IMG/VR virus record: IMGVR_UViG_2778261392_000003
DNA: 26,096 nt
DNA from: a virus
Taxonomy: Duplodnaviria > Heunggongvirae > Uroviricota > Caudoviricetes
Direction: 5' to 3' (one strand)
Part shown: in pieces, positions 1 through 26,096 of the stretch
How the letters are laid out: each line of letters starts with the position of its first letter
How positions within the stretch are numbered: the first letter of the stretch is position 1
Program-made: the position numbers and the translations under genes
The notes under the pieces: model-generated
What the model saw: the letters and a program-made list of their open reading frames with translations, nothing else
The model's database searches: none
Told to the model about the DNA's origin: nothing

Positions 1-1032
1 TCAAAAACTTGCTATTGATGTTGGTAGTGTTGCCAGCGGATTAAACCGTAATGCAGTTTCCAGGTGATCCGGTGCCAGATGTGCGTAACGCATAGTCATT
101 TTTATATCGTGATGCCCGAGAATTTTTTGTAAGGCCAGGATATTTCCACCCGACATCATGAAGTGCGCCGCAAACGTATGGCGCAGAACGTGTGTCAGTT
201 GACCGCGAGGGAGCACGATAGACGTTTTTTCCATCACGGATAAAAATTGAAAATAGCAGTCTGTGAAGAAATTGAACCCATCAAGCGCCATGATCTCTTC
301 GTAAAGCTCTTTACTGATAGGGATGCTTCTGTTTTTCTTCCCCTTCGTTCTTACAAAGGTAATTCGGTATTTGGTCACCTGTGAGCGGGTAAGATTTACG
401 GCTTCACGCCAGCGTGCGCCTGTGCTTAAGCATATCTTAACTACCAGTGCCAGAATTGGGTCCTGACGTTTGCAATCAGCCAGCAATTCAACAATCTGCT
501 CATGGGTAAGCCATGCCATCTCTTTTTCTGCGATGGTGAATTTTCGCATGTTCTCCAGTGGGTTCGGATACGACCATTCGCCCAGACGGGATAGTTCGCT
601 AAAAACACTACTTAGATAGCTTTGCTCCAGGTTAATGGTGACCGGGCTTGCTCCTTTCTTCCATTTCTCGCTGAAGTAGATCTCGCCTGTCAGGCGTTTA
701 TCTCGATAGTGGGCAAACATTTTAGAGGTGAGATCGGTTGCAAGAGGATTGCCCAGAGCGTCAACCATCAACAGCAATTTGTCATAAACATGCTGCCCAG
801 CTGTCAGAGATTTACCATGTAGTTTGAACCATAGCTCAACCACGTCTTTCAGTGTTCGACGATCCACGGATTCACCCAGCCAGGGCTTTGCTTCGGTTTC
901 TTCCATCGTGTGACGCTCAAAAGCCAGTGCTTCGCCTTTGGTGGCGAATTGTTTACGTACACGACGCCCACTACGTCCGGCGGGGTAACATTCGCAAAGC
1001 CATTTTCCTGTGGTGAGTTTTCGTACTGCCAT
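1..1032 (-). CDS. int: Tyrosine integrase, P2/186 family (complete; stop codon at window positions 1-3)
   Basis: 343 aa ORF; C-terminal catalytic region with HVLRHTFAAH...RYAHL typical of tyrosine recombinases; located at prophage end next to the repressor operon as in P2/186. Confidence 0.9.
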   Translation of the reverse strand: MAVRKLTTGKWLCECYPAGRSGRRVRKQFATKGEALAFERHTMEETEAKPWLGESVDRRTLKDVVELWFKLHGKSLTAGQHVYDKLLLMVDALGNPLATDLTSKMFAHYRDKRLTGEIYFSEKWKKGASPVTINLEQSYLSSVFSELSRLGEWSYPNPLENMRKFTIAEKEMAWLTHEQIVELLADCKRQDPILALVVKICLSTGARWREAVNLTRSQVTKYRITFVRTKGKKNRSIPISKELYEEIMALDGFNFFTDCYFQFLSVMEKTSIVLPRGQLTHVLRHTFAAHFMMSGGNILALQKILGHHDIKMTMRYAHLAPDHLETALRFNPLATLPTSIASF

Positions 1033-1112
1033 AAAAAATGCCCTCCAGTGGAGAACATTTTTACTGTATGTATAACCAGTGTCAATGTATGAAATCAGTC
1101 AATAATACATCT

Positions 1113-2444
1113 TTAGTTCAACATTAAAGCTTCAATGGTGGACGAAACAAGTGTTCGGGGAGGCACTGCGTCTAAGCCGTTTTGAAAGAAATCATAGGTA
1201 GCACGTTCAGTCCATTTTCTTCTGGTTTCATCATCTTTTATAAAGAATGGAGATGTTGTATCAATATAGTCCAGTACGATCCCATAAATAGCACATTCAG
1301 TATTATCTATCCTATAAATATCTTCATCGTAACTTAAATATTCAAAGCCTAAGGTTTTGATAATGCTTTCTGCATCCACAGAATTATCTAGATAACTTAA
1401 TGCCAAAGGGCGATTTAAAGAGTATAATATTACCCCTAACATTCGATATAATGAATAACCAAATACTTTCCCTGGACCAATTCCAGATTGAGATAGCACC
1501 TGATATATTTCAAAGTGGCGTGATAATGTTTCTACTTCACGTAAAGACAACTTAGCCCTTTGTATTATCGTTTTTATGATATGCCCGCATGATTCGTCTA
1601 CTTCTTGCAGTTTTTGAGAATCATTTTTTAATATTCCCCATAAAGCAACAGATGCGTATGCAGGTGTATAGTTATCTGGTTTATATGTATCTGGCAATAC
1701 AAATGTAAACTTAATGAATTTGTCTAAATACTGATCTGCATTTATGGATAAACCATACAGATGCCTTATTGATGCCTTGAGTTGTTGAGTCTTTGCAACC
1801 AATACAAAATTTAAATTTTTTATTTCAAAAATGTGTTTGATATTTTCTATGATTGAAAGAGCGAATGTAGGTTTACATCTGTCCAGTTCGTCTATAAAAA
1901 TCGTTATTTTATATTCCTCCGTAAGATGCGATATTGTACTTCTCAGTGTCTCGATGTTTTTCTGCGCCTCTATATGATCGTCTAATAATGTTTCAATTGT
2001 ACTGTCAATTGCACTCGAAGTTGCTTCTTTGATAGCATCTTCGAAGCCATCAACAATGTCATCTGCATTTTGTTTTAACACCCATCCAGTGCCTGCTTTG
2101 AAAATGGTTTTCAAACCAAAACGTATTGCTGGAAGTGTTTTATTTATTAACTCCTTTCGTTCATTTTTGGGAAGAAGTGCAGCAACACCAGCCATTAACG
2201 TCAAAATTGGGGCATCATTATGATCTTCAGCGAAAGCATCAATGTAAACTACTTTATGTTTTTGATTATTGCTTTCAATTAGATTTGCAACTTTTTTGCA
2301 AAACTCTGTTTTCCCCGTGCCCCATCCGCCATCTATAACCAGTGGAGATAAGTTAATATCAGAGTCAAGTAGCGATATTAATTTTTCAGCAATAGGCTTA
2401 CGAAGGAACTCGTCACGATAATCAAACGTATATTCAATAGGCAT
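1113..2444 (-). CDS. KAP-family P-loop NTPase (accessory cargo, candidate defence protein)
   Basis: 443 aa; Walker A GGWGTGKT near N-terminus; Walker B with KAP-typical hhhhDELDRC (IFIDELDRC); ATG at 2444 preceded by GGAG RBS; AT-rich by eye compared with phage core; only 31 bp downstream of the repressor stop, same strand. Confidence 0.7.
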   Translation of the reverse strand: MPIEYTFDYRDEFLRKPIAEKLISLLDSDINLSPLVIDGGWGTGKTEFCKKVANLIESNNQKHKVVYIDAFAEDHNDAPILTLMAGVAALLPKNERKELINKTLPAIRFGLKTIFKAGTGWVLKQNADDIVDGFEDAIKEATSSAIDSTIETLLDDHIEAQKNIETLRSTISHLTEEYKITIFIDELDRCKPTFALSIIENIKHIFEIKNLNFVLVAKTQQLKASIRHLYGLSINADQYLDKFIKFTFVLPDTYKPDNYTPAYASVALWGILKNDSQKLQEVDESCGHIIKTIIQRAKLSLREVETLSRHFEIYQVLSQSGIGPGKVFGYSLYRMLGVILYSLNRPLALSYLDNSVDAESIIKTLGFEYLSYDEDIYRIDNTECAIYGIVLDYIDTTSPFFIKDDETRRKWTERATYDFFQNGLDAVPPRTLVSSTIEALMLN

Positions 2445-2475
2445 TTAGAACTCCAGTTATTTAATATATTGTGTG

Positions 2476-3051
2476 TTAAAATTTTTCTGCTCTTCTTAGT
2501 ATGCAACACCACACAATTCCAACAATCTGTATTTCGTCTCTAGAACACTCAAAACCACGATTTCCTCCTTCAACATATAATCTGTTATTAGGTAAGCGGG
2601 TCAGGGTTCGGACCGAAATTTTTTCGTCGATACCTATTAGCCACAATCCATCGCTTATATCATCATATTCAAAACTACATATATATTCGTTATCCAGATC
2701 TTCAATGATGAATGGGTTACATATTTTTTCAGGTAAGAATGTTTTATCAAAAACATATGCCCCATCTTCAATTAGTGTTCCAGAAATTAATTTTTTCTTT
2801 GGTACTAAAATTTGCGCATTTGTATTTGAAATATTTTTATCACCTATACCGAATGACAACCATTCTAGTGAATAACCAGTTTCGATAGCACATTGCAAAA
2901 CCCAATCTGCAGGGAAGATGTCTCGCATGTAACGTGTAGCCATAGTGCTCTTGGATACTCCCAAGTGATCGCAAAGAGCCTGTCTAGTAGAGAACCCATA
3001 CGCCTCAACTAGACGTTCAATGACTTTCTTACCACCGCTGCTGAAATCCAT
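2476..3051 (-). CDS. cI: Phage immunity repressor, 186 CI-like (N-terminal HTH plus C-terminal domain)
   Basis: 191 aa, same size class as phage 186 CI; N-terminal HTH-like segment (TRQALCDHLGVSKSTMATRYMR); ATG at 3051 with GGAGGA RBS; divergent from the early lytic operon. Confidence 0.7.
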   Translation of the reverse strand: MDFSSGGKKVIERLVEAYGFSTRQALCDHLGVSKSTMATRYMRDIFPADWVLQCAIETGYSLEWLSFGIGDKNISNTNAQILVPKKKLISGTLIEDGAYVFDKTFLPEKICNPFIIEDLDNEYICSFEYDDISDGLWLIGIDEKISVRTLTRLPNNRLYVEGGNRGFECSRDEIQIVGIVWCCILRRAEKF

Positions 3052-3077
3052 AAGTCCTCCAAAGAAATCTAAAACCG

Positions 3078-3106
3078 TTGACAGATTCCAAAAGCGATCT
3101 TAAAGT
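3078..3106 (+). promoter_or_regulatory. Candidate early lytic promoter (pR-like): -35 TTGACA (3078-3083), 17-bp spacer, -10 TAAAGT (3101-3106)
   Basis: Sigma70-like hexamers read directly in the cI/apl intergenic region, oriented toward the early operon. Not experimentally defined; operators not resolved. Confidence 0.3.
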
Positions 3107-3195
3107 TGAACCAGAAGTGTTCTTTTGGAGCCTTCACAACTAATCACGACAAACTACGGCTCGCCACAAGCCATACTGATAAGGAATGTTGCCTT

Positions 3196-3399
3196 ATGAC
3201 ACCTAACATTTCAATTACTCTGAATACACCCCATGTCACGATCGAACGTTATAGCGAACTGACAGGCCTTTCTATTGATACGATTAACGACATGTTGGCT
3301 GATGGCCGACTACCTCGTCATCGTCTTCGTAAAGACAAAAAACGTGAAAAGGTAATGATTAACCTGGCTGCTCTGACTGTTGATGCTTTGTCTGCTTAA
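3196..3399 (+). CDS. Apl/Cox-like small DNA-binding regulator/excisionase (start uncertain)
   Basis: First gene of early operon; 67 aa from ATG 3196 with AAGGA upstream; the longer 3106 start offered by the ORF track is a TTG lying inside the putative promoter; position equals apl in 186 / cox in P2. Confidence 0.5.
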   Translation: MTPNISITLNTPHVTIERYSELTGLSIDTINDMLADGRLPRHRLRKDKKREKVMINLAALTVDALSA

Positions 3400-3462
3400 T
3401 AGATGTCTATTTCGCATTAAGACACTGAGTTCGATTTTGCGATAAGTTCGGAGTTGAAAACC

Positions 3463-3972
3463 ATGTTTGATTACCAAGTTTCCAAACATCCACATTTTGA
3501 CGAAGCCTGTCGTGCATTCGCGTTGCGCCACAACTTGGTGCAACTGGCAGAACGTGCAGGCATGAATGTGCAGATTCTGCGGAACAAGCTGAATCCAGCT
3601 CAACCTCATTTATTAACCGCACCAGAAATCTGGCTGCTTACCGATCTGACTGAAGATTCAACGCTGGTAGATGGTTTTCTGGCTCAGATTCACTGCCTGC
3701 CATGCGTACCGATTAATGAGGTGGCAAAAGAGAAACTGCCGCATTACGTCATGAGTGCAACCGCAGAGATCGGGCGTGTTGCTGCAGGTGCGGTATCTGG
3801 CGATGTAAAAACCAGTGCAGGTCGTCGTGATGCTATCAGCAGCATTAACTCTGTAACACGACTGATGGCGCTGGCTGCTGTTTCATTGCAGGCCCGTTTA
3901 CAGGCTAATCCTGCGATGGCGAGTGCAGTTGATACCGTGACTGGCCTCGGTGCTTCATTCGGTTTGCTGTGA
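3463..3972 (+). CDS. cII: Phage regulatory protein CII-like (186 CII family)
   Basis: 169 aa from ATG 3463 (GGAG RBS at 3450-3453), same length class as 186 CII; position immediately after apl-like gene. Confidence 0.65.
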
Positions 3973-3979
3973 GGTGCTT

Positions 3980-4180
3980 ATGCTGACGAAAGAACCATCA
4001 TTTGCATCGCTGCTGGTAAAACAAAGCCCGGCAATGCACTACGGTCACGGCTGGATCATGGGTGAGGATGGAAAACGCTGGCATCCGTGCCGTTCACAAG
4101 ATGAATTGCTGGCGGAACTATCAACGAATAAACGGGGGAACAAATGGCTATTGAAAGCGCTGCGGCGACTGTTCCATTAA
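3980..4180 (+). CDS. Small early-operon protein, function unknown
   Basis: ATG 3980 located 8 nt after cII stop with GAGG upstream; 66 aa; conserved position in P2-like early operons. Confidence 0.5.
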   Translation: MLTKEPSFASLLVKQSPAMHYGHGWIMGEDGKRWHPCRSQDELLAELSTNKRGNKWLLKALRRLFH

Positions 4181-4485
4181 GCCCCGGTGAACGCCTGAAT
4201 GGACTTAATCACATTGCGGAGTTAAGGGCGAAAGTATTTGGCCTGAATATTGAGTCAGAGCTTGAGCGGTTTATTAAAGATATGCGTGATCCACGGGATA
4301 TCAATAACGAACAAAATAAACGGGCACTGGCTGCTATATTCTTTATGGCAAAAATTCCAGCTGAACGTCATAGCATCAGCATTAATGAGCTGACCACTGA
4401 CGAAAAGCGGGAGTTGATTAAAGCAATGAATCATTTTCGTGCAGTGGTGAGCTTATTTCCCAGACGGCTAACCATGCCGAATTAA
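4144..4485 (+). CDS. Early-operon hypothetical protein
   Basis: 113 aa ORF, ATG 4144 with GGGGGAA RBS; overlaps preceding gene 3' end in a different frame (coupled). Confidence 0.55.
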   Translation: MAIESAAATVPLSPGERLNGLNHIAELRAKVFGLNIESELERFIKDMRDPRDINNEQNKRALAAIFFMAKIPAERHSISINELTTDEKRELIKAMNHFRAVVSLFPRRLTMPN

Positions 4486-4552
4486 CCAACTAATGAAATT
4501 AATGGCGTAAACCCGCCGGGTATCCCTTTATCTAAATTCAGGAGAATTGATT

Positions 4553-4786
4553 ATGCGTAATATTGAAACCCTCACGACTAAAACCGGACCGGATGATGCA
4601 GGGCTTAATATTTTACTGACAGAGGCTCGTCTGGAAGAACGCCGGGCAAGGGCTGAAGCAATGGCAGCTCGCCTTGATAGCCTGGCGTGTCATATCACAT
4701 CCCGCCAGCTAAACCACGTCGAAGCGGCAGAACTGCTGCGTGTGACTGCTGAAGCAATCCAGAACGAAGCGCAGGAGATCCACTAA
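4553..4786 (+). CDS. Small early-operon protein, function unknown
   Basis: ATG 4553 with GGAG 8 nt upstream; 77 aa; stop overlaps next start (TAATG). Confidence 0.5.
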   Translation: MRNIETLTTKTGPDDAGLNILLTEARLEERRARAEAMAARLDSLACHITSRQLNHVEAAELLRVTAEAIQNEAQEIH

Positions 4787-5013
4787 TGGCTGATGCAATG
4801 GATCTCGTACAGCAGCGCGTTGAAGAAGAACGCCAGCGCCATATCCGTGCTGCCCGTGCCAAAACGCCGGGCATGTCCCGCGTGCTTTGCATTGAGTGTG
4901 AAGCGCCAATTCCGCCAGCACGCCGTCGTGCCATTCTGGGTGTGCAGCTTTGCATTACCTGTCAGGAAATCGCAGAGCTGAAAGGCAAACATTACAACGG
5001 AGGTGCTGTATGA
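4786..5013 (+). CDS. TraR/DksA-family C4 zinc-finger protein
   Basis: 75 aa with CxxC...CxxC (CIECEAP...CITCQ) arrangement; ATGA overlap with downstream dam start. Confidence 0.7.
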   Translation: MADAMDLVQQRVEEERQRHIRAARAKTPGMSRVLCIECEAPIPPARRRAILGVQLCITCQEIAELKGKHYNGGAV

Positions 5014-5867
5014 GCACCATCCTGAAATGGGCGGGAAATAAAACCGCCATTATGTCCGAACTGAAAAAACACCTTCCTGCTGGCCCGCGACTGGTTGAAC
5101 CTTTCGCGGGTTCCTGTGCTGTGATGATGGCGACGGATTACCCCAGCTATCTGGTTGCTGATATTAATCCTGATTTAATCAACCTCTATAAAAAGATTGC
5201 CGCTGATTGTGAATCGTTTATATCTCGTGCCAGAGCTTTATTTGAGGAAGCAAACAGGGAGGTGGCTTATTACAACATAAGGCAGGAGTTTAACTGCTCA
5301 ACTGAAATTACTGACTTCATGAAAGCAGTATATTTCCTGTATCTCAATCGTCACGGTTACCGTGGGTTATGTCGCTATAACAAGAGCGGGCATTTCAACA
5401 TTCCCTACGGTAATTATAAAAATCCGTATTTCCCTGAAAAAGAAATTCGCGTATTTGCAGAGAAAGCCCAGCGAGCAACGTTTATCTGCGCCAGCTTTGA
5501 TGAAACGCTGGCGATGCTGCAGTTGGGGGATGTGGTGTATTGCGATCCGCCTTATGACGGTACGTTTTCCGGCTATCACACTGACGGCTTCACTGAAGAT
5601 GACCAGTATCACCTGGCATCTGTTCTTGAATATCGATCATCAGAAGGTCATCCAGTCATTGTTTCTAACAGTGACACATCCCTGATCCGTTCGCTGTATC
5701 GAAATTTCACTCACCACTACATCAAGGCAAAACGCAGCATCGGCGTGTCGGCTGGCGAGAGTAAATCTGCAACAGAAATCATTGCTGTTTCCGGGGCGCG
5801 CTGCTGGGTGGGATTTGATCCTTCGTGTGGCGTGGATAGTTCTGCTGTGTACGAGGTGCGTGTATGA
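5010..5867 (+). CDS. dam: DNA N6-adenine methyltransferase, Dam family (likely GATC-specific)
   Basis: Motif I-like EPFAGSCAV near N-terminus and catalytic DPPY (CDPPYDG); ATG 5010 with GGAGG RBS; ATGA overlap with A gene start. Confidence 0.85.
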
Positions 5868-8278
5868 GTCATGACGATATGAGCAACTCTAGCGGCTTTA
5901 ACGAGGCCGCTGCAGCATTTTCATGGAACGGCCCGAAAAAGGCCATTAACCCTTATCTGGACCCGGCGGAAGTTGCGCCGGAGTCTGCACTTTCAAACCT
6001 GATCACTCTGTACGCTGCCGATAATGAGCAGGAACAGCTGCGCCGCGATGCACTGAGTGAGCAGGTCTGGGAGCGTTATTTCTTTAATGAATCTCGTGAT
6101 CCTGTCCAGCGCGAAATGGAGCAGGATAAGCTCATTAGCCGGGCAAAGCTGGCGCATGAACAGCAGCGTTTTAACCCGGACATGGTCATTCTGGCGGACG
6201 TCAGCGCCCAGCCCACCCATATTAGCAAGCCGCTGATGCAACGTATCGAATACTTCAGCAGCCTGGGCAGGCCAAAGGCTTATTCCCGCTATTTGCGTGA
6301 GACGATTAAGCCATGTCTGGAGCGACTGGATTGTGTACGTGACAGTCAGCTGTCTGCTTCTTTCCGTTTTATGGCAAGCCATCAAGGGCTGGAGGGCCTG
6401 CTGATCCTGCCTGAAATGAGTCAGGATCAGGTGAAACGCCTGTCCACCCTGGTAGCTGCGCATATGAGCATGTGCCTTGATGCAGCTTGTGGCGATTTGT
6501 ATGCCACTGATGACGTTAAGCCAGAAGAAATCCGCAAGACATGGGAAAAGGTGGCGGCGGAAACCCTGCGTCTGGATGTCATCCCACCTGCGTTTGAGCA
6601 ACTCCGTCGGAAAAGAAACCGCCGTAAACCCGTGCCCTATGAACTCATTCCGGGTTCGCTGGCGCGTATGTTGTGCGCCGACTGGTGGTATCGGAAATTA
6701 TGGAAAATGCGTTGCGAATGGCGGGAAGAGCAGTTGCGTGCTGTCTGCCTGGTCAGCAAAAAAGCATCTCCCTATGTCAGCTATGAAGCCGTGATGCATA
6801 AACGTGAGCAGCGCCGTAAGTCGCTGGAGTTTTTCCGTTCTCATGAACTGGTGAACGAAGACGGCGAAACGCTGGACATGGAGGATGTGGTAAACGCCAG
6901 CAGCAGCAACCCTGCGCATCGCCGCAATGAGATGATGGCCTGTGTTAAAGGTCTGGAGCTTATCGCGGAAATGCGCGGTGACTGCGCCGTTTTCTACACT
7001 ATCACCTGTCCGTCACGTTTCCATTCCACGCTCAACAACGGCAGACCCAACCCGACCTGGACAAATGCGACGGTAAGACAAAGCAGCGATTATCTGGTCG
7101 GCATGTTTGCTGCATTTCGTAAGGCAATGCACAAAACCGGGTTGCGCTGGTATGGCGTGCGGGTGGCTGAGCCGCACCATGACGGTACTGTGCACTGGCA
7201 TCTCATGTGCTTCATGCGTAAAAAAGACCGCCGCGCCATCACTGCATTACTGCGTAAGTTTGCCATCCGTGTAGACCGCGAGGAGCTGGGCAACAACACG
7301 GGGCCACGCTTTAAGTCTGAGCTGATTAACCCGCGCAAAGGAACACCGACAAGCTACATCGCGAAATACATCAGTAAGAACATTGACGGGCGTGGTCTGG
7401 CTGGCGAGATCAGCAAGGAAACGGGTAAATCCCTGCGTGATAACGCCGAATACGTTAATGCCTGGGCGTCTCTGCATCGTGTTCAGCAGTTCCGCTTCTT
7501 TGGTATTCCGGGACGTCAGGCTTACCGTGAACTTCGCTTGCTGGCAGGTCAGGCGGCAAGGCAACAGGGTGACAAAAAAGCAGGTGCGCCAATACTGGAT
7601 GACCCGCGCCTTGACGCCATCCTGGCTGCTGCTGATGCTGGTTGTTTTGCCACCTACATCATGAAGCAGGGCGGCGTACTGGTTCCCCGTAAATATCACC
7701 TTATCAGAACCGCTTATGAAATCAACGAAGAGCCGACCGCCTATGGCGATCACGGCATTCGTATTTATGGCATCTGGTCACCCATTGCAGAGGGCAAGTT
7801 CTGCACTCACGCAGTGAAGTGGAAAATGGTTCGTAAGGCCGTTGACGTTCAGGAGGCGGTAGCCGACCAGGGCGCTTGCGCCCCTTGGACTCGTGGCAAT
7901 AACTGTCCCCTTGCTGAAAATTTAAACCAACAAGGGAAAGACAAATCAGCTGATGGGGACTCCAGAACGGATATTACCCGTATGAATGACAAGGAGTTGC
8001 ACGATTACCTGCACAGTATGAGCAAAAAAGAGCGCCGGGAACTGGCTGCAAGGTTACGCCAGGTGAAACCGAAACGGCGTAAAGACTACAAACAGCGAAT
8101 TACAGACCATCAGCGACAGCAGCTCGTCTATGAACTGAAGTCCAGGGGATTTGATGGCAGCGAGAAAGAAGTCGATTTGCTCCTTCGCGGCGGCAGTATT
8201 CCGTCAGGAGCAGGCCTGCGTATCTTCTATCGGAACCAGCGTCTGAAGGAAGATGATAAGTGGCGGAACCTGTATTAA
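5864..8278 (+). CDS. A: Replication initiation endonuclease (P2 gpA-like rolling-circle initiator)
   Basis: 804 aa; HWHLMCF metal-binding type motif; size and position as P2 gene A at end of early operon. Confidence 0.85.
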
Positions 8279-8371
8279 TTACGCGGGTTAACAATTCGTG
8301 CTCTTAATAATACCAGGCATATCAGGCCGATGAACGTAAAAAAACGTTTTACATCAGTAAGATTATTATAT

Positions 8372-8387
8372 ACTGTAAATATAAACA
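8372..8387 (+). promoter_or_regulatory. LexA box (SOS operator) CTGTAAATATAAACAG
   Basis: Perfect CTGT-N8-ACAG with AT-rich spacer, about 45 bp upstream of the ATG at 8431 and overlapping AT-rich -10-like hexamers. Confidence 0.55.
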
Positions 8388-8430
8388 GTGGTTATATATA
8401 CAGTATTGTTGTGGTGTCATAGGAGGAAAG

Positions 8431-8619
8431 ATGCAGGACTATTTTTTGGAGTCTTTGAAGCTCCAGCGCATTGATTTTTTTCTTAAGCTTGTAGCGGCTA
8501 GTGAGTGTAGTGATGAAGAGAAGGGGCTGGCTCTGCAGTGGGTTTCTGAATTGACTGATGAACTCATGGCAAAAATCAGAAGCCACGAATACAACCGCTC
8601 AATGGATGTCATCAGCTGA
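8431..8619 (+). CDS. Small protein of SOS-controlled module (possible Tum-like antirepressor component), function unknown
   Basis: 62 aa; ATG 8431 with AGGAGGA RBS; immediately downstream of LexA box; followed 10 nt later by DinI-like gene. Confidence 0.5.
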   Translation: MQDYFLESLKLQRIDFFLKLVAASECSDEEKGLALQWVSELTDELMAKIRSHEYNRSMDVIS

Positions 8620-8629
8620 GGTGACTTTT

Positions 8630-8863
8630 ATGCGCATTGAAATAATGATCGATAAAGAGCAGAAGATTAGCCAGTCTACCCTGGACGCCCTTGAATCCGA
8701 GCTTTACCGCAATCTGCGCCCCCTGTATCCCAAAACGGTAATTCGCATTCGCAAAGGTAGCTCTAACGGTGTGGAACTAACCGGACTGCAACTGGATGAA
8801 GAAAGAAAACAAGTGATGAAAATTATGCAGAAGGTGTGGGAGGACGACAGCTGGCTGCATTAA
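8630..8863 (+). CDS. DinI-family protein
   Basis: 77 aa beginning MRIEIMIDK and ending WEDDSWLH, matching hallmark ends of E. coli DinI (MRIEV...WESADDWF); GAGGTG RBS 6 nt upstream of ATG 8630. Confidence 0.75.
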   Translation: MRIEIMIDKEQKISQSTLDALESELYRNLRPLYPKTVIRIRKGSSNGVELTGLQLDEERKQVMKIMQKVWEDDSWLH

Positions 8864-8871
8864 GAAACGTT

Positions 8872-8901
8872 GCCCCCAGGAGGATTCATTCTGATGGGGG
8901 C
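8872..8901 (+). terminator. Possible hairpin terminator after DinI-like gene (GCCCCCA...TGGGGGC)
   Basis: 7-bp GC-rich inverted repeat with 16-nt loop; weak T-tract, so weak call. Confidence 0.25.
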
Positions 8902-9061
8902 TAGTTTGGGCAATGAGTGAAATAAGGCGTAAGGTGGGCGGTTATTTTGATAAGTGATCGTCCGCTTTGTGTCAGAAGCAGAAGCAGAAGTGGGAGTGTC
9001 TGAGACTCTCTAAAAGTTGATGATTCACTTACAAAACCATTTTCCTGATGGATGCTTACAC

Positions 9062-9397
9062 TTACGAATGATCATTCTGTTTAGTCTTCATGAGAAAATC
9101 CCGAATCTTTGCCAAGTTTGAATTTTCGGGGATTGAATCCATGTACGGATCACGCTCAAACACTAATTGCTCAGATTCAACGAAAGCCTGCCACTCTACT
9201 GGGTCTAGCTCAAATCCCATTGCTGTCATATCACTTTCATCTTCCCCCTCGATCCAGTGGACTAAATAAAACAACTCATCATCAGGAGAATCATCCTCAC
9301 CATCAACAATATCAACATCGGTTACAGTGATACGTAGGGTGGGATCGATTTTTGAGACATAAATTCCTAACTGTGGTATAGGGGGAATATTGTTCAT
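9062..9397 (-). CDS. Highly acidic small protein (111 aa), function unknown; candidate DNA-mimic/anti-defence or regulator
   Basis: ATG at 9397 with perfect AAGGAG RBS; Asp/Glu-rich throughout (e.g. DVDIVDGEDDSPDDE, EGEDESDM); divergent from the ATPase/HNH operon. Confidence 0.6.
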   Translation of the reverse strand: MNNIPPIPQLGIYVSKIDPTLRITVTDVDIVDGEDDSPDDELFYLVHWIEGEDESDMTAMGFELDPVEWQAFVESEQLVFERDPYMDSIPENSNLAKIRDFLMKTKQNDHS

Positions 9398-9885
9398 GGA
9401 AACTCCTTTTATTGGTGTTTGCTATTTGAATAAAAATACGCCAAACAGAGTGTTAACTGTGAATCTGGAAAGAATCGTTGTAAGTACCCCGCTTAGGTGT
9501 CCCATTCTATTTTAGAGGTTCTCGTGCATATGGATTATGTTATCTGAAAGCTAACTTCCGCTTCCCGTTCACAGCGAACATTCATCTTTGTAAACCCGTA
9601 TGATCCGTTTTTCAAGTGGCCATTCAGATACGGATTTTCACTTCCTTGACAGTGCATGACTATGCTGCATGAAATCGCATGATCGATTGAGGATCGTCTT
9701 TGCTCAGATCCGCCAGAACTGGCGGGCTTTTGCTCATGTCATGCATGTGCATGAAAACCACTGCATAAAGCGGGCAGGCGTGGCGGGGATACGAGCGCGC
9801 GGCAGTGGATATGTTCACAAAACGGATGAAATCTAACATGTAATGTCATATTATCTAAAAGCTGTTAAGTATGACGGGAGGAATA

Positions 9886-11124
9886 ATGCGACATTTCATC
9901 GAAACTATCTTCTTTAAAAGGAACGATGAGCCTTACACATTAAATCTTGATGGTAAGAATCTAATAATATCAGGAGATAATGGCTCTGGTAAAACTAGGT
10001 TGATCGAGAATATTTATGAGTTTATAGAAAAATCGATTAATTCACATGATCCTTATACTAAGGAGCAGCTACAAAAGGAATTGAATTCCAGTCAAGAAAA
10101 CTTAAAGTATTCAAATAGAGGGGATGGTAATTATAGCTATTTAAACGAAGAAATTGAGAGACTGAAAGAAAAATTAAAAGAATTTGAGAGCTTTGATATT
10201 ACTTTTAATGATGTGGTTGATTTCAGGGTTGCTGCAAAAAAGAAAAAATCAATTATAAGATTATTTCCTGCTATTCGAGAAGCGAAAATAAAAAATGATG
10301 GTAAGATTAGCAGCCTCGATTTGTTGTTAACTGAGTATGGGAACGCACAGAGAAATAATTCTAAGATTGATGCTGGTATGTATTTTGAAAGATACATAGT
10401 TACATTGTGGAATTATGCTTTAGTCAGTAAGGGAGTGGGCAAGGATGATGACTATAAAAGAGCCTTTGATATTATTGAGAGTATTAATGATGACTTAAAA
10501 GAACTTTTTGAAGATGAAAGTATTAGAATGGATTTTGATCTCGACAAGTTGAAAATCTATCTTTTACAAAATAATAAGGAACCATTTGGACTTGATAAGT
10601 TGTCATCTGGTTTTTCATCAATTCTTTCTATTTATACTGATTTATTGATAAAAGCAGAGCTTGATAAAATCAGAAAACATGATATGACAGGGATAGTACT
10701 TATTGATGAAATTGATGCTCATCTTCATGTAACATTGCAAAAGAAAGTATTTAGTTTTTTTTCATCATCTTTTCCGCAAATACAATTTATTGTTTCTACG
10801 CATTCACCTTTCGTAATCCAATCAGTATCTGATGCGATTATATTTAATCTCTCAACATTGGATCAGATGGGTGATTTATCATTGTATTCTTACACAGCAA
10901 TTATAAAGGGATTGTTGGGTGAGGATGTATCTTCGGATAAGCTAAATGCATTAGTTAAAGAATTAATGACTTTAGTAGAAAATAATGTCTTCGACGATAG
11001 ATTTCATTCTATAATGAAAACGTTACAGAAGAGTATTGATTTTCTTGATAAAAGTTCAAAAGCAGCTTTTATGATCGCTAAGAGTAAATATTTAGATTAT
11101 AGCGAAAGGGAAGACGATGTTTAA
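9886..11124 (+). CDS. ptuA: ABC/AAA15-type ATPase, Septu PtuA-like
   Basis: Walker A GDNGSGKT, ABC signature-like LSSGF, Walker B IVLIDEIDAHLH, H-loop STHSPF; coiled-coil-like insert; start taken at ATG 9886 (GGAGG upstream), alternative ATG 9871; AT-rich by eye. Confidence 0.65.
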   Translation: MRHFIETIFFKRNDEPYTLNLDGKNLIISGDNGSGKTRLIENIYEFIEKSINSHDPYTKEQLQKELNSSQENLKYSNRGDGNYSYLNEEIERLKEKLKEFESFDITFNDVVDFRVAAKKKKSIIRLFPAIREAKIKNDGKISSLDLLLTEYGNAQRNNSKIDAGMYFERYIVTLWNYALVSKGVGKDDDYKRAFDIIESINDDLKELFEDESIRMDFDLDKLKIYLLQNNKEPFGLDKLSSGFSSILSIYTDLLIKAELDKIRKHDMTGIVLIDEIDAHLHVTLQKKVFSFFSSSFPQIQFIVSTHSPFVIQSVSDAIIFNLSTLDQMGDLSLYSYTAIIKGLLGEDVSSDKLNALVKELMTLVENNVFDDRFHSIMKTLQKSIDFLDKSSKAAFMIAKSKYLDYSEREDDV

Positions 11125-11788
11125 TGTTACTAGAAACATTCCTGCACCTCAATGCTTGTCGAGAAAAGTATATAACCATAAAACAGTTGTAAATGCTTTA
11201 GACGAAATATTTCATGGAAAATGTTATCTCTGTGAGCAAGGTAATCTTATGGATCCAGAGATAGAACATTTTATTCCACATCGTGATCTTGATGAGCTCA
11301 AATATGATTGGAACAATCTATTTTTAGCTTGCAGTCGATGCAATAGTATTAAAAGTGATTCTTTTGAAAACTTACTTGATTGCACAAAGAGTGATGTTGA
11401 TGTTTTCAGTGAGATTGTTCATCTCGCAGGGAACGCTATAACGAGTGGTGTTCAAGTATACCCAAGAAGAAAAAGACCAAGTAGAAAGGTTTTAAATACA
11501 GTCAAATTATTAGATAAGTGTTTTAACTCTTCGAGTACGGGGTTGAGGGGCATTACAAGAGCAAATCTCTCAGAGAAGTTACAAGATGAATTGTTTTACT
11601 TTACTGGTTGGAGAATGAAACTTGTCAGTGATCGAAGCACAGAACAAGAAATCCAAGAGGCCAAGAATAAGCTAAAGCCAATGTGTAATGTATCATATCC
11701 ATTTTCTGTTTTTTGGCGTTGGCATTTATTAACTGATATTCGAGTAATGAAAAAATTCCCAAGAATCAGAGATGAGCTTGGTTTTTAA
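11117..11788 (+). CDS. ptuB: HNH endonuclease, Septu PtuB-like
   Basis: 223 aa; CxxC (CYLCEQ), HFIPH, and NLFLACSRCNSIK form a classic HNH zinc-finger nuclease motif; 8-nt overlap with upstream ATPase gene (translational coupling). Confidence 0.65.
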   Translation: MFNVTRNIPAPQCLSRKVYNHKTVVNALDEIFHGKCYLCEQGNLMDPEIEHFIPHRDLDELKYDWNNLFLACSRCNSIKSDSFENLLDCTKSDVDVFSEIVHLAGNAITSGVQVYPRRKRPSRKVLNTVKLLDKCFNSSSTGLRGITRANLSEKLQDELFYFTGWRMKLVSDRSTEQEIQEAKNKLKPMCNVSYPFSVFWRWHLLTDIRVMKKFPRIRDELGF

Positions 11789-11793
11789 TTTTT

Positions 11794-11812
11794 AGGGCCG
11801 ATTCTAGGCCCT
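11794..11812. terminator. Bidirectional hairpin terminator between ptuB-like and portal genes (AGGGCC-N7-GGCCCT)
   Basis: 6-bp GC stem, 7-nt loop, flanked by T/A runs on both sides; sits in the 37-bp gap between convergent genes. Confidence 0.45.
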
Positions 11813-11825
11813 GTGTTATCATTAT

Positions 11826-12854
11826 TTAAGTTAAACTATAATCTTCAAATTGGATTATATCTTCATCTATCCAATAATTTAGTTCTTGTAACCGTTTTTG
11901 TAAAGGTATCAGTTCATTTATAACAAAAACCTTACTAGCCTTCTCCACATCCCCAAACCCCCCAACATTATTAGGCATTATCCCCATCATTTGCGGCGGC
12001 ACGCGGTGCGCAGCCATCATGTCATCACGGCTCACGTTCTTGATATTCAAAAACTCATCCTTCGCCGCGACTTCTGACAATGGGATGATCTGAAGCCCGT
12101 CCTTTTTGCCGTTAGGCGAGTACATAAACAGGTTGCGGAAGTTACCCGGTCCTTTGGCGCTTTTCATCGCGTTGCGGAGGTTGTTCACATCCTCCTGGTT
12201 CTGCGCGGCATCGGTCATGTACATGATGAAGCCAGCATGACTGCCGTTTATGTAATACTTTCGACGGAACAGCGTGGCGGACTCATTGAGCAGGGCGGAC
12301 GGAATAGCAGAAAGATAACCGGGCAGGCCGTAGATCTCCTGGTTGATATCGGGTTCCATCAGATGAAAGATGCTGCCTTTCGTGAACTGATACGGCTGGG
12401 TTGTCATACCGTATTGCACAAACCAGTAGGTATCCAGGTCTAACCCGCGTCGGGTGTATTTTGCCAGAGCAGGCTCAAGGGCGATAACTTCACCGAAGCG
12501 GTTCGTGCGTTTCTCCAGGTAGGCGTTACCAAATACCAGATAGTCCTGCACAAAACGTGAAAAAGCCTGCTGGCTGAGCAGCGGGTGGGGGATGTAGGTA
12601 CTGGTCAGAATGTTGCATTTCACCGCAATTGGTGAACTGTGATGCACGGCGGCGCGGAAGGTGCGCGCCAGTCCGTCAAAGCTTACTGGCGGCTCATACC
12701 AGCGATCTGTCTGTACGCATTCCACATAGTCCAGTAGTTCGCGGCGGTCCAGAACAGGAACGGGATCGCCAAAGCTGAATGCTTCGGCTGTAGTTTGACT
12801 TTTATGCTGGATCTGGTTCGTCGACGCAGCGCGGTTCTTCTTACTCTTTCCCAT
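11826..12854 (-). CDS. Q: Portal protein (P2 gpQ-like)
   Basis: 342 aa; synteny and size; ATGA overlap with terminase P stop. Confidence 0.9.
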   Translation of the reverse strand: MGKSKKNRAASTNQIQHKSQTTAEAFSFGDPVPVLDRRELLDYVECVQTDRWYEPPVSFDGLARTFRAAVHHSSPIAVKCNILTSTYIPHPLLSQQAFSRFVQDYLVFGNAYLEKRTNRFGEVIALEPALAKYTRRGLDLDTYWFVQYGMTTQPYQFTKGSIFHLMEPDINQEIYGLPGYLSAIPSALLNESATLFRRKYYINGSHAGFIMYMTDAAQNQEDVNNLRNAMKSAKGPGNFRNLFMYSPNGKKDGLQIIPLSEVAAKDEFLNIKNVSRDDMMAAHRVPPQMMGIMPNNVGGFGDVEKASKVFVINELIPLQKRLQELNYWIDEDIIQFEDYSLT

Positions 12855-14620
12855 CAAAAAATCTCCACAATATTACTGGTATTGGCGGACTCGCCCTGCA
12901 GTGGTTCGTTAAACAGTGCGTGCATTGTTGCCCAGGCCAGATCGGCGTGGCTGGCTTCTTCGCTGCGGCTGGCTTCATAGGTTGGGCGGTTGCCACTGGC
13001 GGTGGTTGCGCGACGGATTGCCATGAATGACTGCGCAATGTCGGTGTGCCCGGCGTCAAACTCCAGACGGCGGTGGCTGATAATGTCGTAGGCCTTGAGT
13101 ACCAGGGCGTTTTTAACGTTGGGGTTGTAGACAAACTCCCGGACGGCAGGAAAGAACGCTTTCACGTTCTCGTAAACCCCGTGACCAACGCCGGTTGAGT
13201 CGATACCGATATAAGTCACGTTGTACTGTTCGGTAAGTTTTTTGATGGCGTCAGCCTGGGCGCGGAAGTCCATCCCGCGCCACTGGTGACGCTCAAGAAT
13301 GCGGAACTTACCACCCGGCACGGCTGGCGGTGCCACCACCACGCATCCAGCGCTGTCGCCGTTTTGCGTACCTTTTGCCGGGTCATAACCGATCCACACT
13401 TCGCGCCAGTCAAACGGGCGCAGCGCCAGTGCATGAAAGTCGGTCCAGACTTCCCAACTGTCCACCATGCACGCCTGCAGCTCGCTGAGCGGAAACACGG
13501 ACGCGAGATCGTCCACAAACTCGCACATCAGCAGGTTCTGGTATTCGTCTGGGCTGTACTCCATGCGTAGCTGGTCGAGGTCGAACAGGTTACAGCCGCC
13601 GCGCACCGCATCTTCCACGGTGACTATCTGGCGGTATTGCCCGTCTGCGCACAGCAGGCCGGGGGCCAGATTGCTGTGGGACAGGTCGATGTCCACCTTA
13701 TCGGCTTTGTTGCGCCCACGGTTGAACAGCGCACCGGACCAGAACGGATAAGCACTGTGTGTCAGACTGGATGGCGTGGAAAAATAGGTTTGTCGCCATT
13801 TTTTGTGAATAGCCATACCGGAAGCCACTTTGCGCAGCTCCTGGAATTTCGGTATCCAGAAATATTCATCCAGATACAGGTTGCCGTGGTAACTCTGGGC
13901 CGTGCGGGCATTGGTGCCGAGGAAGTAAAGCGTGGCCCCGTTAGGAAGCACCATCGGATCGCCTTTCAGCTCCACCTCCACTTCTTTGGCAAAGTCGATG
14001 ATGTACTGTTTAAAGACGTGGGCCTGAGCCTTGCTGGCAGAAAGGAAAATCTGGTTACGCCCGGTCAGCAGGGCGTCAATCAGGGCTTCACGGGCAAAGT
14101 AAAAGGTCGCGCCGATCTGGCGTGACTTCAGCAGGTTGCGGATGCGGTTGGTTTTTCCGGCTTCCCACCAGTGGCGCTGGTAGTTGAACATAGAGGAATG
14201 GAAGATTTCTTCCAGCTTCTCAATCTGTTCATCGGTGAAGACATTCTTTTCCGGCTGACGACGTGGGCCTTTGTTGCGGTTGGCAACGTTAGGGTTTAAG
14301 TCGGCTTCGTTGCCGCCATTGTTAAACTTGCCGATCCGCGCGTGGCGCTCAGACTGGCGTGCCAGCAGGTCAATTTCTTTGAAATCTTTCCCTTCTTTGT
14401 GCTCCTTCATAATGAGCTGGCAGTAGCGTGCGGCGGTGGTGAGCTGCATCTGATCCAGCGGCCCATAGTCACCCCACTTGTCGCGTTTTTTCCAGCTGTG
14501 AACGGTTGCAACTTTCTCGCCCAGCATTTCAGCAATGCGGGCGACGCGGTATCCCTGAAAGTACAGCAGCATGGCCTGCCGACGGGGATCGAGATCTGCG
14601 GGTGTCAGTGTGGTGTTCAT
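12854..14620 (-). CDS. P: Terminase large (ATPase) subunit (P2 gpP-like)
   Basis: 588 aa; position divergent from O-N-M operon; characteristic size. Confidence 0.9.
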   Translation of the reverse strand: MNTTLTPADLDPRRQAMLLYFQGYRVARIAEMLGEKVATVHSWKKRDKWGDYGPLDQMQLTTAARYCQLIMKEHKEGKDFKEIDLLARQSERHARIGKFNNGGNEADLNPNVANRNKGPRRQPEKNVFTDEQIEKLEEIFHSSMFNYQRHWWEAGKTNRIRNLLKSRQIGATFYFAREALIDALLTGRNQIFLSASKAQAHVFKQYIIDFAKEVEVELKGDPMVLPNGATLYFLGTNARTAQSYHGNLYLDEYFWIPKFQELRKVASGMAIHKKWRQTYFSTPSSLTHSAYPFWSGALFNRGRNKADKVDIDLSHSNLAPGLLCADGQYRQIVTVEDAVRGGCNLFDLDQLRMEYSPDEYQNLLMCEFVDDLASVFPLSELQACMVDSWEVWTDFHALALRPFDWREVWIGYDPAKGTQNGDSAGCVVVAPPAVPGGKFRILERHQWRGMDFRAQADAIKKLTEQYNVTYIGIDSTGVGHGVYENVKAFFPAVREFVYNPNVKNALVLKAYDIISHRRLEFDAGHTDIAQSFMAIRRATTASGNRPTYEASRSEEASHADLAWATMHALFNEPLQGESANTSNIVEIF

Positions 14621-14666
14621 GGCACAAACCTACAGCCTTGAATGAAGGCTTTCCCCGCCTGCGGTT

Positions 14667-14684
14667 TGTGTGGTTGTCGGTACA
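14667..14684. promoter_or_regulatory. Late-promoter activator site TGT-N12-ACA (Ogr/B/Delta-type) in the P/O divergent region
   Basis: TGTgtggttgtcggtACA read directly; dyad of the type bound by P2 Ogr-family zinc-finger activators, roughly 80 bp upstream of the O start. Confidence 0.45.
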
Positions 14685-14762
14685 AATACCGCGCATTGTT
14701 TCACTGCCCCCATCACCGCAACCATAAGGCTCCAGTAAGTTTTTTCTAACGGAGCACGGCTC

Positions 14763-15596
14763 ATGACAGTGAAAGCAAAGCGTTTTCGCATCGGGGTGGA
14801 AGGTGCCACCACCGACGGACGCGAAATCCAGCGTGAATGGCTGGAACAGATGGCAGCCAGCTACAACCCGGCGGTGTATACCGCGCTGATTAACCTTGAG
14901 CACATCAAGTCTTATCTGCCGGACAGCACCTTTAACCGCTACGGCAAGGTGACTGCGCTGTTTGCTGAAGAAATCACGGAAGGTCCGCTGGCAGGCAAGA
15001 TGGCGCTGTATGCCGACGTTGAGCCAACGGAGTCCCTGGTGGAACTGGTGAAAAAAGGCCAGAAATTATTCACCTCTATGGAAGTCAGCCCGAAGTTTGC
15101 TGATACGGGCAAAGCCTACCTGGTCGGCCTGGCTGCCACTGATGACCCTGCCAGTCTGGGCACTGAAATGCTGACATTCAGCGCCAGTGCAGCCCATAAC
15201 CCGCTGGCAAACCGCAAGCAGAATCCCGCCAATCTTTTTACCGCTGCAGAGGAAACGGTGATCGAACTGGAAGAAATCCAGGATGACAAACCGTCCCTGT
15301 TTGCCCGTGTCACGGCGCTGTTCACCAAAAAAGAGCAGTCCGATGACGCCCGGTTCTCTGATGTGCATAAGGCCGTGGAACTGGTCGCCACTGAGCAGCA
15401 GAACCTGAGTGCGCGCACCGAAAAATCCCTGTCTGAGCAGGAAGAACGCCTGTCTGAGCTGGAGACTGCCCTGCAGGCACAGCAGACCGCCTTTAACGAA
15501 CTGGTGGACAAGCTGAGCCATGAAGACAGCCGCCAGGACTACCGCCAGCGTGCAACAGGCGGTAACGCCCCCGCTGACACTCTGACCAATTGCTGA
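14763..15596 (+). CDS. O: Capsid scaffolding protein (P2 gpO-like)
   Basis: 277 aa; AACGGAG RBS; first gene of the O-N-M-L operon. Confidence 0.85.
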   Translation: MTVKAKRFRIGVEGATTDGREIQREWLEQMAASYNPAVYTALINLEHIKSYLPDSTFNRYGKVTALFAEEITEGPLAGKMALYADVEPTESLVELVKKGQKLFTSMEVSPKFADTGKAYLVGLAATDDPASLGTEMLTFSASAAHNPLANRKQNPANLFTAAEETVIELEEIQDDKPSLFARVTALFTKKEQSDDARFSDVHKAVELVATEQQNLSARTEKSLSEQEERLSELETALQAQQTAFNELVDKLSHEDSRQDYRQRATGGNAPADTLTNC

Positions 15597-15612
15597 TGGA
15601 GCACAAAACCTG

Positions 15613-16671
15613 ATGAAGAAGAATACCCGCTTTGCTTTTAACGCTTACCTGCAGCAACTGGCGCGTCTGAACGGTGTGGCAGTTGAAGAACTGTCCAGCA
15701 AGTTCACCGTAGAGCCGTCCGTGCAGCAGACATTGGAAGACCAGATCCAGCAGTCCGCCGCTTTCCTGACGCTGATTAACGTCACGCCAGTGACTGAGCA
15801 GTCCGGTCAGCTGCTGGGGTTGGGAGTTGGCAGCACCATTGCCGGAACCACTGATACCACCGCGAAAGAGCGTGAACCTGTCGATCCGACGCTGATGGTC
15901 GATGTGGAATATAAATGCGAGCAGACCAACTTTGACACGGTACTGACCTACGCGAAGCTGGACCTGTGGGCGAAGTTTCAGGATTTTCAGGTGCGTATCC
16001 GTGACGCCATCGTGAAACGTCAGGCACTGGACCGCATCATGATCGGCTTTAACGGCGTGAAGCGTGCGAAAACCTCCAACCGTAGCGAAAACCCGCTACT
16101 GCAGGATGTGAATAAAGGCTGGCTGCAGAAAATCCGTGAGGATGCACCGGATCACGTCATGGGCAGCACCACCACGGGCGGTGAAACCACACCGGGTGCG
16201 GTGAAAGTCGGGAAAGGTGGCGAATATGCCAACCTGGACGCCGTGGTGATGGATGCCGTCAATGAGCTTATCGACGTGGTCTACCAGGACGATGACGATC
16301 TGGTGGTGATTTGCGGGCGTGAACTGCTGTCTGACAAGTATTTCCCGCTGGTTAACAAAGAGCAGGAAAACAGTGAAAAACTGGCTGCCGATATGATCAT
16401 CAGTCAGAAACGCATGGGTGGCCTGCAGGCCGTGCGTGCGCCGTTCTTCCCGCCGAATGCACTGCTGATCACCCGTCTGGATAACCTGTCCATCTACTGG
16501 CAGGAAGACACCCGCCGCCGCTCAGTTATCGACAACCCGAAACGTGACCGGATTGAAAACTTTGAATCCGTTAACGAAGCCTATGTGGTTGAGGACTACC
16601 GCTGCGCCGCACTGGTGGAAAACATCCAGATTGGCAACTTCAGCGCCGCCGCAGCAGAAGCCGGAGCGTAA
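15613..16671 (+). CDS. N: Major capsid protein (P2 gpN-like)
   Basis: 352 aa; size and position. Confidence 0.9.
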   Translation: MKKNTRFAFNAYLQQLARLNGVAVEELSSKFTVEPSVQQTLEDQIQQSAAFLTLINVTPVTEQSGQLLGLGVGSTIAGTTDTTAKEREPVDPTLMVDVEYKCEQTNFDTVLTYAKLDLWAKFQDFQVRIRDAIVKRQALDRIMIGFNGVKRAKTSNRSENPLLQDVNKGWLQKIREDAPDHVMGSTTTGGETTPGAVKVGKGGEYANLDAVVMDAVNELIDVVYQDDDDLVVICGRELLSDKYFPLVNKEQENSEKLAADMIISQKRMGGLQAVRAPFFPPNALLITRLDNLSIYWQEDTRRRSVIDNPKRDRIENFESVNEAYVVEDYRCAALVENIQIGNFSAAAAEAGA

Positions 16672-16674
16672 ACC

Positions 16675-17325
16675 ATGAGCCTGAGTCCCGCACGGCAGCA
16701 TCGCCTGCGCGTTCAGGCTGAACAGGCCGCCCGTGAGGGCGGCAGTGTTCGCCACGCGTCGGGCTATGACCTGATGCTGCTGCAACTGGCGGAAGACCGC
16801 CGCCGTCTCAAGGGCGTTCAGTCCACGGTGAAAAAAGCGGAAATAAAGGTGGAGCTGCTGCCGAAATATGCCGCCTGGGCGGAGGGCGTCCTGGCTGCCG
16901 GAGGCGCTCAACAGGATGACGTGCTGATGTACGTGATGCTGTGGCGCATTGATGCCGGAGATTATGCCGGGGCGCTGGAGATCGGGCGTCATGCCCTGCG
17001 TCATGGCTGGGTGATGCCGCTGGGTAACCGCAACGTGCAGACCGTGCTGGCAGAGGAAATGGCAGATGCAGCGCAGAGCGCAATGCTTGCCGCCACCGGC
17101 TTTGATGCCGATCTATTGCTGCAGACGCTGGAGCTGACAGACGGTCTGGATATGCCGGACCAGTCACGGGCGCGTCTGCATAAAGCGATTGGCGCTGTCC
17201 TGAGTGAAAGCAATCCGGCTTCCGCCCTTAATCATCTCAACCATGCGTTACAGCTCGATCCCCGCTGTGGCGTGAAAAAAGACAAACAGCAGCTGGAGCG
17301 CAGACTGCGCAATGACAGCCGCTGA
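16675..17325 (+). CDS. M: Terminase small/endonuclease subunit (P2 gpM-like)
   Basis: 216 aa; follows N by 3 nt. Confidence 0.85.
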   Translation: MSLSPARQHRLRVQAEQAAREGGSVRHASGYDLMLLQLAEDRRRLKGVQSTVKKAEIKVELLPKYAAWAEGVLAAGGAQQDDVLMYVMLWRIDAGDYAGALEIGRHALRHGWVMPLGNRNVQTVLAEEMADAAQSAMLAATGFDADLLLQTLELTDGLDMPDQSRARLHKAIGAVLSESNPASALNHLNHALQLDPRCGVKKDKQQLERRLRNDSR

Positions 17326-17420
17326 CAGAACGTGCCCCCGCGCACGGGCGGCACGGGGTGGCGAAAGGCACTGCCACATCAAAACCCCGTCCACCGCCCT
17401 TTATTTCAGGAGAAAGCAGC

Positions 17421-17885
17421 ATGAAGTTTGTTGCGCCAGAACAGGCACCGGAACAGGCGGAAATCATCAGAAATACGCCGTTCTGGCCTGATGTGGACCT
17501 GTCGGAGTTTCGCTGTGTCATGCGCACTGACGGCACGGTGACGCAGCCGCGTTTAAAGCAGGTTGCGCTGTCGGCAATTTCGGAGGTCAACGCAGAGCTG
17601 TATGAGTTTCGCAGACGTCAGCAGATGCTGGGATATGCCTCGCTGGCAGAGGTTCCGGCGGAACAGTTGGACGGCAAAAGTGAGCGCATTCATCACTATT
17701 TCAACGCGGTTTACTGCTGGGCACGCGCCATGCTCAACGAGCGTTATCAGGACTATGACGCCACGGCATCCGGTGTGAAGCGGGGCGAGGAACTGGCGGA
17801 AGCAAGCGGTGATTTGTGGCGTGACGCCCGCTGGGCCATCAGCCGGGTGCAGGATGCGCCGCACTGCACAGTGGAGCTTATCTGA
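17421..17885 (+). CDS. L: Head completion/stabilisation protein (P2 gpL-like)
   Basis: ATG 17421 preceded by CAGGAGAAAG RBS; the ORF-track 5' extension to 17358 lacks an RBS. Confidence 0.8.
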   Translation: MKFVAPEQAPEQAEIIRNTPFWPDVDLSEFRCVMRTDGTVTQPRLKQVALSAISEVNAELYEFRRRQQMLGYASLAEVPAEQLDGKSERIHHYFNAVYCWARAMLNERYQDYDATASGVKRGEELAEASGDLWRDARWAISRVQDAPHCTVELI

Positions 17886-18088
17886 TGAAAGTGCGTGCGC
17901 ATCAGTATGACACGGTGGACGCGCTTTGCTGGCGTCATTACGGGCGCACGCAGGGTGTCACGGAGCAGGTACTGAAGGCAAATCCGGGGCTTGCCGAATA
18001 CGGCCCCTTTTTACCTCACGGGCTGCAGGTGGAGCTGCCGGACATACCGACAACCACCACCGTGCAGACCGTCCAGCTATGGGACTGA
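17885..18088 (+). CDS. X: Tail protein X (P2 gpX-like, LysM-like)
   Basis: 67 aa, same size and position as P2 X; ATGA overlap with L. Confidence 0.8.
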   Translation: MKVRAHQYDTVDALCWRHYGRTQGVTEQVLKANPGLAEYGPFLPHGLQVELPDIPTTTTVQTVQLWD

Positions 18089-18091
18089 ATT

Positions 18092-18307
18092 ATGACGCTT
18101 GAGCGAATCAGCGCCTTTATCACGTATTGCATCGCCGTCGTGCTGGCCTGGCTGGGCGATTTGTCCATCAAGGATGCCTCAACGCTGGGCGGCCTGATGA
18201 TTGGTGTGCTGATGCTGGCTATCAACTGGTACTACAAACACAAAGCCTACCAGCTTCTGCGCGACGGGCAGATCTCGCGGGAGGACTATGAATCCATCAA
18301 TCGTTAA
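18092..18307 (+). CDS. Holin (small membrane protein)
   Basis: 71 aa with hydrophobic segments (ISAFITYCIAVVLAWL; GGLMIGVLMLAINWYY) and charged C-terminus; directly upstream of endolysin. Confidence 0.7.
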   Translation: MTLERISAFITYCIAVVLAWLGDLSIKDASTLGGLMIGVLMLAINWYYKHKAYQLLRDGQISREDYESINR

Positions 18308-18803
18308 ACGCTGCCTTGTCGGGGCCGTGCTGGCTATTGCTGCCGCGCTACCGGGTTTTCAGCAGCTTCACACCTCCGTGGAGGGGCTGAAACTGATTGC
18401 CGATTACGAAGGCTGTCGTCTGCAGCCGTATCAGTGCAGCGCGGGTGTCTGGACCGACGGCATTGGTAATACATCTGGCGTCATTCCAGGCAAAACCATT
18501 ACGGAACGACAGGCCGCGGAAGGGCTGATCTCCAACGTGCTGCGTGTGGAGCGGGCACTGGAAAGGTGTGTGAAGCAACAGCCACCGCAGAAAGTGTATG
18601 ACGCGGTGGTGTCATTTGCCTTCAACGTGGGGACAGGCAATGCCTGCAGTTCCACGCTGGTGAAATTGCTCAATCAGCGGCGCTGGGCGGATGCGTGCCG
18701 ACAGTTGCCGCGCTGGGTTTATGTAAAAGGTGTGTTTAATCAGGGGCTGGATAACCGCCGTGCGCGGGAGATGGCCTGGTGCCTTAAAGGAGCTGGACTA
18801 TGA
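18288..18803 (+). CDS. K: Endolysin, lysozyme/GH24-like (P2 gpK-like)
   Basis: 171 aa; lysozyme-like motif EGCRLQPYQCSAGVWTDGIGNT; GGGAGGA RBS. Confidence 0.85.
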   Translation: MNPSIVKRCLVGAVLAIAAALPGFQQLHTSVEGLKLIADYEGCRLQPYQCSAGVWTDGIGNTSGVIPGKTITERQAAEGLISNVLRVERALERCVKQQPPQKVYDAVVSFAFNVGTGNACSSTLVKLLNQRRWADACRQLPRWVYVKGVFNQGLDNRRAREMAWCLKGAGL

Positions 18804-19228
18804 CGCGTGCGCTGGCAGTAGTGGTGGCGCTGGCACTCGTTGCGCTGGGCTGGCAGTCGTGGCGGCTTAACAGCGCCAGCCACACCATCGAAACGCAGCG
18901 CGCGGCGCTGAAAAGTAAAGCGCAGGAACTGACGAAGAAAAACAGCCAGCTTATCAGCCTGTCCATTCTGACTGAAACCAATAACCGGGAGCAGGCGCGG
19001 CTCTATGCCGAAGCAGAACAGACCAGCGCACTGCTGAGACAACGACAACACCGGATCGAGGAACTGAAACGTGAGAACGAGGATTTACGCCGCTGGGCTG
19101 ATACTCCTTTGCCTGCTGACATTATCCGGCTGCGGGAACGTCCGGCACTCACCGGAGGTACAGCTTACCGTCAGTGGTTGTCCGCGAGTGACGCCGTGTT
19201 GGCTGGATCAGGCAACGCCGCGCACTAA
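18800..19228 (+). CDS. lysB: Inner-membrane spanin (LysB/Rz-like)
   Basis: N-terminal TM segment (LAVVVALALVALGW) followed by coiled-coil-like charged region; ATGA overlap with endolysin. Confidence 0.7.
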   Translation: MTRALAVVVALALVALGWQSWRLNSASHTIETQRAALKSKAQELTKKNSQLISLSILTETNNREQARLYAEAEQTSALLRQRQHRIEELKRENEDLRRWADTPLPADIIRLRERPALTGGTAYRQWLSASDAVLAGSGNAAH

Positions 19229-19361
19229 CGGTGATCTGAACGCGTTGCTGGATGAAACGGAGGCCGCCTGGGCGGTCTGTGCAGACAAAGTGGACATGAT
19301 TATTGCGTGTCAGGAGCGAAACAGTGAACAAACCACAATCCCTGCGCCACGCCCTCAATAA
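19071..19361 (+). CDS. lysC: Outer-membrane lipoprotein spanin (LysC/Rz1-like)
   Basis: Signal peptide with lipobox LTLSGC; starts inside lysB in another frame, the typical spanin arrangement; GTG start. Confidence 0.6.
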   Translation: MRTRIYAAGLILLCLLTLSGCGNVRHSPEVQLTVSGCPRVTPCWLDQATPRTNGDLNALLDETEAAWAVCADKVDMIIACQERNSEQTTIPAPRPQ

Positions 19362-19755
19362 AGCGGTGCCTTATGTCCGCAATAACCCGGACAAACTGCA
19401 TCTGTTTGTGGATAACGGTTCGCTGGTTGCCACGGGGGCCAGCTCCATGTCGTGGGAGTACCGTTACACCCTGAACGCGGTGATTGAGGATTTCAGCGGC
19501 GACCAGAATCTGCTGATGGCCCCGGTTTTGCTGTGGCTGCGGGATAACCAGCCCGATGCCATCAATAACCCGGCGTTACGGGAAAAACTATTTACCTTTG
19601 AGGTGGATATTCTGCGCAACGATGTCTGTGATATCAGCCTTAACCTGCAACTGACGGAACGTGTGCTGGTCAGCACTGACGGCAGTGTGTCGAGCGTTGA
19701 AGCTGTAGCAGAACCCGATGAACCTGAAGAAATGTGGACGGTGAAACGTGGCTGA
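19324..19755 (+). CDS. R: Tail completion protein R (P2 gpR-like)
   Basis: GTG 19324 with AGGAG 7 nt upstream; about 143 aa; synteny. Confidence 0.75.
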   Translation: MNKPQSLRHALNKAVPYVRNNPDKLHLFVDNGSLVATGASSMSWEYRYTLNAVIEDFSGDQNLLMAPVLLWLRDNQPDAINNPALREKLFTFEVDILRNDVCDISLNLQLTERVLVSTDGSVSSVEAVAEPDEPEEMWTVKRG

Positions 19756-20194
19756 ACTGCAGAAGGTGGACGACTGGCTTAGTGCCTTACTGGCGAATCT
19801 GGAACCAGTCGCAAGAAGCCGCATGATGCGCCAGCTGGCGCAGGAACTGCGCCGGACACAGCAGCAGAATATCAGGATGCAGCGCAATCCAGATGGCAGC
19901 AGTTATGAACCGCGCAAGGTCACGGCGCGCAGTAAAAAAGGCCGCATCAAACGTCAGATGTTTGCAAAGCTGCGCACCACCAAATACCTGAAAACCGCCG
20001 CCAGCGCCGACTCTGCCAGCGTACAGTTTGAAAGTAAGGTGCAGCGCATTGCCCGCGTTCACCATTATGGCCTGCGCGATCGCGTCAGCCGCAAAGGACC
20101 GGAAGTGCGTTACGCAGAGCGTCGTTTGTTGGGTCTTAATGGTGAGTCTTACGTTCTAACTCTTGATATATTGAATAGATTCCTTCTGTCTTGA
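19748..20194 (+). CDS. S: Tail completion / virion morphogenesis protein S (P2 gpS-like); 3' end lies in AT-rich inserted DNA
   Basis: 148 aa; overlaps R stop; the last ~17 codons (from about 20143) are in visibly AT-rich sequence and overlap the 3' end of the opposite-strand membrane-protein gene. Confidence 0.75.
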   Translation: MAELQKVDDWLSALLANLEPVARSRMMRQLAQELRRTQQQNIRMQRNPDGSSYEPRKVTARSKKGRIKRQMFAKLRTTKYLKTAASADSASVQFESKVQRIARVHHYGLRDRVSRKGPEVRYAERRLLGLNGESYVLTLDILNRFLLS

Positions 20195-20942
20195 ATTCAC
20201 CATATGCCCAATGAATTGCATTTTTTTGTTCAGTCAGAATATATTTCCTAACTTTTTTAGAATAGTGAATGGTCAGTATAAAACCCAAAGAAATCCATAA
20301 TAGAATAAATATGGTTGTTGGGGCAAAGGAATAGATAAAGAATTTGTCTTTAACGAAATTCTTGACTTCTTCATCAATGTAAGCATTCCCTTCATCAGTG
20401 GTTAGTAGTTTACAAAGAATTTCTTTATGTTCGATAGTTAATGATTTGTACTTCTCTGTACTGGCAGAGGATGACTCTTCGCAATCATCCTTTGATATTT
20501 CCCAATCAGGAGTGGTTAATATTGTAGCTGCAGTCGCCAGTTTTTTTGACATATAAAATGATTCACCGGATTTTATCCAATAAAGCAATGTGCTATTTGG
20601 TGGGGTTCTAATGGCTTGGATGAAAACTGGACCAAAAATATAAATTGCACACAAAAAAAGAAGTGAAAAGAGAACCGTGATTGATTTTTCAGCCCATGTG
20701 ATAGTAGGCAGCCTTTTTAATGATATTCGTATAAGAAAAAAATTTAATATAAACGCAGGTATTCCTGATTTTTTCAAAATTACATCATGAGATTTTCTAT
20801 ATTTGAATAGTGCTCTTATAACTATCGTCACCAAAGTTATAACAGCTCCAATAATGGAAATCCATGCGGCAAGTGCCGCTGCCGGGGTGTTTAAAAATTC
20901 AGCATTAAATATATTAGAACTTATTGGATTCATAACACTCAT
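20136..20942 (-). CDS. Multi-pass membrane protein, unknown function (cargo gene between late operons; candidate superinfection-exclusion/abortive-infection protein)
   Basis: 268 aa; 3 hydrophobic helices in first ~110 aa (AAALAAWISIIGAVITLVTIVI; IPAFILNFFLIRI; ITVLFSLLFLCAIYIFGPVFIQAI), ~100 aa charged soluble domain, then a 4th helix (IFILLWISLGFILTI); ATG 20942 with AGGTGG RBS; strongly AT-rich; opposite strand to all flanking late genes. Confidence 0.65.
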   Translation of the reverse strand: MSVMNPISSNIFNAEFLNTPAAALAAWISIIGAVITLVTIVIRALFKYRKSHDVILKKSGIPAFILNFFLIRISLKRLPTITWAEKSITVLFSLLFLCAIYIFGPVFIQAIRTPPNSTLLYWIKSGESFYMSKKLATAATILTTPDWEISKDDCEESSSASTEKYKSLTIEHKEILCKLLTTDEGNAYIDEEVKNFVKDKFFIYSFAPTTIFILLWISLGFILTIHYSKKVRKYILTEQKNAIHWAYGEFKTEGIYSIYQELERKTHH

Positions 20943-20981
20943 TTATCCACCTATTGGTTGTTTTTTATCCTTTTATCAATT

Positions 20982-20999
20982 TGTACCATCGATACCACA
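20982..20999 (+). promoter_or_regulatory. Late-promoter activator site TGT-N12-ACA upstream of V (P_V-like)
   Basis: TGTaccatcgataccACA read directly, about 50 bp upstream of the V ATG, retained to the right of the inserted membrane-protein gene. Confidence 0.45.
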
Positions 21000-21045
21000 A
21001 TTTGCAAGAAGTTATAAACAAGTTTTCAGCTGTCATCATATATCT

Positions 21046-21624
21046 ATGAACGCACAACTAACCGAAATCATGCGCCTTATCACCAATCTGATCCGCATAG
21101 GTGTAGTCACCGAAGTGGACCGGGAAAACTGGCTTTGTCGGGTGAAAACGGGCGACCTTGAAACCAACTGGATTAACTGGCTGACGCTGCGCGCGGGTAA
21201 TGCCCGCACATGGTGGCGACCATCGGAAGGTGAGCAGGTGGTGCTGCTGAGTCTGGGCGGCAATCTGGAAACCGCCTTTGCGTTACCCGCCATCTATTCG
21301 AATCAGTTCGCGCCACCGTCGACGTCGGCGGACGCCTGCGTGATAGAACATCCTGACGGTGGCTGGTTTGAATACGAACCCGCCACCGGGCGCTGGTATG
21401 TCAGGGGCATCAAATCAATGGTCATTGAGGCCGCTGACAACATCACCATGAAAACCAGTGAGTTTGTACTGGAGGCTGACCGCACGCGCATTAACAGCGA
21501 AGTGGTGATCAATGGTGGCATTACCCAGGGCGGCGGAGCGATGAGTTCTAACGGGATCGTGGTTGATGCGCATCAGCATACTGGCGTCCTGAAAGGCGGC
21601 GATACAACTGGAGGCCCGGTATGA
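21046..21624 (+). CDS. V: Baseplate assembly protein V / spike (P2 gpV-like)
   Basis: About 192 aa from ATG 21046 (MNAQLTEIMRLITNLIRIGVV); the ORF-track 5' extension to 20803 runs through the AT-rich insert and is rejected. Confidence 0.8.
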   Translation: MNAQLTEIMRLITNLIRIGVVTEVDRENWLCRVKTGDLETNWINWLTLRAGNARTWWRPSEGEQVVLLSLGGNLETAFALPAIYSNQFAPPSTSADACVIEHPDGGWFEYEPATGRWYVRGIKSMVIEAADNITMKTSEFVLEADRTRINSEVVINGGITQGGGAMSSNGIVVDAHQHTGVLKGGDTTGGPV

Positions 21625-21980
21625 CGCTTTATAGCGGGATGAACAATACCAGCGGCAAAGCCATTACTGATATTGACCATCTGCGCCAGTCGGTGCGGGA
21701 CATTCTGCTGACACCACAGGGTAGTCGCATTGCCCGTCGTGAATATGGTTCCCTGCTGTCGGCACTGATAGACCAGCCACAAAATCCGGCATTACGCCTG
21801 CAGGTCATGTCGGCAGTGTATGTGGCGCTGAGTCGCTGGGAGCCACGGCTGACGCTGGATTCCATCACCATCCACAGCAATTTTGACGGTTCAATGGTGG
21901 TGGAGCTGACCGGGCGGCGGAATAACGGTGTGCCTGTTTCCCTTTCCGTATCAACAGGAGCAGAGAATGGCAGTGATTGA
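21621..21980 (+). CDS. W: Baseplate protein W (GPW/gp25 family)
   Basis: 119 aa; ATGA overlap with V. Confidence 0.85.
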   Translation: MTLYSGMNNTSGKAITDIDHLRQSVRDILLTPQGSRIARREYGSLLSALIDQPQNPALRLQVMSAVYVALSRWEPRLTLDSITIHSNFDGSMVVELTGRRNNGVPVSLSVSTGAENGSD

Positions 21981-22875
21981 CCTTTCGCAGTTGCCTGCGC
22001 CGCAGATTGTGGATGTGCCGGACTTTGAGACGCTGCTTGCCGAACGCAAGGCAGAATTTGTGGCGCTTCATCCGAAAGATGAGCAGGAAGCAGTGATCCG
22101 CACGCTGGAACTGGAATCTGAACCCGTCACCAAATTGTTGCAGGAGAACGCTTACCGTGAGTTGCTTCTGCGCCAGCGCATTAACGAAGCCGCGCAGGCG
22201 GTAATGGTGGCTTACGCGATGGGTGGCGATCTTGACCAGATCGCTGCCAACTACAACGTGAAACGCCTGACGGTGACGCCTGCTGATAATGACGCTGTGC
22301 CGCCCGTTGCAGCAGTGATGGAAAGCGATGAAGCGTTACGCCTGCGTGTGCCTGCAGCCTTTGAGGGGCTTTCAGTTGCGGGACCAACTGCCGCTTATGA
22401 ATTTCATGCCCGAAGCGCCGACGGTCGGGTGGCGGATGCCAGTGCAACCAGTCCGGCACCTGCAGAGGTGGTGCTGACAGTCCTTAGCCGCGAAGGAGAC
22501 GGAACAGCAGAAAAAGACCTGCTGGATGTGGTGGAGAAAGCACTGAACAGTGAGAATGTCCGCCCGGTGGCTGACCGTCTGACGGTTCGCAGCGCGGAAA
22601 TCATCCCGTACCGCGTGGAAGCCACCATTTTTCTCTATCCGGGACCGGAAGCAGAGCCGGTAATGGCAGCGGCAAAAGCCAGCCTGCAGAGGTACATTGC
22701 CAGTCAGACGCGTCTTGGTCGGGATATTCGCCGTAGCGCCATCTTTGCCGCCCTGCATGTTGAGGGTGTGCAGCGTGTGGAGCTGGCTTCTCCTCTGGCG
22801 GATGTGGTCCTGAACAAAACACAGGCGGCATCATGTACGCAGTGGAGCGTGACCAACGGAGGAACGGATGAATAG
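21967..22875 (+). CDS. J: Baseplate assembly protein J
   Basis: ATG 21967 with AGGAG RBS; about 302 aa; synteny. Confidence 0.85.
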   Translation: MAVIDLSQLPAPQIVDVPDFETLLAERKAEFVALHPKDEQEAVIRTLELESEPVTKLLQENAYRELLLRQRINEAAQAVMVAYAMGGDLDQIAANYNVKRLTVTPADNDAVPPVAAVMESDEALRLRVPAAFEGLSVAGPTAAYEFHARSADGRVADASATSPAPAEVVLTVLSREGDGTAEKDLLDVVEKALNSENVRPVADRLTVRSAEIIPYRVEATIFLYPGPEAEPVMAAAKASLQRYIASQTRLGRDIRRSAIFAALHVEGVQRVELASPLADVVLNKTQAASCTQWSVTNGGTDE

Positions 22876-23473
22876 TCTGCTGCCACCGGGTTCAACTTCA
22901 CTGGAGCGACGACTGGCGCAAACCTGCAGCGGGATTTCTGATCTGCAGGTGCCGCTGCGTGACTTGTGGAATCCGGCAACCTGTCTGGTCAGTTTCCTGC
23001 CTTATCTCGCCTGGGCGTTCTCTGTGGATCGCTGGGACGAGGGCTGGACAGAAAGCGTCAAGCGCCAGGTGGTGAAGGATGCTTTTTATATTCATCAGCA
23101 TAAAGGGACCACCAGTGCCGTGCGGCGGGTGGTGGAGCCGTTCGGCTTTCTGATCCGCATTATTGAGTGGTGGCAGACCGGAGAGGCACCGGGCACGTTT
23201 CGCCTGGATATCGGCGTGCAGGACCAGGGCATCACTGAAGATACCTATCTGGAACTTGAGCGACTGATAAGCGATGCCAAACCATGTAGCCGTCACATGA
23301 TCGGCATGTCCATCAATCTGCAGACCAGCGGCCCGCATTGGGTGGGAGCCGCCAGCTATATTGGCGAAGAAATCACGATCTATCCGTATATCAACGAAAC
23401 AATTATTTCCGGTGGCACCGCGCATGAAGGCGGGGCGGTCCATGTTATTGACACAATGAGAGTGAATCCATGA
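22868..23473 (+). CDS. I: Tail/baseplate protein I
   Basis: 201 aa; overlaps J stop; synteny. Confidence 0.85.
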
Positions 23474-24885
23474 GCACAAAATTTTATACCCTGCTGACGG
23501 ATATTGGTGCGGCGAAACTTGCCAGCGCCGCCGCGCTCGGTGTGCCTTTAAAAATTACCCATATGGCGGTAGGCGATGGCGGCGGAACATTGCCAACGCC
23601 GGACGCAAAGCAGACAGCATTAGTAAATGAGAAACGCCGGGCTGCGCTGAATATGCTGTACATCGACCCGCAGAACAGCAGCCAGATTATTGCTGAACAG
23701 GTGATCCCTGAAAACGAGGGCGGTTGGTGGATACGTGAAGTGGGCCTGTTTGATGAGTCCGGGGCATTGATTGCCGTGGGCAACTGCCCGGAAAGCTATA
23801 AGCCGCAACTGGCTGAAGGCAGCGGGCGTACCCAGACCGTGCGTATGGTGTTGATTACCAGCAGCACGGACAATATCACCCTGAAAATCGACCCTGCCGT
23901 AGTGCTGGCAACCCGCAAGTATGTGGATGACAAGGCACTGGAGCTGAAGGTGTACGTGGATGACCTGATGGCAAAACATCTTGTCGCACCGGACCCGCAT
24001 TCACAGTATGCACCCAAAGAAAGTCCGACGTTTACCGGAACCCCCAAAGCGCCAACGCCAGCGGCGGGGAATAACACCACGCAGGTTGCGACCACCGCGT
24101 TTGTTCAGGCGGCACTGACGGCTCTTATTAATGGTGCGCCAGCCACGCTGGACACGCTGAAAGAAATAGCCGTAGCCATTAACAATGATCCGAAATTCAG
24201 TACCACCATTAACAATGCGCTGGCACTGAAAGCGCCACTGTCGAGTCCGGCACTCACCGGAACGCCAACAGCACCTACTGCGGCACAGTCGGTCAACAAT
24301 ACACAGATTGCCACTACAGCTTTTGTGAAATCAGCGATTGCAGCAATGGTGGGTTCTGCACCCGCGGCACTGGATACACTGAACGAACTGGCGGCGGCAC
24401 TGGGGAATGATCCGAACTTTGCCACGACAATGCTTAATGCGCTGGCAGGTAAACAACCGCTGGACAATACGCTGACTAATTTGAGTGGAAAGGATGTAGC
24501 TGGTCTTCTCGCATACCTTGGTTTGGGAGAAGCGGCAAAACGGAATGTAGGTAACGGGCAAAACCAAATTCCGGATATGGCGGCGTTTGCCAGTTCACTT
24601 TCATCAACGGGTTTTCAAAAACTCCCTTCAGGTCTGATTATTCAGTGGGGTATTGTCAGTGGAGCATCAAACTATACGGTGACTTACCCGGTAACATTCC
24701 CAAATCGTTCACTTGCGCTGTTGACTGTGCCACATACAACGTCGGTGGCTGGTATATCTGCAATGGGCATAGCGAACTGTTCTGATATCAGCAAATCACA
24801 GTTCTATATAATTGTTGGCGGTATATCTCAGGGAGAAATTGTCAAATATGAAAGGTCCTGTTTTTGGGTAGCAATCGGTGTATAG
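23470..24885 (+). CDS. H: Tail fibre protein H (constant N-terminal part plus currently fused variable C-terminal cassette)
   Basis: 471 aa; repetitive PT/AT-rich shaft (TGTPKAPT...TGTPTAPT); C-terminal ~110 aa lie inside the inverted-repeat-bounded segment. Confidence 0.85.
24520..24551. repeat. Left inverted repeat of invertible tail-fibre segment (32 bp perfect, degenerate extension to about 24580)
   Basis: GGTTTGGGAGAAGCGGCAAAACGGAATGTAGG is the exact reverse complement of 26065-26096. Confidence 0.75.
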
Positions 24886-24893
24886 GTATATCT

Positions 24894-25289
24894 ATGATTT
24901 ATTTCTCAAAATCGACTAATGGTTTTTTCTTTGATGGTATAAACAGCGACATGCCTGCTGACATTGTTGAGATAAGTACAGACTTATACAATGAATTAAT
25001 TGCCGGACAGCAGGAAGGGGGTAAATTAATCACGTCAGATGAAAATGGTTTACCGGTACTGAAATCTCCGGCGATTGATTATGTCGCACGTGCTGAAAAT
25101 CAGCGAATGCAGTTACTTGCTCATGCCGATAATGTCACAGCTGACTGGCGGGTGGAATTAATGCTTGGTGATATCAGCAGTACAGATAAAGAAAAACTAT
25201 CTGCCTGGATGGACTACAAAAAAGAAGTAAAAGCCGTCGACACTTCGACGGCTCCTGAGATTAGCTGGCCTGAGTTACCGGAGGTGTAG
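24894..25289 (+). CDS. G: Tail fibre assembly protein (gpG/Tfa-like), cassette matching current orientation
   Basis: 131 aa from ATG 24894, 8 nt after H stop; C-terminus similar to the opposite-strand Tfa. Confidence 0.75.
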   Translation: MIYFSKSTNGFFFDGINSDMPADIVEISTDLYNELIAGQQEGGKLITSDENGLPVLKSPAIDYVARAENQRMQLLAHADNVTADWRVELMLGDISSTDKEKLSAWMDYKKEVKAVDTSTAPEISWPELPEV

Positions 25290-25704
25290 GCCATTCAATA
25301 TCTGGAGCACTGGAGGTATCCACCAGTTCCAGTGCGTCCAGGTAATCCAGCCACAAATTATATTGCGCCAGTTCCTCACCTTTCAGACGACCAATAGCTG
25401 CTTTGCCAGGCCATTGCTTACTGTTCATGTATTCGTTAGCCTGGTTAATTAGTAGCTGTCTTTCTGATTCAGTAATTTCAATAAGCTCTTCATGCGTGGG
25501 TGGAGGAATATCTGCCCACGCAGGCAGCCCATCATCTCCGGCAATACGGATTTTTCCTTGTGGCGGTTCAGCCATAAACTCACTGATAATATTTTGATTT
25601 ACTTCCTTTGCGTCTGATAAATCCCATCCCTCTGATTTATATTTATCAATCATATCCACAGGGAAAAAAGCATTATGCCTTGCGCTATAAACATATTCGT
25701 TCAT
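25261..25704 (-). CDS. Alternative tail fibre assembly protein (Tfa') for the inverted orientation
   Basis: 147 aa from ATG 25704; C-terminal DTSSAPDIEWPTPPV resembles plus-strand Tfa DTSTAPEISWPELPEV; convergent with and overlapping G by 29 bp. Confidence 0.7.
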   Translation of the reverse strand: MNEYVYSARHNAFFPVDMIDKYKSEGWDLSDAKEVNQNIISEFMAEPPQGKIRIAGDDGLPAWADIPPPTHEELIEITESERQLLINQANEYMNSKQWPGKAAIGRLKGEELAQYNLWLDYLDALELVDTSSAPDIEWPTPPVTQAS

Positions 25705-25724
25705 ATAAATCACCCTGAATAAAA

Positions 25725-26096
25725 TTACTCACCAACAGCCCACCAACTGTAATTCATCGATACTGTGGAGCTGGTTGATGCAGTTCTGTAAGCGGAATTA
25801 AAACCGGTTAGTGTTGGACCTTCTGCAGTCATCATAAATCCCCGTCCAGCGCCTAAAGGCGCACCACCATCACCAGAATGGGTAAGCATGGCGCAGTCCA
25901 CTTTTTTAGGAAAAGGGATGCTGAATGTAATTCTCATTGTTTGCGTCGATAATGTCGGCGTAATCGCACCACGACCATATTGCAGGATTTTCCCGTTGGG
26001 TAATTTCATCCATCCATCACCACTGGCAAAAGAGGTCATGTCCGGTATCTGATTTTCCCCTGTTCCTACATTCCGTTTTGCCGCTTCTCCCAAACC
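25725..26096 (-). CDS. Alternative tail-fibre C-terminal cassette (no own start; becomes the H C-terminus after inversion); runs to the window edge
   Basis: Open frame begins within the right inverted repeat with [11 protein letters not shown], the same peptide as H residues encoded at 24520-24551, then diverges; stop at 25725. Confidence 0.7.
26065..26096. repeat. Right inverted repeat of invertible tail-fibre segment (cut by window end)
   Basis: Exact reverse complement of 24520-24551. Confidence 0.75.

What the first reader, a model, noticed from the sequence alone, without database searches (positions are those of the whole stretch)
1033..2475. KAP-family P-loop NTPase embedded in the lysogenic cI-to-int operon
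A 443-aa NTPase with GGWGTGKT and the KAP-typical DELDRC Walker B sits 31 bp downstream of the repressor gene on the same strand, followed by int. This placement predicts co-transcription with the repressor in the lysogen, the expression pattern expected for a prophage-borne anti-phage gene. The DNA is visibly AT-rich relative to the phage core. Comparative genomics places KAP NTPases in defence islands, but a single-gene KAP effector at this prophage position is not something I can assign to a named system.
Basis: partly seen in the sequence, partly recalled or inferred. Interest (0 to 1): 0.7.

Follow-up and report, generated by a model that had tools for sequence, protein, structure and literature searches.

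The report
Prophage KAP ATPase defence-candidate gene
A 186-like E. coli prophage carries, between its repressor and integrase genes, a soluble KAP-family ATPase that belongs to an already catalogued but untested anti-phage candidate family (PADLOC PDC-S20), in a slot where sister prophages carry proven defence genes.

Summary
A 443-aa ORF (1113-2444, minus strand) with GGWGTGKT and DELDRC lies 31 nt after cI and 80 nt before int, in DNA of 32-36% GC against 52-61% in the phage core.

It can be assigned. It matches PADLOC's single-gene candidate family PDC-S20 end to end (E 2.6e-173) and Pfam KAP_NTPase (E 4e-50). It has no transmembrane helix and no recognisable effector domain.

The cI-int interval is a cargo hotspot. 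Among 80 prophages with integrases at least 98% identical there are 14 different contents, including Old, PD-Lambda-1, PDC-M11A, PDC-M18A-like genes and four KAP variants. Phage 186 itself has nothing there. Only 15 of 624 E. coli genomes that share the int leader carry this gene, always with the same cI allele.

Relatives also sit inside type I restriction operons (hsdS-KAP-hsdR, 7 of 33 species), in a lambdoid moron site and in a satellite-like island. The gene is under purifying selection (dN/dS 0.19) with a faster-evolving C-terminus. The closest solved fold is the RADAR ATPase RdrA.

Most likely it is a lysogen-expressed, NTP-switch anti-phage protein. That rests on context and family, not on any experiment. 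It is a new member of a known kind and of moderate interest.

The parts
1113..2444 (-). KAP-family P-loop NTPase gene, 443 aa, PADLOC PDC-S20 family
   Evidence: ORF. Pfam PF07693 at 171 bits, aa 15-315. PADLOC PDLC04956 E 2.6e-173, aa 4-442 of 443. PHROG 8614, unknown function. RefSeq names the identical protein 'KAP family P-loop NTPase fold protein'. dN/dS 0.19.
2307..2330 (-). Walker A motif GGWGTGKT (aa 39-46)
   Evidence: Motif position. G39, W41, G42, G44, K45 and T46 are invariant in 35 homologues.
1875..1892 (-). Walker B motif DELDRC (aa 185-190)
   Evidence: Motif position. D185, E186, L187, D188, R189 and C190 are invariant in 35 homologues.
1974..2135 (-). Conserved insert between Walker A and B (aa 104-157). 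It is not transmembrane and contains a basic segment followed by an acidic amphipathic helix.
   Evidence: pLDDT below 50 in the AF2 model. It is as conserved as the NTPase core (58% mean identity), with no nonsynonymous change against the 93% allele. Maximum 19-residue hydropathy for the whole protein is 1.16. The basic segment aa 103-126 (TLPAIRFGLKTIFKAGTGWVLKQN) has net charge +3 to +4 across the sampled homologues.
1116..1490 (-). Fast-evolving all-helical C-terminal domain (aa 319-443); candidate specificity or sensor domain
2445..2475 (-). cI-KAP intergenic spacer with ribosome-binding site GGAG (2454-2451); no terminator
   Evidence: Sequence, scan. The spacer is conserved in the 93% allele.
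1033..1112 (-). Conserved int leader that forms the int-side boundary of the cargo slot. It holds a promoter-like TTGACA-17-AAAAAT (1085-1057) and the int ribosome-binding site GGAGG.
   Evidence: Sequence, scan. 624 E. coli genomes share the first 64 nt. Homology with minimal-slot prophages resumes exactly at 1112, the base after the KAP stop codon. About 60-65 nt is shared by most slot variants.
2476..3051 (-). 186-type CI repressor gene. Its C-terminal two-thirds (2476-2875) belong to the same window-specific AT-rich block as the KAP gene.
   Evidence: Pfam. This cI allele occurs in exactly the 15 E. coli genomes that carry the KAP gene. dS of cI (0.275) and KAP (0.213) against int (0.052). 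Breakpoint at about 2875.
1..1032 (-). Tyrosine integrase, last gene of the lysogenic unit within the window
   Evidence: Pfam Int_N plus Phage_integrase. The prophage is integrated next to rcdA in E. coli.

Best explanation
The gene is accessory cargo of a 186-like (Peduoviridae) prophage. It is a soluble, roughly 445-aa KAP-family P-loop NTPase of the PADLOC candidate family PDC-S20, inserted in the lysogenic cI-int transcription unit so that it is made in the lysogen together with the repressor. Its most likely role is defence of the lysogen against other phages.

Proposed mechanism (inferred, not shown):
1. The conserved N-terminal 318 residues act as an NTP-dependent switch that can assemble into a ring or oligomer, as its closest structural relative RdrA does.
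2. The rapidly diverging helical C-terminal domain (aa 319-443) determines which phage product or infection cue is recognised.
3. Because no nuclease, protease, TIR or pore domain is present, the output must come from the NTPase assembly itself. Possibilities are uncontrolled NTP turnover or sequestering/remodelling of a phage or host complex, or PifA-like damage to cell energetics.

Shown here: family membership, motifs, position, slot variability, linkage to the cI allele, purifying selection, domain-wise divergence, genomic associations of the family.
Inferred: co-transcription, anti-phage activity, oligomerisation, sensor role of the C-terminus, nature of the output.
For: - Family: PADLOC PDC-S20 E 2.6e-173 over the full length, with weaker partial matches to PifA (1e-16) and QatA (9e-12). 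Pfam KAP_NTPase.
- Slot: 14 distinct contents among 80 prophages whose integrases are at least 98% identical. All have GC 0.30-0.37, and in every variant the long cargo ORFs lie on the cI/int strand. They include Old (1.6e-234), PD-Lambda-1 (3e-120), PDC-M11A, PDC-M18A-like genes and four KAP variants.
- Phage 186 has cI and int abutting in one annotated operon.
- Patchy distribution: 15 of 5426 complete E. coli genomes, 15 of 624 with the int leader, one copy disrupted by ISKpn26.
- A 54%-identical variant (P0010) sits in the same slot as a clean 1350-nt replacement.
- Family contexts elsewhere: hsdM-hsdS-KAP-hsdR-ygjP in 7 of 33 species loci. Next to hsdM/hsdS in Vibrio. Beside BrxR in a satellite-like island. 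Between Q and the lysis genes of a lambdoid prophage. In the cI-int slot of Serratia and Yersinia prophages.
- Selection: dN/dS 0.19 overall, 0.15 for the N-terminal part and 0.28 for the C-terminal part. C-terminal identity is 25% against 50-58% elsewhere.
- Literature: single-protein KAP NTPases with unknown C-terminal regions protect against phages and need Walker B (PMC13552941). The single-gene KAP system 'Reve' from P4 hotspots is protective (PMC13586616). PifA is a KAP member without transmembrane helices that aborts T7 infection (PMC13001434).
Against: - No experiment on this protein or on any PDC-S20 member was found. 'PDC-S20' appears in no searchable paper, so the defence role is guilt by association.
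- No effector domain is detectable, so the output step is speculative.
- The validated KAP defence proteins differ. EF_KAP has two transmembrane helices and a 322-aa C-terminal region.
- Structural similarity to RdrA is modest (14% identity, Foldseek TM 0.34-0.44). It does not prove ring formation.
- Many relatives sit inside type I RM operons, which leaves open that the protein needs a partner this prophage does not supply.
- Co-transcription with cI is inferred from layout only.
Confidence: 0.65

Rival explanations
1. The protein is a guard or accessory of a type I restriction-modification enzyme, analogous to PrrC in the EcoprrI locus. It would monitor or exploit HsdMSR and fire when a phage inhibits restriction. 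In the prophage it would work only with a host hsd system, not as an autonomous single-gene system.
For: Type I RM subunits are the commonest neighbours of 430-490-aa family members. HsdR, HsdM and HsdS each occur in 7 of 33 species loci and YgjP in 5, in the order hsdM-hsdS-KAP-hsdR-ygjP with abutting or overlapping reading frames. A Vibrio member lies beside hsdM/hsdS. The absence of an effector domain fits a protein that acts through a partner.
Against: In E. coli, Serratia, Yersinia and Enterobacter prophages and in a Salmonella island the gene has no hsd neighbour. PADLOC models the family as single-gene. Embedding in RM operons is common for independent defence genes. No physical or genetic link to Hsd was tested.
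Confidence: 0.15
2. It is a non-defence moron that serves the prophage itself. For example, it could be an ORC/Cdc6-like DNA-binding ATPase that modulates lysogeny maintenance, induction, integration/excision or host replication.
Against: The gene is absent from phage 186. It is also absent from about half of the sister prophages, which have a minimal slot (42 of 80). The same slot holds unrelated defence genes. Family members occur outside prophages in RM operons. No DNA-binding domain was detected. The cI linkage is explained by a recombination block that spans the cI C-terminus and the cargo.
Confidence: 0.08
3. It acts in conflicts between mobile elements rather than against lytic phages: against P4-like satellites that parasitise P2/186-type helpers, or as an addiction module that penalises loss of the prophage.
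For: P2/186-like phages are the helpers of P4 satellites. One relative sits in a satellite-like island. KAP-type 'Reve' is carried by P4 (PMC13586616). The gene is tightly linked to the immunity gene.
Against: No antitoxin-like partner is present; the upstream small ORFs are not conserved between lineages. The family is widespread in non-prophage RM loci. Nothing points specifically to satellites.
Confidence: 0.07
4. It is a decaying or non-functional remnant carried along with the immunity region.
For: One E. coli genome has an IS element in the gene. The gene is AT-rich and rare.
Against: The ORF is intact and full-length with all invariant motifs. dN/dS is 0.19, with zero nonsynonymous changes in the conserved insert. 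There are 242 clusters at 50% identity with E<=1e-30, nearly all of about the same length among the best 150 listed.
Confidence: 0.02

Closest known systems
PADLOC phage-defence candidate PDC-S20 (single-gene candidate family, PADLOC-DB v2.0.0)
   Same: Full-length HMM match (PDLC04956, E 2.6e-173, aa 4-442 against model 5-448 of 450). Single gene. KAP NTPase plus a short helical C-terminus. Three other slot variants also hit PDC-S20 models.
   Different: Nothing detectable at sequence level. However, PDC-S20 is only a computational candidate and I found no experimental test of it.
PifA of the F plasmid (KAP NTPase, T7 exclusion)
   Same: KAP-type P-loop domain without transmembrane helices. 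Carried by a mobile element. The PADLOC PifA model matches aa 35-252 (E 1.4e-16). PifA causes abortive infection with membrane depolarisation and nucleotide leakage (as summarised in PMC13001434).
   Different: The PADLOC PifA model is 720 positions long, against 443 aa here. Only the NTPase core aligns (model positions 43-255 of 720). The C-terminal region of PifA has no counterpart here, and no trigger is known for this protein.
RdrA, the ATPase of the RADAR system (PDB 8fnt, 8hr8, 8fnu)
   Different: RdrA is about 800-850 aa and works with the adenosine deaminase RdrB. There is no RdrB here, no RdrA HMM hit, 12-14% identity and low TM-scores.
KAP NTPase single-protein defences EF_KAP and relatives (PMC13552941), and 'Reve' from P4 satellites (PMC13586616)
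   Same: One protein consisting of a KAP P-loop domain plus a C-terminal region of unknown fold, carried by mobile elements. Anti-phage activity was shown experimentally, and for EF_KAP it depends on Walker B and on the C-terminal region.
   Different: EF_KAP has two transmembrane helices and a 322-aa C-terminal region, and comes from Enterococcus. Reve was chosen because DefenseFinder and PADLOC did not recognise it, so it is probably a different subfamily.
QatA of the QatABCD system
   Same: KAP-type ATPase in a defence system, with weak HMM matches (PADLOC 9e-12; NCBIfam 44 bits).
   Different: NCBIfam's cut-off is 600 bits. No qatB, qatC or qatD genes are adjacent.
cI-int defence hotspot of K139-like P2-related Vibrio phages (Rousset et al. 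2022, PMC9122126), and the 'integrase-primase' hotspot of P2-like prophages (PMC13586616)
   Same: The same position in the same phage lineage (between repressor and integrase) holding interchangeable defence genes.
   Different: It is resolved here for E. coli 186-like prophages at nucleotide level. The boundaries are the cargo stop codon plus the 80-nt int leader on one side and a point inside cI on the other, with near one-to-one pairing of cargo and cI allele.
PrrC anticodon nuclease embedded in the EcoprrI type I RM locus
   Same: A P-loop NTPase gene embedded in a type I RM operon, as seen for 7 of 33 family loci.
   Different: PrrC has an ABC-type NTPase and a C-terminal nuclease domain. 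This family has neither. In this window there is no RM system at all.

Membership tests
KAP family P-loop NTPase (Pfam PF07693) | Profile match above the curated gathering score | tested here: met
   171.1 bits against a cut-off of 20; aa 15-315 cover model positions 1-290 of 293.
KAP family P-loop NTPase (Pfam PF07693) | Walker A GxxGxGK[ST] and KAP-type Walker B D[DE]LDR | tested here: met
   GGWGTGKT at aa 39 and DELDRC at aa 185, invariant in 35 homologues.
KAP family P-loop NTPase (Pfam PF07693) | Transmembrane helices associated with the NTPase domain (typical of many members, not of PifA) | tested here: not met
   Maximum 19-residue Kyte-Doolittle hydropathy is 1.16. The insert aa 104-157 is charged and amphipathic. 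This places the protein in the soluble, PifA-like part of the family.
PADLOC PDC-S20 | Full-length match to a PDC-S20 HMM | tested here: met
   PDLC04956, E 2.6e-173, 575.6 bits, aa 4-442.
PADLOC PDC-S20 | Single-gene organisation (no conserved partner) | tested here: met
   The neighbours are cI and int. Upstream small ORFs in other lineages are not homologous across lineages (Vibrio versus Serratia) and are absent here.
PADLOC PDC-S20 | Demonstrated anti-phage activity | not testable with these tools
   No paper mentions PDC-S20. Plaque assays are needed.
PifA (F-plasmid T7 exclusion) | Full-length similarity including the PifA C-terminal region | tested here: not met
   Only aa 35-252 match model positions 43-255 of 720 (58 bits).
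Qat system (QatA) | QatA equivalog score and adjacent qatB, qatC and qatD genes | tested here: not met
   44 bits against a cut-off of 600. The flanking genes are cI and int.
RADAR (RdrA/RdrB) | RdrA-length ATPase with an adjacent RdrB adenosine deaminase | tested here: not met
Tmn / YobI-family NTPases | Two transmembrane helices inserted within the P-loop domain | tested here: not met
   No transmembrane segment.
Reve (P4-hotspot KAP system, PMC13586616) | Sequence similarity to the Reve protein | not testable with these tools
   No sequence or supplement is held. Reve was unrecognised by PADLOC, whereas this protein is recognised, which argues for a different subfamily (inference).
Prophage cI-int defence hotspot | Conserved flanks with many unrelated, interchangeable cargo genes that include known defence systems | tested here: met
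   14 contents in 80 prophages, including Old, PD-Lambda-1 and PDC-M11A. A clean replacement junction was mapped.

The most novel reading that the evidence does not exclude
PDC-S20 proteins would be a distinct class of 'effector-less' immune NTPases. A soluble KAP ring would be the weapon itself, or would commandeer a host machine such as the type I restriction motor. The hypervariable helical C-terminus would read out phage proteins or anti-restriction activity. In 186-like prophages the gene would be exchanged as one cassette with the C-terminal part of the immunity repressor, so that immunity type and defence specificity are inherited together.
Probability: 0.2. Interest if true: 0.7.

Novelty: new member of a known kind. 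Interest (0 to 1): 0.4.

Why it matters
If it is active, this would be an experimentally tractable E. coli representative of PDC-S20: 1.3 kb, one gene, native promoter context known. The family has about 240 clusters at 50% identity and no assigned mechanism.

KAP NTPases were proposed as defence proteins in 2004 but only began to be validated in 2026, and only in membrane-bound or satellite-borne forms. A soluble 443-aa version without any effector domain asks how an NTPase alone stops a phage.

Two observations give concrete handles:
- The family is embedded between hsdS and hsdR in many species.
- Natural allelic series (KAP-A, KAP-B, 446-aa and 505-aa variants) occupy one prophage slot and differ mainly in the C-terminus. 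These are ready-made domain-swap reagents for specificity.

The cargo/cI-allele pairing also bears on how temperate phages shuffle immunity and defence modules.

Tried and rejected
- Literature search for 'PDC-S20': no paper.
- Sequence of the 'Reve' KAP system: no supplement is held, and the preprint gives no sequence.
- Sequence search of the PDB with the family profile: no hit.
- Conserved partner gene hypothesis. The ORFs upstream of the KAP gene in Vibrio (199 aa, Zn-ribbon-like) and Serratia (166 aa, weak BRCT) are unrelated, and neither is present in E. coli. The 160/166-aa ORF is conserved only between Yersinia and Serratia.
- Transmembrane or strongly amphipathic membrane anchor in the insert: no transmembrane helix, and the hydrophobic moment is unremarkable.
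- Mobile-cassette signatures: only short chance repeats around the slot.
- Structured RNA: no Rfam family anywhere in the window.
- Internal promoters: promoter-like hits do not exceed the shuffled expectation (14 against 10.2 +/- 3.2).
- KAP-Septu functional pairing, prompted by reports that the NTPase Tmn synergises with Septu. The window's Septu cargo occurs in only 5 complete E. coli genomes, none of which has the KAP gene, so co-occurrence gives no support.
- Payne et al. 2024 on embedded defences (10.1101/2024.01.29.577857): no mention of KAP.
Full report
OBSERVATION

The ORF table shows three consecutive genes on the minus strand:
- int at 1-1032, 343 aa (Pfam Int_N plus Phage_integrase);
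- a 443-aa ORF at 1113-2444;
- a 191-aa 186-type CI repressor at 2476-3051 (Phage_CI_repr 7e-29, Phage_CI_C 2e-23).

GGWGTGKT begins at residue 39 and DELDRC at residue 185. The cI-KAP spacer is 31 nt and carries GGAG 6 nt before the ATG. The KAP-int spacer is 80 nt and carries a promoter-like TTGACA-17-AAAAAT and GGAGG. No terminator-like hairpin lies on the minus strand in either spacer.

GC is 0.32-0.36 between 1000 and 3000, against 0.52-0.61 in the structural genes.

WHAT THE PROTEIN IS

Family matches:
- Pfam KAP_NTPase matches residues 15-315 at 171 bits, against a cut-off of 20.
- PADLOC's single-gene candidate family PDC-S20 matches residues 4-442 at E 2.6e-173. PifA (1e-16) and QatA (9e-12) match only the NTPase core.
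- NCBIfam QatA scores 44 bits against a cut-off of 600.
- PHROG 8614 has no assigned function.
- RefSeq calls the identical protein 'KAP family P-loop NTPase fold protein'.

Family size: 2345 proteins at E<=1e-5 among the scored candidates. In a library of 50%-identity representatives there are 242 clusters at E<=1e-30 and 6593 at E<=1e-10. Of the best 150 listed, nearly all are 430-470 aa.

An alignment of 35 members shows invariant residues in:
- Walker A (G39, W41, G42, G44, K45, T46, E47, F48);
- a DAFxxDH motif (69-75);
- DELDRCxP (185-192);
- K203-H204;
- LSLRE (299-303).

Identity to the query averages 57% for residues 1-103, 58% for 104-157, 50% for 158-318, and only 25% for 319-443. 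There is no transmembrane segment; the maximum 19-residue hydropathy is 1.16.

STRUCTURE

The AlphaFold2 model has mean pLDDT 79.5 and pTM 0.75. Only the insert 104-157 is unresolved. That insert lies between Walker A and Walker B. Here it is a conserved basic segment followed by an acidic helix.

THE SLOT

In phage 186 the cI and int genes abut. They are annotated as one lysogenic operon driven by pL and pE, with a predicted terminator beyond orf69. In this prophage 1443 bp lie between them.

Distribution in complete E. coli genomes:
- 624 share the 64 nt next to int, but only 15 carry the KAP gene.
- One of those 15 copies is interrupted by ISKpn26.

I fetched 80 IMG/VR prophage contigs whose integrase is at least 98% identical and extracted the DNA between the cI stop and the int start. 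There are 14 distinct contents, all with GC 0.30-0.37. In every variant the long cargo ORFs lie on the cI/int strand.

| Contigs | Content of the slot |
|---|---|
| 42 | Minimal 395-bp version with a 63-aa ORF |
| 13 | PD-Lambda-1 (E 3e-120) |
| 4 | Old (E 1.6e-234) |
| 3 | This KAP gene |
| 3 | A 54%-identical KAP |
| 1 | A 446-aa KAP |
| 2 | A 505-aa KAP (PDC-S20 model PDLC04959, 7e-78) |
| 1 | PDC-M11A |
| 2 | PDC-M18A-like |
| remainder | Proteins of unknown family |

The position is not new in kind. Rousset et al. 2022 described a hotspot between cI and int of K139-like P2 relatives in Vibrionaceae (PMC9122126). Moura de Sousa et al. [quoted passage not shown]

BOUNDARIES AND LINKAGE

- Homology with minimal-slot prophages resumes at window position 1112, the base after the KAP stop codon. 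It is lost inside cI at about 2875. The window-specific AT-rich block is therefore 1113-2875: KAP plus the C-terminal two-thirds of cI.
- The cI allele occurs in exactly the same 15 E. coli genomes as the KAP gene.
- Against the 93%-identical allele in E. coli E9, dS is 0.275 for cI and 0.213 for KAP but 0.052 for int. cI and KAP therefore share a history that int does not.
- Across the 80 contigs, cI alleles (95% threshold) and cargo types pair almost one to one. The exception is one cI allele found with both a minimal slot (10 contigs) and KAP-B (3 contigs). There the KAP-B gene is a clean replacement of 123 nt by 1350 nt.
- No terminal repeats flank the slot, and no Rfam family matches anywhere in the window.

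SELECTION

dN/dS is 0.19 for the whole gene and 0.15 for residues 1-318. The insert has no nonsynonymous change. Residues 319-443 give 0.28. The gene is functional and its C-terminus evolves faster, but the ratio stays well below 1, so this comparison shows no positive selection.

WHERE ELSE THE FAMILY LIVES

- A 54%-identical E. coli variant is in the same slot of the same prophage lineage.
- Serratia and Yersinia relatives lie between cI and int of 186-like prophages. They are preceded by a conserved 160-166-aa ORF.
- An Enterobacter relative lies between the Q antiterminator and the lysis genes of a lambdoid prophage.
- A Salmonella relative lies in a satellite-like island with an integrase, BrxR, a primase and Ash.
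- A metagenomic relative lies between hsdS and hsdR, and a Vibrio relative lies beside hsdM/hsdS.

I then scanned one genome per species and took the 33 loci with a 430-490-aa homologue. Two neighbours on each side were scanned. Type I RM subunits are the commonest neighbours: HsdR, HsdM and HsdS each in 7 loci and YgjP in 5. The order is hsdM-hsdS-KAP-hsdR-ygjP, with abutting or overlapping frames.

These contexts are what one expects of a defence gene. They also raise the possibility of a functional link to type I restriction.

MECHANISM

Shown: a conserved NTPase core with intact catalytic motifs, a conserved non-membrane insert, a divergent C-terminal domain, no effector domain, and structural kinship with ring- or oligomer-forming immune and initiator NTPases.

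Inferred: the C-terminus senses a phage cue, NTP binding drives assembly, and the assembly itself is the output. The output could be NTP consumption, sequestration or remodelling of a target, or PifA-like collapse of cell energetics.

Precedents:
- PifA is a KAP member without transmembrane helices that aborts T7 infection (summarised in PMC13001434).
- EF_KAP and three gut KAP proteins need Walker B and their unknown C-terminal regions (PMC13552941).
- Reve is a single-gene KAP system from P4 that protects E. coli (PMC13586616).

None of these is the same subfamily as far as I can test. EF_KAP is membrane-bound with a 322-aa tail. Reve was selected because PADLOC and DefenseFinder did not recognise it, whereas this protein is recognised.

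RIVALS

- A restriction-guard role is the strongest rival (0.15). It rests on the hsd embedding. It is weakened because the prophage and island copies have no hsd neighbour.
- A prophage-housekeeping role (0.08) is weakened by absence from 186 and from about half of the sister prophages, and by the unrelated defence genes in the same slot.
- An inter-element conflict or addiction role (0.07) has no specific support.
- Decay (0.02) is contradicted by selection and conservation.

NOVELTY AND VERDICT

The gene is a new member of a known kind. It belongs to a catalogued candidate family, within a protein class whose anti-phage role has just begun to be validated. Its hotspot position has been described in relatives.

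What is added here:
- nucleotide-level definition of the E. coli 186-type cI-int slot;
- pairing of cargo with cI alleles;
- a natural allelic series of KAP variants;
- the frequency of hsdS-KAP-hsdR embedding;
- evidence that the protein is soluble and lacks an effector domain.

Interest is 0.4. It is a good experimental handle on an unexplained family, but not a surprise to specialists.

IN PASSING

- The same window carries a Septu type I pair (PtuA 9871-11124, PtuB 11117-11788) in the GpA-portal hotspot.
- It carries a DUF6216 gene in a third AT-rich island at 20136-20942.
- The Septu cargo occurs in only five complete E. coli genomes, none of which has the KAP gene. The three hotspots therefore shuffle independently, and this exact prophage is not in that collection.

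Noticed in passing
window 9871-11788 (+): A Septu type I pair occupies the AT-rich island between the replication gene GpA (5864-8278) and the portal gene (11826-12857, minus strand). PtuA is 417 aa (PADLOC 7e-122) and PtuB is a 223-aa HNH protein (2e-82). This is the classical P2 tin/old hotspot. The cargo is found in only 5 complete E. coli genomes, none of which carries the KAP gene.
   Followed up: partly
window 20136-20942 (-): A 268-aa DUF6216 protein (Pfam 7e-12, no PADLOC hit) sits in a third AT-rich island (GC about 0.33) among the late genes. It is a possible further cargo or defence candidate.
   Followed up: partly
window 2476-3051 (-), breakpoint near 2875: The cI gene looks chimeric. 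Its first ~58 codons and the upstream region (up to window 3400) are about 90% identical to cI alleles of other slot types. The remaining codons belong to the window-specific block shared with the KAP gene. Across 80 prophages, cI allele and cargo type pair almost one to one.
   Followed up: partly
L014 5470-5970 and L182 6494-6976 (Serratia and Yersinia 186-like prophages): A conserved 160-166-aa ORF (69% identity, weak BRCT-like hit at E 0.004) lies between cI and the KAP gene in these genera. It is absent in E. coli. It may be a lineage-specific partner or an independent cargo gene.
   Followed up: partly
L100, L105, L106, L107, L109, L112, L123 and L184 (marine Gammaproteobacteria and a metagenome): Family members are embedded in type I RM operons in the order hsdM-hsdS-KAP-hsdR-ygjP, with abutting or overlapping reading frames. 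This recalls prrC in the EcoprrI locus.
   Followed up: partly
E. coli VTB97432v, NZ_CP178694.1 3559398-3562039 (hit H39): The KAP gene is interrupted by an IS5-family ISKpn26 element in one of the 15 E. coli genomes that carry it.
   Followed up: no
window 8558-8863 (+): A DinI-like protein (Pfam 1e-22) is encoded just downstream of the replication gene.
   Followed up: no
window 24864-25289 (+) and 25261-25713 (-): Two convergent, overlapping tail-fibre assembly (Caudo_TAP) genes lie in a lower-GC stretch. They suggest alternative or invertible tail-fibre modules.
   Followed up: no
L030 3255-4911, L025 3943-4914, L076 3445-4911, L082 3945-4919, L093 2408-4579 (IMG/VR prophages): Several other occupants of the same cI-int slot have no PADLOC hit: 349+201 aa, 323 aa, 488 aa, 324 aa and 354+359 aa. 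Only one has even a sub-threshold Pfam hit (the 323-aa ORF to DUF2207_C, 23.5 bits against a cut-off of 33). Given their position they are candidates for undescribed defence genes.
   Followed up: partly

What the first reader, a model, noticed from the sequence alone, without database searches (positions are those of the whole stretch)
8340..8863. SOS-controlled module: perfect LexA box upstream of a small ORF and a DinI-family gene
CTGTAAATATAAACAG (8372-8387) is a consensus CTGT-N8-ACAG LexA operator. It sits in front of a 62-aa ORF and a DinI-like protein (MRIEI...WEDDSWLH). In 186-type phages an SOS-induced antirepressor operon at this position couples prophage induction to DNA damage. 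The DinI homolog could also modulate host RecA. Whether the 62-aa protein is the antirepressor is open.
Basis: partly seen in the sequence, partly recalled or inferred. Interest (0 to 1): 0.45.

Follow-up and report, generated by a model that had tools for sequence, protein, structure and literature searches.

The report
Split tum SOS antirepressor operon
This is the already described DNA-damage switch of Fels-2/186-type prophages: a LexA-repressed promoter driving a 62-residue antirepressor (TumA) and a DinI-like gene (TumB). The identical TumA protein has been shown by deletion in E. coli HS to be required for prophage induction.

Summary
It lies in front of a 62-aa ORF (8431-8619) and a 77-aa DinI-family gene (8630-8863), just downstream of the P2-type replication gene A.

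- The 62-aa ORF is homologous to the N-terminal half of the phage 186 Tum antirepressor (hhalign 94.9%, E 4.5e-8).
- The DinI-like gene is homologous to the C-terminal half of Tum (41% identity).
- This is the split tumA/tumB arrangement known from PSP3 and Fels-2.
- E. coli HS prophage DuoHS encodes 100% identical TumA and TumB. A published in-frame deletion of exactly this 62-aa ORF, or a lexA(Ind-) allele, abolishes mitomycin C induction.

Details I did not find in the papers available here:
- A second LexA box (8386-8405) overlaps the first, as in colicin promoters.
- TumA stays 97-100% identical across prophages whose CI repressors are only 37-54% identical.
- A third strong LexA box sits inside a promoter-like site upstream of int (1062-1081).

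Verdict: an ordinary, already known module; low interest.

The parts
8348..8353 (+). -35 hexamer TTTACA of the SOS promoter (counterpart of 186 p95)
   Evidence: It lies 17 nt upstream of TACTGT. It is invariant in 6 Fels-2-type sequences while the spacer diverges. The layout matches the annotated 186 p95 promoter, TTCACA-18 nt-TACTGT. The generic promoter scanner did not report it, because TACTGT matches TATAAT at only 3 of 6 positions.
8371..8376 (+). -10 hexamer TACTGT, which is also the left arm of LexA box 1
   Evidence: The hexamer and its position match the annotated -10 of 186 p95. It is conserved in all 10 loci examined.
8371..8390 (.). LexA box 1, TACTGTAAATATAAACAGTG (core CTGT-N8-ACAG at 8373-8388)
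   Evidence: It scores 23.2 bits; 0 of 200 shuffles reach that score. It is conserved across relatives.
8386..8405 (.). LexA box 2, CAGTGGTTATATATACAGTA; its 16-mer core overlaps the box 1 core by one base, as in colicin promoters
   Evidence: It scores 17.9 bits, within the range of genuine E. coli sites, and 0 of 200 shuffles reach it. It is conserved in Fels-2, SopEPhi, MLG42, Kp phi4.1 and DuoHS (14.9-18.8 bits) and degenerate in SEN8. The ColE1-type cea promoter reads CTGTATATAAAACCAGTGGTTATATGTACAG. LexA binding was not tested.
8421..8426 (+). Shine-Dalgarno sequence AGGAGG of tumA
   Evidence: Read directly from the sequence. It is invariant in the alignment.
8431..8619 (+). tumA: 62-aa antirepressor, homolog of the N-terminal domain of 186 Tum and of PSP3 TumA
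   Evidence: It matches phrog_698 at E 5.9e-38. The N-terminal 70 aa of 186 Tum hits the same three PHROGs. hhalign gives 94.9% probability, E 4.5e-8, aligning residues 3-44 with residues 3-44. dN/dS is 0.06-0.12. The protein is 100% identical to E. coli HS ECHS_RS04495, whose in-frame deletion blocks induction. The predicted fold is a helical hairpin with pLDDT 88.
8618..8623 (+). Shine-Dalgarno sequence GAGGTG of tumB, overlapping the tumA stop codon
   Evidence: Read directly from the sequence.
8630..8863 (+). tumB: 77-aa DinI-family protein, homolog of the C-terminal half of 186 Tum and of its truncated product
   Evidence: It matches PF06183 at E 6.6e-23, is 41% identical to 186 Tum residues 71-145, matches 1GHH DinI at E 2.7e-6 and has dN/dS 0.03-0.10. 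It is 100% identical to the Fels-2 and DuoHS proteins.
8872..8901 (+). GC-rich hairpin after the tumB stop codon; a possible weak or partial terminator
   Evidence: It folds at -20.4 kcal/mol, z -2.6, and is followed by a poor T tract. It lies beyond the point where homology to Fels-2 ends. Its function is inferred only, by analogy with 186 t95a.
2476..3051 (-). cI: 186-type immunity repressor, the presumed target of TumA
   Evidence: It carries PF07022 and PF16452 and has no S24 peptidase domain, so it is not expected to be cleaved through RecA and would need an antirepressor. That it is the target is inferred from 186 (annotation note) and from the literature.

Best explanation
This is the SOS operon of a Fels-2-type prophage, a split form of the phage 186 tum gene.

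In the lysogen, LexA sits on two overlapping operators. Together they cover the -10 hexamer and the first ~20 transcribed bases of a sigma-70 promoter, and they keep the operon silent.

DNA damage activates RecA and LexA cleaves itself. The promoter then fires and two small proteins are made. TumA (62 aa, helical hairpin) is the antirepressor. It binds the 186-type CI repressor, which has no autocleavage domain, and stops it holding the lytic promoter. The prophage then switches to lytic growth. TumB is a DinI-like protein and most likely tunes RecA filament activity, and so the strength or timing of the SOS signal. It is accessory rather than essential for the switch.

What is shown here: the sequence features, their conservation, the homologies, and purifying selection on both genes.

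What is shown in the literature for the identical TumA protein: the LexA-cleavage dependence and tumA dependence of induction.

What is inferred: direct TumA-CI binding in this prophage, LexA occupancy of both boxes, and the role of TumB.
For: Position and promoter layout match the annotated p95/LexA/tum operon of 186.

The LexA boxes score 23.2 and 17.9 bits against a shuffle maximum of 15.7. They are footprint-conserved in diverged relatives.

TumA is homologous to the Tum N-terminal domain. TumB is homologous to the Tum C-terminal domain and to DinI.

PSP3 is annotated with tumA ('UV induction of prophage') and tumB. Lemire et al. [quoted passage not shown]

In E. coli HS, delta-tum and lexA(Ind-) both abolish mitomycin C induction of DuoHS. 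The deletion primers match window 8411-8433 and 8617-8639 exactly. ECHS_RS04495 is the 62-aa ORF located upstream of the DinI-like gene. DuoHS TumA and TumB are 100% identical to those in the window.

CI is of the 186 type and lacks a peptidase domain.

Some Peduoviridae (ESSI2_ev040, ESSI-2, YenM_06.16-2) carry a LexA-boxed tumA with no dinI-like gene beside it, so the N-terminal module works alone.

dN/dS is 0.03-0.12 for both genes.
Against: No binding or expression experiment exists for this particular prophage. Its CI is only 54% identical to DuoHS CI and 39% identical to Fels-2 CI, so TumA action on this CI is extrapolated.

Within the Fels-2 group TumA does not co-vary with CI. For a specific antirepressor-repressor pair this is unexpected, and it leaves room for a different or additional target.

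In 186 the antirepressor is the full fused protein, so a contribution of TumB to the antirepressor function cannot be excluded.

The generic promoter scan reports no promoter here.

The LexA matrix was built from sites I recalled from memory.
Confidence: 0.88

Rival explanations
1. TumA and TumB act only together, as a two-chain version of the fused 186 Tum. On this view the 62-aa protein alone is not the antirepressor.
For: In 186 the two halves form one polypeptide, and the annotation assigns the antirepressor role to the full-length protein. The two genes are adjacent and only 10 nt apart, and the tumB ribosome site overlaps the tumA stop codon. The DuoHS deletion shows that tumA is necessary, not that it is sufficient.
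Against: A personal communication cited by Lemire et al. assigns the antirepressor activity in PSP3 to the upstream gene alone. Three Peduoviridae lineages have a LexA-controlled tumA and no dinI-like gene. Deleting the dinI homologues of Gifsy prophages had no significant effect on induction. 186 also makes the free DinI-like part from an internal GTG start, annotated as a modulator.
Confidence: 0.1
2. TumA triggers induction through a target other than CI, or through a CI-independent step. Candidates are another pro-lysogenic regulator or LexA/RecA itself.
For: TumA is 97-100% identical in prophages whose CI proteins are only 37-54% identical and whose cI-apl switch regions do not align. No direct TumA-CI interaction has been reported for the Fels-2 type in the papers I could read.
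Against: The homologous domain of 186 Tum inhibits CI DNA binding (annotation note; Shearwin et al. 1998 as cited). Outside the Fels-2 group, TumA type follows CI type rather than the backbone. 186 and PSP3 share 87% identical gene A but only 28% TumA and 35% CI. The closest TumA to that of 186 (YenM, 38%) goes with the closest CI (41%), although gene A is only 36% identical. The CI N-terminal domains of the Fels-2 group stay 62-83% identical while the C-terminal domains drop to 23%. That leaves a conserved surface that TumA could recognise. In DuoHS the SOS reporter still fires in delta-tum cells, so TumA acts downstream of LexA.
Confidence: 0.08
3. The module is a decayed tum gene broken by a stop codon, and the prophage is no longer SOS-inducible.
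For: Relative to 186, a stop codon separates the two halves.
Against: Both halves are under strong purifying selection at near-saturated synonymous divergence. Each has its own start codon and ribosome site. The arrangement is conserved across Escherichia, Salmonella, Klebsiella and Yersinia phages. The module occurs in 1125 of 5426 complete E. coli genomes. The identical module is functional in E. coli HS.
Confidence: 0.02

Closest known systems
DuoHS prophage of E. coli HS (tum = ECHS_RS04495, DinI-like = ECHS_RS04500; Nat Microbiol 2025, PMC12055606)
   Same: TumA and TumB are 100% identical, gene A 96% and CII 99%. LexA box 1 is identical and box 2 differs by one base. The same LexA box lies upstream of int. 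Induction there requires tum and a cleavable LexA.
   Different: CI is only 54% identical. The cargo downstream of tumB and between cI and int differs.
Fels-2 of Salmonella Typhimurium LT2 (STM2728 + STM2726.1) and PSP3 tumA/tumB
   Same: The tum gene is split and sits behind gene A under a LexA box. The DNA is 97% identical to Fels-2 over 8279-8861. TumA is 97% and TumB 100% identical to the Fels-2 proteins. The split is described in Bunny et al. 2002 and Lemire et al. 2011, and PSP3 carries the gene names tumA and tumB.
   Different: Fels-2 and 186 have an orf97-type gene after tumB; here a Septu system follows. Fels-2 CI is 39% identical to the window's. PSP3 TumA is very diverged (22% identity; hhalign E 0.004) and PSP3 has a single LexA box.
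Phage 186 SOS operon (p95, LexA site, tum, orf97)
   Same: Genome position, promoter layout with TACTGT as both -10 and operator arm, the two protein modules, a CI of the same family without autocleavage, and the antirepressor logic.
   Different: 186 Tum is one 146-aa fusion protein that also has internal starts. It has one LexA box and an orf97 gene. TumA-domain identity is only about 19% and is detectable only with profiles.
Dual overlapping SOS boxes of colicin and klebicin promoters (e.g. ColE1 cea)
   Same: Two LexA 16-mers share one base, and the distal half of box 2 is GTGG instead of CTGT. Fels-2 box 2 and its flank match ColE1 over 22 nt. Such paired boxes are reported to bind two LexA dimers and give very tight repression (PMC2994835).
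   Different: In ColE1 the boxes lie downstream of the -10 hexamer. Here box 1 overlaps the -10. No LexA binding data exist for this promoter.
Gifsy-type LexA-controlled antirepressor operons (dinI homologue, gfoA/gftA, irsA)
   Same: A LexA-repressed operon that pairs a small antirepressor with a DinI homologue and acts on a non-cleavable repressor.
   Different: The gene order is reversed (dinI first), the antirepressor and repressor families are unrelated, and the phages are lambdoid.

Membership tests
186/Fels-2-type tum SOS operon of Peduoviridae | Located immediately downstream of the P2-type replication gene A and transcribed in the same direction | tested here: met
   Gene A is at 5864-8278 (PF05840, E 4.8e-127) and the operon at 8348-8863. 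The order is the same in 186, PSP3, Fels-2 and DuoHS.
186/Fels-2-type tum SOS operon of Peduoviridae | LexA operator overlapping the promoter -10 hexamer | tested here: met
   Box 1 scores 23.2 bits at 8371-8390, and TACTGT serves as the -10 as in the annotated 186 p95. This is met at the sequence level only.
186/Fels-2-type tum SOS operon of Peduoviridae | LexA actually binds, and the promoter is induced by DNA damage | not testable with these tools
   Published for the DuoHS module, whose box 1 is identical, through the lexA(Ind-) phenotype. Not measured for this window.
186/Fels-2-type tum SOS operon of Peduoviridae | Encodes a protein homologous to the Tum N-terminal (antirepressor) domain | tested here: met
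   The two proteins share PHROG hits. hhalign gives 94.9% probability, E 4.5e-8. Pairwise BLASTP finds nothing.
186/Fels-2-type tum SOS operon of Peduoviridae | Antirepressor activity: binds CI and prevents operator binding | not testable with these tools
   Genetic requirement has been shown for the identical protein in DuoHS. Biochemistry is known only for 186 Tum (note).
186/Fels-2-type tum SOS operon of Peduoviridae | Partner immunity repressor of the 186 CI family without a RecA-dependent autocleavage domain | tested here: met
   The cI gene at 2476-3051 carries PF07022 and PF16452 and has no S24 peptidase hit.
Phage 186 Tum proper (single fused polypeptide) | The antirepressor and DinI-like halves lie in one reading frame | tested here: not met
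   A TGA at 8617-8619 ends tumA, and tumB starts at 8630 in another frame. This is the PSP3/Fels-2 split form.
Phage 186 SOS operon | orf97-type gene downstream in the same operon | tested here: not met
   Homology to Fels-2 ends at about 8861-8873. Downstream lie a 111-aa ORF on the minus strand and Septu ptuA/ptuB.
DinI family (PF06183) | Full-length match to the DinI domain, including the C-terminal acidic W-containing helix | tested here: met
   PF06183 at E 6.6e-23 covers profile positions 1-63 of 63. The protein aligns to 1GHH over residues 1-75, including ...VWEDDSW.
DinI family (PF06183) | Binds RecA filaments and modulates SOS functions | not testable with these tools
   Inferred from family membership. 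The 186 annotation calls the equivalent truncated Tum a modulator of SOS induction.
Colicin-type dual overlapping SOS boxes | Two LexA 16-mers overlapping by one base, both with scores in the range of real sites | tested here: met
   The cores are at 8373-8388 and 8388-8403; the 20-mers score 23.2 and 17.9 bits. The layout matches ColE1-type and klebicin plasmids.
Colicin-type dual overlapping SOS boxes | Two LexA dimers bound together, giving tighter repression | not testable with these tools
   Known for colicin operators (PMC2994835). Not measured here.

The most novel reading that the evidence does not exclude
TumA of Fels-2-type prophages may be a generalist antirepressor. On this reading it recognises a conserved surface of the CI N-terminal domain and so inactivates many heteroimmune CI alleles (37-54% identical overall). 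Co-resident Fels-2-type prophages of different immunity would then all be induced by one SOS trigger. A colicin-style double LexA operator would set a high damage threshold, and a separate LexA-gated int promoter would couple excision to the same signal.
Probability: 0.35. Interest if true: 0.45.

Novelty: already known. Interest (0 to 1): 0.15.

Why it matters
The module explains how this prophage senses DNA damage even though its repressor cannot be cleaved. It occurs in about a fifth of complete E. coli genomes (1125 of 5426). It therefore governs induction, and so the spread of cargo such as the Septu and KAP-NTPase defence genes seen here, under antibiotics that trigger the SOS response. 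None of this is new: the architecture was described for 186, PSP3 and Fels-2, and the identical tumA gene has been deleted in E. coli HS. The modest added value is threefold: the recognition of the double operator, the invariance of TumA against a highly diversified CI, and the LexA box at int. All three are cheap to test.

Tried and rejected
- **Pairwise BLASTP** of the 62-aa ORF against 186 Tum found nothing. Homology appeared only with PHROG profiles and hhalign.
- **The generic promoter scan** found no promoter in 8200-9500. I kept the promoter call because the annotated 186 p95 has the same weak -10 (TACTGT) and because the -35 hexamer is conserved.
- **The only terminator-like hit of the scan**, a hairpin at 8608-8625 across the tumA stop codon and tumB ribosome site, is not more stable than shuffles (z -1.3). 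I dropped it as a regulatory element.
- **A co-variation test** expected to show TumA tracking CI gave the opposite result within the Fels-2 group. Tracking is seen only between the more distant groups.
- **The structure search** of the TumA model returned only generic helical hairpins (best E 0.83). PDB has no sequence relative.
- **Pfam and PADLOC** gave nothing meaningful for TumA: Pfam only a single sub-threshold chance hit (PF21636, E 0.095, 13.1 bits against a 27.3-bit cut-off) and PADLOC no hit.
- **Rfam and tRNA scans** of the window were empty.
- **Bunny, Liu and Roth 2002**, the primary paper on Fels-2 and lexA, is not held in the library. I could not check whether it already describes the second LexA box.
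- **The antisense ORFs** at 8392-8586 and 8439-8612 were not pursued: they lie entirely inside the conserved tumA frame.
- **The 101-aa ORF** from 8558 was rejected in favour of the ATG at 8630, which has a ribosome site and matches all annotated homologs.

Full report
**What is there.** The region was read directly. The bare pattern CTGT-N8-ACAG is expected 0.45 times per shuffled window, so it is not evidence by itself.

I built a 20-position weight matrix from 30 E. coli LexA sites, recalled from memory of Fernandez de Henestrosa et al. 2000, and made it symmetric. On this matrix the site TACTGTAAATATAAACAGTG (8371-8390) scores 23.2 bits. Genuine sites score 12.3-26.0 bits (median 19.9). 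None of 200 dinucleotide shuffles of the window exceeds 15.7 bits.

The same scan found a second site, CAGTGGTTATATATACAGTA (8386-8405), at 17.9 bits. Its 16-mer core overlaps the box 1 core by one base. It also found a third site far away, at 1062-1081, scoring 23.5 bits.

Downstream of the boxes lie two ORFs:
- a 62-aa ORF (8431-8619), with AGGAGG at 8421-8426;
- a 77-aa ORF (8630-8863), with GAGGTG overlapping the upstream stop codon.

The 77-aa protein is a full-length DinI domain. It matches PF06183 at E 6.6e-23 and E. coli DinI (1GHH) at E 2.7e-6.

**Context.** The window is a P2/186-like prophage. In order it carries:
- integrase (1-1032, minus strand);
- a KAP-NTPase cargo gene;
- a 186-type CI repressor (2476-3051, minus strand; PF07022 and PF16452, no S24 peptidase domain);
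- a Cox/Apl-like gene, cII and a methylase;
- replication gene A (5864-8278);
- the module, followed by cargo, and then portal, terminase and the late genes.

These assignments rest. The stretch 8279-8861 is 97% identical to Salmonella phage Fels-2 and to many Klebsiella and Escherichia Peduoviridae. It is found in 1125 of 5426 complete E. coli genomes.

**Identity of the two genes.** Phage 186 is annotated at the same position with promoter p95, a LexA site whose left arm TACTGT is the -10 hexamer, and the tum gene (146 aa, 'expression repressed by LexA; inhibits CI DNA binding'). An internal GTG start in tum gives a 76-aa 'truncated Tum' that 'modulates SOS induction'.

The window's DinI-like protein is 41% identical to Tum residues 71-145. 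The 62-aa protein gives no BLASTP alignment to Tum, but two profile methods link them:
- It and the first 70 residues of Tum hit the same three PHROG families. The window ORF scores 5.9e-38 for phrog_698, 1.1e-8 for phrog_8554 and 0.002 for phrog_1993. Tum(1-70) scores 5.9e-6, 3.4e-12 and 1.5e-23 for the same three.
- A profile of 28 diverse homologs aligns residues 3-44 to Tum residues 3-44 with 94.9% probability, E 4.5e-8.

PSP3 is annotated with tumA ('similar to 5' end 186 tum; UV induction of prophage') and tumB ('similar to dinI and 3' end of 186 tum'). The module is therefore the split tumA/tumB form of the 186 tum gene.

Both genes are under strong purifying selection, with dN/dS of 0.03-0.12 at synonymous divergence of 0.5-1.6. 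They are not the halves of a dead gene.

AlphaFold predicts TumA as a two-helix hairpin (helices 2-23 and 28-61, pLDDT 88). No solved structure is informative.

**Literature.** Lemire et al. 2011 (PMC3121763) state that Tum resembles an antirepressor fused to DinI. [quoted passage not shown] Christie).

The Phollow paper (Nat Microbiol 2025, PMC12055606) shows that in E. coli HS an in-frame delta-tum mutant and a lexA(Ind-) mutant both fail to induce the P2-like prophage DuoHS after mitomycin C. The SOS reporter still fires in the delta-tum mutant.

Several checks show that 'tum' in that paper is the 62-aa ORF:
- The deletion primers fuse ...GTGGTGTCATAGGAGGAAAGATG to TGAGGTGACTTTTATGCGCATTG.
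- Both halves match the window exactly, at 8411-8433 and 8617-8639.
- The locus they name, ECHS_RS04495, is the 189-nt ORF in front of a 'DinI-like family protein'.

DuoHS TumA and TumB are 100% identical to the window's proteins, gene A is 96% identical, and LexA box 1 is identical.

**Promoter and operator.** I aligned six Fels-2-type promoters from Escherichia, Salmonella, Yersinia and Klebsiella phages. The -35 hexamer TTTACA, box 1 and the ribosome site are invariant or nearly so, and box 2 is nearly so (the G of its CTG half is changed in SEN8). The 17-nt spacer and the leader have diverged.

Every tumA-type gene in ten diverged Peduoviridae loci has a LexA box of 21-28 bits lying 38-68 nt upstream of its start. 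The second, overlapping box is present in Fels-2, SopEPhi, MLG42, Kp phi4.1 and DuoHS (14.9-18.8 bits). It is degenerate in SEN8 and absent from 186, PSP3, ESSI2_ev040, ESSI-2 and YenM_06.16-2.

The same layout is typical of colicin promoters. A 45-nt query hit 1139 plasmids. A 6647-bp ColE1-type plasmid reads CTGTATATAAAACCAGTGGTTATATGTACAG in front of an ORF beginning METAVAYYKDG, which from memory I take to be colicin E1. A Klebsiella klebicin plasmid has the same arrangement. Paired colicin boxes are reported to bind two LexA dimers and to give very tight repression (PMC2994835).

By inference, two LexA dimers here would cover the -10 hexamer through about +22. I found no mention of this second box in the papers I could read, and the primary Fels-2 paper is not held.

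**TumA and CI.** I expected the antirepressor to co-vary with its repressor. Between distant groups it does:
- 186 and PSP3 share 87% identical gene A and 81% identical CII, but only 28% TumA and 35% CI.
- The closest TumA to that of 186 (YenM, 38%) accompanies the closest CI (41%), although gene A is only 36% identical.

Within the Fels-2 group it does not. TumA is 97-100% identical among the window, Fels-2, DuoHS, RE2010, Cartapus and many Klebsiella phages. Their CI proteins are only 37-54% identical to the window's CI. No phage record in the collection has a CI above 80% identity to the window's.

The CI N-terminal DNA-binding domains stay 62-83% identical in this group, while the C-terminal domains fall to 23%. 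The cI-apl switch regions do not align.

The simplest reading, an inference, is that TumA recognises a conserved surface of the CI N-terminal domain and works across immunity types. The alternative, that it has another target, is kept as a rival explanation.

**TumB.** Three lineages carry a LexA-boxed tumA with no dinI-like gene. Deletions of the dinI homologues in Gifsy prophages had no significant effect on induction. 186 also expresses the DinI-like part separately, annotated as a modulator. TumB is therefore most likely an accessory modulator of RecA/SOS rather than part of the switch. This remains inferred.

**End of the operon.** Homology to Fels-2 stops just after the tumB stop codon. 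A GC-rich hairpin at 8872-8901 (z -2.6, weak T tract) may act as a partial terminator. Where Fels-2 and 186 have an orf97-type gene, this prophage has a 111-aa ORF of unknown function on the minus strand, followed by a Septu system.

**Verdict.** The module is an already known system, with experimental proof for the identical protein. Interest is low. Three details may be new: the double colicin-like operator, a near-invariant TumA paired with diversified CI repressors, and a LexA box in a promoter-like site upstream of int.

Noticed in passing
window 1055-1092 (minus strand); LexA box at 1062-1081: A third strong LexA box, TACTGTATGTATAACCAGTG (23.5 bits), lies exactly between a TTGACA and a TAAAAA/AAAAAT hexamer, 30 nt upstream of the int start codon. 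It looks like a LexA-repressed int promoter. The box is identical in E. coli HS DuoHS. It is conserved in Klebsiella phage 4LV2017 and vB_EcoM-813R9, where cargo genes separate int from cI, and absent from RE2010, where cI abuts int. The 76-nt stretch occurs in 641 of 5426 E. coli genomes. I did not find it described in the papers I read.
   Followed up: partly
window 9871-11788 (+): A Septu defence system sits directly downstream of the tum operon, in the place of the orf97-type gene of Fels-2 and 186. PtuA is at 9871-11124 (PADLOC PDLC00268, E 7e-122) and PtuB, an HNH nuclease, at 11117-11788 (PDLC00331, E 2e-82). This is the known variable cargo spot of P2-like phages.
   Followed up: partly
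window 1113-2444 (-): A 443-aa KAP-family P-loop NTPase is inserted between int and cI. It matches PF07693 at E 4e-50 and the PADLOC candidate system PDC-S20 at E 2.6e-173. It is a second cargo or defence locus.
   Followed up: partly
window 9062-9397 (-): A 111-aa, very acidic ORF of unknown function (phrog_17127, E 2e-70) lies between tumB and the Septu genes on the opposite strand. It has no Pfam or PADLOC hit.
   Followed up: no
window 2476-3051 (-): The CI repressor of this prophage has no close relative among 50,697 phage records: one record falls in the 60-80% identity band and all others are below 60%. The rest of the early region is 85-99% identical to known Fels-2-type phages. It is probably a distinct immunity type.
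   Followed up: partly
L017 (Fels-2) box 2 versus L011 (ColE1-type plasmid) 420-441: The second LexA box of Fels-2 and its flank (CAGTGGTTATATGTACAGTATT) are identical over 22 nt to the proximal SOS box of the colicin E1 promoter. Whether this reflects convergence on a cooperative LexA site or exchange of an operator between a plasmid and a phage is unknown.
   Followed up: partly
L023 (PSP3) 2219-3079: PSP3 CI (286 aa) carries two tandem copies of the N-terminal helix-turn-helix domain, unlike the roughly 190-210-aa CI of the other phages. Its TumA is also the most diverged in the set.
   Followed up: no
L021 (ESSI2_ev040), L006 (ESSI-2), L022 (YenM_06.16-2): These Peduoviridae have a LexA-boxed tumA homolog but no dinI-like gene next to it. 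The annotated ESSI2_ev040 CI start is probably too far downstream, because the reading frame continues upstream through a conserved helix-turn-helix.
   Followed up: partly

What the first reader, a model, noticed from the sequence alone, without database searches (positions are those of the whole stretch)
9062..9397. Strongly acidic 111-aa protein divergent from the ATPase/HNH operon
The gene has a perfect AAGGAG RBS and its product is dominated by Asp/Glu runs with few basic residues. That composition is reminiscent of DNA-mimic anti-restriction proteins (Ocr/ArdA-like) or acidic antitoxin/immunity partners. It lies head-to-head with the Septu-like operon across a ~470 bp non-coding region. 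This suggests either a phage counter-defence gene or a regulator/partner of the neighbouring system.
Basis: inference. Interest (0 to 1): 0.55.

Follow-up and report, generated by a model that had tools for sequence, protein, structure and literature searches.

The report
Mobile acidic gene beside prophage cos
The small, very acidic protein is a real, conserved gene (family DUF8087, function unknown) carried as its own roughly 550-base cassette beside the DNA-packaging (cos) site of a P2-like prophage; it is found next to many different defence systems and is not a partner of the neighbouring Septu operon.

Summary
Observation confirmed. Window 9062-9397 (-) encodes a 111-aa protein with AAGGAG 5 nt before the ATG, 26 D/E against 7 K/R, and dN/dS of 0.1-0.2. 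Interpretation only partly supported.

The window is a P2-like prophage. The "~470 bp non-coding region" holds the phage cos site (19-mer at 9777-9795), so the gene and the Septu operon (PtuA/PtuB) lie at opposite ends of the packaged DNA.

The identical protein (WP_001059831.1, Pfam DUF8087/PF26332, phrog_17127) sits 380 nt from cos in E. coli B/BL21 and many other strains. There it faces retrons, GmrSD, an OLD-like ATPase, PD-T7-1 or a TIGR02391 protein. The same Septu cassette occurs in 5 complete E. coli genomes, and none has this gene.

A 550-bp unit (ORF plus about 175 bp upstream) is 84-88% identical in unrelated islands of Serratia, Proteus, Lonsdalea and E. coli. Relatives lie in repressor-integrase operons of Klebsiella prophages and in small integrase/GPA elements.

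The AlphaFold model (pLDDT 87) is a five-strand, two-helix domain with acidic loops. It has no significant match to Ocr, ArdA or any solved structure.

My best guess, at low confidence, is a lysogen-expressed acidic binder that acts as a decoy. The function remains untested.

The parts
9062..9397 (-). CDS of the 111-aa acidic protein (identical to RefSeq WP_001059831.1; Pfam DUF8087/PF26332; phrog_17127)
   Evidence: ORF; composition; phrog_17127 at 2e-70; RefSeq name; PF26332 on homologues; dN/dS 0.1-0.2; AF2 model at pLDDT 87.4
9403..9408 (-). Shine-Dalgarno AAGGAG, 5 nt before the ATG
   Evidence: Read directly from the sequence; the purine-rich core (AAAGG) is invariant in six cassette copies, the AAGGAG hexamer itself being specific to the window
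9398..9575 (-). Conserved 5' region that travels with the gene, so presumably its own promoter and leader. The proximal ~90 nt (9398-9487) is the best-conserved part. The only sigma-70-like candidate I could read by eye is TTCACA-N19-TATTTT (about 9456-9426), which is weak
   Evidence: Cassette homology to L003-L006 and L008 ends at 9560-9575. Alignment A3. JC distance is 0.13-0.19 in the proximal 90 nt against dS 0.29-0.33. The consensus scan found no minus-strand promoter. No Rfam hit and no unusual RNA fold
9026..9061 (-). Conserved 3' tail of the cassette, with a weak 4-bp hairpin followed by a T-run (plus-strand 9032-9051). Homology to the other contexts ends at 9026
   Evidence: The hairpin was read from the sequence and falls below the terminator scan threshold
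9651..9801 (.). P2-type cos (packaging) region of the phage backbone. It is context, not part of the cassette, and it separates the gene from the Septu operon
   Evidence: 85-91% identical in 1265 of 5426 E. coli genomes and in Fels-2, SopEphi, RE2010 and Klebsiella P2-like phages
9777..9795 (+). Cohesive-end 19-mer GGCGTGGCGGGGATACGAG (cosN). It starts 380 nt from the ATG of the gene
   Evidence: Pattern match, 0.01 expected by chance. Identical 19-mer in all 37 P2-like loci fetched. Published P2-group cos ends are ggcgtggcggggaaagcat and ggcgaggcgggggaacgag (PMC5261728)
9871..11124 (+). Context: PtuA ATPase of a Septu type I cassette (RefSeq starts it at 9886). A promoter-like site lies at 9826-9854 inside the cassette
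   Evidence: PADLOC PtuA at 7e-122; Pfam AAA_21/AAA_15; promoter scan; GC 0.29-0.32
11117..11788 (+). Context: PtuB HNH nuclease of Septu
   Evidence: PADLOC PtuB at 2e-82; Pfam HNH at 1.3e-7
8630..8863 (+). Context: DinI-like gene of the phage backbone, convergent with the acidic-protein gene. It is preceded by a 62-aa ORF (8431-8619) and a perfect LexA box (8373-8388)
   Evidence: Pfam DinI at 1.2e-22; RefSeq annotation of homologous loci; LexA-box pattern with 0 mismatches

Best explanation
The gene is an autonomous accessory ('moron') cassette of about 550 bp (9026-9575). It sits in the right-hand cargo slot of the cos-proximal diversity hotspot of a P2-like prophage, between the DinI-like gene and cos. 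It carries its own 5' control region and is inherited and exchanged independently of the Septu cassette, which occupies the other cargo slot on the far side of cos.

The product is a compact, folded domain of five strands and two helices. Two long acidic loops (residues 31-41 and 50-58) and a C-terminal helix decorate the fold.

Inferred mechanism: the protein is made in the lysogen and works stoichiometrically. It binds a basic, probably nucleic-acid-binding, protein and sequesters it, acting as a charge decoy. My preferred role is protection of the lysogen or prophage against an incoming competitor, that is, superinfection exclusion or immunity. I prefer this over entry-phase anti-restriction.

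Shown: the anatomy, the mobility, independence from Septu, the fold class, and conserved acidity. Inferred: expression in the lysogen, the binding mechanism, and the biological role.
For: Cassette and independence:
- Window 9026-9575 is 84-88% identical in unrelated islands of Serratia, Symbiopectobacterium, Lonsdalea, Proteus and an E. coli ychF island.
- P2 backbone homology stops near 8980 and resumes near 9552 in prophages that lack the gene.
- The cassette's GC is 0.41, against about 0.53 for the phage core.
- The identical protein faces Eco1/St85-, Ec67- and Ec78-type retrons, other reverse transcriptases, GmrSD, an OLD-like ATPase, PD-T7-1 and a TIGR02391 protein.
- The same Septu cassette occurs in 5 genomes and never with this gene.

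Defence-slot position:
- In other prophages the same DinI-cos slot holds PD-T4-7 (3.9e-144), a KAP NTPase candidate PDC-S49 (5e-160), unknown genes, or nothing.
- The locus is the published P2 hotspot (PMC9122126).

Expression in the lysogen:
- In Klebsiella aerogenes and Buttiauxella P2-like prophages the homologue lies in a tight same-strand array: HTH_3 repressor, Flk_N, DUF8087, integrase. Gaps are 10 and 11 nt, and DUF8087 overlaps the integrase gene by 4 nt.

Folded acidic binder:
- The AF2 model has pLDDT 87.4 and the same topology in two independent runs.
- Hydrophobic core positions are invariant.
- Acidity is conserved across the family even where the acidic loop changes length.

Distribution:
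- The gene is restricted to integrated elements. It is absent from deposited phage genomes and from true plasmids.
Against: - No experiment and no homologue of known function supports any activity.
- No binding partner was identified.
- No convincing sigma-70 promoter was found upstream, so constitutive or lysogenic expression of the E. coli cassette is inferred only.
- Placement in a defence hotspot is only guilt by position. Rousset et al. note that such loci also carry partition and toxin genes.
- A decoy mechanism has no close precedent among known single-gene P2 exclusion proteins.
- Tight linkage to integrase or GPA genes in distant relatives could instead point to a role in the element's own life cycle.
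Confidence: 0.4

Rival explanations
1. This is the first reader's main idea: an Ocr/ArdA-like DNA mimic. The acidic protein would imitate DNA and block type I restriction-modification, or another DNA-targeting defence, to protect the phage or element DNA on entry.
For: - Net charge is -19, pI is at or below 4.05, and 23% of residues are D or E. These are comparable in kind to known mimics, and the acidity is conserved across the family.
- The gene is carried only by mobile elements.
- In P2-like prophages it is the gene nearest the right cohesive end.
- DNA mimics have many unrelated folds (general knowledge), so the lack of a fold match does not exclude this.
Against: - There is no profile match to any Pfam family, including anti-restriction families, at E 0.1 or below.
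- There is no PDB sequence hit.
- There is no significant structural hit to Ocr, ArdA or any other structure.
- The gene is absent from all 50,697 deposited phage genomes and from conjugative plasmids.
- In Klebsiella and Buttiauxella prophages it sits in the repressor-integrase array, not in an early or leading region.
- The acidic loop varies in length and is missing in some relatives, so it is not a rigid phosphate-backbone mimic.
Confidence: 0.2
2. The protein is a partner of the adjacent Septu operon, acting as regulator, antitoxin or immunity protein that controls PtuA/PtuB.
For: The only support is adjacency and divergent orientation in this window, plus the general pattern that acidic proteins can neutralise nucleases.
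Against: - All 5 complete E. coli genomes with the 99.9%-identical Septu cassette lack the gene.
- None of the 214 genomes with the gene has this Septu cassette.
- The identical protein is paired with at least ten unrelated cargoes.
- The cos site and separate promoter regions lie between the two genes.
- The cassette also occurs in islands with no Septu.
- No PADLOC model matches it.
Confidence: 0.03
3. The protein is an element-biology factor. It would act in the life cycle of P2-like or GPA-type integrative elements, for example by modulating integrase or excision, repressor or antirepressor balance, GPA-dependent replication, or helper-satellite interplay. It would not act in inter-phage conflict.
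For: - The homologue overlaps the integrase gene by 4 nt and follows the repressor in Klebsiella prophages.
- In Buttiauxella it lies between an HTH_3 gene and the integrase gene.
- Three distant small elements share only integrase, DUF8087, HTH_17 and Phage_GPA, while the cargo beside them varies.
- In two of those elements DUF8087 is divergent from the HTH_17-GPA operon, which is the position a repressor usually occupies.
Against: - Most P2-like prophages lack the gene. The cos region is found in 1265 E. coli genomes but the gene in only 214, of which about 130 carry the P2-type allele. It is therefore dispensable for the P2 life cycle.
- The 550-bp cassette also sits in ICE-like and other islands with no GPA gene in the regions examined (up to 8 kb on each side).
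- An acidic protein is unlikely to bind DNA itself.
Confidence: 0.17
4. The protein is an orphan immunity protein. It would be a small acidic binder that neutralises a basic nuclease toxin (bacteriocin, CDI or T6SS effector) delivered by competing bacteria.
For: - It is small, acidic and beta-rich, like several immunity proteins.
- In Symbiopectobacterium it lies next to an Imm42 gene.
- No cognate toxin gene is conserved beside it, as expected for an orphan.
Against: - No Pfam Imm family matches it.
- The best structural hit to an immunity protein (CdiI, 5ffp) has Foldseek probability 0.18.
- No toxin partner was seen in any context.
Confidence: 0.08

Closest known systems
Cargo genes of the P2 cos-proximal (gpA-gpQ) diversity hotspot (Rousset et al. 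2022, PMC9122126), e.g. P2 tin and old, and PD-T4-7
   Same: The location is the same: between the replication gene A and the portal gene Q, next to cos. Presence varies among otherwise near-identical prophages, and GC is lower than the backbone. The very same slot holds PD-T4-7 or a KAP NTPase in other prophages. Their Table S5A already lists WP_001059831 as 'hypothetical' in such loci.
   Different: No anti-phage activity is known. At 111 aa it is much smaller than the typical cargo and has no enzymatic or ATPase domain. It sits on the DinI side of cos, whereas the large systems seen beside this gene sit on the Q side.
Ocr (T7 gp0.3) and ArdA DNA-mimic anti-restriction proteins
   Same: It is a small, strongly acidic protein encoded by a mobile element.
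   Different: There is no sequence, profile or fold similarity. This protein is mostly beta, and per general knowledge Ocr is all-alpha. The gene is absent from virulent phages and conjugative plasmids.
Pfam DUF8087 (PF26332) / PHROG 17127
   Same: It is a member. The identical RefSeq protein is named 'DUF8087 domain-containing protein', and all homologues carry PF26332.
   Different: Nothing differs. The family has no assigned function and I found no literature on it.
DUF1653 (PDB 3be3), FeoA and other small SH3-like barrels
   Different: The scores are marginal and sequence identity is 8-13%. Those families lack the acidic loops and the C-terminal helix, and no functional inference is possible.
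DinI (the neighbouring gene's family)
   Same: It is a small acidic protein encoded at the same end of P2-like genomes. Per general knowledge DinI uses an acidic helix to bind RecA, which is a precedent for acidic binder proteins in this module.
   Different: The two are unrelated in sequence. DinI is backbone and, by its LexA box, probably SOS-controlled. DUF8087 is on the opposite strand and is a variable cassette.

Membership tests
Pfam DUF8087 (PF26332) / phrog_17127 | Full-length profile match | tested here: met
   phrog_17127 at 2e-70 over residues 1-111 of 111. PF26332 is precomputed on the window protein itself and on all homologues but one truncated fragment. RefSeq names the identical WP_001059831.1 'DUF8087 domain-containing protein'. 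The local Pfam copy predates the model, so one search shows no hit.
Ocr/ArdA-type DNA-mimic anti-restriction proteins | Sequence or profile similarity to a known anti-restriction family | tested here: not met
   No Pfam family at E 0.1 or below, no NCBIfam hit, no PDB sequence hit at E 10 or below.
Ocr/ArdA-type DNA-mimic anti-restriction proteins | Fold resembling a solved DNA mimic | tested here: not met
Ocr/ArdA-type DNA-mimic anti-restriction proteins | High, conserved surface negative charge | tested here: met
   Net charge is -19. The family median is -16 and none is positive.
Ocr/ArdA-type DNA-mimic anti-restriction proteins | Inhibition of restriction in vivo or binding to an R-M enzyme | not testable with these tools
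   This needs an EOP assay of unmodified phage on EcoKI+/EcoBI+ hosts with and without the protein, or a binding assay.
Septu defence system (as an accessory or third component) | Conserved co-occurrence with PtuA/PtuB | tested here: not met
   0 of 5 genomes with this Septu cassette have the gene. None of the 214 genomes with the gene has this Septu cassette. There are at least ten other partners.
Septu defence system (as an accessory or third component) | Match to a defence-system protein model | tested here: not met
   No PADLOC family at E 0.1 or below.
P2 cos-proximal hotspot cargo (Rousset et al. 2022) | Located between gpA and gpQ, adjacent to cos, in a P2-like prophage | tested here: met
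   Phage_GPA at 4.8e-127, portal and terminase. cos 19-mer lies 380 nt from the ATG. Definition from the paper.
P2 cos-proximal hotspot cargo (Rousset et al. 2022) | Presence or absence and replacement among closely related prophages | tested here: met
   The slot is empty, or holds PD-T4-7, a KAP NTPase or unknown genes, in prophages with the same flanks.
P2 cos-proximal hotspot cargo (Rousset et al. 2022) | Anti-phage activity | not testable with these tools
   This needs cloning and a phage panel.
Type II toxin-antitoxin antitoxin | Conserved adjacent toxin gene in the same operon | tested here: not met
   There is no conserved neighbour across contexts. The 127-aa gene downstream in three closely related copies is 200 bp away, is lost in Serratia and in the window, and is not conserved elsewhere.
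Moron (autonomous accessory transcription unit in a prophage) | Own promoter and terminator flanking a gene of atypical composition | tested here: inconclusive
   Atypical GC (0.41) and a 5' region that moves with the gene and is conserved support this. However, no strong sigma-70 promoter was found, and there is only a weak hairpin with a T-run.

The most novel reading that the evidence does not exclude
DUF8087 proteins would be a new family of small acidic inhibitor or decoy proteins used by P2-like prophages and a previously undescribed class of small integrase/HTH_17/GPA elements. They would either neutralise a host or competitor DNA-binding protein, making a new anti-defence or exclusion mechanism, or act as a generic companion of the variable defence-cargo slot in these elements. 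A representative sits unstudied in E. coli B/BL21 next to retron-Eco1.
Probability: 0.2. Interest if true: 0.6.

Novelty: new member of a known kind. Interest (0 to 1): 0.33.

Why it matters
The practical value is mostly corrective. The acidic protein should not be annotated or tested as part of Septu. The "intergenic region" is the phage packaging site flanked by two independent cargo slots. Anyone cloning hotspot systems "with native flanks" from P2-like prophages, including the BL21 retron-Eco1 locus, should know that an independent, conserved gene sits 380 nt from cos.

If the protein proves to be a decoy or inhibitor, it would add a small, easily testable member to the phage conflict repertoire. 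The cassette is present in about 4% of complete E. coli genomes and in the standard B/BL21 laboratory strains.

The association of distant relatives with small integrase/GPA elements carrying restriction and TIR cargo also hints at an uncharacterised class of defence-carrying mobile elements.

Tried and rejected
- Profile searches of the protein in Pfam, NCBIfam and PADLOC gave nothing. Only a PHROG of unknown function matched.
- Searching deposited phages by tblastn gave no match. Plasmids gave one hit, which is a circular P2-like record.
- The upstream region has no Rfam family and its RNA fold is unremarkable (z -1.1). I therefore dropped a riboswitch or sRNA reading.
- A LexA box upstream of the gene was not found. 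The only perfect box in the area (8373-8388) belongs to the orf62/DinI operon.
- The consensus scan found no promoter on the minus strand. My hand-read candidate has a 19-nt spacer and is weak.
- I considered a toxin-antitoxin reading with the 127-aa downstream gene seen in three copies. I rejected it: the gap is 200 bp with promoter- and terminator-like motifs, and the gene is lost in Serratia and in all P2 copies.
- I looked for a P2-type cos in the small GPA elements to test a satellite idea and found no convincing site.
- Literature searches for DUF8087, PF26332 and WP_001059831 gave no paper. The protein sequence is not in the stored part of the Rousset supplementary tables, and the 2026 NAR paper has no supplements held.
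- I could not establish from the library which end of P2 DNA enters first, so I make no argument from injection order.

Full report
OBSERVATION

The ORF at 9062-9397 (minus strand) is as described. It has an ATG start, encodes 111 aa and ends in TAA. AAGGAG sits at 9403-9408, 5 nt before the start. The product has 15 Asp + 11 Glu against 4 Lys + 3 Arg, a net charge of -19. The computed pI is 4.05, the lower bound of the routine, so the true value is at or below that. The negative charge is concentrated in residues 26-66.

The gene is real and not a chance ORF. Pairwise dN/dS among five full-length copies is 0.10-0.20, apart from one near-identical pair at 0.42. It matches phrog_17127 end to end at 2e-70. 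The identical protein is listed in 19,248 blocks of the public assembly index.

WHAT THE SURROUNDINGS ARE

The window is a P2-like prophage. Its genes, in order, are:
- gpA replication endonuclease, 5864-8278 (Phage_GPA, 4.8e-127);
- a 62-aa ORF, 8431-8619;
- a DinI-like gene, 8630-8863;
- the acidic-protein gene on the opposite strand;
- an ATPase/HNH pair;
- portal Q (11826-12857, minus strand) and terminase P (12854-14620, minus strand).

The ATPase/HNH pair is a Septu type I system: PADLOC gives PtuA at 7e-122 and PtuB at 2e-82. It is very AT-rich (GC 0.29-0.32, against about 0.53 for the phage core). The gpA-gpQ interval is the published cos-proximal diversity hotspot of P2-like phages, where P2 itself carries tin and old (PMC9122126).

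THE "~470 bp NON-CODING REGION" IS THREE THINGS

1. 9398-9575 is a 5' region that always travels with the acidic-protein gene.
2. About 9552-9801 is phage backbone.
   - The stretch 9651-9801 is 85-91% identical in 1265 of 5426 complete E. coli genomes, and in Fels-2, SopEphi, RE2010 and Klebsiella P2-like phages.
   - It contains GGCGTGGCGGGGATACGAG at 9777-9795 (0.01 matches expected by chance).
   - This is the P2-group cohesive-end sequence. Published ends are ggcgtggcggggaaagcat and ggcgaggcgggggaacgag (PMC5261728).
   - The 19-mer is identical in all 37 P2-like loci I fetched. Wherever the acidic-protein gene is present in a P2-like locus, its ATG lies exactly 380 nt away.
3. From about 9802 the Septu cassette begins, with its own promoter-like site at 9826-9854.

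So in packaged DNA the acidic-protein gene is the last gene at the right end and Septu is the first at the left end. They are neighbours only in the circular or integrated form.

NOT A PARTNER OF SEPTU

The identical protein (RefSeq WP_001059831.1) sits in the same place in E. coli B/BL21(DE3), next to the retron-Eco1/St85-type effector and reverse transcriptase. It also sits next to:
- a TIGR02391 protein;
- a retron-Ec67-type RT;
- GmrSD of two lengths;
- PD-T7-1;
- an OLD-like AAA/TOPRIM protein;
- an Ec78-type retron with its own PtuA-like ATPase and a second effector gene, and other reverse transcriptases.

Conversely, the window's Septu cassette is found at 99.9% identity in only 5 of 5426 complete E. 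coli genomes. In all five the DinI-cos slot holds two different genes (288 and 217 aa) instead of the acidic-protein gene. The gene itself is in 214 genomes. The two modules therefore assort independently.

AN AUTONOMOUS, MOBILE CASSETTE

Window 9026-9575 comprises 36 bp 3' of the stop, the ORF, and about 175 bp 5'. It is 84-88% identical in unrelated settings:
- a Serratia chromosomal locus;
- ICE-like islands of Symbiopectobacterium and Lonsdalea, marked by DUF2857;
- a Proteus island next to PD-T7-1;
- an integrase-bearing island beside ychF in 81 E. coli genomes.

In P2-like prophages that lack the gene, backbone homology stops near 8980 and resumes near 9552. That brackets the insertion.

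The proximal 90 nt upstream is less diverged (JC 0.13-0.19) than synonymous sites (dS 0.29-0.33). This fits a promoter and leader under constraint. However, the consensus scan finds no minus-strand promoter, and I could read only a weak TTCACA-N19-TATTTT by eye. There is no Rfam family and no unusual RNA structure there.

In three closely related copies the shared segment is about 1.2 kb and includes a second gene of 127 aa, 200 bp downstream. That gene is partly deleted in Serratia and absent from all P2 copies.

THE DinI-cos SLOT IS ITSELF A CARGO SLOT

In other prophages with the same flanks the slot is one of the following:
- empty (PA45B);
- PD-T4-7 on the same strand as our gene (3.9e-144);
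- a KAP NTPase, PDC-S49 (5e-160);
- pairs of unknown genes (CFT073 and the ETEC strains).

Both sides of cos are thus variable, and the acidic-protein gene is one of the alternative right-hand cargoes.

THE FAMILY

All homologues carry Pfam PF26332 (DUF8087), and RefSeq now names the protein accordingly. The word-indexed search gives 61 clusters, all at 50% identity or more and all from Enterobacterales. An exhaustive HMM search of 1.8 billion representatives adds only about 30 more. These are mostly 70-106-aa proteins that match residues 5-80. Some have a basic N-terminal extension (MGxAKxRG...). Acidity is conserved throughout: median net charge is -16 overall and -11.5 in the distant set, and none is positive. 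I found no paper that mentions the family or the accession. Rousset et al. list the accession as "hypothetical" in their locus table.

OTHER POSITIONS OF RELATIVES

- In Klebsiella aerogenes P2-like prophages the 108-aa homologue lies in a tight same-strand array: HTH_3 repressor, Flk_N protein, DUF8087, integrase, and a 243-aa protein. The gaps are 10, 11, -4 and 5 nt. The array is divergent from the early operon that leads to Dam and GPA.
- Buttiauxella has the same layout. That is the classical place for genes expressed in the lysogen.
- Three distant relatives sit in small elements whose only shared genes are integrase, DUF8087, HTH_17 and Phage_GPA. Variable cargo lies beside them: an SRA-HNH nuclease, a SMEK_N protein with a BglII-type R-M pair nearby, and a TIR-NLR-like protein.
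- In Pantoea a lone copy lies by pgsA-uvrC, the same chromosomal neighbourhood where the Klebsiella prophage is integrated. This suggests a prophage remnant.

STRUCTURE

With the shallow alignment AlphaFold gave pLDDT 75.7. With the diverse alignment it gave pLDDT 87.4 and pTM 0.71, with the same topology: strands 10-14, 21-30, 42-49, 59-63 and 77-81, and helices 65-74 and 93-108. The acidic runs fall in the two long loops, 31-41 and 50-58. Those loops vary in length among relatives and are nearly absent in some.

HOW IT MOST LIKELY WORKS

Shown: it is a folded, conserved, strongly acidic small protein. It is encoded by a self-contained cassette, carried only by integrated mobile elements, placed in slots used for defence cargo or in a repressor-integrase operon, and independent of any one neighbouring system.

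Inferred: it is expressed in the lysogen and acts by binding a basic, probably nucleic-acid-binding, protein as a decoy. Its role would be to protect the lysogen or prophage against a competitor. I put about 0.9 on the anatomical statements and about 0.35-0.4 on the mechanism and role.

Rivals:
- Entry-phase anti-restriction DNA mimic (0.2). The charge fits. The fold, the distribution (no virulent phages, no conjugative plasmids) and the operon position do not favour it.
- A role in the element's own life cycle, linked to integrase or GPA (0.17). The distant contexts suggest it, but the gene is dispensable in most P2-like prophages.
- Orphan immunity protein (0.08).
- Septu partner (0.03, effectively refuted).

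NOVELTY AND VERDICT

The gene is a catalogued DUF in a known hotspot. What is new here is:
- the demonstration that it is a separate mobile cassette flanking cos;
- its independence from Septu;
- its fold class;
- its link to repressor-integrase operons and to small GPA elements.

I class it as a new member of a known kind: hotspot or moron cargo of P2-like prophages. Interest is moderate to low (0.33). It would rise if the protein proves to be a new inhibitor or decoy, which is easy to test because BL21 carries it.

Noticed in passing
window 8373-8388: A perfect LexA-box consensus, CTGTAAATATAAACAG, lies 43 nt upstream of the 62-aa ORF (8431-8619, phrog_698) and the DinI-like gene (8630-8863). 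This suggests an SOS-controlled operon at the right end of the phage, at the position where, from memory, phage 186 carries its LexA-controlled tum gene.
   Followed up: partly
window 9651-9801 (19-mer at 9777-9795): This is the phage cos site. Most of the conserved sequence (about 125 bp) lies to the left of the cohesive-end 19-mer and almost none to the right. Both flanks of cos are variable cargo slots.
   Followed up: yes
window 9802-11825: The Septu (PtuA/PtuB) cassette is rare: 5 of 5426 complete E. coli genomes carry it, all in P2-like prophages at the same place and at 99.9% identity. Its GC is about 0.30, and its end is 38 nt from the portal gene stop.
   Followed up: partly
L031 2264-3322, L032 1494-3386, L029 2521-3507, L047 791-2563: The DinI-cos interval of P2-like prophages is a second cargo slot. 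It holds PD-T4-7, a KAP NTPase (PDC-S49), or pairs of unknown genes. One of these, the 217-aa protein in the ETEC strains, has a weak HEPN-like PADLOC hit at 5e-5.
   Followed up: partly
L034, L037-L040: Small integrative elements from Nitrosospira and metagenomes share integrase, DUF8087, HTH_17 and a Phage_GPA replication protein. They carry variable defence-like cargo: an SRA-HNH nuclease, a BglII endonuclease with an MT-A70 methylase, a SMEK_N protein and a TIR-NLR-like protein. They may be an undescribed family of defence-carrying elements or satellites. I found no P2-type cos in them.
   Followed up: partly
L005 8535-8918, L006 8535-8918, L008 3916-4299: A 127-aa gene of unknown function, with a weakly hydrophobic N-terminus and no family hit, follows the DUF8087 gene by 200 bp in a shared 1.2-kb segment. 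The segment occurs in Lonsdalea, Proteus and an E. coli ychF island. The gene is internally deleted in Serratia and absent from all P2 copies.
   Followed up: partly
L041-L045 4343-4990 and 6336-7067: In Klebsiella aerogenes P2-like prophages the repressor-integrase array also contains a Flk_N-domain protein (215 aa) and a 243-aa protein after int. Both have unknown function and are presumably lysogen-expressed.
   Followed up: no
L035 5001-5309: A lone DUF8087 gene lies in a Pantoea chromosome beside pgsA-uvrC-uvrY. This is the same neighbourhood where the Klebsiella prophage carrying a homologue is integrated. It is possibly the last surviving gene of a decayed prophage.
   Followed up: no
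L001 (NC_012971.2 875188-876303): In BL21(DE3) the P2-like prophage is defective: the gpA and cII-family genes are annotated as partial pseudogenes. Yet the DUF8087 gene and retron-Eco1 are intact.
   Followed up: no

What the first reader, a model, noticed from the sequence alone, without database searches (positions are those of the whole stretch)
20136..21045. Opposite-strand membrane-protein gene inserted exactly at the S/V late-operon boundary
P2-family tail genes S and V are normally adjacent. Here a ~0.9 kb visibly AT-rich block carries a 268-aa, four-helix membrane protein on the opposite strand, with its own RBS. The TGT-N12-ACA late-activator dyad for V (20982-20999) survives just to its right. 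Placement in a transcriptionally silent gap, orientation and composition suggest a lysogen-expressed cargo gene such as superinfection exclusion or abortive infection. I do not recognise the protein as any named family.
Basis: partly seen in the sequence, partly recalled or inferred. Interest (0 to 1): 0.75.

Follow-up and report, generated by a model that had tools for sequence, protein, structure and literature searches.

The report
Prophage cargo membrane protein (DUF6216)
A P2-like E. coli prophage carries, in a known gene-swapping slot between two tail genes, an uncharacterised inner-membrane protein of the small DUF6216 family; it probably helps the host resist other phages, but that is untested, and the same gene sits in the lab strain BL21(DE3).

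Summary
A 268-aa ORF (20136-20942, minus strand) lies in a 0.9-kb block of 30-35% GC between gpS and gpV. The TGT-N12-ACA dyad sits at 20982-20999.

The interpretation needs correcting on three points:
- The protein belongs to a named but uncharacterised family, Pfam DUF6216. RefSeq annotates it so in 111 of 5426 complete E. coli genomes, including BL21(DE3).
- It has three transmembrane helices, not four. The predicted central domain faces the periplasm and carries the only two invariant residues of the family, a cysteine pair.
- S and V are not "normally adjacent". This is the classical orf30 slot of P2. About half of sampled E. coli relatives have it filled. Fillers include PARIS, SIR2, GmrSD and TIR genes.

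P2 Orf30 has the same strand, size and secondary-structure order, and a weak profile match. It is probably a remote relative.

The gene has a conserved promoter-like motif that overlaps the late-activator dyad. It evolves under purifying selection. It survives as the last gene of decayed P2 prophages at the ybjL-rcdA site in at least seven enterobacterial lineages.

An anti-phage role at the envelope is the best guess (about 0.45) and is unproven. A preprint that may bear on it could not be opened.

The parts
19748..20194 (+). gpS (tail completion / virion morphogenesis), last gene of the upstream late operon. Its last ~17 codons (from about 20140) belong to the swapped cassette.
   Evidence: PF05069 E 1.9e-38. 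The C-terminus differs in every slot variant after the LLG motif.
20140..21045 (.). AT-rich exchangeable cassette: the S 3' end, the cargo gene, and the pV control region.
   Evidence: GC 0.30-0.35 against about 0.57. Homology to the empty-site and Cartapus variants breaks at about 20140 and resumes at the V ATG, except for the dyad. There are no flanking repeats.
20136..20942 (-). Cargo gene: a 268-aa DUF6216-family inner-membrane protein. It has 3 transmembrane helices, and the predicted periplasmic domain (residues 111-202) carries the invariant C154 and C177.
20136..20194 (.). Antisense dual-coding overlap of 59 bp: the gpS C-terminus (+) and the DUF6216 C-terminus (-).
   Evidence: Coordinates. 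The overlap and both peptide motifs (ESYxLTLDILxRxLL and GEFKxEGIYxIYQELER) are conserved in loci L003, L005 and L013.
20947..20952 (-). Shine-Dalgarno sequence AGGTGG, 4 nt upstream of the ATG.
   Evidence: GG.GG is conserved in 8 loci.
20980..21007 (-). Putative sigma-70 promoter of the cargo gene: -35 TTGCAA (21007..21002), a 16-nt spacer, and an extended -10 TGgTACAAA (20988..20980).
   Evidence: TTG[CA]AA-N16-TGGTACAA is invariant in 8 loci. These include chromosomal relics in which the TGT half of the activator dyad has mutated to TAT. The strict consensus scan missed it because position 6 of the -10 is A.
20982..20999 (+). TGT-N12-ACA dyad, the Ogr/Delta-type late-activator site of the V promoter. 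It overlaps the spacer and -10 of the cargo promoter.
   Evidence: The equivalent feature is annotated in P2 at 10239-10266.
21046..21624 (+). gpV baseplate spike, first gene of the V operon.
   Evidence: PF04717 E 6e-18 plus the Apex motif.

Best explanation
This is a lysogen-expressed cargo gene (a 'moron') in the orf30 slot of a P2-like E. coli prophage. It encodes a three-pass inner-membrane protein of the small DUF6216 family.

The proposed mechanism has four steps, each marked as shown or inferred.

1. Shown: the gene is part of an exchangeable cassette. The cassette replaces the S 3' end, the intergenic space and the pV control region by recombination between P2-like genomes.

2. Inferred from conservation: it is transcribed leftward from its own sigma-70 promoter (TTGCAA-N16-TGgTACAAA). 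That promoter lies inside the late-activator dyad. It would therefore be on in the lysogen. During lytic growth, Ogr binding would occlude it, and unterminated late transcription through S would run antisense to it.

3. Inferred from charge distribution, the AlphaFold model and the invariant cysteine pair: the protein inserts with the N-terminus outside and the C-terminus inside. It displays a disulfide-stabilised alpha/beta domain of about 90 residues in the periplasm and a basic helix in the cytoplasm.

4. Inferred, untested: at the envelope it interferes with infection by other phages. The most likely mode is a superinfection-exclusion-type block of genome entry across the inner membrane. 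This benefits the host enough that the gene outlives the prophage.
For: Family and anatomy:
- Pfam DUF6216 scores 45.6 bits against a cut-off of 27.3.
- The family is tiny: 49 representatives in 1.84 billion proteins.
- The only invariant residues across 37 diverse members are C154 and C177.
- Mean net charge is -1.3 for the N-terminus, +5.1 for loop 1 and +3.3 for the C-tail.
- The model has pLDDT 74.8. Its element order is TM1, TM2, 4 strands, 2 Cys-bearing helices, then a long TM3 helix.

Slot:
- P2 Orf30 has the same strand and size and the same order of secondary-structure elements.
- hhalign gives probability 61% and P 8e-5, and aligns both cysteines.
- In 1064 E. coli genomes with this backbone, a spread sample of 60 shows about 30 empty slots, 7 with DUF6216 and about 19 with other cargo.
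- That other cargo includes PARIS AriA/AriB, a SIR2/ThsA-like gene, a GmrSD-type gene and a TIR gene.
- The same prophage also carries Septu and a KAP NTPase candidate in its other hotspots.

Selection and persistence:
- dN/dS is 0.15-0.33.
- Copies survive in degraded P2 remnants with only S, R or V fragments left.
- Lone genes sit between ybjL and rcdA in C. sedlakii, Scandinavium and several unnamed lineages, co-oriented with ybjL as in the prophage. In E. coli strain H3 a P2-like prophage carrying this cassette is integrated at that same site.

Promoter:
- The -35 and extended -10 are invariant in 8 loci. These include relics that have lost half of the Ogr dyad.
- There is no terminator between S and the cargo.
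Against: - There is no experimental phenotype.
- 'Guilt by location' is weak for a single small membrane protein. Hotspots also carry non-defence cargo.
- E. coli B/BL21(DE3) carries an intact copy with an identical promoter. From general knowledge, B is the classical permissive host of T1-T7. If the gene is expressed there, it does not exclude those phages.
- The promoter is weak by consensus (4/6 and 4/6), and the strict scan did not call it.
- The topology is predicted, not measured.
- None of 50,697 sequenced phage records carries the gene.
Confidence: 0.45

Rival explanations
1. Abortive-infection-type membrane effector. The protein senses an infection cue and permeabilises or depolarises the inner membrane. 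The infected cell dies before phage release.
For: It is a small multi-pass membrane protein in a slot that otherwise hosts Abi-type systems such as PARIS, SIR2 and TIR. Its AT-rich composition suits H-NS silencing of a potentially toxic gene. A preprint on H-NS silencing of immunity loci mentions DUF6216 once, BL21 29 times and P2-like 4 times, but it could not be read.
Against: It is a single gene with no conserved partner or recognisable sensor domain. The most conserved feature is a cysteine pair in the predicted periplasmic domain, not a pore-like helix bundle. The gene is stably kept as a lone chromosomal gene in many lineages, which is easier for a non-toxic protein.
Confidence: 0.15
2. 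Lysogenic-conversion factor unrelated to phage. This would be an envelope protein that improves host fitness. Examples are protection against bacteriocins, tailocins or contact-dependent toxins, envelope-stress tolerance, or niche colonisation.
For: The gene persists under purifying selection after the prophage is gone, next to housekeeping genes, in several genera. That shows a host-level benefit that need not involve phage. A few distant members lie in non-phage contexts, for example beside an AraC regulator and a TonB-dependent receptor. P2 hotspots are described as mixed-purpose (bioRxiv 10.1101/2024.10.15.618418).
Against: There is no enzymatic or transporter signature. Every annotated neighbour class in this particular slot that can be named is anti-phage.
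Confidence: 0.2
3. Phage life-cycle accessory: a holin/antiholin-like lysis modulator or a virion/tail assembly factor used by the phage itself.
For: It lies in the late region beside lysis and tail genes. TM1 has a weak resemblance to an HP1-type holin (PF16080, E 0.037, below the cut-off).
Against: It is on the opposite strand to all late genes and outside both late operons. It is absent from about half of otherwise near-identical prophages. P2 Orf30 in this slot is annotated nonessential. The gene is retained where all lysis and tail genes are deleted.
Confidence: 0.04
4. Non-functional leftover: a spurious or decaying ORF in foreign AT-rich DNA.
For: No function is known. The family is tiny.
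Against: The full-length ORF is intact in 111 E. coli genomes. dN/dS is 0.15-0.33. The cysteine pair is invariant at 13-57% identity. The promoter and ribosome-binding site are conserved.
Confidence: 0.02

Closest known systems
Pfam DUF6216 (PF19723), 'family of unknown function'
   Same: The protein scores above the gathering threshold, and 35 of 37 diverse relatives do too. RefSeq/PGAP already labels this exact protein (WP_000115390.1 in BL21(DE3)) as a DUF6216 family protein.
   Different: Only profile positions 114-265 align. The N-terminal third is diverged. The last ~22 residues (GEFKxEGIYxIYQELER) are an extension specific to the clade whose 3' end overlaps gpS. The family name carries no functional information.
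Phage P2 Orf30 (NP_046770, phrog_2407, nonessential, function unknown)
   Same: It occupies the same slot (S | orf | activator site | V), on the same strand, with similar length (261 vs 268 aa). It has the same three-TM layout with a basic loop and tail. It has the same order of predicted secondary-structure elements, including two Cys-bearing helices after a four-stranded sheet. hhalign gives P 8e-5 over 83 columns and aligns both cysteines.
   Different: Sequence similarity is not significant by HMMER (E 0.01-0.04 in a 9-sequence test), and there is no Pfam hit. hhalign probability is only 61%, and transmembrane segments inflate such scores. P2 has a terminator between S and orf30 and no overlap with S.
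Prophage superinfection-exclusion membrane proteins (e.g. P22 SieA, T4 Imm, HK97 gp15; from general knowledge)
   Same: Small inner-membrane proteins encoded by phages or prophages. They are expressed independently of the late genes, are often AT-rich morons within structural-gene regions, and act at the DNA-entry step.
   Different: No homology was detected to any PHROG family, including those annotated as exclusion proteins. No phenotype is known. The resemblance is functional analogy only.
P2 defence hotspots (old/tin between A and Q; Z/fun within the tail genes)
   Same: It is a variable, AT-rich, recombination-exchanged locus at a fixed position in a conserved P2 backbone. Sister genomes carry recognised defence systems there. 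The window itself has Septu in the A-Q hotspot.
   Different: The S-V (orf30) locus is listed as a horizontal-transfer site (PMC3091744). It is not discussed in Rousset 2022, in Vassallo 2022, or by name in the 2026 NAR survey, which mentions only a hotspot 'downstream of GpL' within the tail genes.

Membership tests
Pfam DUF6216 (PF19723) | Whole-protein HMM score at or above the curated gathering threshold (27.3 bits) | tested here: met
   45.6 bits, E 7e-12. Residues 72-237 match profile positions 114-265 of 270.
Pfam DUF6216 (PF19723) | Shared architecture with other members: three TM segments, and a central domain with a conserved Cys pair | tested here: met
   In the alignment of 37 members at 13-57% identity, the only invariant columns are C154 and C177, and F129 and W147 are nearly invariant. 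The charge and hydropathy pattern is shared.
P2 Orf30 family (phrog_2407) | Significant sequence similarity to Orf30 | tested here: inconclusive
   tblastn against phage records found no match. hmmsearch gives E 0.01-0.04. hhalign profile-profile gives probability 60.8% and P 8.2e-5.
P2 Orf30 family (phrog_2407) | Position and orientation: opposite strand, between S and the pV activator site | tested here: met
P2 Orf30 family (phrog_2407) | Same fold | tested here: inconclusive
   The order of secondary-structure elements matches in the two AlphaFold models. No pairwise 3D superposition could be run. BFVD holds no Orf30 entry to hit.
Moron (autonomous cargo unit in a phage late region) | Present between two genes that are adjacent in related phages, with deviant base composition | tested here: met
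   Empty sites are found in CP019275 and in many Klebsiella and E. coli prophages. GC is 0.30-0.35 against 0.57.
Moron (autonomous cargo unit in a phage late region) | Own promoter | tested here: inconclusive
   A conserved TTGCAA-N16-TGgTACAAA is seen in 8 loci, including relics. It is not called by the strict consensus scan. There are no transcript data.
Moron (autonomous cargo unit in a phage late region) | Own terminator | tested here: not met
   There is no intrinsic terminator-like site in 19900-21200. Folding downstream of the stop shows no stable hairpin. The 3' end lies inside gpS.
Known anti-phage defence systems (PADLOC-DB v2) | HMM match to a catalogued defence protein | tested here: not met
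   0 families at E up to 10.
Superinfection-exclusion proteins (SieA, Imm, gp15 type) | Homology to a described exclusion protein family | tested here: not met
   No PHROG hit better than E 0.16. No Pfam or NCBIfam hit other than DUF6216.
Superinfection-exclusion proteins (SieA, Imm, gp15 type) | Blocks infection after adsorption (at DNA entry) without killing the cell | not testable with these tools
   Needs plaque, adsorption and DNA-entry assays.
Holins (PF16080 Phage_holin_2_3) | Score above the gathering threshold (28.8 bits) | tested here: not met
   14.5 bits, E 0.037, over TM1 only.

The most novel reading that the evidence does not exclude
DUF6216 proteins and P2 Orf30 together form one old family of single-gene, envelope-level anti-phage (superinfection-exclusion) proteins. 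They are native to the S-V slot of P2-like phages. They are switched off during lytic growth because their promoter lies inside the Ogr-binding dyad. They are normally damped by H-NS. They have been repeatedly domesticated by Enterobacteriaceae as the sole survivor of prophage decay at the ybjL-rcdA attachment site. This would give the nonessential P2 Orf30, whose function is still unknown, a function. It would also reveal a cryptic defence gene in BL21(DE3).
Probability: 0.3. Interest if true: 0.6.

Novelty: new member of a known kind. Interest (0 to 1): 0.42.

Why it matters
If the anti-phage reading is right, several things follow.

- It would add a new single-gene, membrane-level defence or exclusion family.
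- It would assign a role to the one P2 accessory gene (orf30) that still has none.
- It would establish the S-V gap as a further P2 defence hotspot alongside old/tin and Z/fun.
- It would show that a standard laboratory strain carries an unrecognised, probably silenced immunity gene.

Two other features are of interest whatever the function.

- The 'last gene standing' pattern at ybjL-rcdA is a clean natural experiment on prophage domestication.
- The promoter-inside-activator-site arrangement is a compact, testable lysogeny/lysis switch for cargo expression.

If instead no phenotype is found, the locus is an ordinary moron of unknown function in a known variable site.

Tried and rejected
Searches that gave nothing:
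- PADLOC, PHROGs and NCBIfam found nothing for the protein.
- A profile search of PDB sequences gave zero hits at E up to 10.
- Foldseek against BFVD gave nothing for either model. BFVD lacks Orf30 itself, so that negative says nothing about the Orf30 link.
- The AFDB library was unavailable.
- tblastn against 50,697 phage records found no carrier.
- The strict promoter/terminator scan found no promoter upstream of the gene and no terminator.
- Folding found no significant hairpins at the S/cargo overlap or in the leader.
- The repeat search found no flanking direct or inverted repeats, so transposition was rejected as the insertion mechanism.

Readings considered and rejected:
- Holin or lysis role: the match is below threshold, the strand is wrong, and the gene is kept in relics.
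- Capture from the chromosome by imprecise excision: the slot lies mid-prophage, the orientation in relics matches the prophage, and S, R and V fragments flank several relic copies.

Literature that could not be used:
- The preprint 10.64898/2026.09.05.749240 could not be opened under three id forms.
- The Christie & Calendar P2 review could not be opened.
- Supplements of the 2022 and 2026 hotspot papers hold no mention of DUF6216 or are not held.
Full report
**1. The observation**

The ORF at 20136-20942 (minus strand, 268 aa) is real. It lies in a block where GC falls to 0.30-0.35 from about 0.57 on either side. The neighbours are gpS (19748-20194, PF05069, E 1.9e-38) and gpV (21046-21624, PF04717 plus the Apex motif). 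An AGGTGG Shine-Dalgarno sequence precedes the ATG. The TGT-N12-ACA dyad is at 20982-20999.

Two details differ from the finding. First, the ORF's 3' end overlaps the gpS 3' end by 59 bp on the opposite strand. Second, the protein has three strong hydrophobic segments (24-42, 90-108, 207-225), not four. The fourth candidate (61-76) averages Kyte-Doolittle 0.68 with 2.7 charged residues across the family. AlphaFold models it as a six-residue helix.

**2. Where the window comes from, and how common the cassette is**

The 961 bases 20100-21060 are 100% identical in E. coli strain H3. They occur once each in 111 of 5426 complete E. coli genomes, always as S | DUF6216 | V. PGAP already names the product 'DUF6216 family protein'.

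BL21(DE3) carries it in its defective P2-like prophage (HO396_RS04390, WP_000115390.1). That copy has 4 nucleotide differences in 961, and the upstream region is identical. None of 50,697 deposited phage records encodes it.

**3. What the protein is**

A word-indexed search found 32 relatives at 50-99% identity in Escherichia, Salmonella, Klebsiella, Citrobacter and Serratia. An exhaustive profile search of 1.84 billion cluster representatives found only 49. The family is small.

In an alignment of 37 members down to 13% identity, the only invariant residues are C154 and C177. F129 and W147 are nearly invariant.

Mean net charge across the family is -1.3 for the N-terminus, +5.1 for the TM1-TM2 loop and +3.3 for the C-tail. 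By the positive-inside rule (established knowledge), this gives N-terminus out and C-terminus in. That places the ~90-residue central domain in the periplasm, where a structural disulfide is expected. This topology is an inference.

The AlphaFold model (pLDDT 74.8) shows TM1, short cytoplasmic helices, TM2, four strands, two short helices bearing the cysteines, and one long helix that forms TM3 and the basic tail.

**4. The slot**

P2 itself has the nonessential Orf30 (261 aa) on the opposite strand, between the S terminator and the annotated pV activator site. The orf30 locus is one of three classical sites of horizontally acquired genes in P2-like phages (PMC3091744).

I queried E. coli genomes with 18800-22400. 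This found the backbone in 1064 genomes. In an evenly spread sample of 60, about 30 have an empty slot (span 2776 bp), 7 carry DUF6216 and about 19 carry something else.

Annotation and PADLOC confirm, between S and V:
- a PARIS-like AriA/AriB pair;
- a SIR2/ThsA-like protein;
- a GmrSD-type nuclease;
- a TIR protein.
These are mostly on the opposite strand.

Other occupants are soluble hypotheticals, a protein with four C-terminal TM helices, and a second, short (231 aa) DUF6216 allele. Phage Cartapus has an unrelated 176-aa ORF.

So 'S and V are normally adjacent' is only half true. The slot behaves as a defence-gene hotspot. The hotspot papers held here do not name it. The 2026 NAR survey mentions only a hotspot 'downstream of GpL' within the tail genes.

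**5. Cassette anatomy**

Alignment with an empty site and with Cartapus shows that homology stops at about 20140, inside S just after the LLG motif. It resumes at the V start codon. Only the dyad is shared in between.

Every slot variant has its own last ~17 residues of gpS. No flanking repeats exist. Exchange is therefore by recombination in S and V, not by transposition.

In DUF6216-bearing phages the gpS C-terminus (ESYxLTLDILxRxLL) is encoded antisense to the DUF6216 C-terminus (GEFKxEGIYxIYQELER). Both are conserved between alleles only 47-50% identical overall. Distant DUF6216 members lack this C-terminal extension.

**6. Relation to P2 Orf30**

Orf30 has no Pfam or PADLOC hit and belongs to phrog_2407, of unknown function. 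HMMER similarity to DUF6216 is not significant.

It does share three things with DUF6216:
- the three-TM layout;
- the same order of predicted secondary-structure elements;
- a profile-profile match of 83 columns (probability 61%, P 8e-5) that aligns both invariant cysteines, TM3 and the basic tail. The single-sequence comparison gave P 0.0036.

I regard remote homology as likely but unproven.

**7. Expression signals**

The strict consensus scan found no promoter and no terminator. RNA folding found no significant hairpins.

Aligning the upstream regions of eight loci shows an invariant TTG[CA]AA-N16-TGGTACAA on the cargo strand. In the window these are at 21007-21002 and 20988-20980. That is a -35 plus an extended -10.

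The motif lies inside the activator dyad. In three chromosomal relic copies, where no V gene remains to be activated, the TGT half of the dyad has mutated to TAT while the promoter elements are unchanged. This argues that the conserved elements serve the cargo gene.

It also suggests, by inference, that Ogr binding during late development would occlude the cargo promoter. Unterminated late transcription through S would add antisense interference.

**8. Persistence**

In strain H3 the prophage carrying this cassette sits between rcdA (ybjK) and ybjL.

DUF6216 genes at 32-81% identity lie in the same interval, co-oriented with ybjL as in the prophage, in:
- Citrobacter youngae, flanked by S, R and V fragments;
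- Scandinavium, with V fragments, a CI repressor and an OLD-like ATPase;
- C. sedlakii, where nothing else is left;
- several unnamed lineages.

Klebsiella aerogenes keeps it in another degraded remnant cut by an IS element. A Buttiauxella prophage has a 47%-identical allele between S and V genes that are 84-85% identical to the window's.

dN/dS is 0.15-0.33 between diverged copies, relics included. The relic genes have GC 0.41-0.45 against 0.34 in prophage copies, which is consistent with long residence. The gene is therefore kept for the host's benefit after the phage is gone.

**9. Interpretation**

Shown:
- it is a DUF6216 family member;
- it is cassette cargo in the orf30 slot;
- it is under purifying selection;
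- it persists in prophage relics;
- sister cassettes encode defence systems;
- the same prophage carries Septu (9871-11788) and a KAP NTPase candidate (1113-2444).

Inferred: the promoter, the topology and the disulfide.

Hypothesised: an envelope-level anti-phage function, most likely exclusion at DNA entry (confidence about 0.45 for anti-phage exclusion). The rivals are an Abi-type membrane effector (0.15), a non-phage envelope fitness factor (0.2), a phage life-cycle accessory (0.04) and junk (0.02).

One caution from general knowledge: E. coli B, which carries the gene, is the classical permissive host of T1-T7. Any activity is therefore either directed at other phages or silenced.

A 2026 preprint on H-NS silencing of immunity loci contains 'DUF6216' once, 'BL21' 29 times and 'P2-like' 4 times. 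It could not be opened. It may already contain the relevant experiment.

**10. Verdict**

This is a correctly spotted cargo gene in a known variable site, belonging to a catalogued but uncharacterised family. It is a new member of a known kind.

It is moderately interesting for four reasons:
- the function is unknown but readily testable in BL21(DE3);
- it has a probable link to P2 Orf30;
- its promoter is embedded in the late-activator site;
- it shows a 'last gene standing' domestication pattern.

Noticed in passing
window 9871-11124 (+) and 11117-11788 (+): An AT-rich (~30% GC) two-gene Septu system lies in the classical old/tin hotspot, between the replication endonuclease (5864-8278) and the portal gene (11826-12857, minus strand). 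PtuA scores PADLOC E 7e-122. PtuB, which has an HNH domain, scores E 2e-82.
   Followed up: partly
window 1113-2444 (-): A 443-aa KAP-family P-loop NTPase matches the PADLOC candidate system PDC-S20 (E 3e-173). It lies in an AT-rich block between the integrase (1-1032, minus strand) and the CI repressor (2476-3051, minus strand). This is a third cargo locus in the same prophage.
   Followed up: partly
window 20136-20194: This is a 59-bp antisense dual-coding overlap: the last 19 codons of gpS and the last 19 codons of the DUF6216 gene. Both peptide motifs stay conserved between alleles that are only 47-50% identical overall. Distant DUF6216 members lack this C-terminal extension.
   Followed up: partly
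window ~20140 and 21045; loci L001, L002, L015-L018, L026: Each S-V slot variant brings its own gpS C-terminal ~17 residues and its own pV control region. Only the TGT-N12-ACA dyad is shared. The recombination breakpoints lie inside S and at the V start codon, not in intergenic DNA.
   Followed up: yes
L009, L010, L011, L004/L012, L019, L020-L023, L027-L029: Lone or nearly lone DUF6216 genes (32-81% identity) sit between ybjL and rcdA in several Enterobacteriaceae. In E. coli strain H3 this is the site where a P2-like prophage carrying the same cassette is integrated. The loci form a graded series of prophage decay that ends with this single gene.
   Followed up: yes
L014 (E. coli BL21(DE3) NZ_CP053602.1 886412-887218): BL21(DE3) carries an intact copy (HO396_RS04390) with an identical upstream region, inside a defective P2-like prophage. 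This offers a ready genetic test bed. A preprint on H-NS silencing that mentions DUF6216 and BL21 could not be opened.
   Followed up: partly
L037 (E. coli FORC_081): A second, short (231 aa) DUF6216 allele occupies the same slot without overlapping gpS. Megablast did not align it to the window's gene, but it matches the family profile at E 8e-30.
   Followed up: partly
L036 (E. coli KO11FL) 1409-2332 (-): Another cargo in the S-V slot is a 307-aa protein with a soluble N-terminal half and four C-terminal TM segments. It has no family match.
   Followed up: no
hits H34 and H35 (NZ_CP148585.1, NZ_CP148400.1): Two ~55-kb records annotated as plasmids carry the S | DUF6216 | V cassette. They could be an episomal P2-like element or an assembly artefact.
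   Followed up: no
window 24864-25289 (+) and 25261-25713 (-): Two convergent, overlapping tail-fibre-assembly (Caudo_TAP) ORFs follow the tail-fibre gene. The layout suggests an invertible host-range segment. Strain H3 has a recombinase next to the equivalent region.
   Followed up: no

Follow-up and report, generated by a model that had tools for sequence, protein, structure and literature searches.

A P2-like prophage with a very probable Pin-type inversion switch for its tail-fibre tip

The 26,096-nucleotide stretch of viral DNA analysed here (hereafter 'the window') very probably carries a site-specific inversion switch of the Pin type, a member of the Hin/Gin/Cin/Pin family, where the tail-fibre gene of a P2-like prophage ends. 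Directly observed are a perfect inverted repeat, crossover sites, two in-frame fusions, the invertase of relatives, and near-isogenic genomes that carry the segment in opposite orientations. The kind of switch is already known: this is an ordinary member of the Pin/Gin/Cin phage host-range switches, and inversions of the same layout in P2-like prophages were demonstrated experimentally in 2014 (PMC4272514). The invertible segment spans approximately 1.58 kb between two inversely oriented 26-bp crossover sites, the right one completed from relatives. The features of the locus are as follows.

23470-24885, plus strand: fibre gene H, 471 aa, with a PF12571 N-terminus and a Gp53-like_C tip
23470-24519, plus strand: constant part of H, codons 1-350, outside the invertible segment
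24506-24531, unstranded: left (H-side) crossover site, TTCTCGCATACC-TT-GGTTTGGGAGAA, two imperfect 12-bp half-sites with a 2-bp core at 24518-24519
24520-24594, unstranded: left inverted repeat, exact over 24520-24551, 84% identity over 75 nt
24520-24885, plus strand: cassette A tip, 121 aa, fused in frame to H
24894-25289, plus strand: tfaA, 131 aa, PF02413 Caudo_TAP (E=1.8e-24), tail fibre assembly chaperone cognate to tip A
25229-25256, minus strand: putative terminator-like hairpin from a consensus scan, directly after tfaB, a 12-bp stem followed by a T-run
25261-25704, minus strand: tfaB, 147 aa, PF02413 (E=2.3e-31), chaperone cognate to tip B
25725-26096, minus strand: cassette B tip, 123 aa, PF21882 Gp53-like_C (E=4.3e-13), without a start codon of its own
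26022-26096, unstranded: right inverted repeat, exact over 26065-26096, partner of 24520-24594
26085-26096, unstranded: inner half of the right crossover site, TTCTCCCAAACC; the AA core and the outer half lie beyond the window

The locus was originally described as bounded by perfect inverted repeats of 32 bp, and these were recovered when the sequence was re-read. Positions 24520-24551 (GGTTTGGGAGAAGCGGCAAAACGGAATGTAGG) are the exact reverse complement of 26065-26096, and none of 100 dinucleotide-preserving shuffles contained two such matches. The repeat extends inward only imperfectly, to 75 nt at 84% identity (24520-24594 and 26022-26096), because the first ~25 residues are common to both fibre tips. 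The window ends at 26096, 2 bp short of the right-site core, and the outer limit of the repeat was read from relatives. In those carrying the same two cassettes, identity runs two bases further, through the TT/AA core, to give a 34-bp perfect repeat, and then ends. The second repeat copy lies exactly at the window edge, and the terminal inverted repeat might be an assembly artefact made by a fold-back or chimeric contig end. This explanation has next to no probability and was rejected, since many closed genomes have the identical arrangement and continue from it into invertase and tail-sheath genes. Moreover, the DNA between the repeats is unique coding sequence with Pfam-supported genes.

The left crossover site has a 12-2-12 layout in which the two half-sites show a 10/12 dyad match to each other. 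It is also present in a series of relatives (L001, L002, L003, L006, L007, L011 and L027-L030), and colinearity with the flipped relative F637 breaks exactly at this site. Its core and inner half (TT GGTTTGGGAGAA) are identical to those of both e14 pix sites of K-12, and the whole is close to the annotated P1 cixL site (CAATCCTAAACC-TT-GGTTTAAGAGAA), with the same layout and the same core. In addition, the repeat sequences given in PMC4272514 (Table S1) and PMC12529663 agree with the pix-type site found here. The right site, whose continuation was read in L001 and other relatives, is TTCTCCCAAACC-AA-CGTTTATGAAAA; it is complete in all of them, its AA core corresponds to TT on the opposite strand, and it matches the e14 pinE-proximal site at 26 of 26 positions.

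These sites shift two details of the earlier description. The element had been taken to start at 24520, where the repeat does begin, but the functional unit begins 14 bp further left, at 24506. Similarly, an 11-residue peptide had been proposed as the fusion joint. This peptide is indeed encoded by 24520-24552 in frame with H, but the point of strand exchange (TT at 24518-24519) precedes it, and this TT core falls in codon Leu350 of H. A shufflon, which would depend on the Rci tyrosine recombinase and at least three sfx sites, was considered and rejected: only two copies of the site motif, and no third site, were found in the window region, and the recombinase of the relatives is of the serine type.

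The gene layout that had been described from open reading frames, with a variable end of H, a Tfa gene, and an opposite-strand Tfa gene with a start-less tip, is supported by both the reading frames and the Pfam matches. The Phage_tail_fib domain (PF12571) is found at the N-terminus of H with E=2.6e-65, and the constant part of the gene is colinear with relatives of either orientation at 95-99% identity. This constant part supplies the start codon to whichever tip joins it, and presumably also the promoter of the late V-W-J-I-H operon. In the window orientation, tip A (PF21882 Gp53-like_C at H residues 384-470, E=1.3e-13) is currently fused to H and is therefore the expressed receptor-binding end, and tip B is silent. 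The two tips share 51% identity over their first ~75 aa and have no detectable similarity beyond. Their chaperones are only 24% identical to one another, and the tfaB gene is convergent with tfaA, with a 29-bp overlap. In relatives, the tfaA product is annotated as tail fiber assembly protein WP_000639074.1.

When the segment is flipped virtually, H codons 1-350 join the reverse complement of 25725-26096 to give an open fibre gene of 473 aa, and in two relatives (L003 and L004) H and tip B do form one intact ORF of 473 aa. The proposed Gin/Cin/Pin-type architecture is thus borne out by a constant N-terminal part, two convergent tip-plus-chaperone cassettes and an in-frame virtual flip. PGAP nevertheless calls H a pseudogene, with a separate gp53-like protein, whenever tip B joins H, despite the intact ORF. 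Searches for other elements gave little. The consensus scan found no plus-strand counterpart of the terminator-like hairpin after tfaA, and sigma-70-like matches within the segment, at 3 against 4.4 expected, were not above chance for an internal promoter. Across the window there was no Rfam family at the gathering threshold and there were no tRNAs. Against NCBIfam, the fibre and chaperone proteins matched no family, and the invertase matched only below threshold.

The coexistence of both orientations, which had been predicted, holds in relatives. Among 5,426 complete E. coli genomes, 11 carry the segment in the window orientation and 20 carry it flipped. In strain F637, the whole segment is reversed at 99.56% identity between flanks that run forward at 95.7%. 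The O157:H7 strains AC-5 and AC-3 are near-isogenic, with identical flank protein accessions, and differ by reversal of a 1,584-bp segment with one mismatch. Strain Combat13F7 follows the same pattern, its chromosome differing only by the flip from a 45-kb circular record of the same strain, and L008 and L009 form a further pair. This evidence comes from relatives rather than from the source genome, and the closest relatives of the window reach at most 99.6% identity (in IMG/VR and species-representative genomes, and by 25-kb megablast on complete E. coli genomes).

Inversion might alternatively occur by RecA-dependent homologous recombination between the 34-75-bp inverted repeats of the homologous tips rather than by a site-specific enzyme. 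The 75-nt repeats at 84% identity are present, and E. coli is known to recombine short inverted repeats by the homologous route (reference 12 cited in PMC4272514). We consider this route very improbable and rejected it. The outer limit of identity and the core of the canonical 26-bp invertase site agree to the base, and the exact repeat in Combat13F7 is just 19 bp, yet one assembly contains both orientations. Furthermore, the unrelated cassettes A, B and C, the last of which in some relatives is the e14 stfE/tfaE module, share only a 14-bp core plus half-site and still occur on either side. Finally, a Gin/Pin-type invertase always adjoins the segment in relatives.

These findings favour site-specific inversion, and the enzyme expected for it had been predicted to lie just past 26096, outside the window. 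Every relative whose sequence continues past the right site encodes a serine invertase of approximately 185-197 aa there, ahead of the tail-sheath gene, and annotated records give it 186-197 aa. The gene adjoins the right site in L001, L003, L004, L005, L008-L011, L025 and L027-L030, starts ~30 bp past the silent-tip ORF, and is full length in at least 10 loci. The protein matches the Resolvase (PF00239, E=2.6e-53) and HTH_7 (PF02796, E=1.4e-15) domains and the Mu Gin structure 3UJ3 (E=1e-92), with Ser9 present. Its identity is 74.6% to Gin, 78.6% to Cin and, across the 105 N-terminal residues available, 93% to PinE. In relatives, the stretch aligned to the enhancer annotated in P1 (cin nucleotides 19-90), which lies outside the window, is 78% identical and the remainder of the gene 69%, a contrast that coding constraint might account for by itself. 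For third codon positions, the values for this stretch and for the rest of the invertase gene are 0.50 and 0.42, a difference that is likewise not separable from coding constraint.

The window itself contains no visible invertase, and the enzyme might be missing or dead in the source prophage, leaving a fossil segment that expresses tip A permanently. Some copies are indeed locked: the invertase of phage P2-T22 (L002) is apparently disrupted, appearing as two tblastn pieces, and its right site is atypical in that the outer half equals the H-side half. L007 yields only a partial invertase match. These two are the only exceptions, and the invertase is full length in all 10 of the close relatives whose context is intact. 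Likewise, the left site of the window is identical to that of relatives found in both orientations. Several independent draft contigs also break at the repeats, with L006 ending at the same base as the window and L017 ending at the left site, and such ends are what mixed orientation or a collapsed repeat produces. In addition, other Pin invertases resident in the cell flip sites of this type in trans (PMC12529663), and therefore loss of the gene in cis need not lock the segment. For the same reason, the original proposal that lack of a nearby invertase would mark a fossil is too strict. A locked switch is therefore unlikely in the source genome, for which the relatives point to an invertase that is present and intact. 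We infer that the switch is active there.

Mechanistically, the Pin-type switch would be expected to operate as its homologs Gin, Hin and Cin do. Dimers of the small serine invertase encoded past the right site would bind both crossover sites, and the bound sites would form a synaptic complex with a Fis-bound enhancer that lies within the 5' end of the invertase gene. Both strands would then be cut at the 2-bp TT/AA core (24518-24519 in the left site), rotated by 180 degrees and religated. H residues 1-350 would thereby continue in frame into one of two tips: tip A with tfaA downstream, which is the state of the window, or tip B with tfaB downstream. Catalysis by an invertase of the type found in the relatives, and dependence on Fis and an enhancer, are suggested by this homology. 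Tips A and B probably differ in receptor specificity, and a lysogen population would then release virions with two specificities.

The importance of the locus is mainly practical, and it opens no new biological question. It illustrates how two receptor-binding tips are accommodated in a P2-like prophage, and it explains the mis-calls of annotation pipelines. The switch also explains why short-read assemblies break at this point, probably including the end of the window itself. Host-range prediction and engineering of P2-like phages and tailocins should consider both tips, as well as the modular exchange of A, B and C cassettes with e14. Elsewhere, the same prophage carries Septu and KAP-NTPase defence cargo. 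The switch might do more than diversify virion host range. PinE and PinQ act in trans on the e14 pix sites, which the sites here equal, and the state of the switch might therefore be linked to whichever other Pin invertases the cell contains. By analogy with the e14 chimera StfE2, which blocks T2 adsorption (PMC12529663), one orientation might give the lysogen a receptor-masking defence against superinfecting phages. This reading is very unlikely; if true, receptor masking would add to the Septu and KAP-NTPase cargo.

Among known systems, the locus was originally likened to the G segment of phage Mu. The working logic is indeed the same, with a constant N-terminal fibre part and alternative S/S' and U/U' genes, a 34-bp inverted repeat, a 26-bp site, and an invertase (Gin) just outside the segment. 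However, the site subtype is pix and not gix: the Mu core is TC/GA (TTATCCAAAACC-TC-GGTTTACAGGAA) rather than TT/AA, and the half-sites differ. The G segment, at ~3 kb, also has far longer variable parts. The C segment of P1 resembles the locus in the TT core and the near-identical inner half-site (GGTTTAAGAGAA) of cixL and in the invertase of the relatives (78.6% identity to Cin), and the P1 enhancer is annotated within the 5' end of cin. It differs in its size of ~4.2 kb and in the reversed order of cin relative to the segment. Its flanking inverted repeats, at ~0.6 kb, are much longer than those found here. By description, a further likeness is seen to Fin of Fels-2 in Salmonella, a Hin-family invertase that lies beside P2-like prophage tail-fibre genes and can act in trans on hix sites (reference 43 cited in PMC4272514).

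Counterparts also exist in enteropathogenic E. coli (EPEC) strain E2348/69, in which phase-variable inversion of e14 and P2-like prophage loci was shown experimentally, sequencing and PCR revealing both orientations side by side at the P2-like loci (Goldberg et al. 2014, PMC4272514). The EPEC loci occupy the same position, between H and the tail-sheath gene, with an adjoining serine recombinase and the same site core. One of them (L025), at 2.98 Mb in a truncated prophage, has the same layout: a fibre tip is followed by two convergent tfa genes, then by a gp53-like tip, the recombinase and the sheath gene. One of its cassettes, comprising a gp53-like tip and a 146-aa Tfa, resembles cassette B, whereas its partner cassette is of the C type and its recombinase is ~80% identical. 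At the second EPEC locus, three sites and a different set of cassettes make up a shufflon-like variant. The 'small inversion' of the EPEC shufflon, at 1,577 bp, is identical in length to the segment described here, and was rejected as the same segment because the cassettes differ; the match in length is a coincidence.

Judged by sequence, the P segment of e14 with its invertase PinE is closer to the locus than the Mu G segment, and is its closest relative. Experiments have demonstrated that the e14 segment inverts (PMC4272514, PMC12529663). The two loci share the identical TT-GGTTTGGGAGAA and a layout of two convergent tip-plus-tfa cassettes followed, here in the relatives, by the invertase, and their sizes are similar (~1.58 kb here and ~1.8 kb in e14). 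In the relatives of the window, the invertase-proximal site matches that of e14 throughout its 26 bp, and the invertase is 93% identical to PinE over 105 aa. The loci differ in the H-side outer half-site, which is TTCTCGCATACC here and CTCTCGAAAACC in e14. The constant part here is a P2-type H with a tail-collar fibre domain (PF12571), unlike that of e14, and e14 lacks the short gp53-like domains that form tips A and B. The host element also differs, in that the locus described here resides in an apparently complete P2-like prophage, whereas e14 is a defective lambdoid remnant.

The DNA belongs to a P2-like (Peduoviridae-type) prophage and runs from an integrase gene (1-1032, minus strand) through to the tail-fibre region, where the original prediction had placed an invertible tail-fibre switch. 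The following features were identified in this region:

23470-24885, plus strand: gene H (471 aa), with a tail-collar fibre N-terminal domain and a Gp53-like C-terminal domain
24894-25289, plus strand: Caudo_TAP chaperone gene after H (tfaA), by domain match
25261-25704, minus strand: second Caudo_TAP gene (tfaB), by domain match
25725-26096, minus strand: second Gp53-like_C domain (tip B), without a start codon and open from the window edge

The alternative Tfa and the start-less alternative fibre C-terminus that had been proposed for the opposite strand are both present, and the splice to H is open: H codons 1-350 joined virtually to the reverse complement of 25725-26096 yield an unbroken 473-aa fibre. 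Tip B and the tip carried by H in the window (tip A) exhibit 51% identity across ~75 residues, beyond which similarity is undetectable, and the two Tfa chaperones are 24% identical to each other. The genes tfaA and tfaB are convergent, with a 29-bp overlap at 25261-25289. The 25229-25289 region contains, on the minus strand only, a strong terminator-like hairpin made of a 12-bp stem and a T-run, directly after tfaB and within the 3' end of tfaA. Because this hairpin reads on the minus strand only, how much transcription continues towards the invertase and sheath genes may depend on orientation.

The 32 bases at 24520-24551 (GGTTTGGGAGAAGCGGCAAAACGGAATGTAGG) are, as claimed, the exact reverse complement of 26065-26096, the final 32 bases of the window. 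This 32-mer occurs once per strand of the window, and a comparable repeat match was obtained in none of 100 dinucleotide-preserving shuffles. The repeat extends inward imperfectly (75 nt at 84% identity) because both arms encode the conserved start of two related protein domains. In relatives with the same pair of cassettes (A, tip A plus tfaA; B, tip B plus tfaB), the perfect repeat measures 34 bp, core included.

A crossover site with a 12-2-12 layout, TTCTCGCATACC-TT-GGTTTGGGAGAA, is located at 24506-24531; it begins 14 bases to the left of the repeat start originally proposed, and its inner half coincides with the repeat's first 12 bases. Among complete relatives, E. coli S21 is the closest (97.7% identity over 23400-26096); beyond the position of the window end its sequence continues as ...TTCTCCCAAACC-AA-CGTTTATGAAAA, and therefore the window falls 2 bp short of the core of the right-hand site. 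The core and inner half (TT GGTTTGGGAGAA) do not vary among 15 related loci, and the outer halves differ between the H side (TTCTCGCATACC or TTCTCACATACC) and the invertase side (TTTTCATAAACG or TTTTCTTAAACG). Phage P2 from E. coli O157:H43 T22 (P2-T22; KC618326, 5842-8350) carries the H-type outer half TTCTCGCATACC at both sites, and its switch is possibly locked or rearranged. Reference sites were taken directly from the sequence records of Mu (gix, TTATCCAAAACC-TC-GGTTTACAGGAA), P1 (cixL, CAATCCTAAACC-TT-GGTTTAAGAGAA, with the crossover annotated within TT) and e14 of K-12 (CTCTCGAAAACC-TT-GGTTTGGGAGAA and TTTTCATAAACG-TT-GGTTTGGGAGAA). The window's relatives and e14 have identical invertase-proximal sites (26 of 26 positions); judged by its sites, the element is of the Pin/pix subtype and not of the Mu/gix subtype. 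The interpretation as an inversion module is supported in this refined form, with a 26-bp site at each outer edge of the 34-bp repeat and the crossover at 24518-24519.

The window itself lacks an invertase gene. A serine invertase had been expected just past the window end, and every relative that reaches past the repeat carries a plus-strand recombinase gene at that position, with the silent tip on one side and tail-sheath gene FI on the other. The S21 recombinase (188 aa) has Resolvase and HTH_7 domains, matches the sequence of the Mu Gin crystal structure (E=1e-92) with Ser9 in place, and is 74.6% identical to Gin, 78.6% to Cin and, over 105 residues compared, 93% to PinE. The invertase match is split in P2-T22 (residues 1-121 and 141-185) and partial in one other relative (L007). 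The Cin enhancer is annotated in the P1 record at cin nt 19-90; the stretch aligned to it is 78% conserved in the relatives' invertase genes, a level not clearly above coding constraint, so that enhancer function in these genes is putative.

Both orientations are seen among relatives, as anticipated. A synthetic junction of the constant part of H with tip B has a single-piece, full-length match in 56 complete E. coli genomes, and the natural junction with tip A, at the same length, is matched in 18. When the H flank and the entire A/B segment were required, 11 complete E. coli genomes had the window orientation versus 20 with the flipped one. For example, in F637 the whole segment is reversed at 99.56% identity with flanks forward at 95.7%, and colinearity breaks precisely at CCAAACC-AA. 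The O157:H7 sister isolates AC-5 and AC-3, whose flanking genes have the same protein accessions and coordinates, differ in that a 1,584-bp piece is inverted, with 1 mismatch, and two IMG/VR contigs (L008 and L009) form a further opposite-orientation pair with cassettes B and C. In Combat13F7, the chromosomal prophage and its circular record (45,156 bp) have opposite orientations; the strain's exact repeat, at just 19 bp, favours site-specific over homology-driven exchange. We consider a Pin-type site-specific inversion switch to be very probably the correct explanation; homology gives this mechanism a good foundation, and switching activity in the window's own genome is likely.

The circular record (L030; NZ_CP019246.1, 'plasmid pCombat13F7-1') duplicates the chromosomal P2-like prophage (L029) with the same protein accessions, the fibre segment being flipped and one tail gene frameshifted. 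Rather than a true plasmid, the record probably represents a phage circle (excised or replicating) or a by-product of assembly. The integrase stop codon forms the exact left limit of the window, and its right limit is the outer edge of the repeat. The final base of the window appears also to be the last of IMG/VR contig L006, and two other draft contigs end at the left site (L017) or start just within the left repeat (L010). Contig ends at the repeat suggest repeat-induced or mixed-orientation assembly breaks, and they lend weak, indirect support to the view that, in the culture sequenced, the segment was inverting or at least could not be resolved.

Annotation errors at the invertible fibre genes are systematic. 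Wherever H is fused to tip B, RefSeq/PGAP describes H as 'incomplete, missing C-terminus' and annotates a gp53-like or phage tail protein separately (JNE082640, 3351-4772; F637, 3351-4772; L028, 3845-5044; L030, 4071-5492), despite an intact H reading frame of 473 aa (verified in JNE082640 and F637). The silent tip is also assigned a spurious ATG, in the spacer past the crossover site.

Depending on the prophage, cassettes A and B and a third type, C (e14 stfE/tfaE type), are found to either side of the switch. Type C replaces A in P2-like prophages (JNE082640, 5208-6307; L008 and L009; compare e14, L024, and an EPEC locus, L025). Because A, B and C have only the 14-bp core plus half-site in common, this stretch appears from sequence comparison to be a joint at which unrelated types of prophage swap fibre-tip cassettes. 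We know of no experimental study of the exact A/B pair.

The prophage carries other cargo. A Septu anti-phage defence pair (9871-11788, plus strand) is flanked by the replication/DinI region and, on the minus strand, by portal gene Q (11826-12857), a position that is the classical P2 old/tin cargo hotspot; PADLOC matches are strong for PtuA (417 aa, E=7e-122) and the HNH protein PtuB (223 aa, E=2e-82). A KAP-family P-loop NTPase (443 aa; 1113-2444, minus strand; Pfam E=4e-50), which matches the PADLOC candidate defence system PDC-S20 (E=2.6e-173), is flanked by the integrase and CI repressor (2476-3051) genes. A DUF6216 protein (268 aa; 20136-20942, minus strand) is encoded between virion-morphogenesis gene S and baseplate gene V, on the opposite strand to these; this slot is variable, holding a different hypothetical protein (350 aa) in S21 and DUF6216 in JNE082640, and being empty in F637. 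A D12-class N6-adenine (Dam-like) DNA methyltransferase (4950-5867, plus strand) is encoded immediately upstream of replication gene A, and a DinI-like protein (8558-8863, plus strand) downstream of it.

Inversions of this kind have been described previously. Goldberg et al. 2014 found e14 and two P2-like prophage loci of EPEC E2348/69 to be phase-variable by paired-end sequencing and PCR, and list the e14 repeat as AAACCTTGGTTTGGGAGAAGG in their Table S1 (PMC4272514). One EPEC locus (2,977,580-2,979,467) has the layout of the window's relatives, with fibre tip, tfa, convergent tfa plus gp53-like tip, recombinase and sheath; its site core is the same as the window's and one cassette resembles B. 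According to Kirigo et al. 2025, PinE inverts the e14 segment (repeat TTGGTTTGGGAGAAGG), PinQ does so in trans, and a chimera produced in this way blocks T2 adsorption (PMC12529663). A 2024 preprint describes a DNA invertase as frequent at this locus in P2-like phages, with inversion of neighbouring genes. Because the e14, EPEC and P2-like inversions have already been described, the window's element is an ordinary member of a described class, already known in kind.
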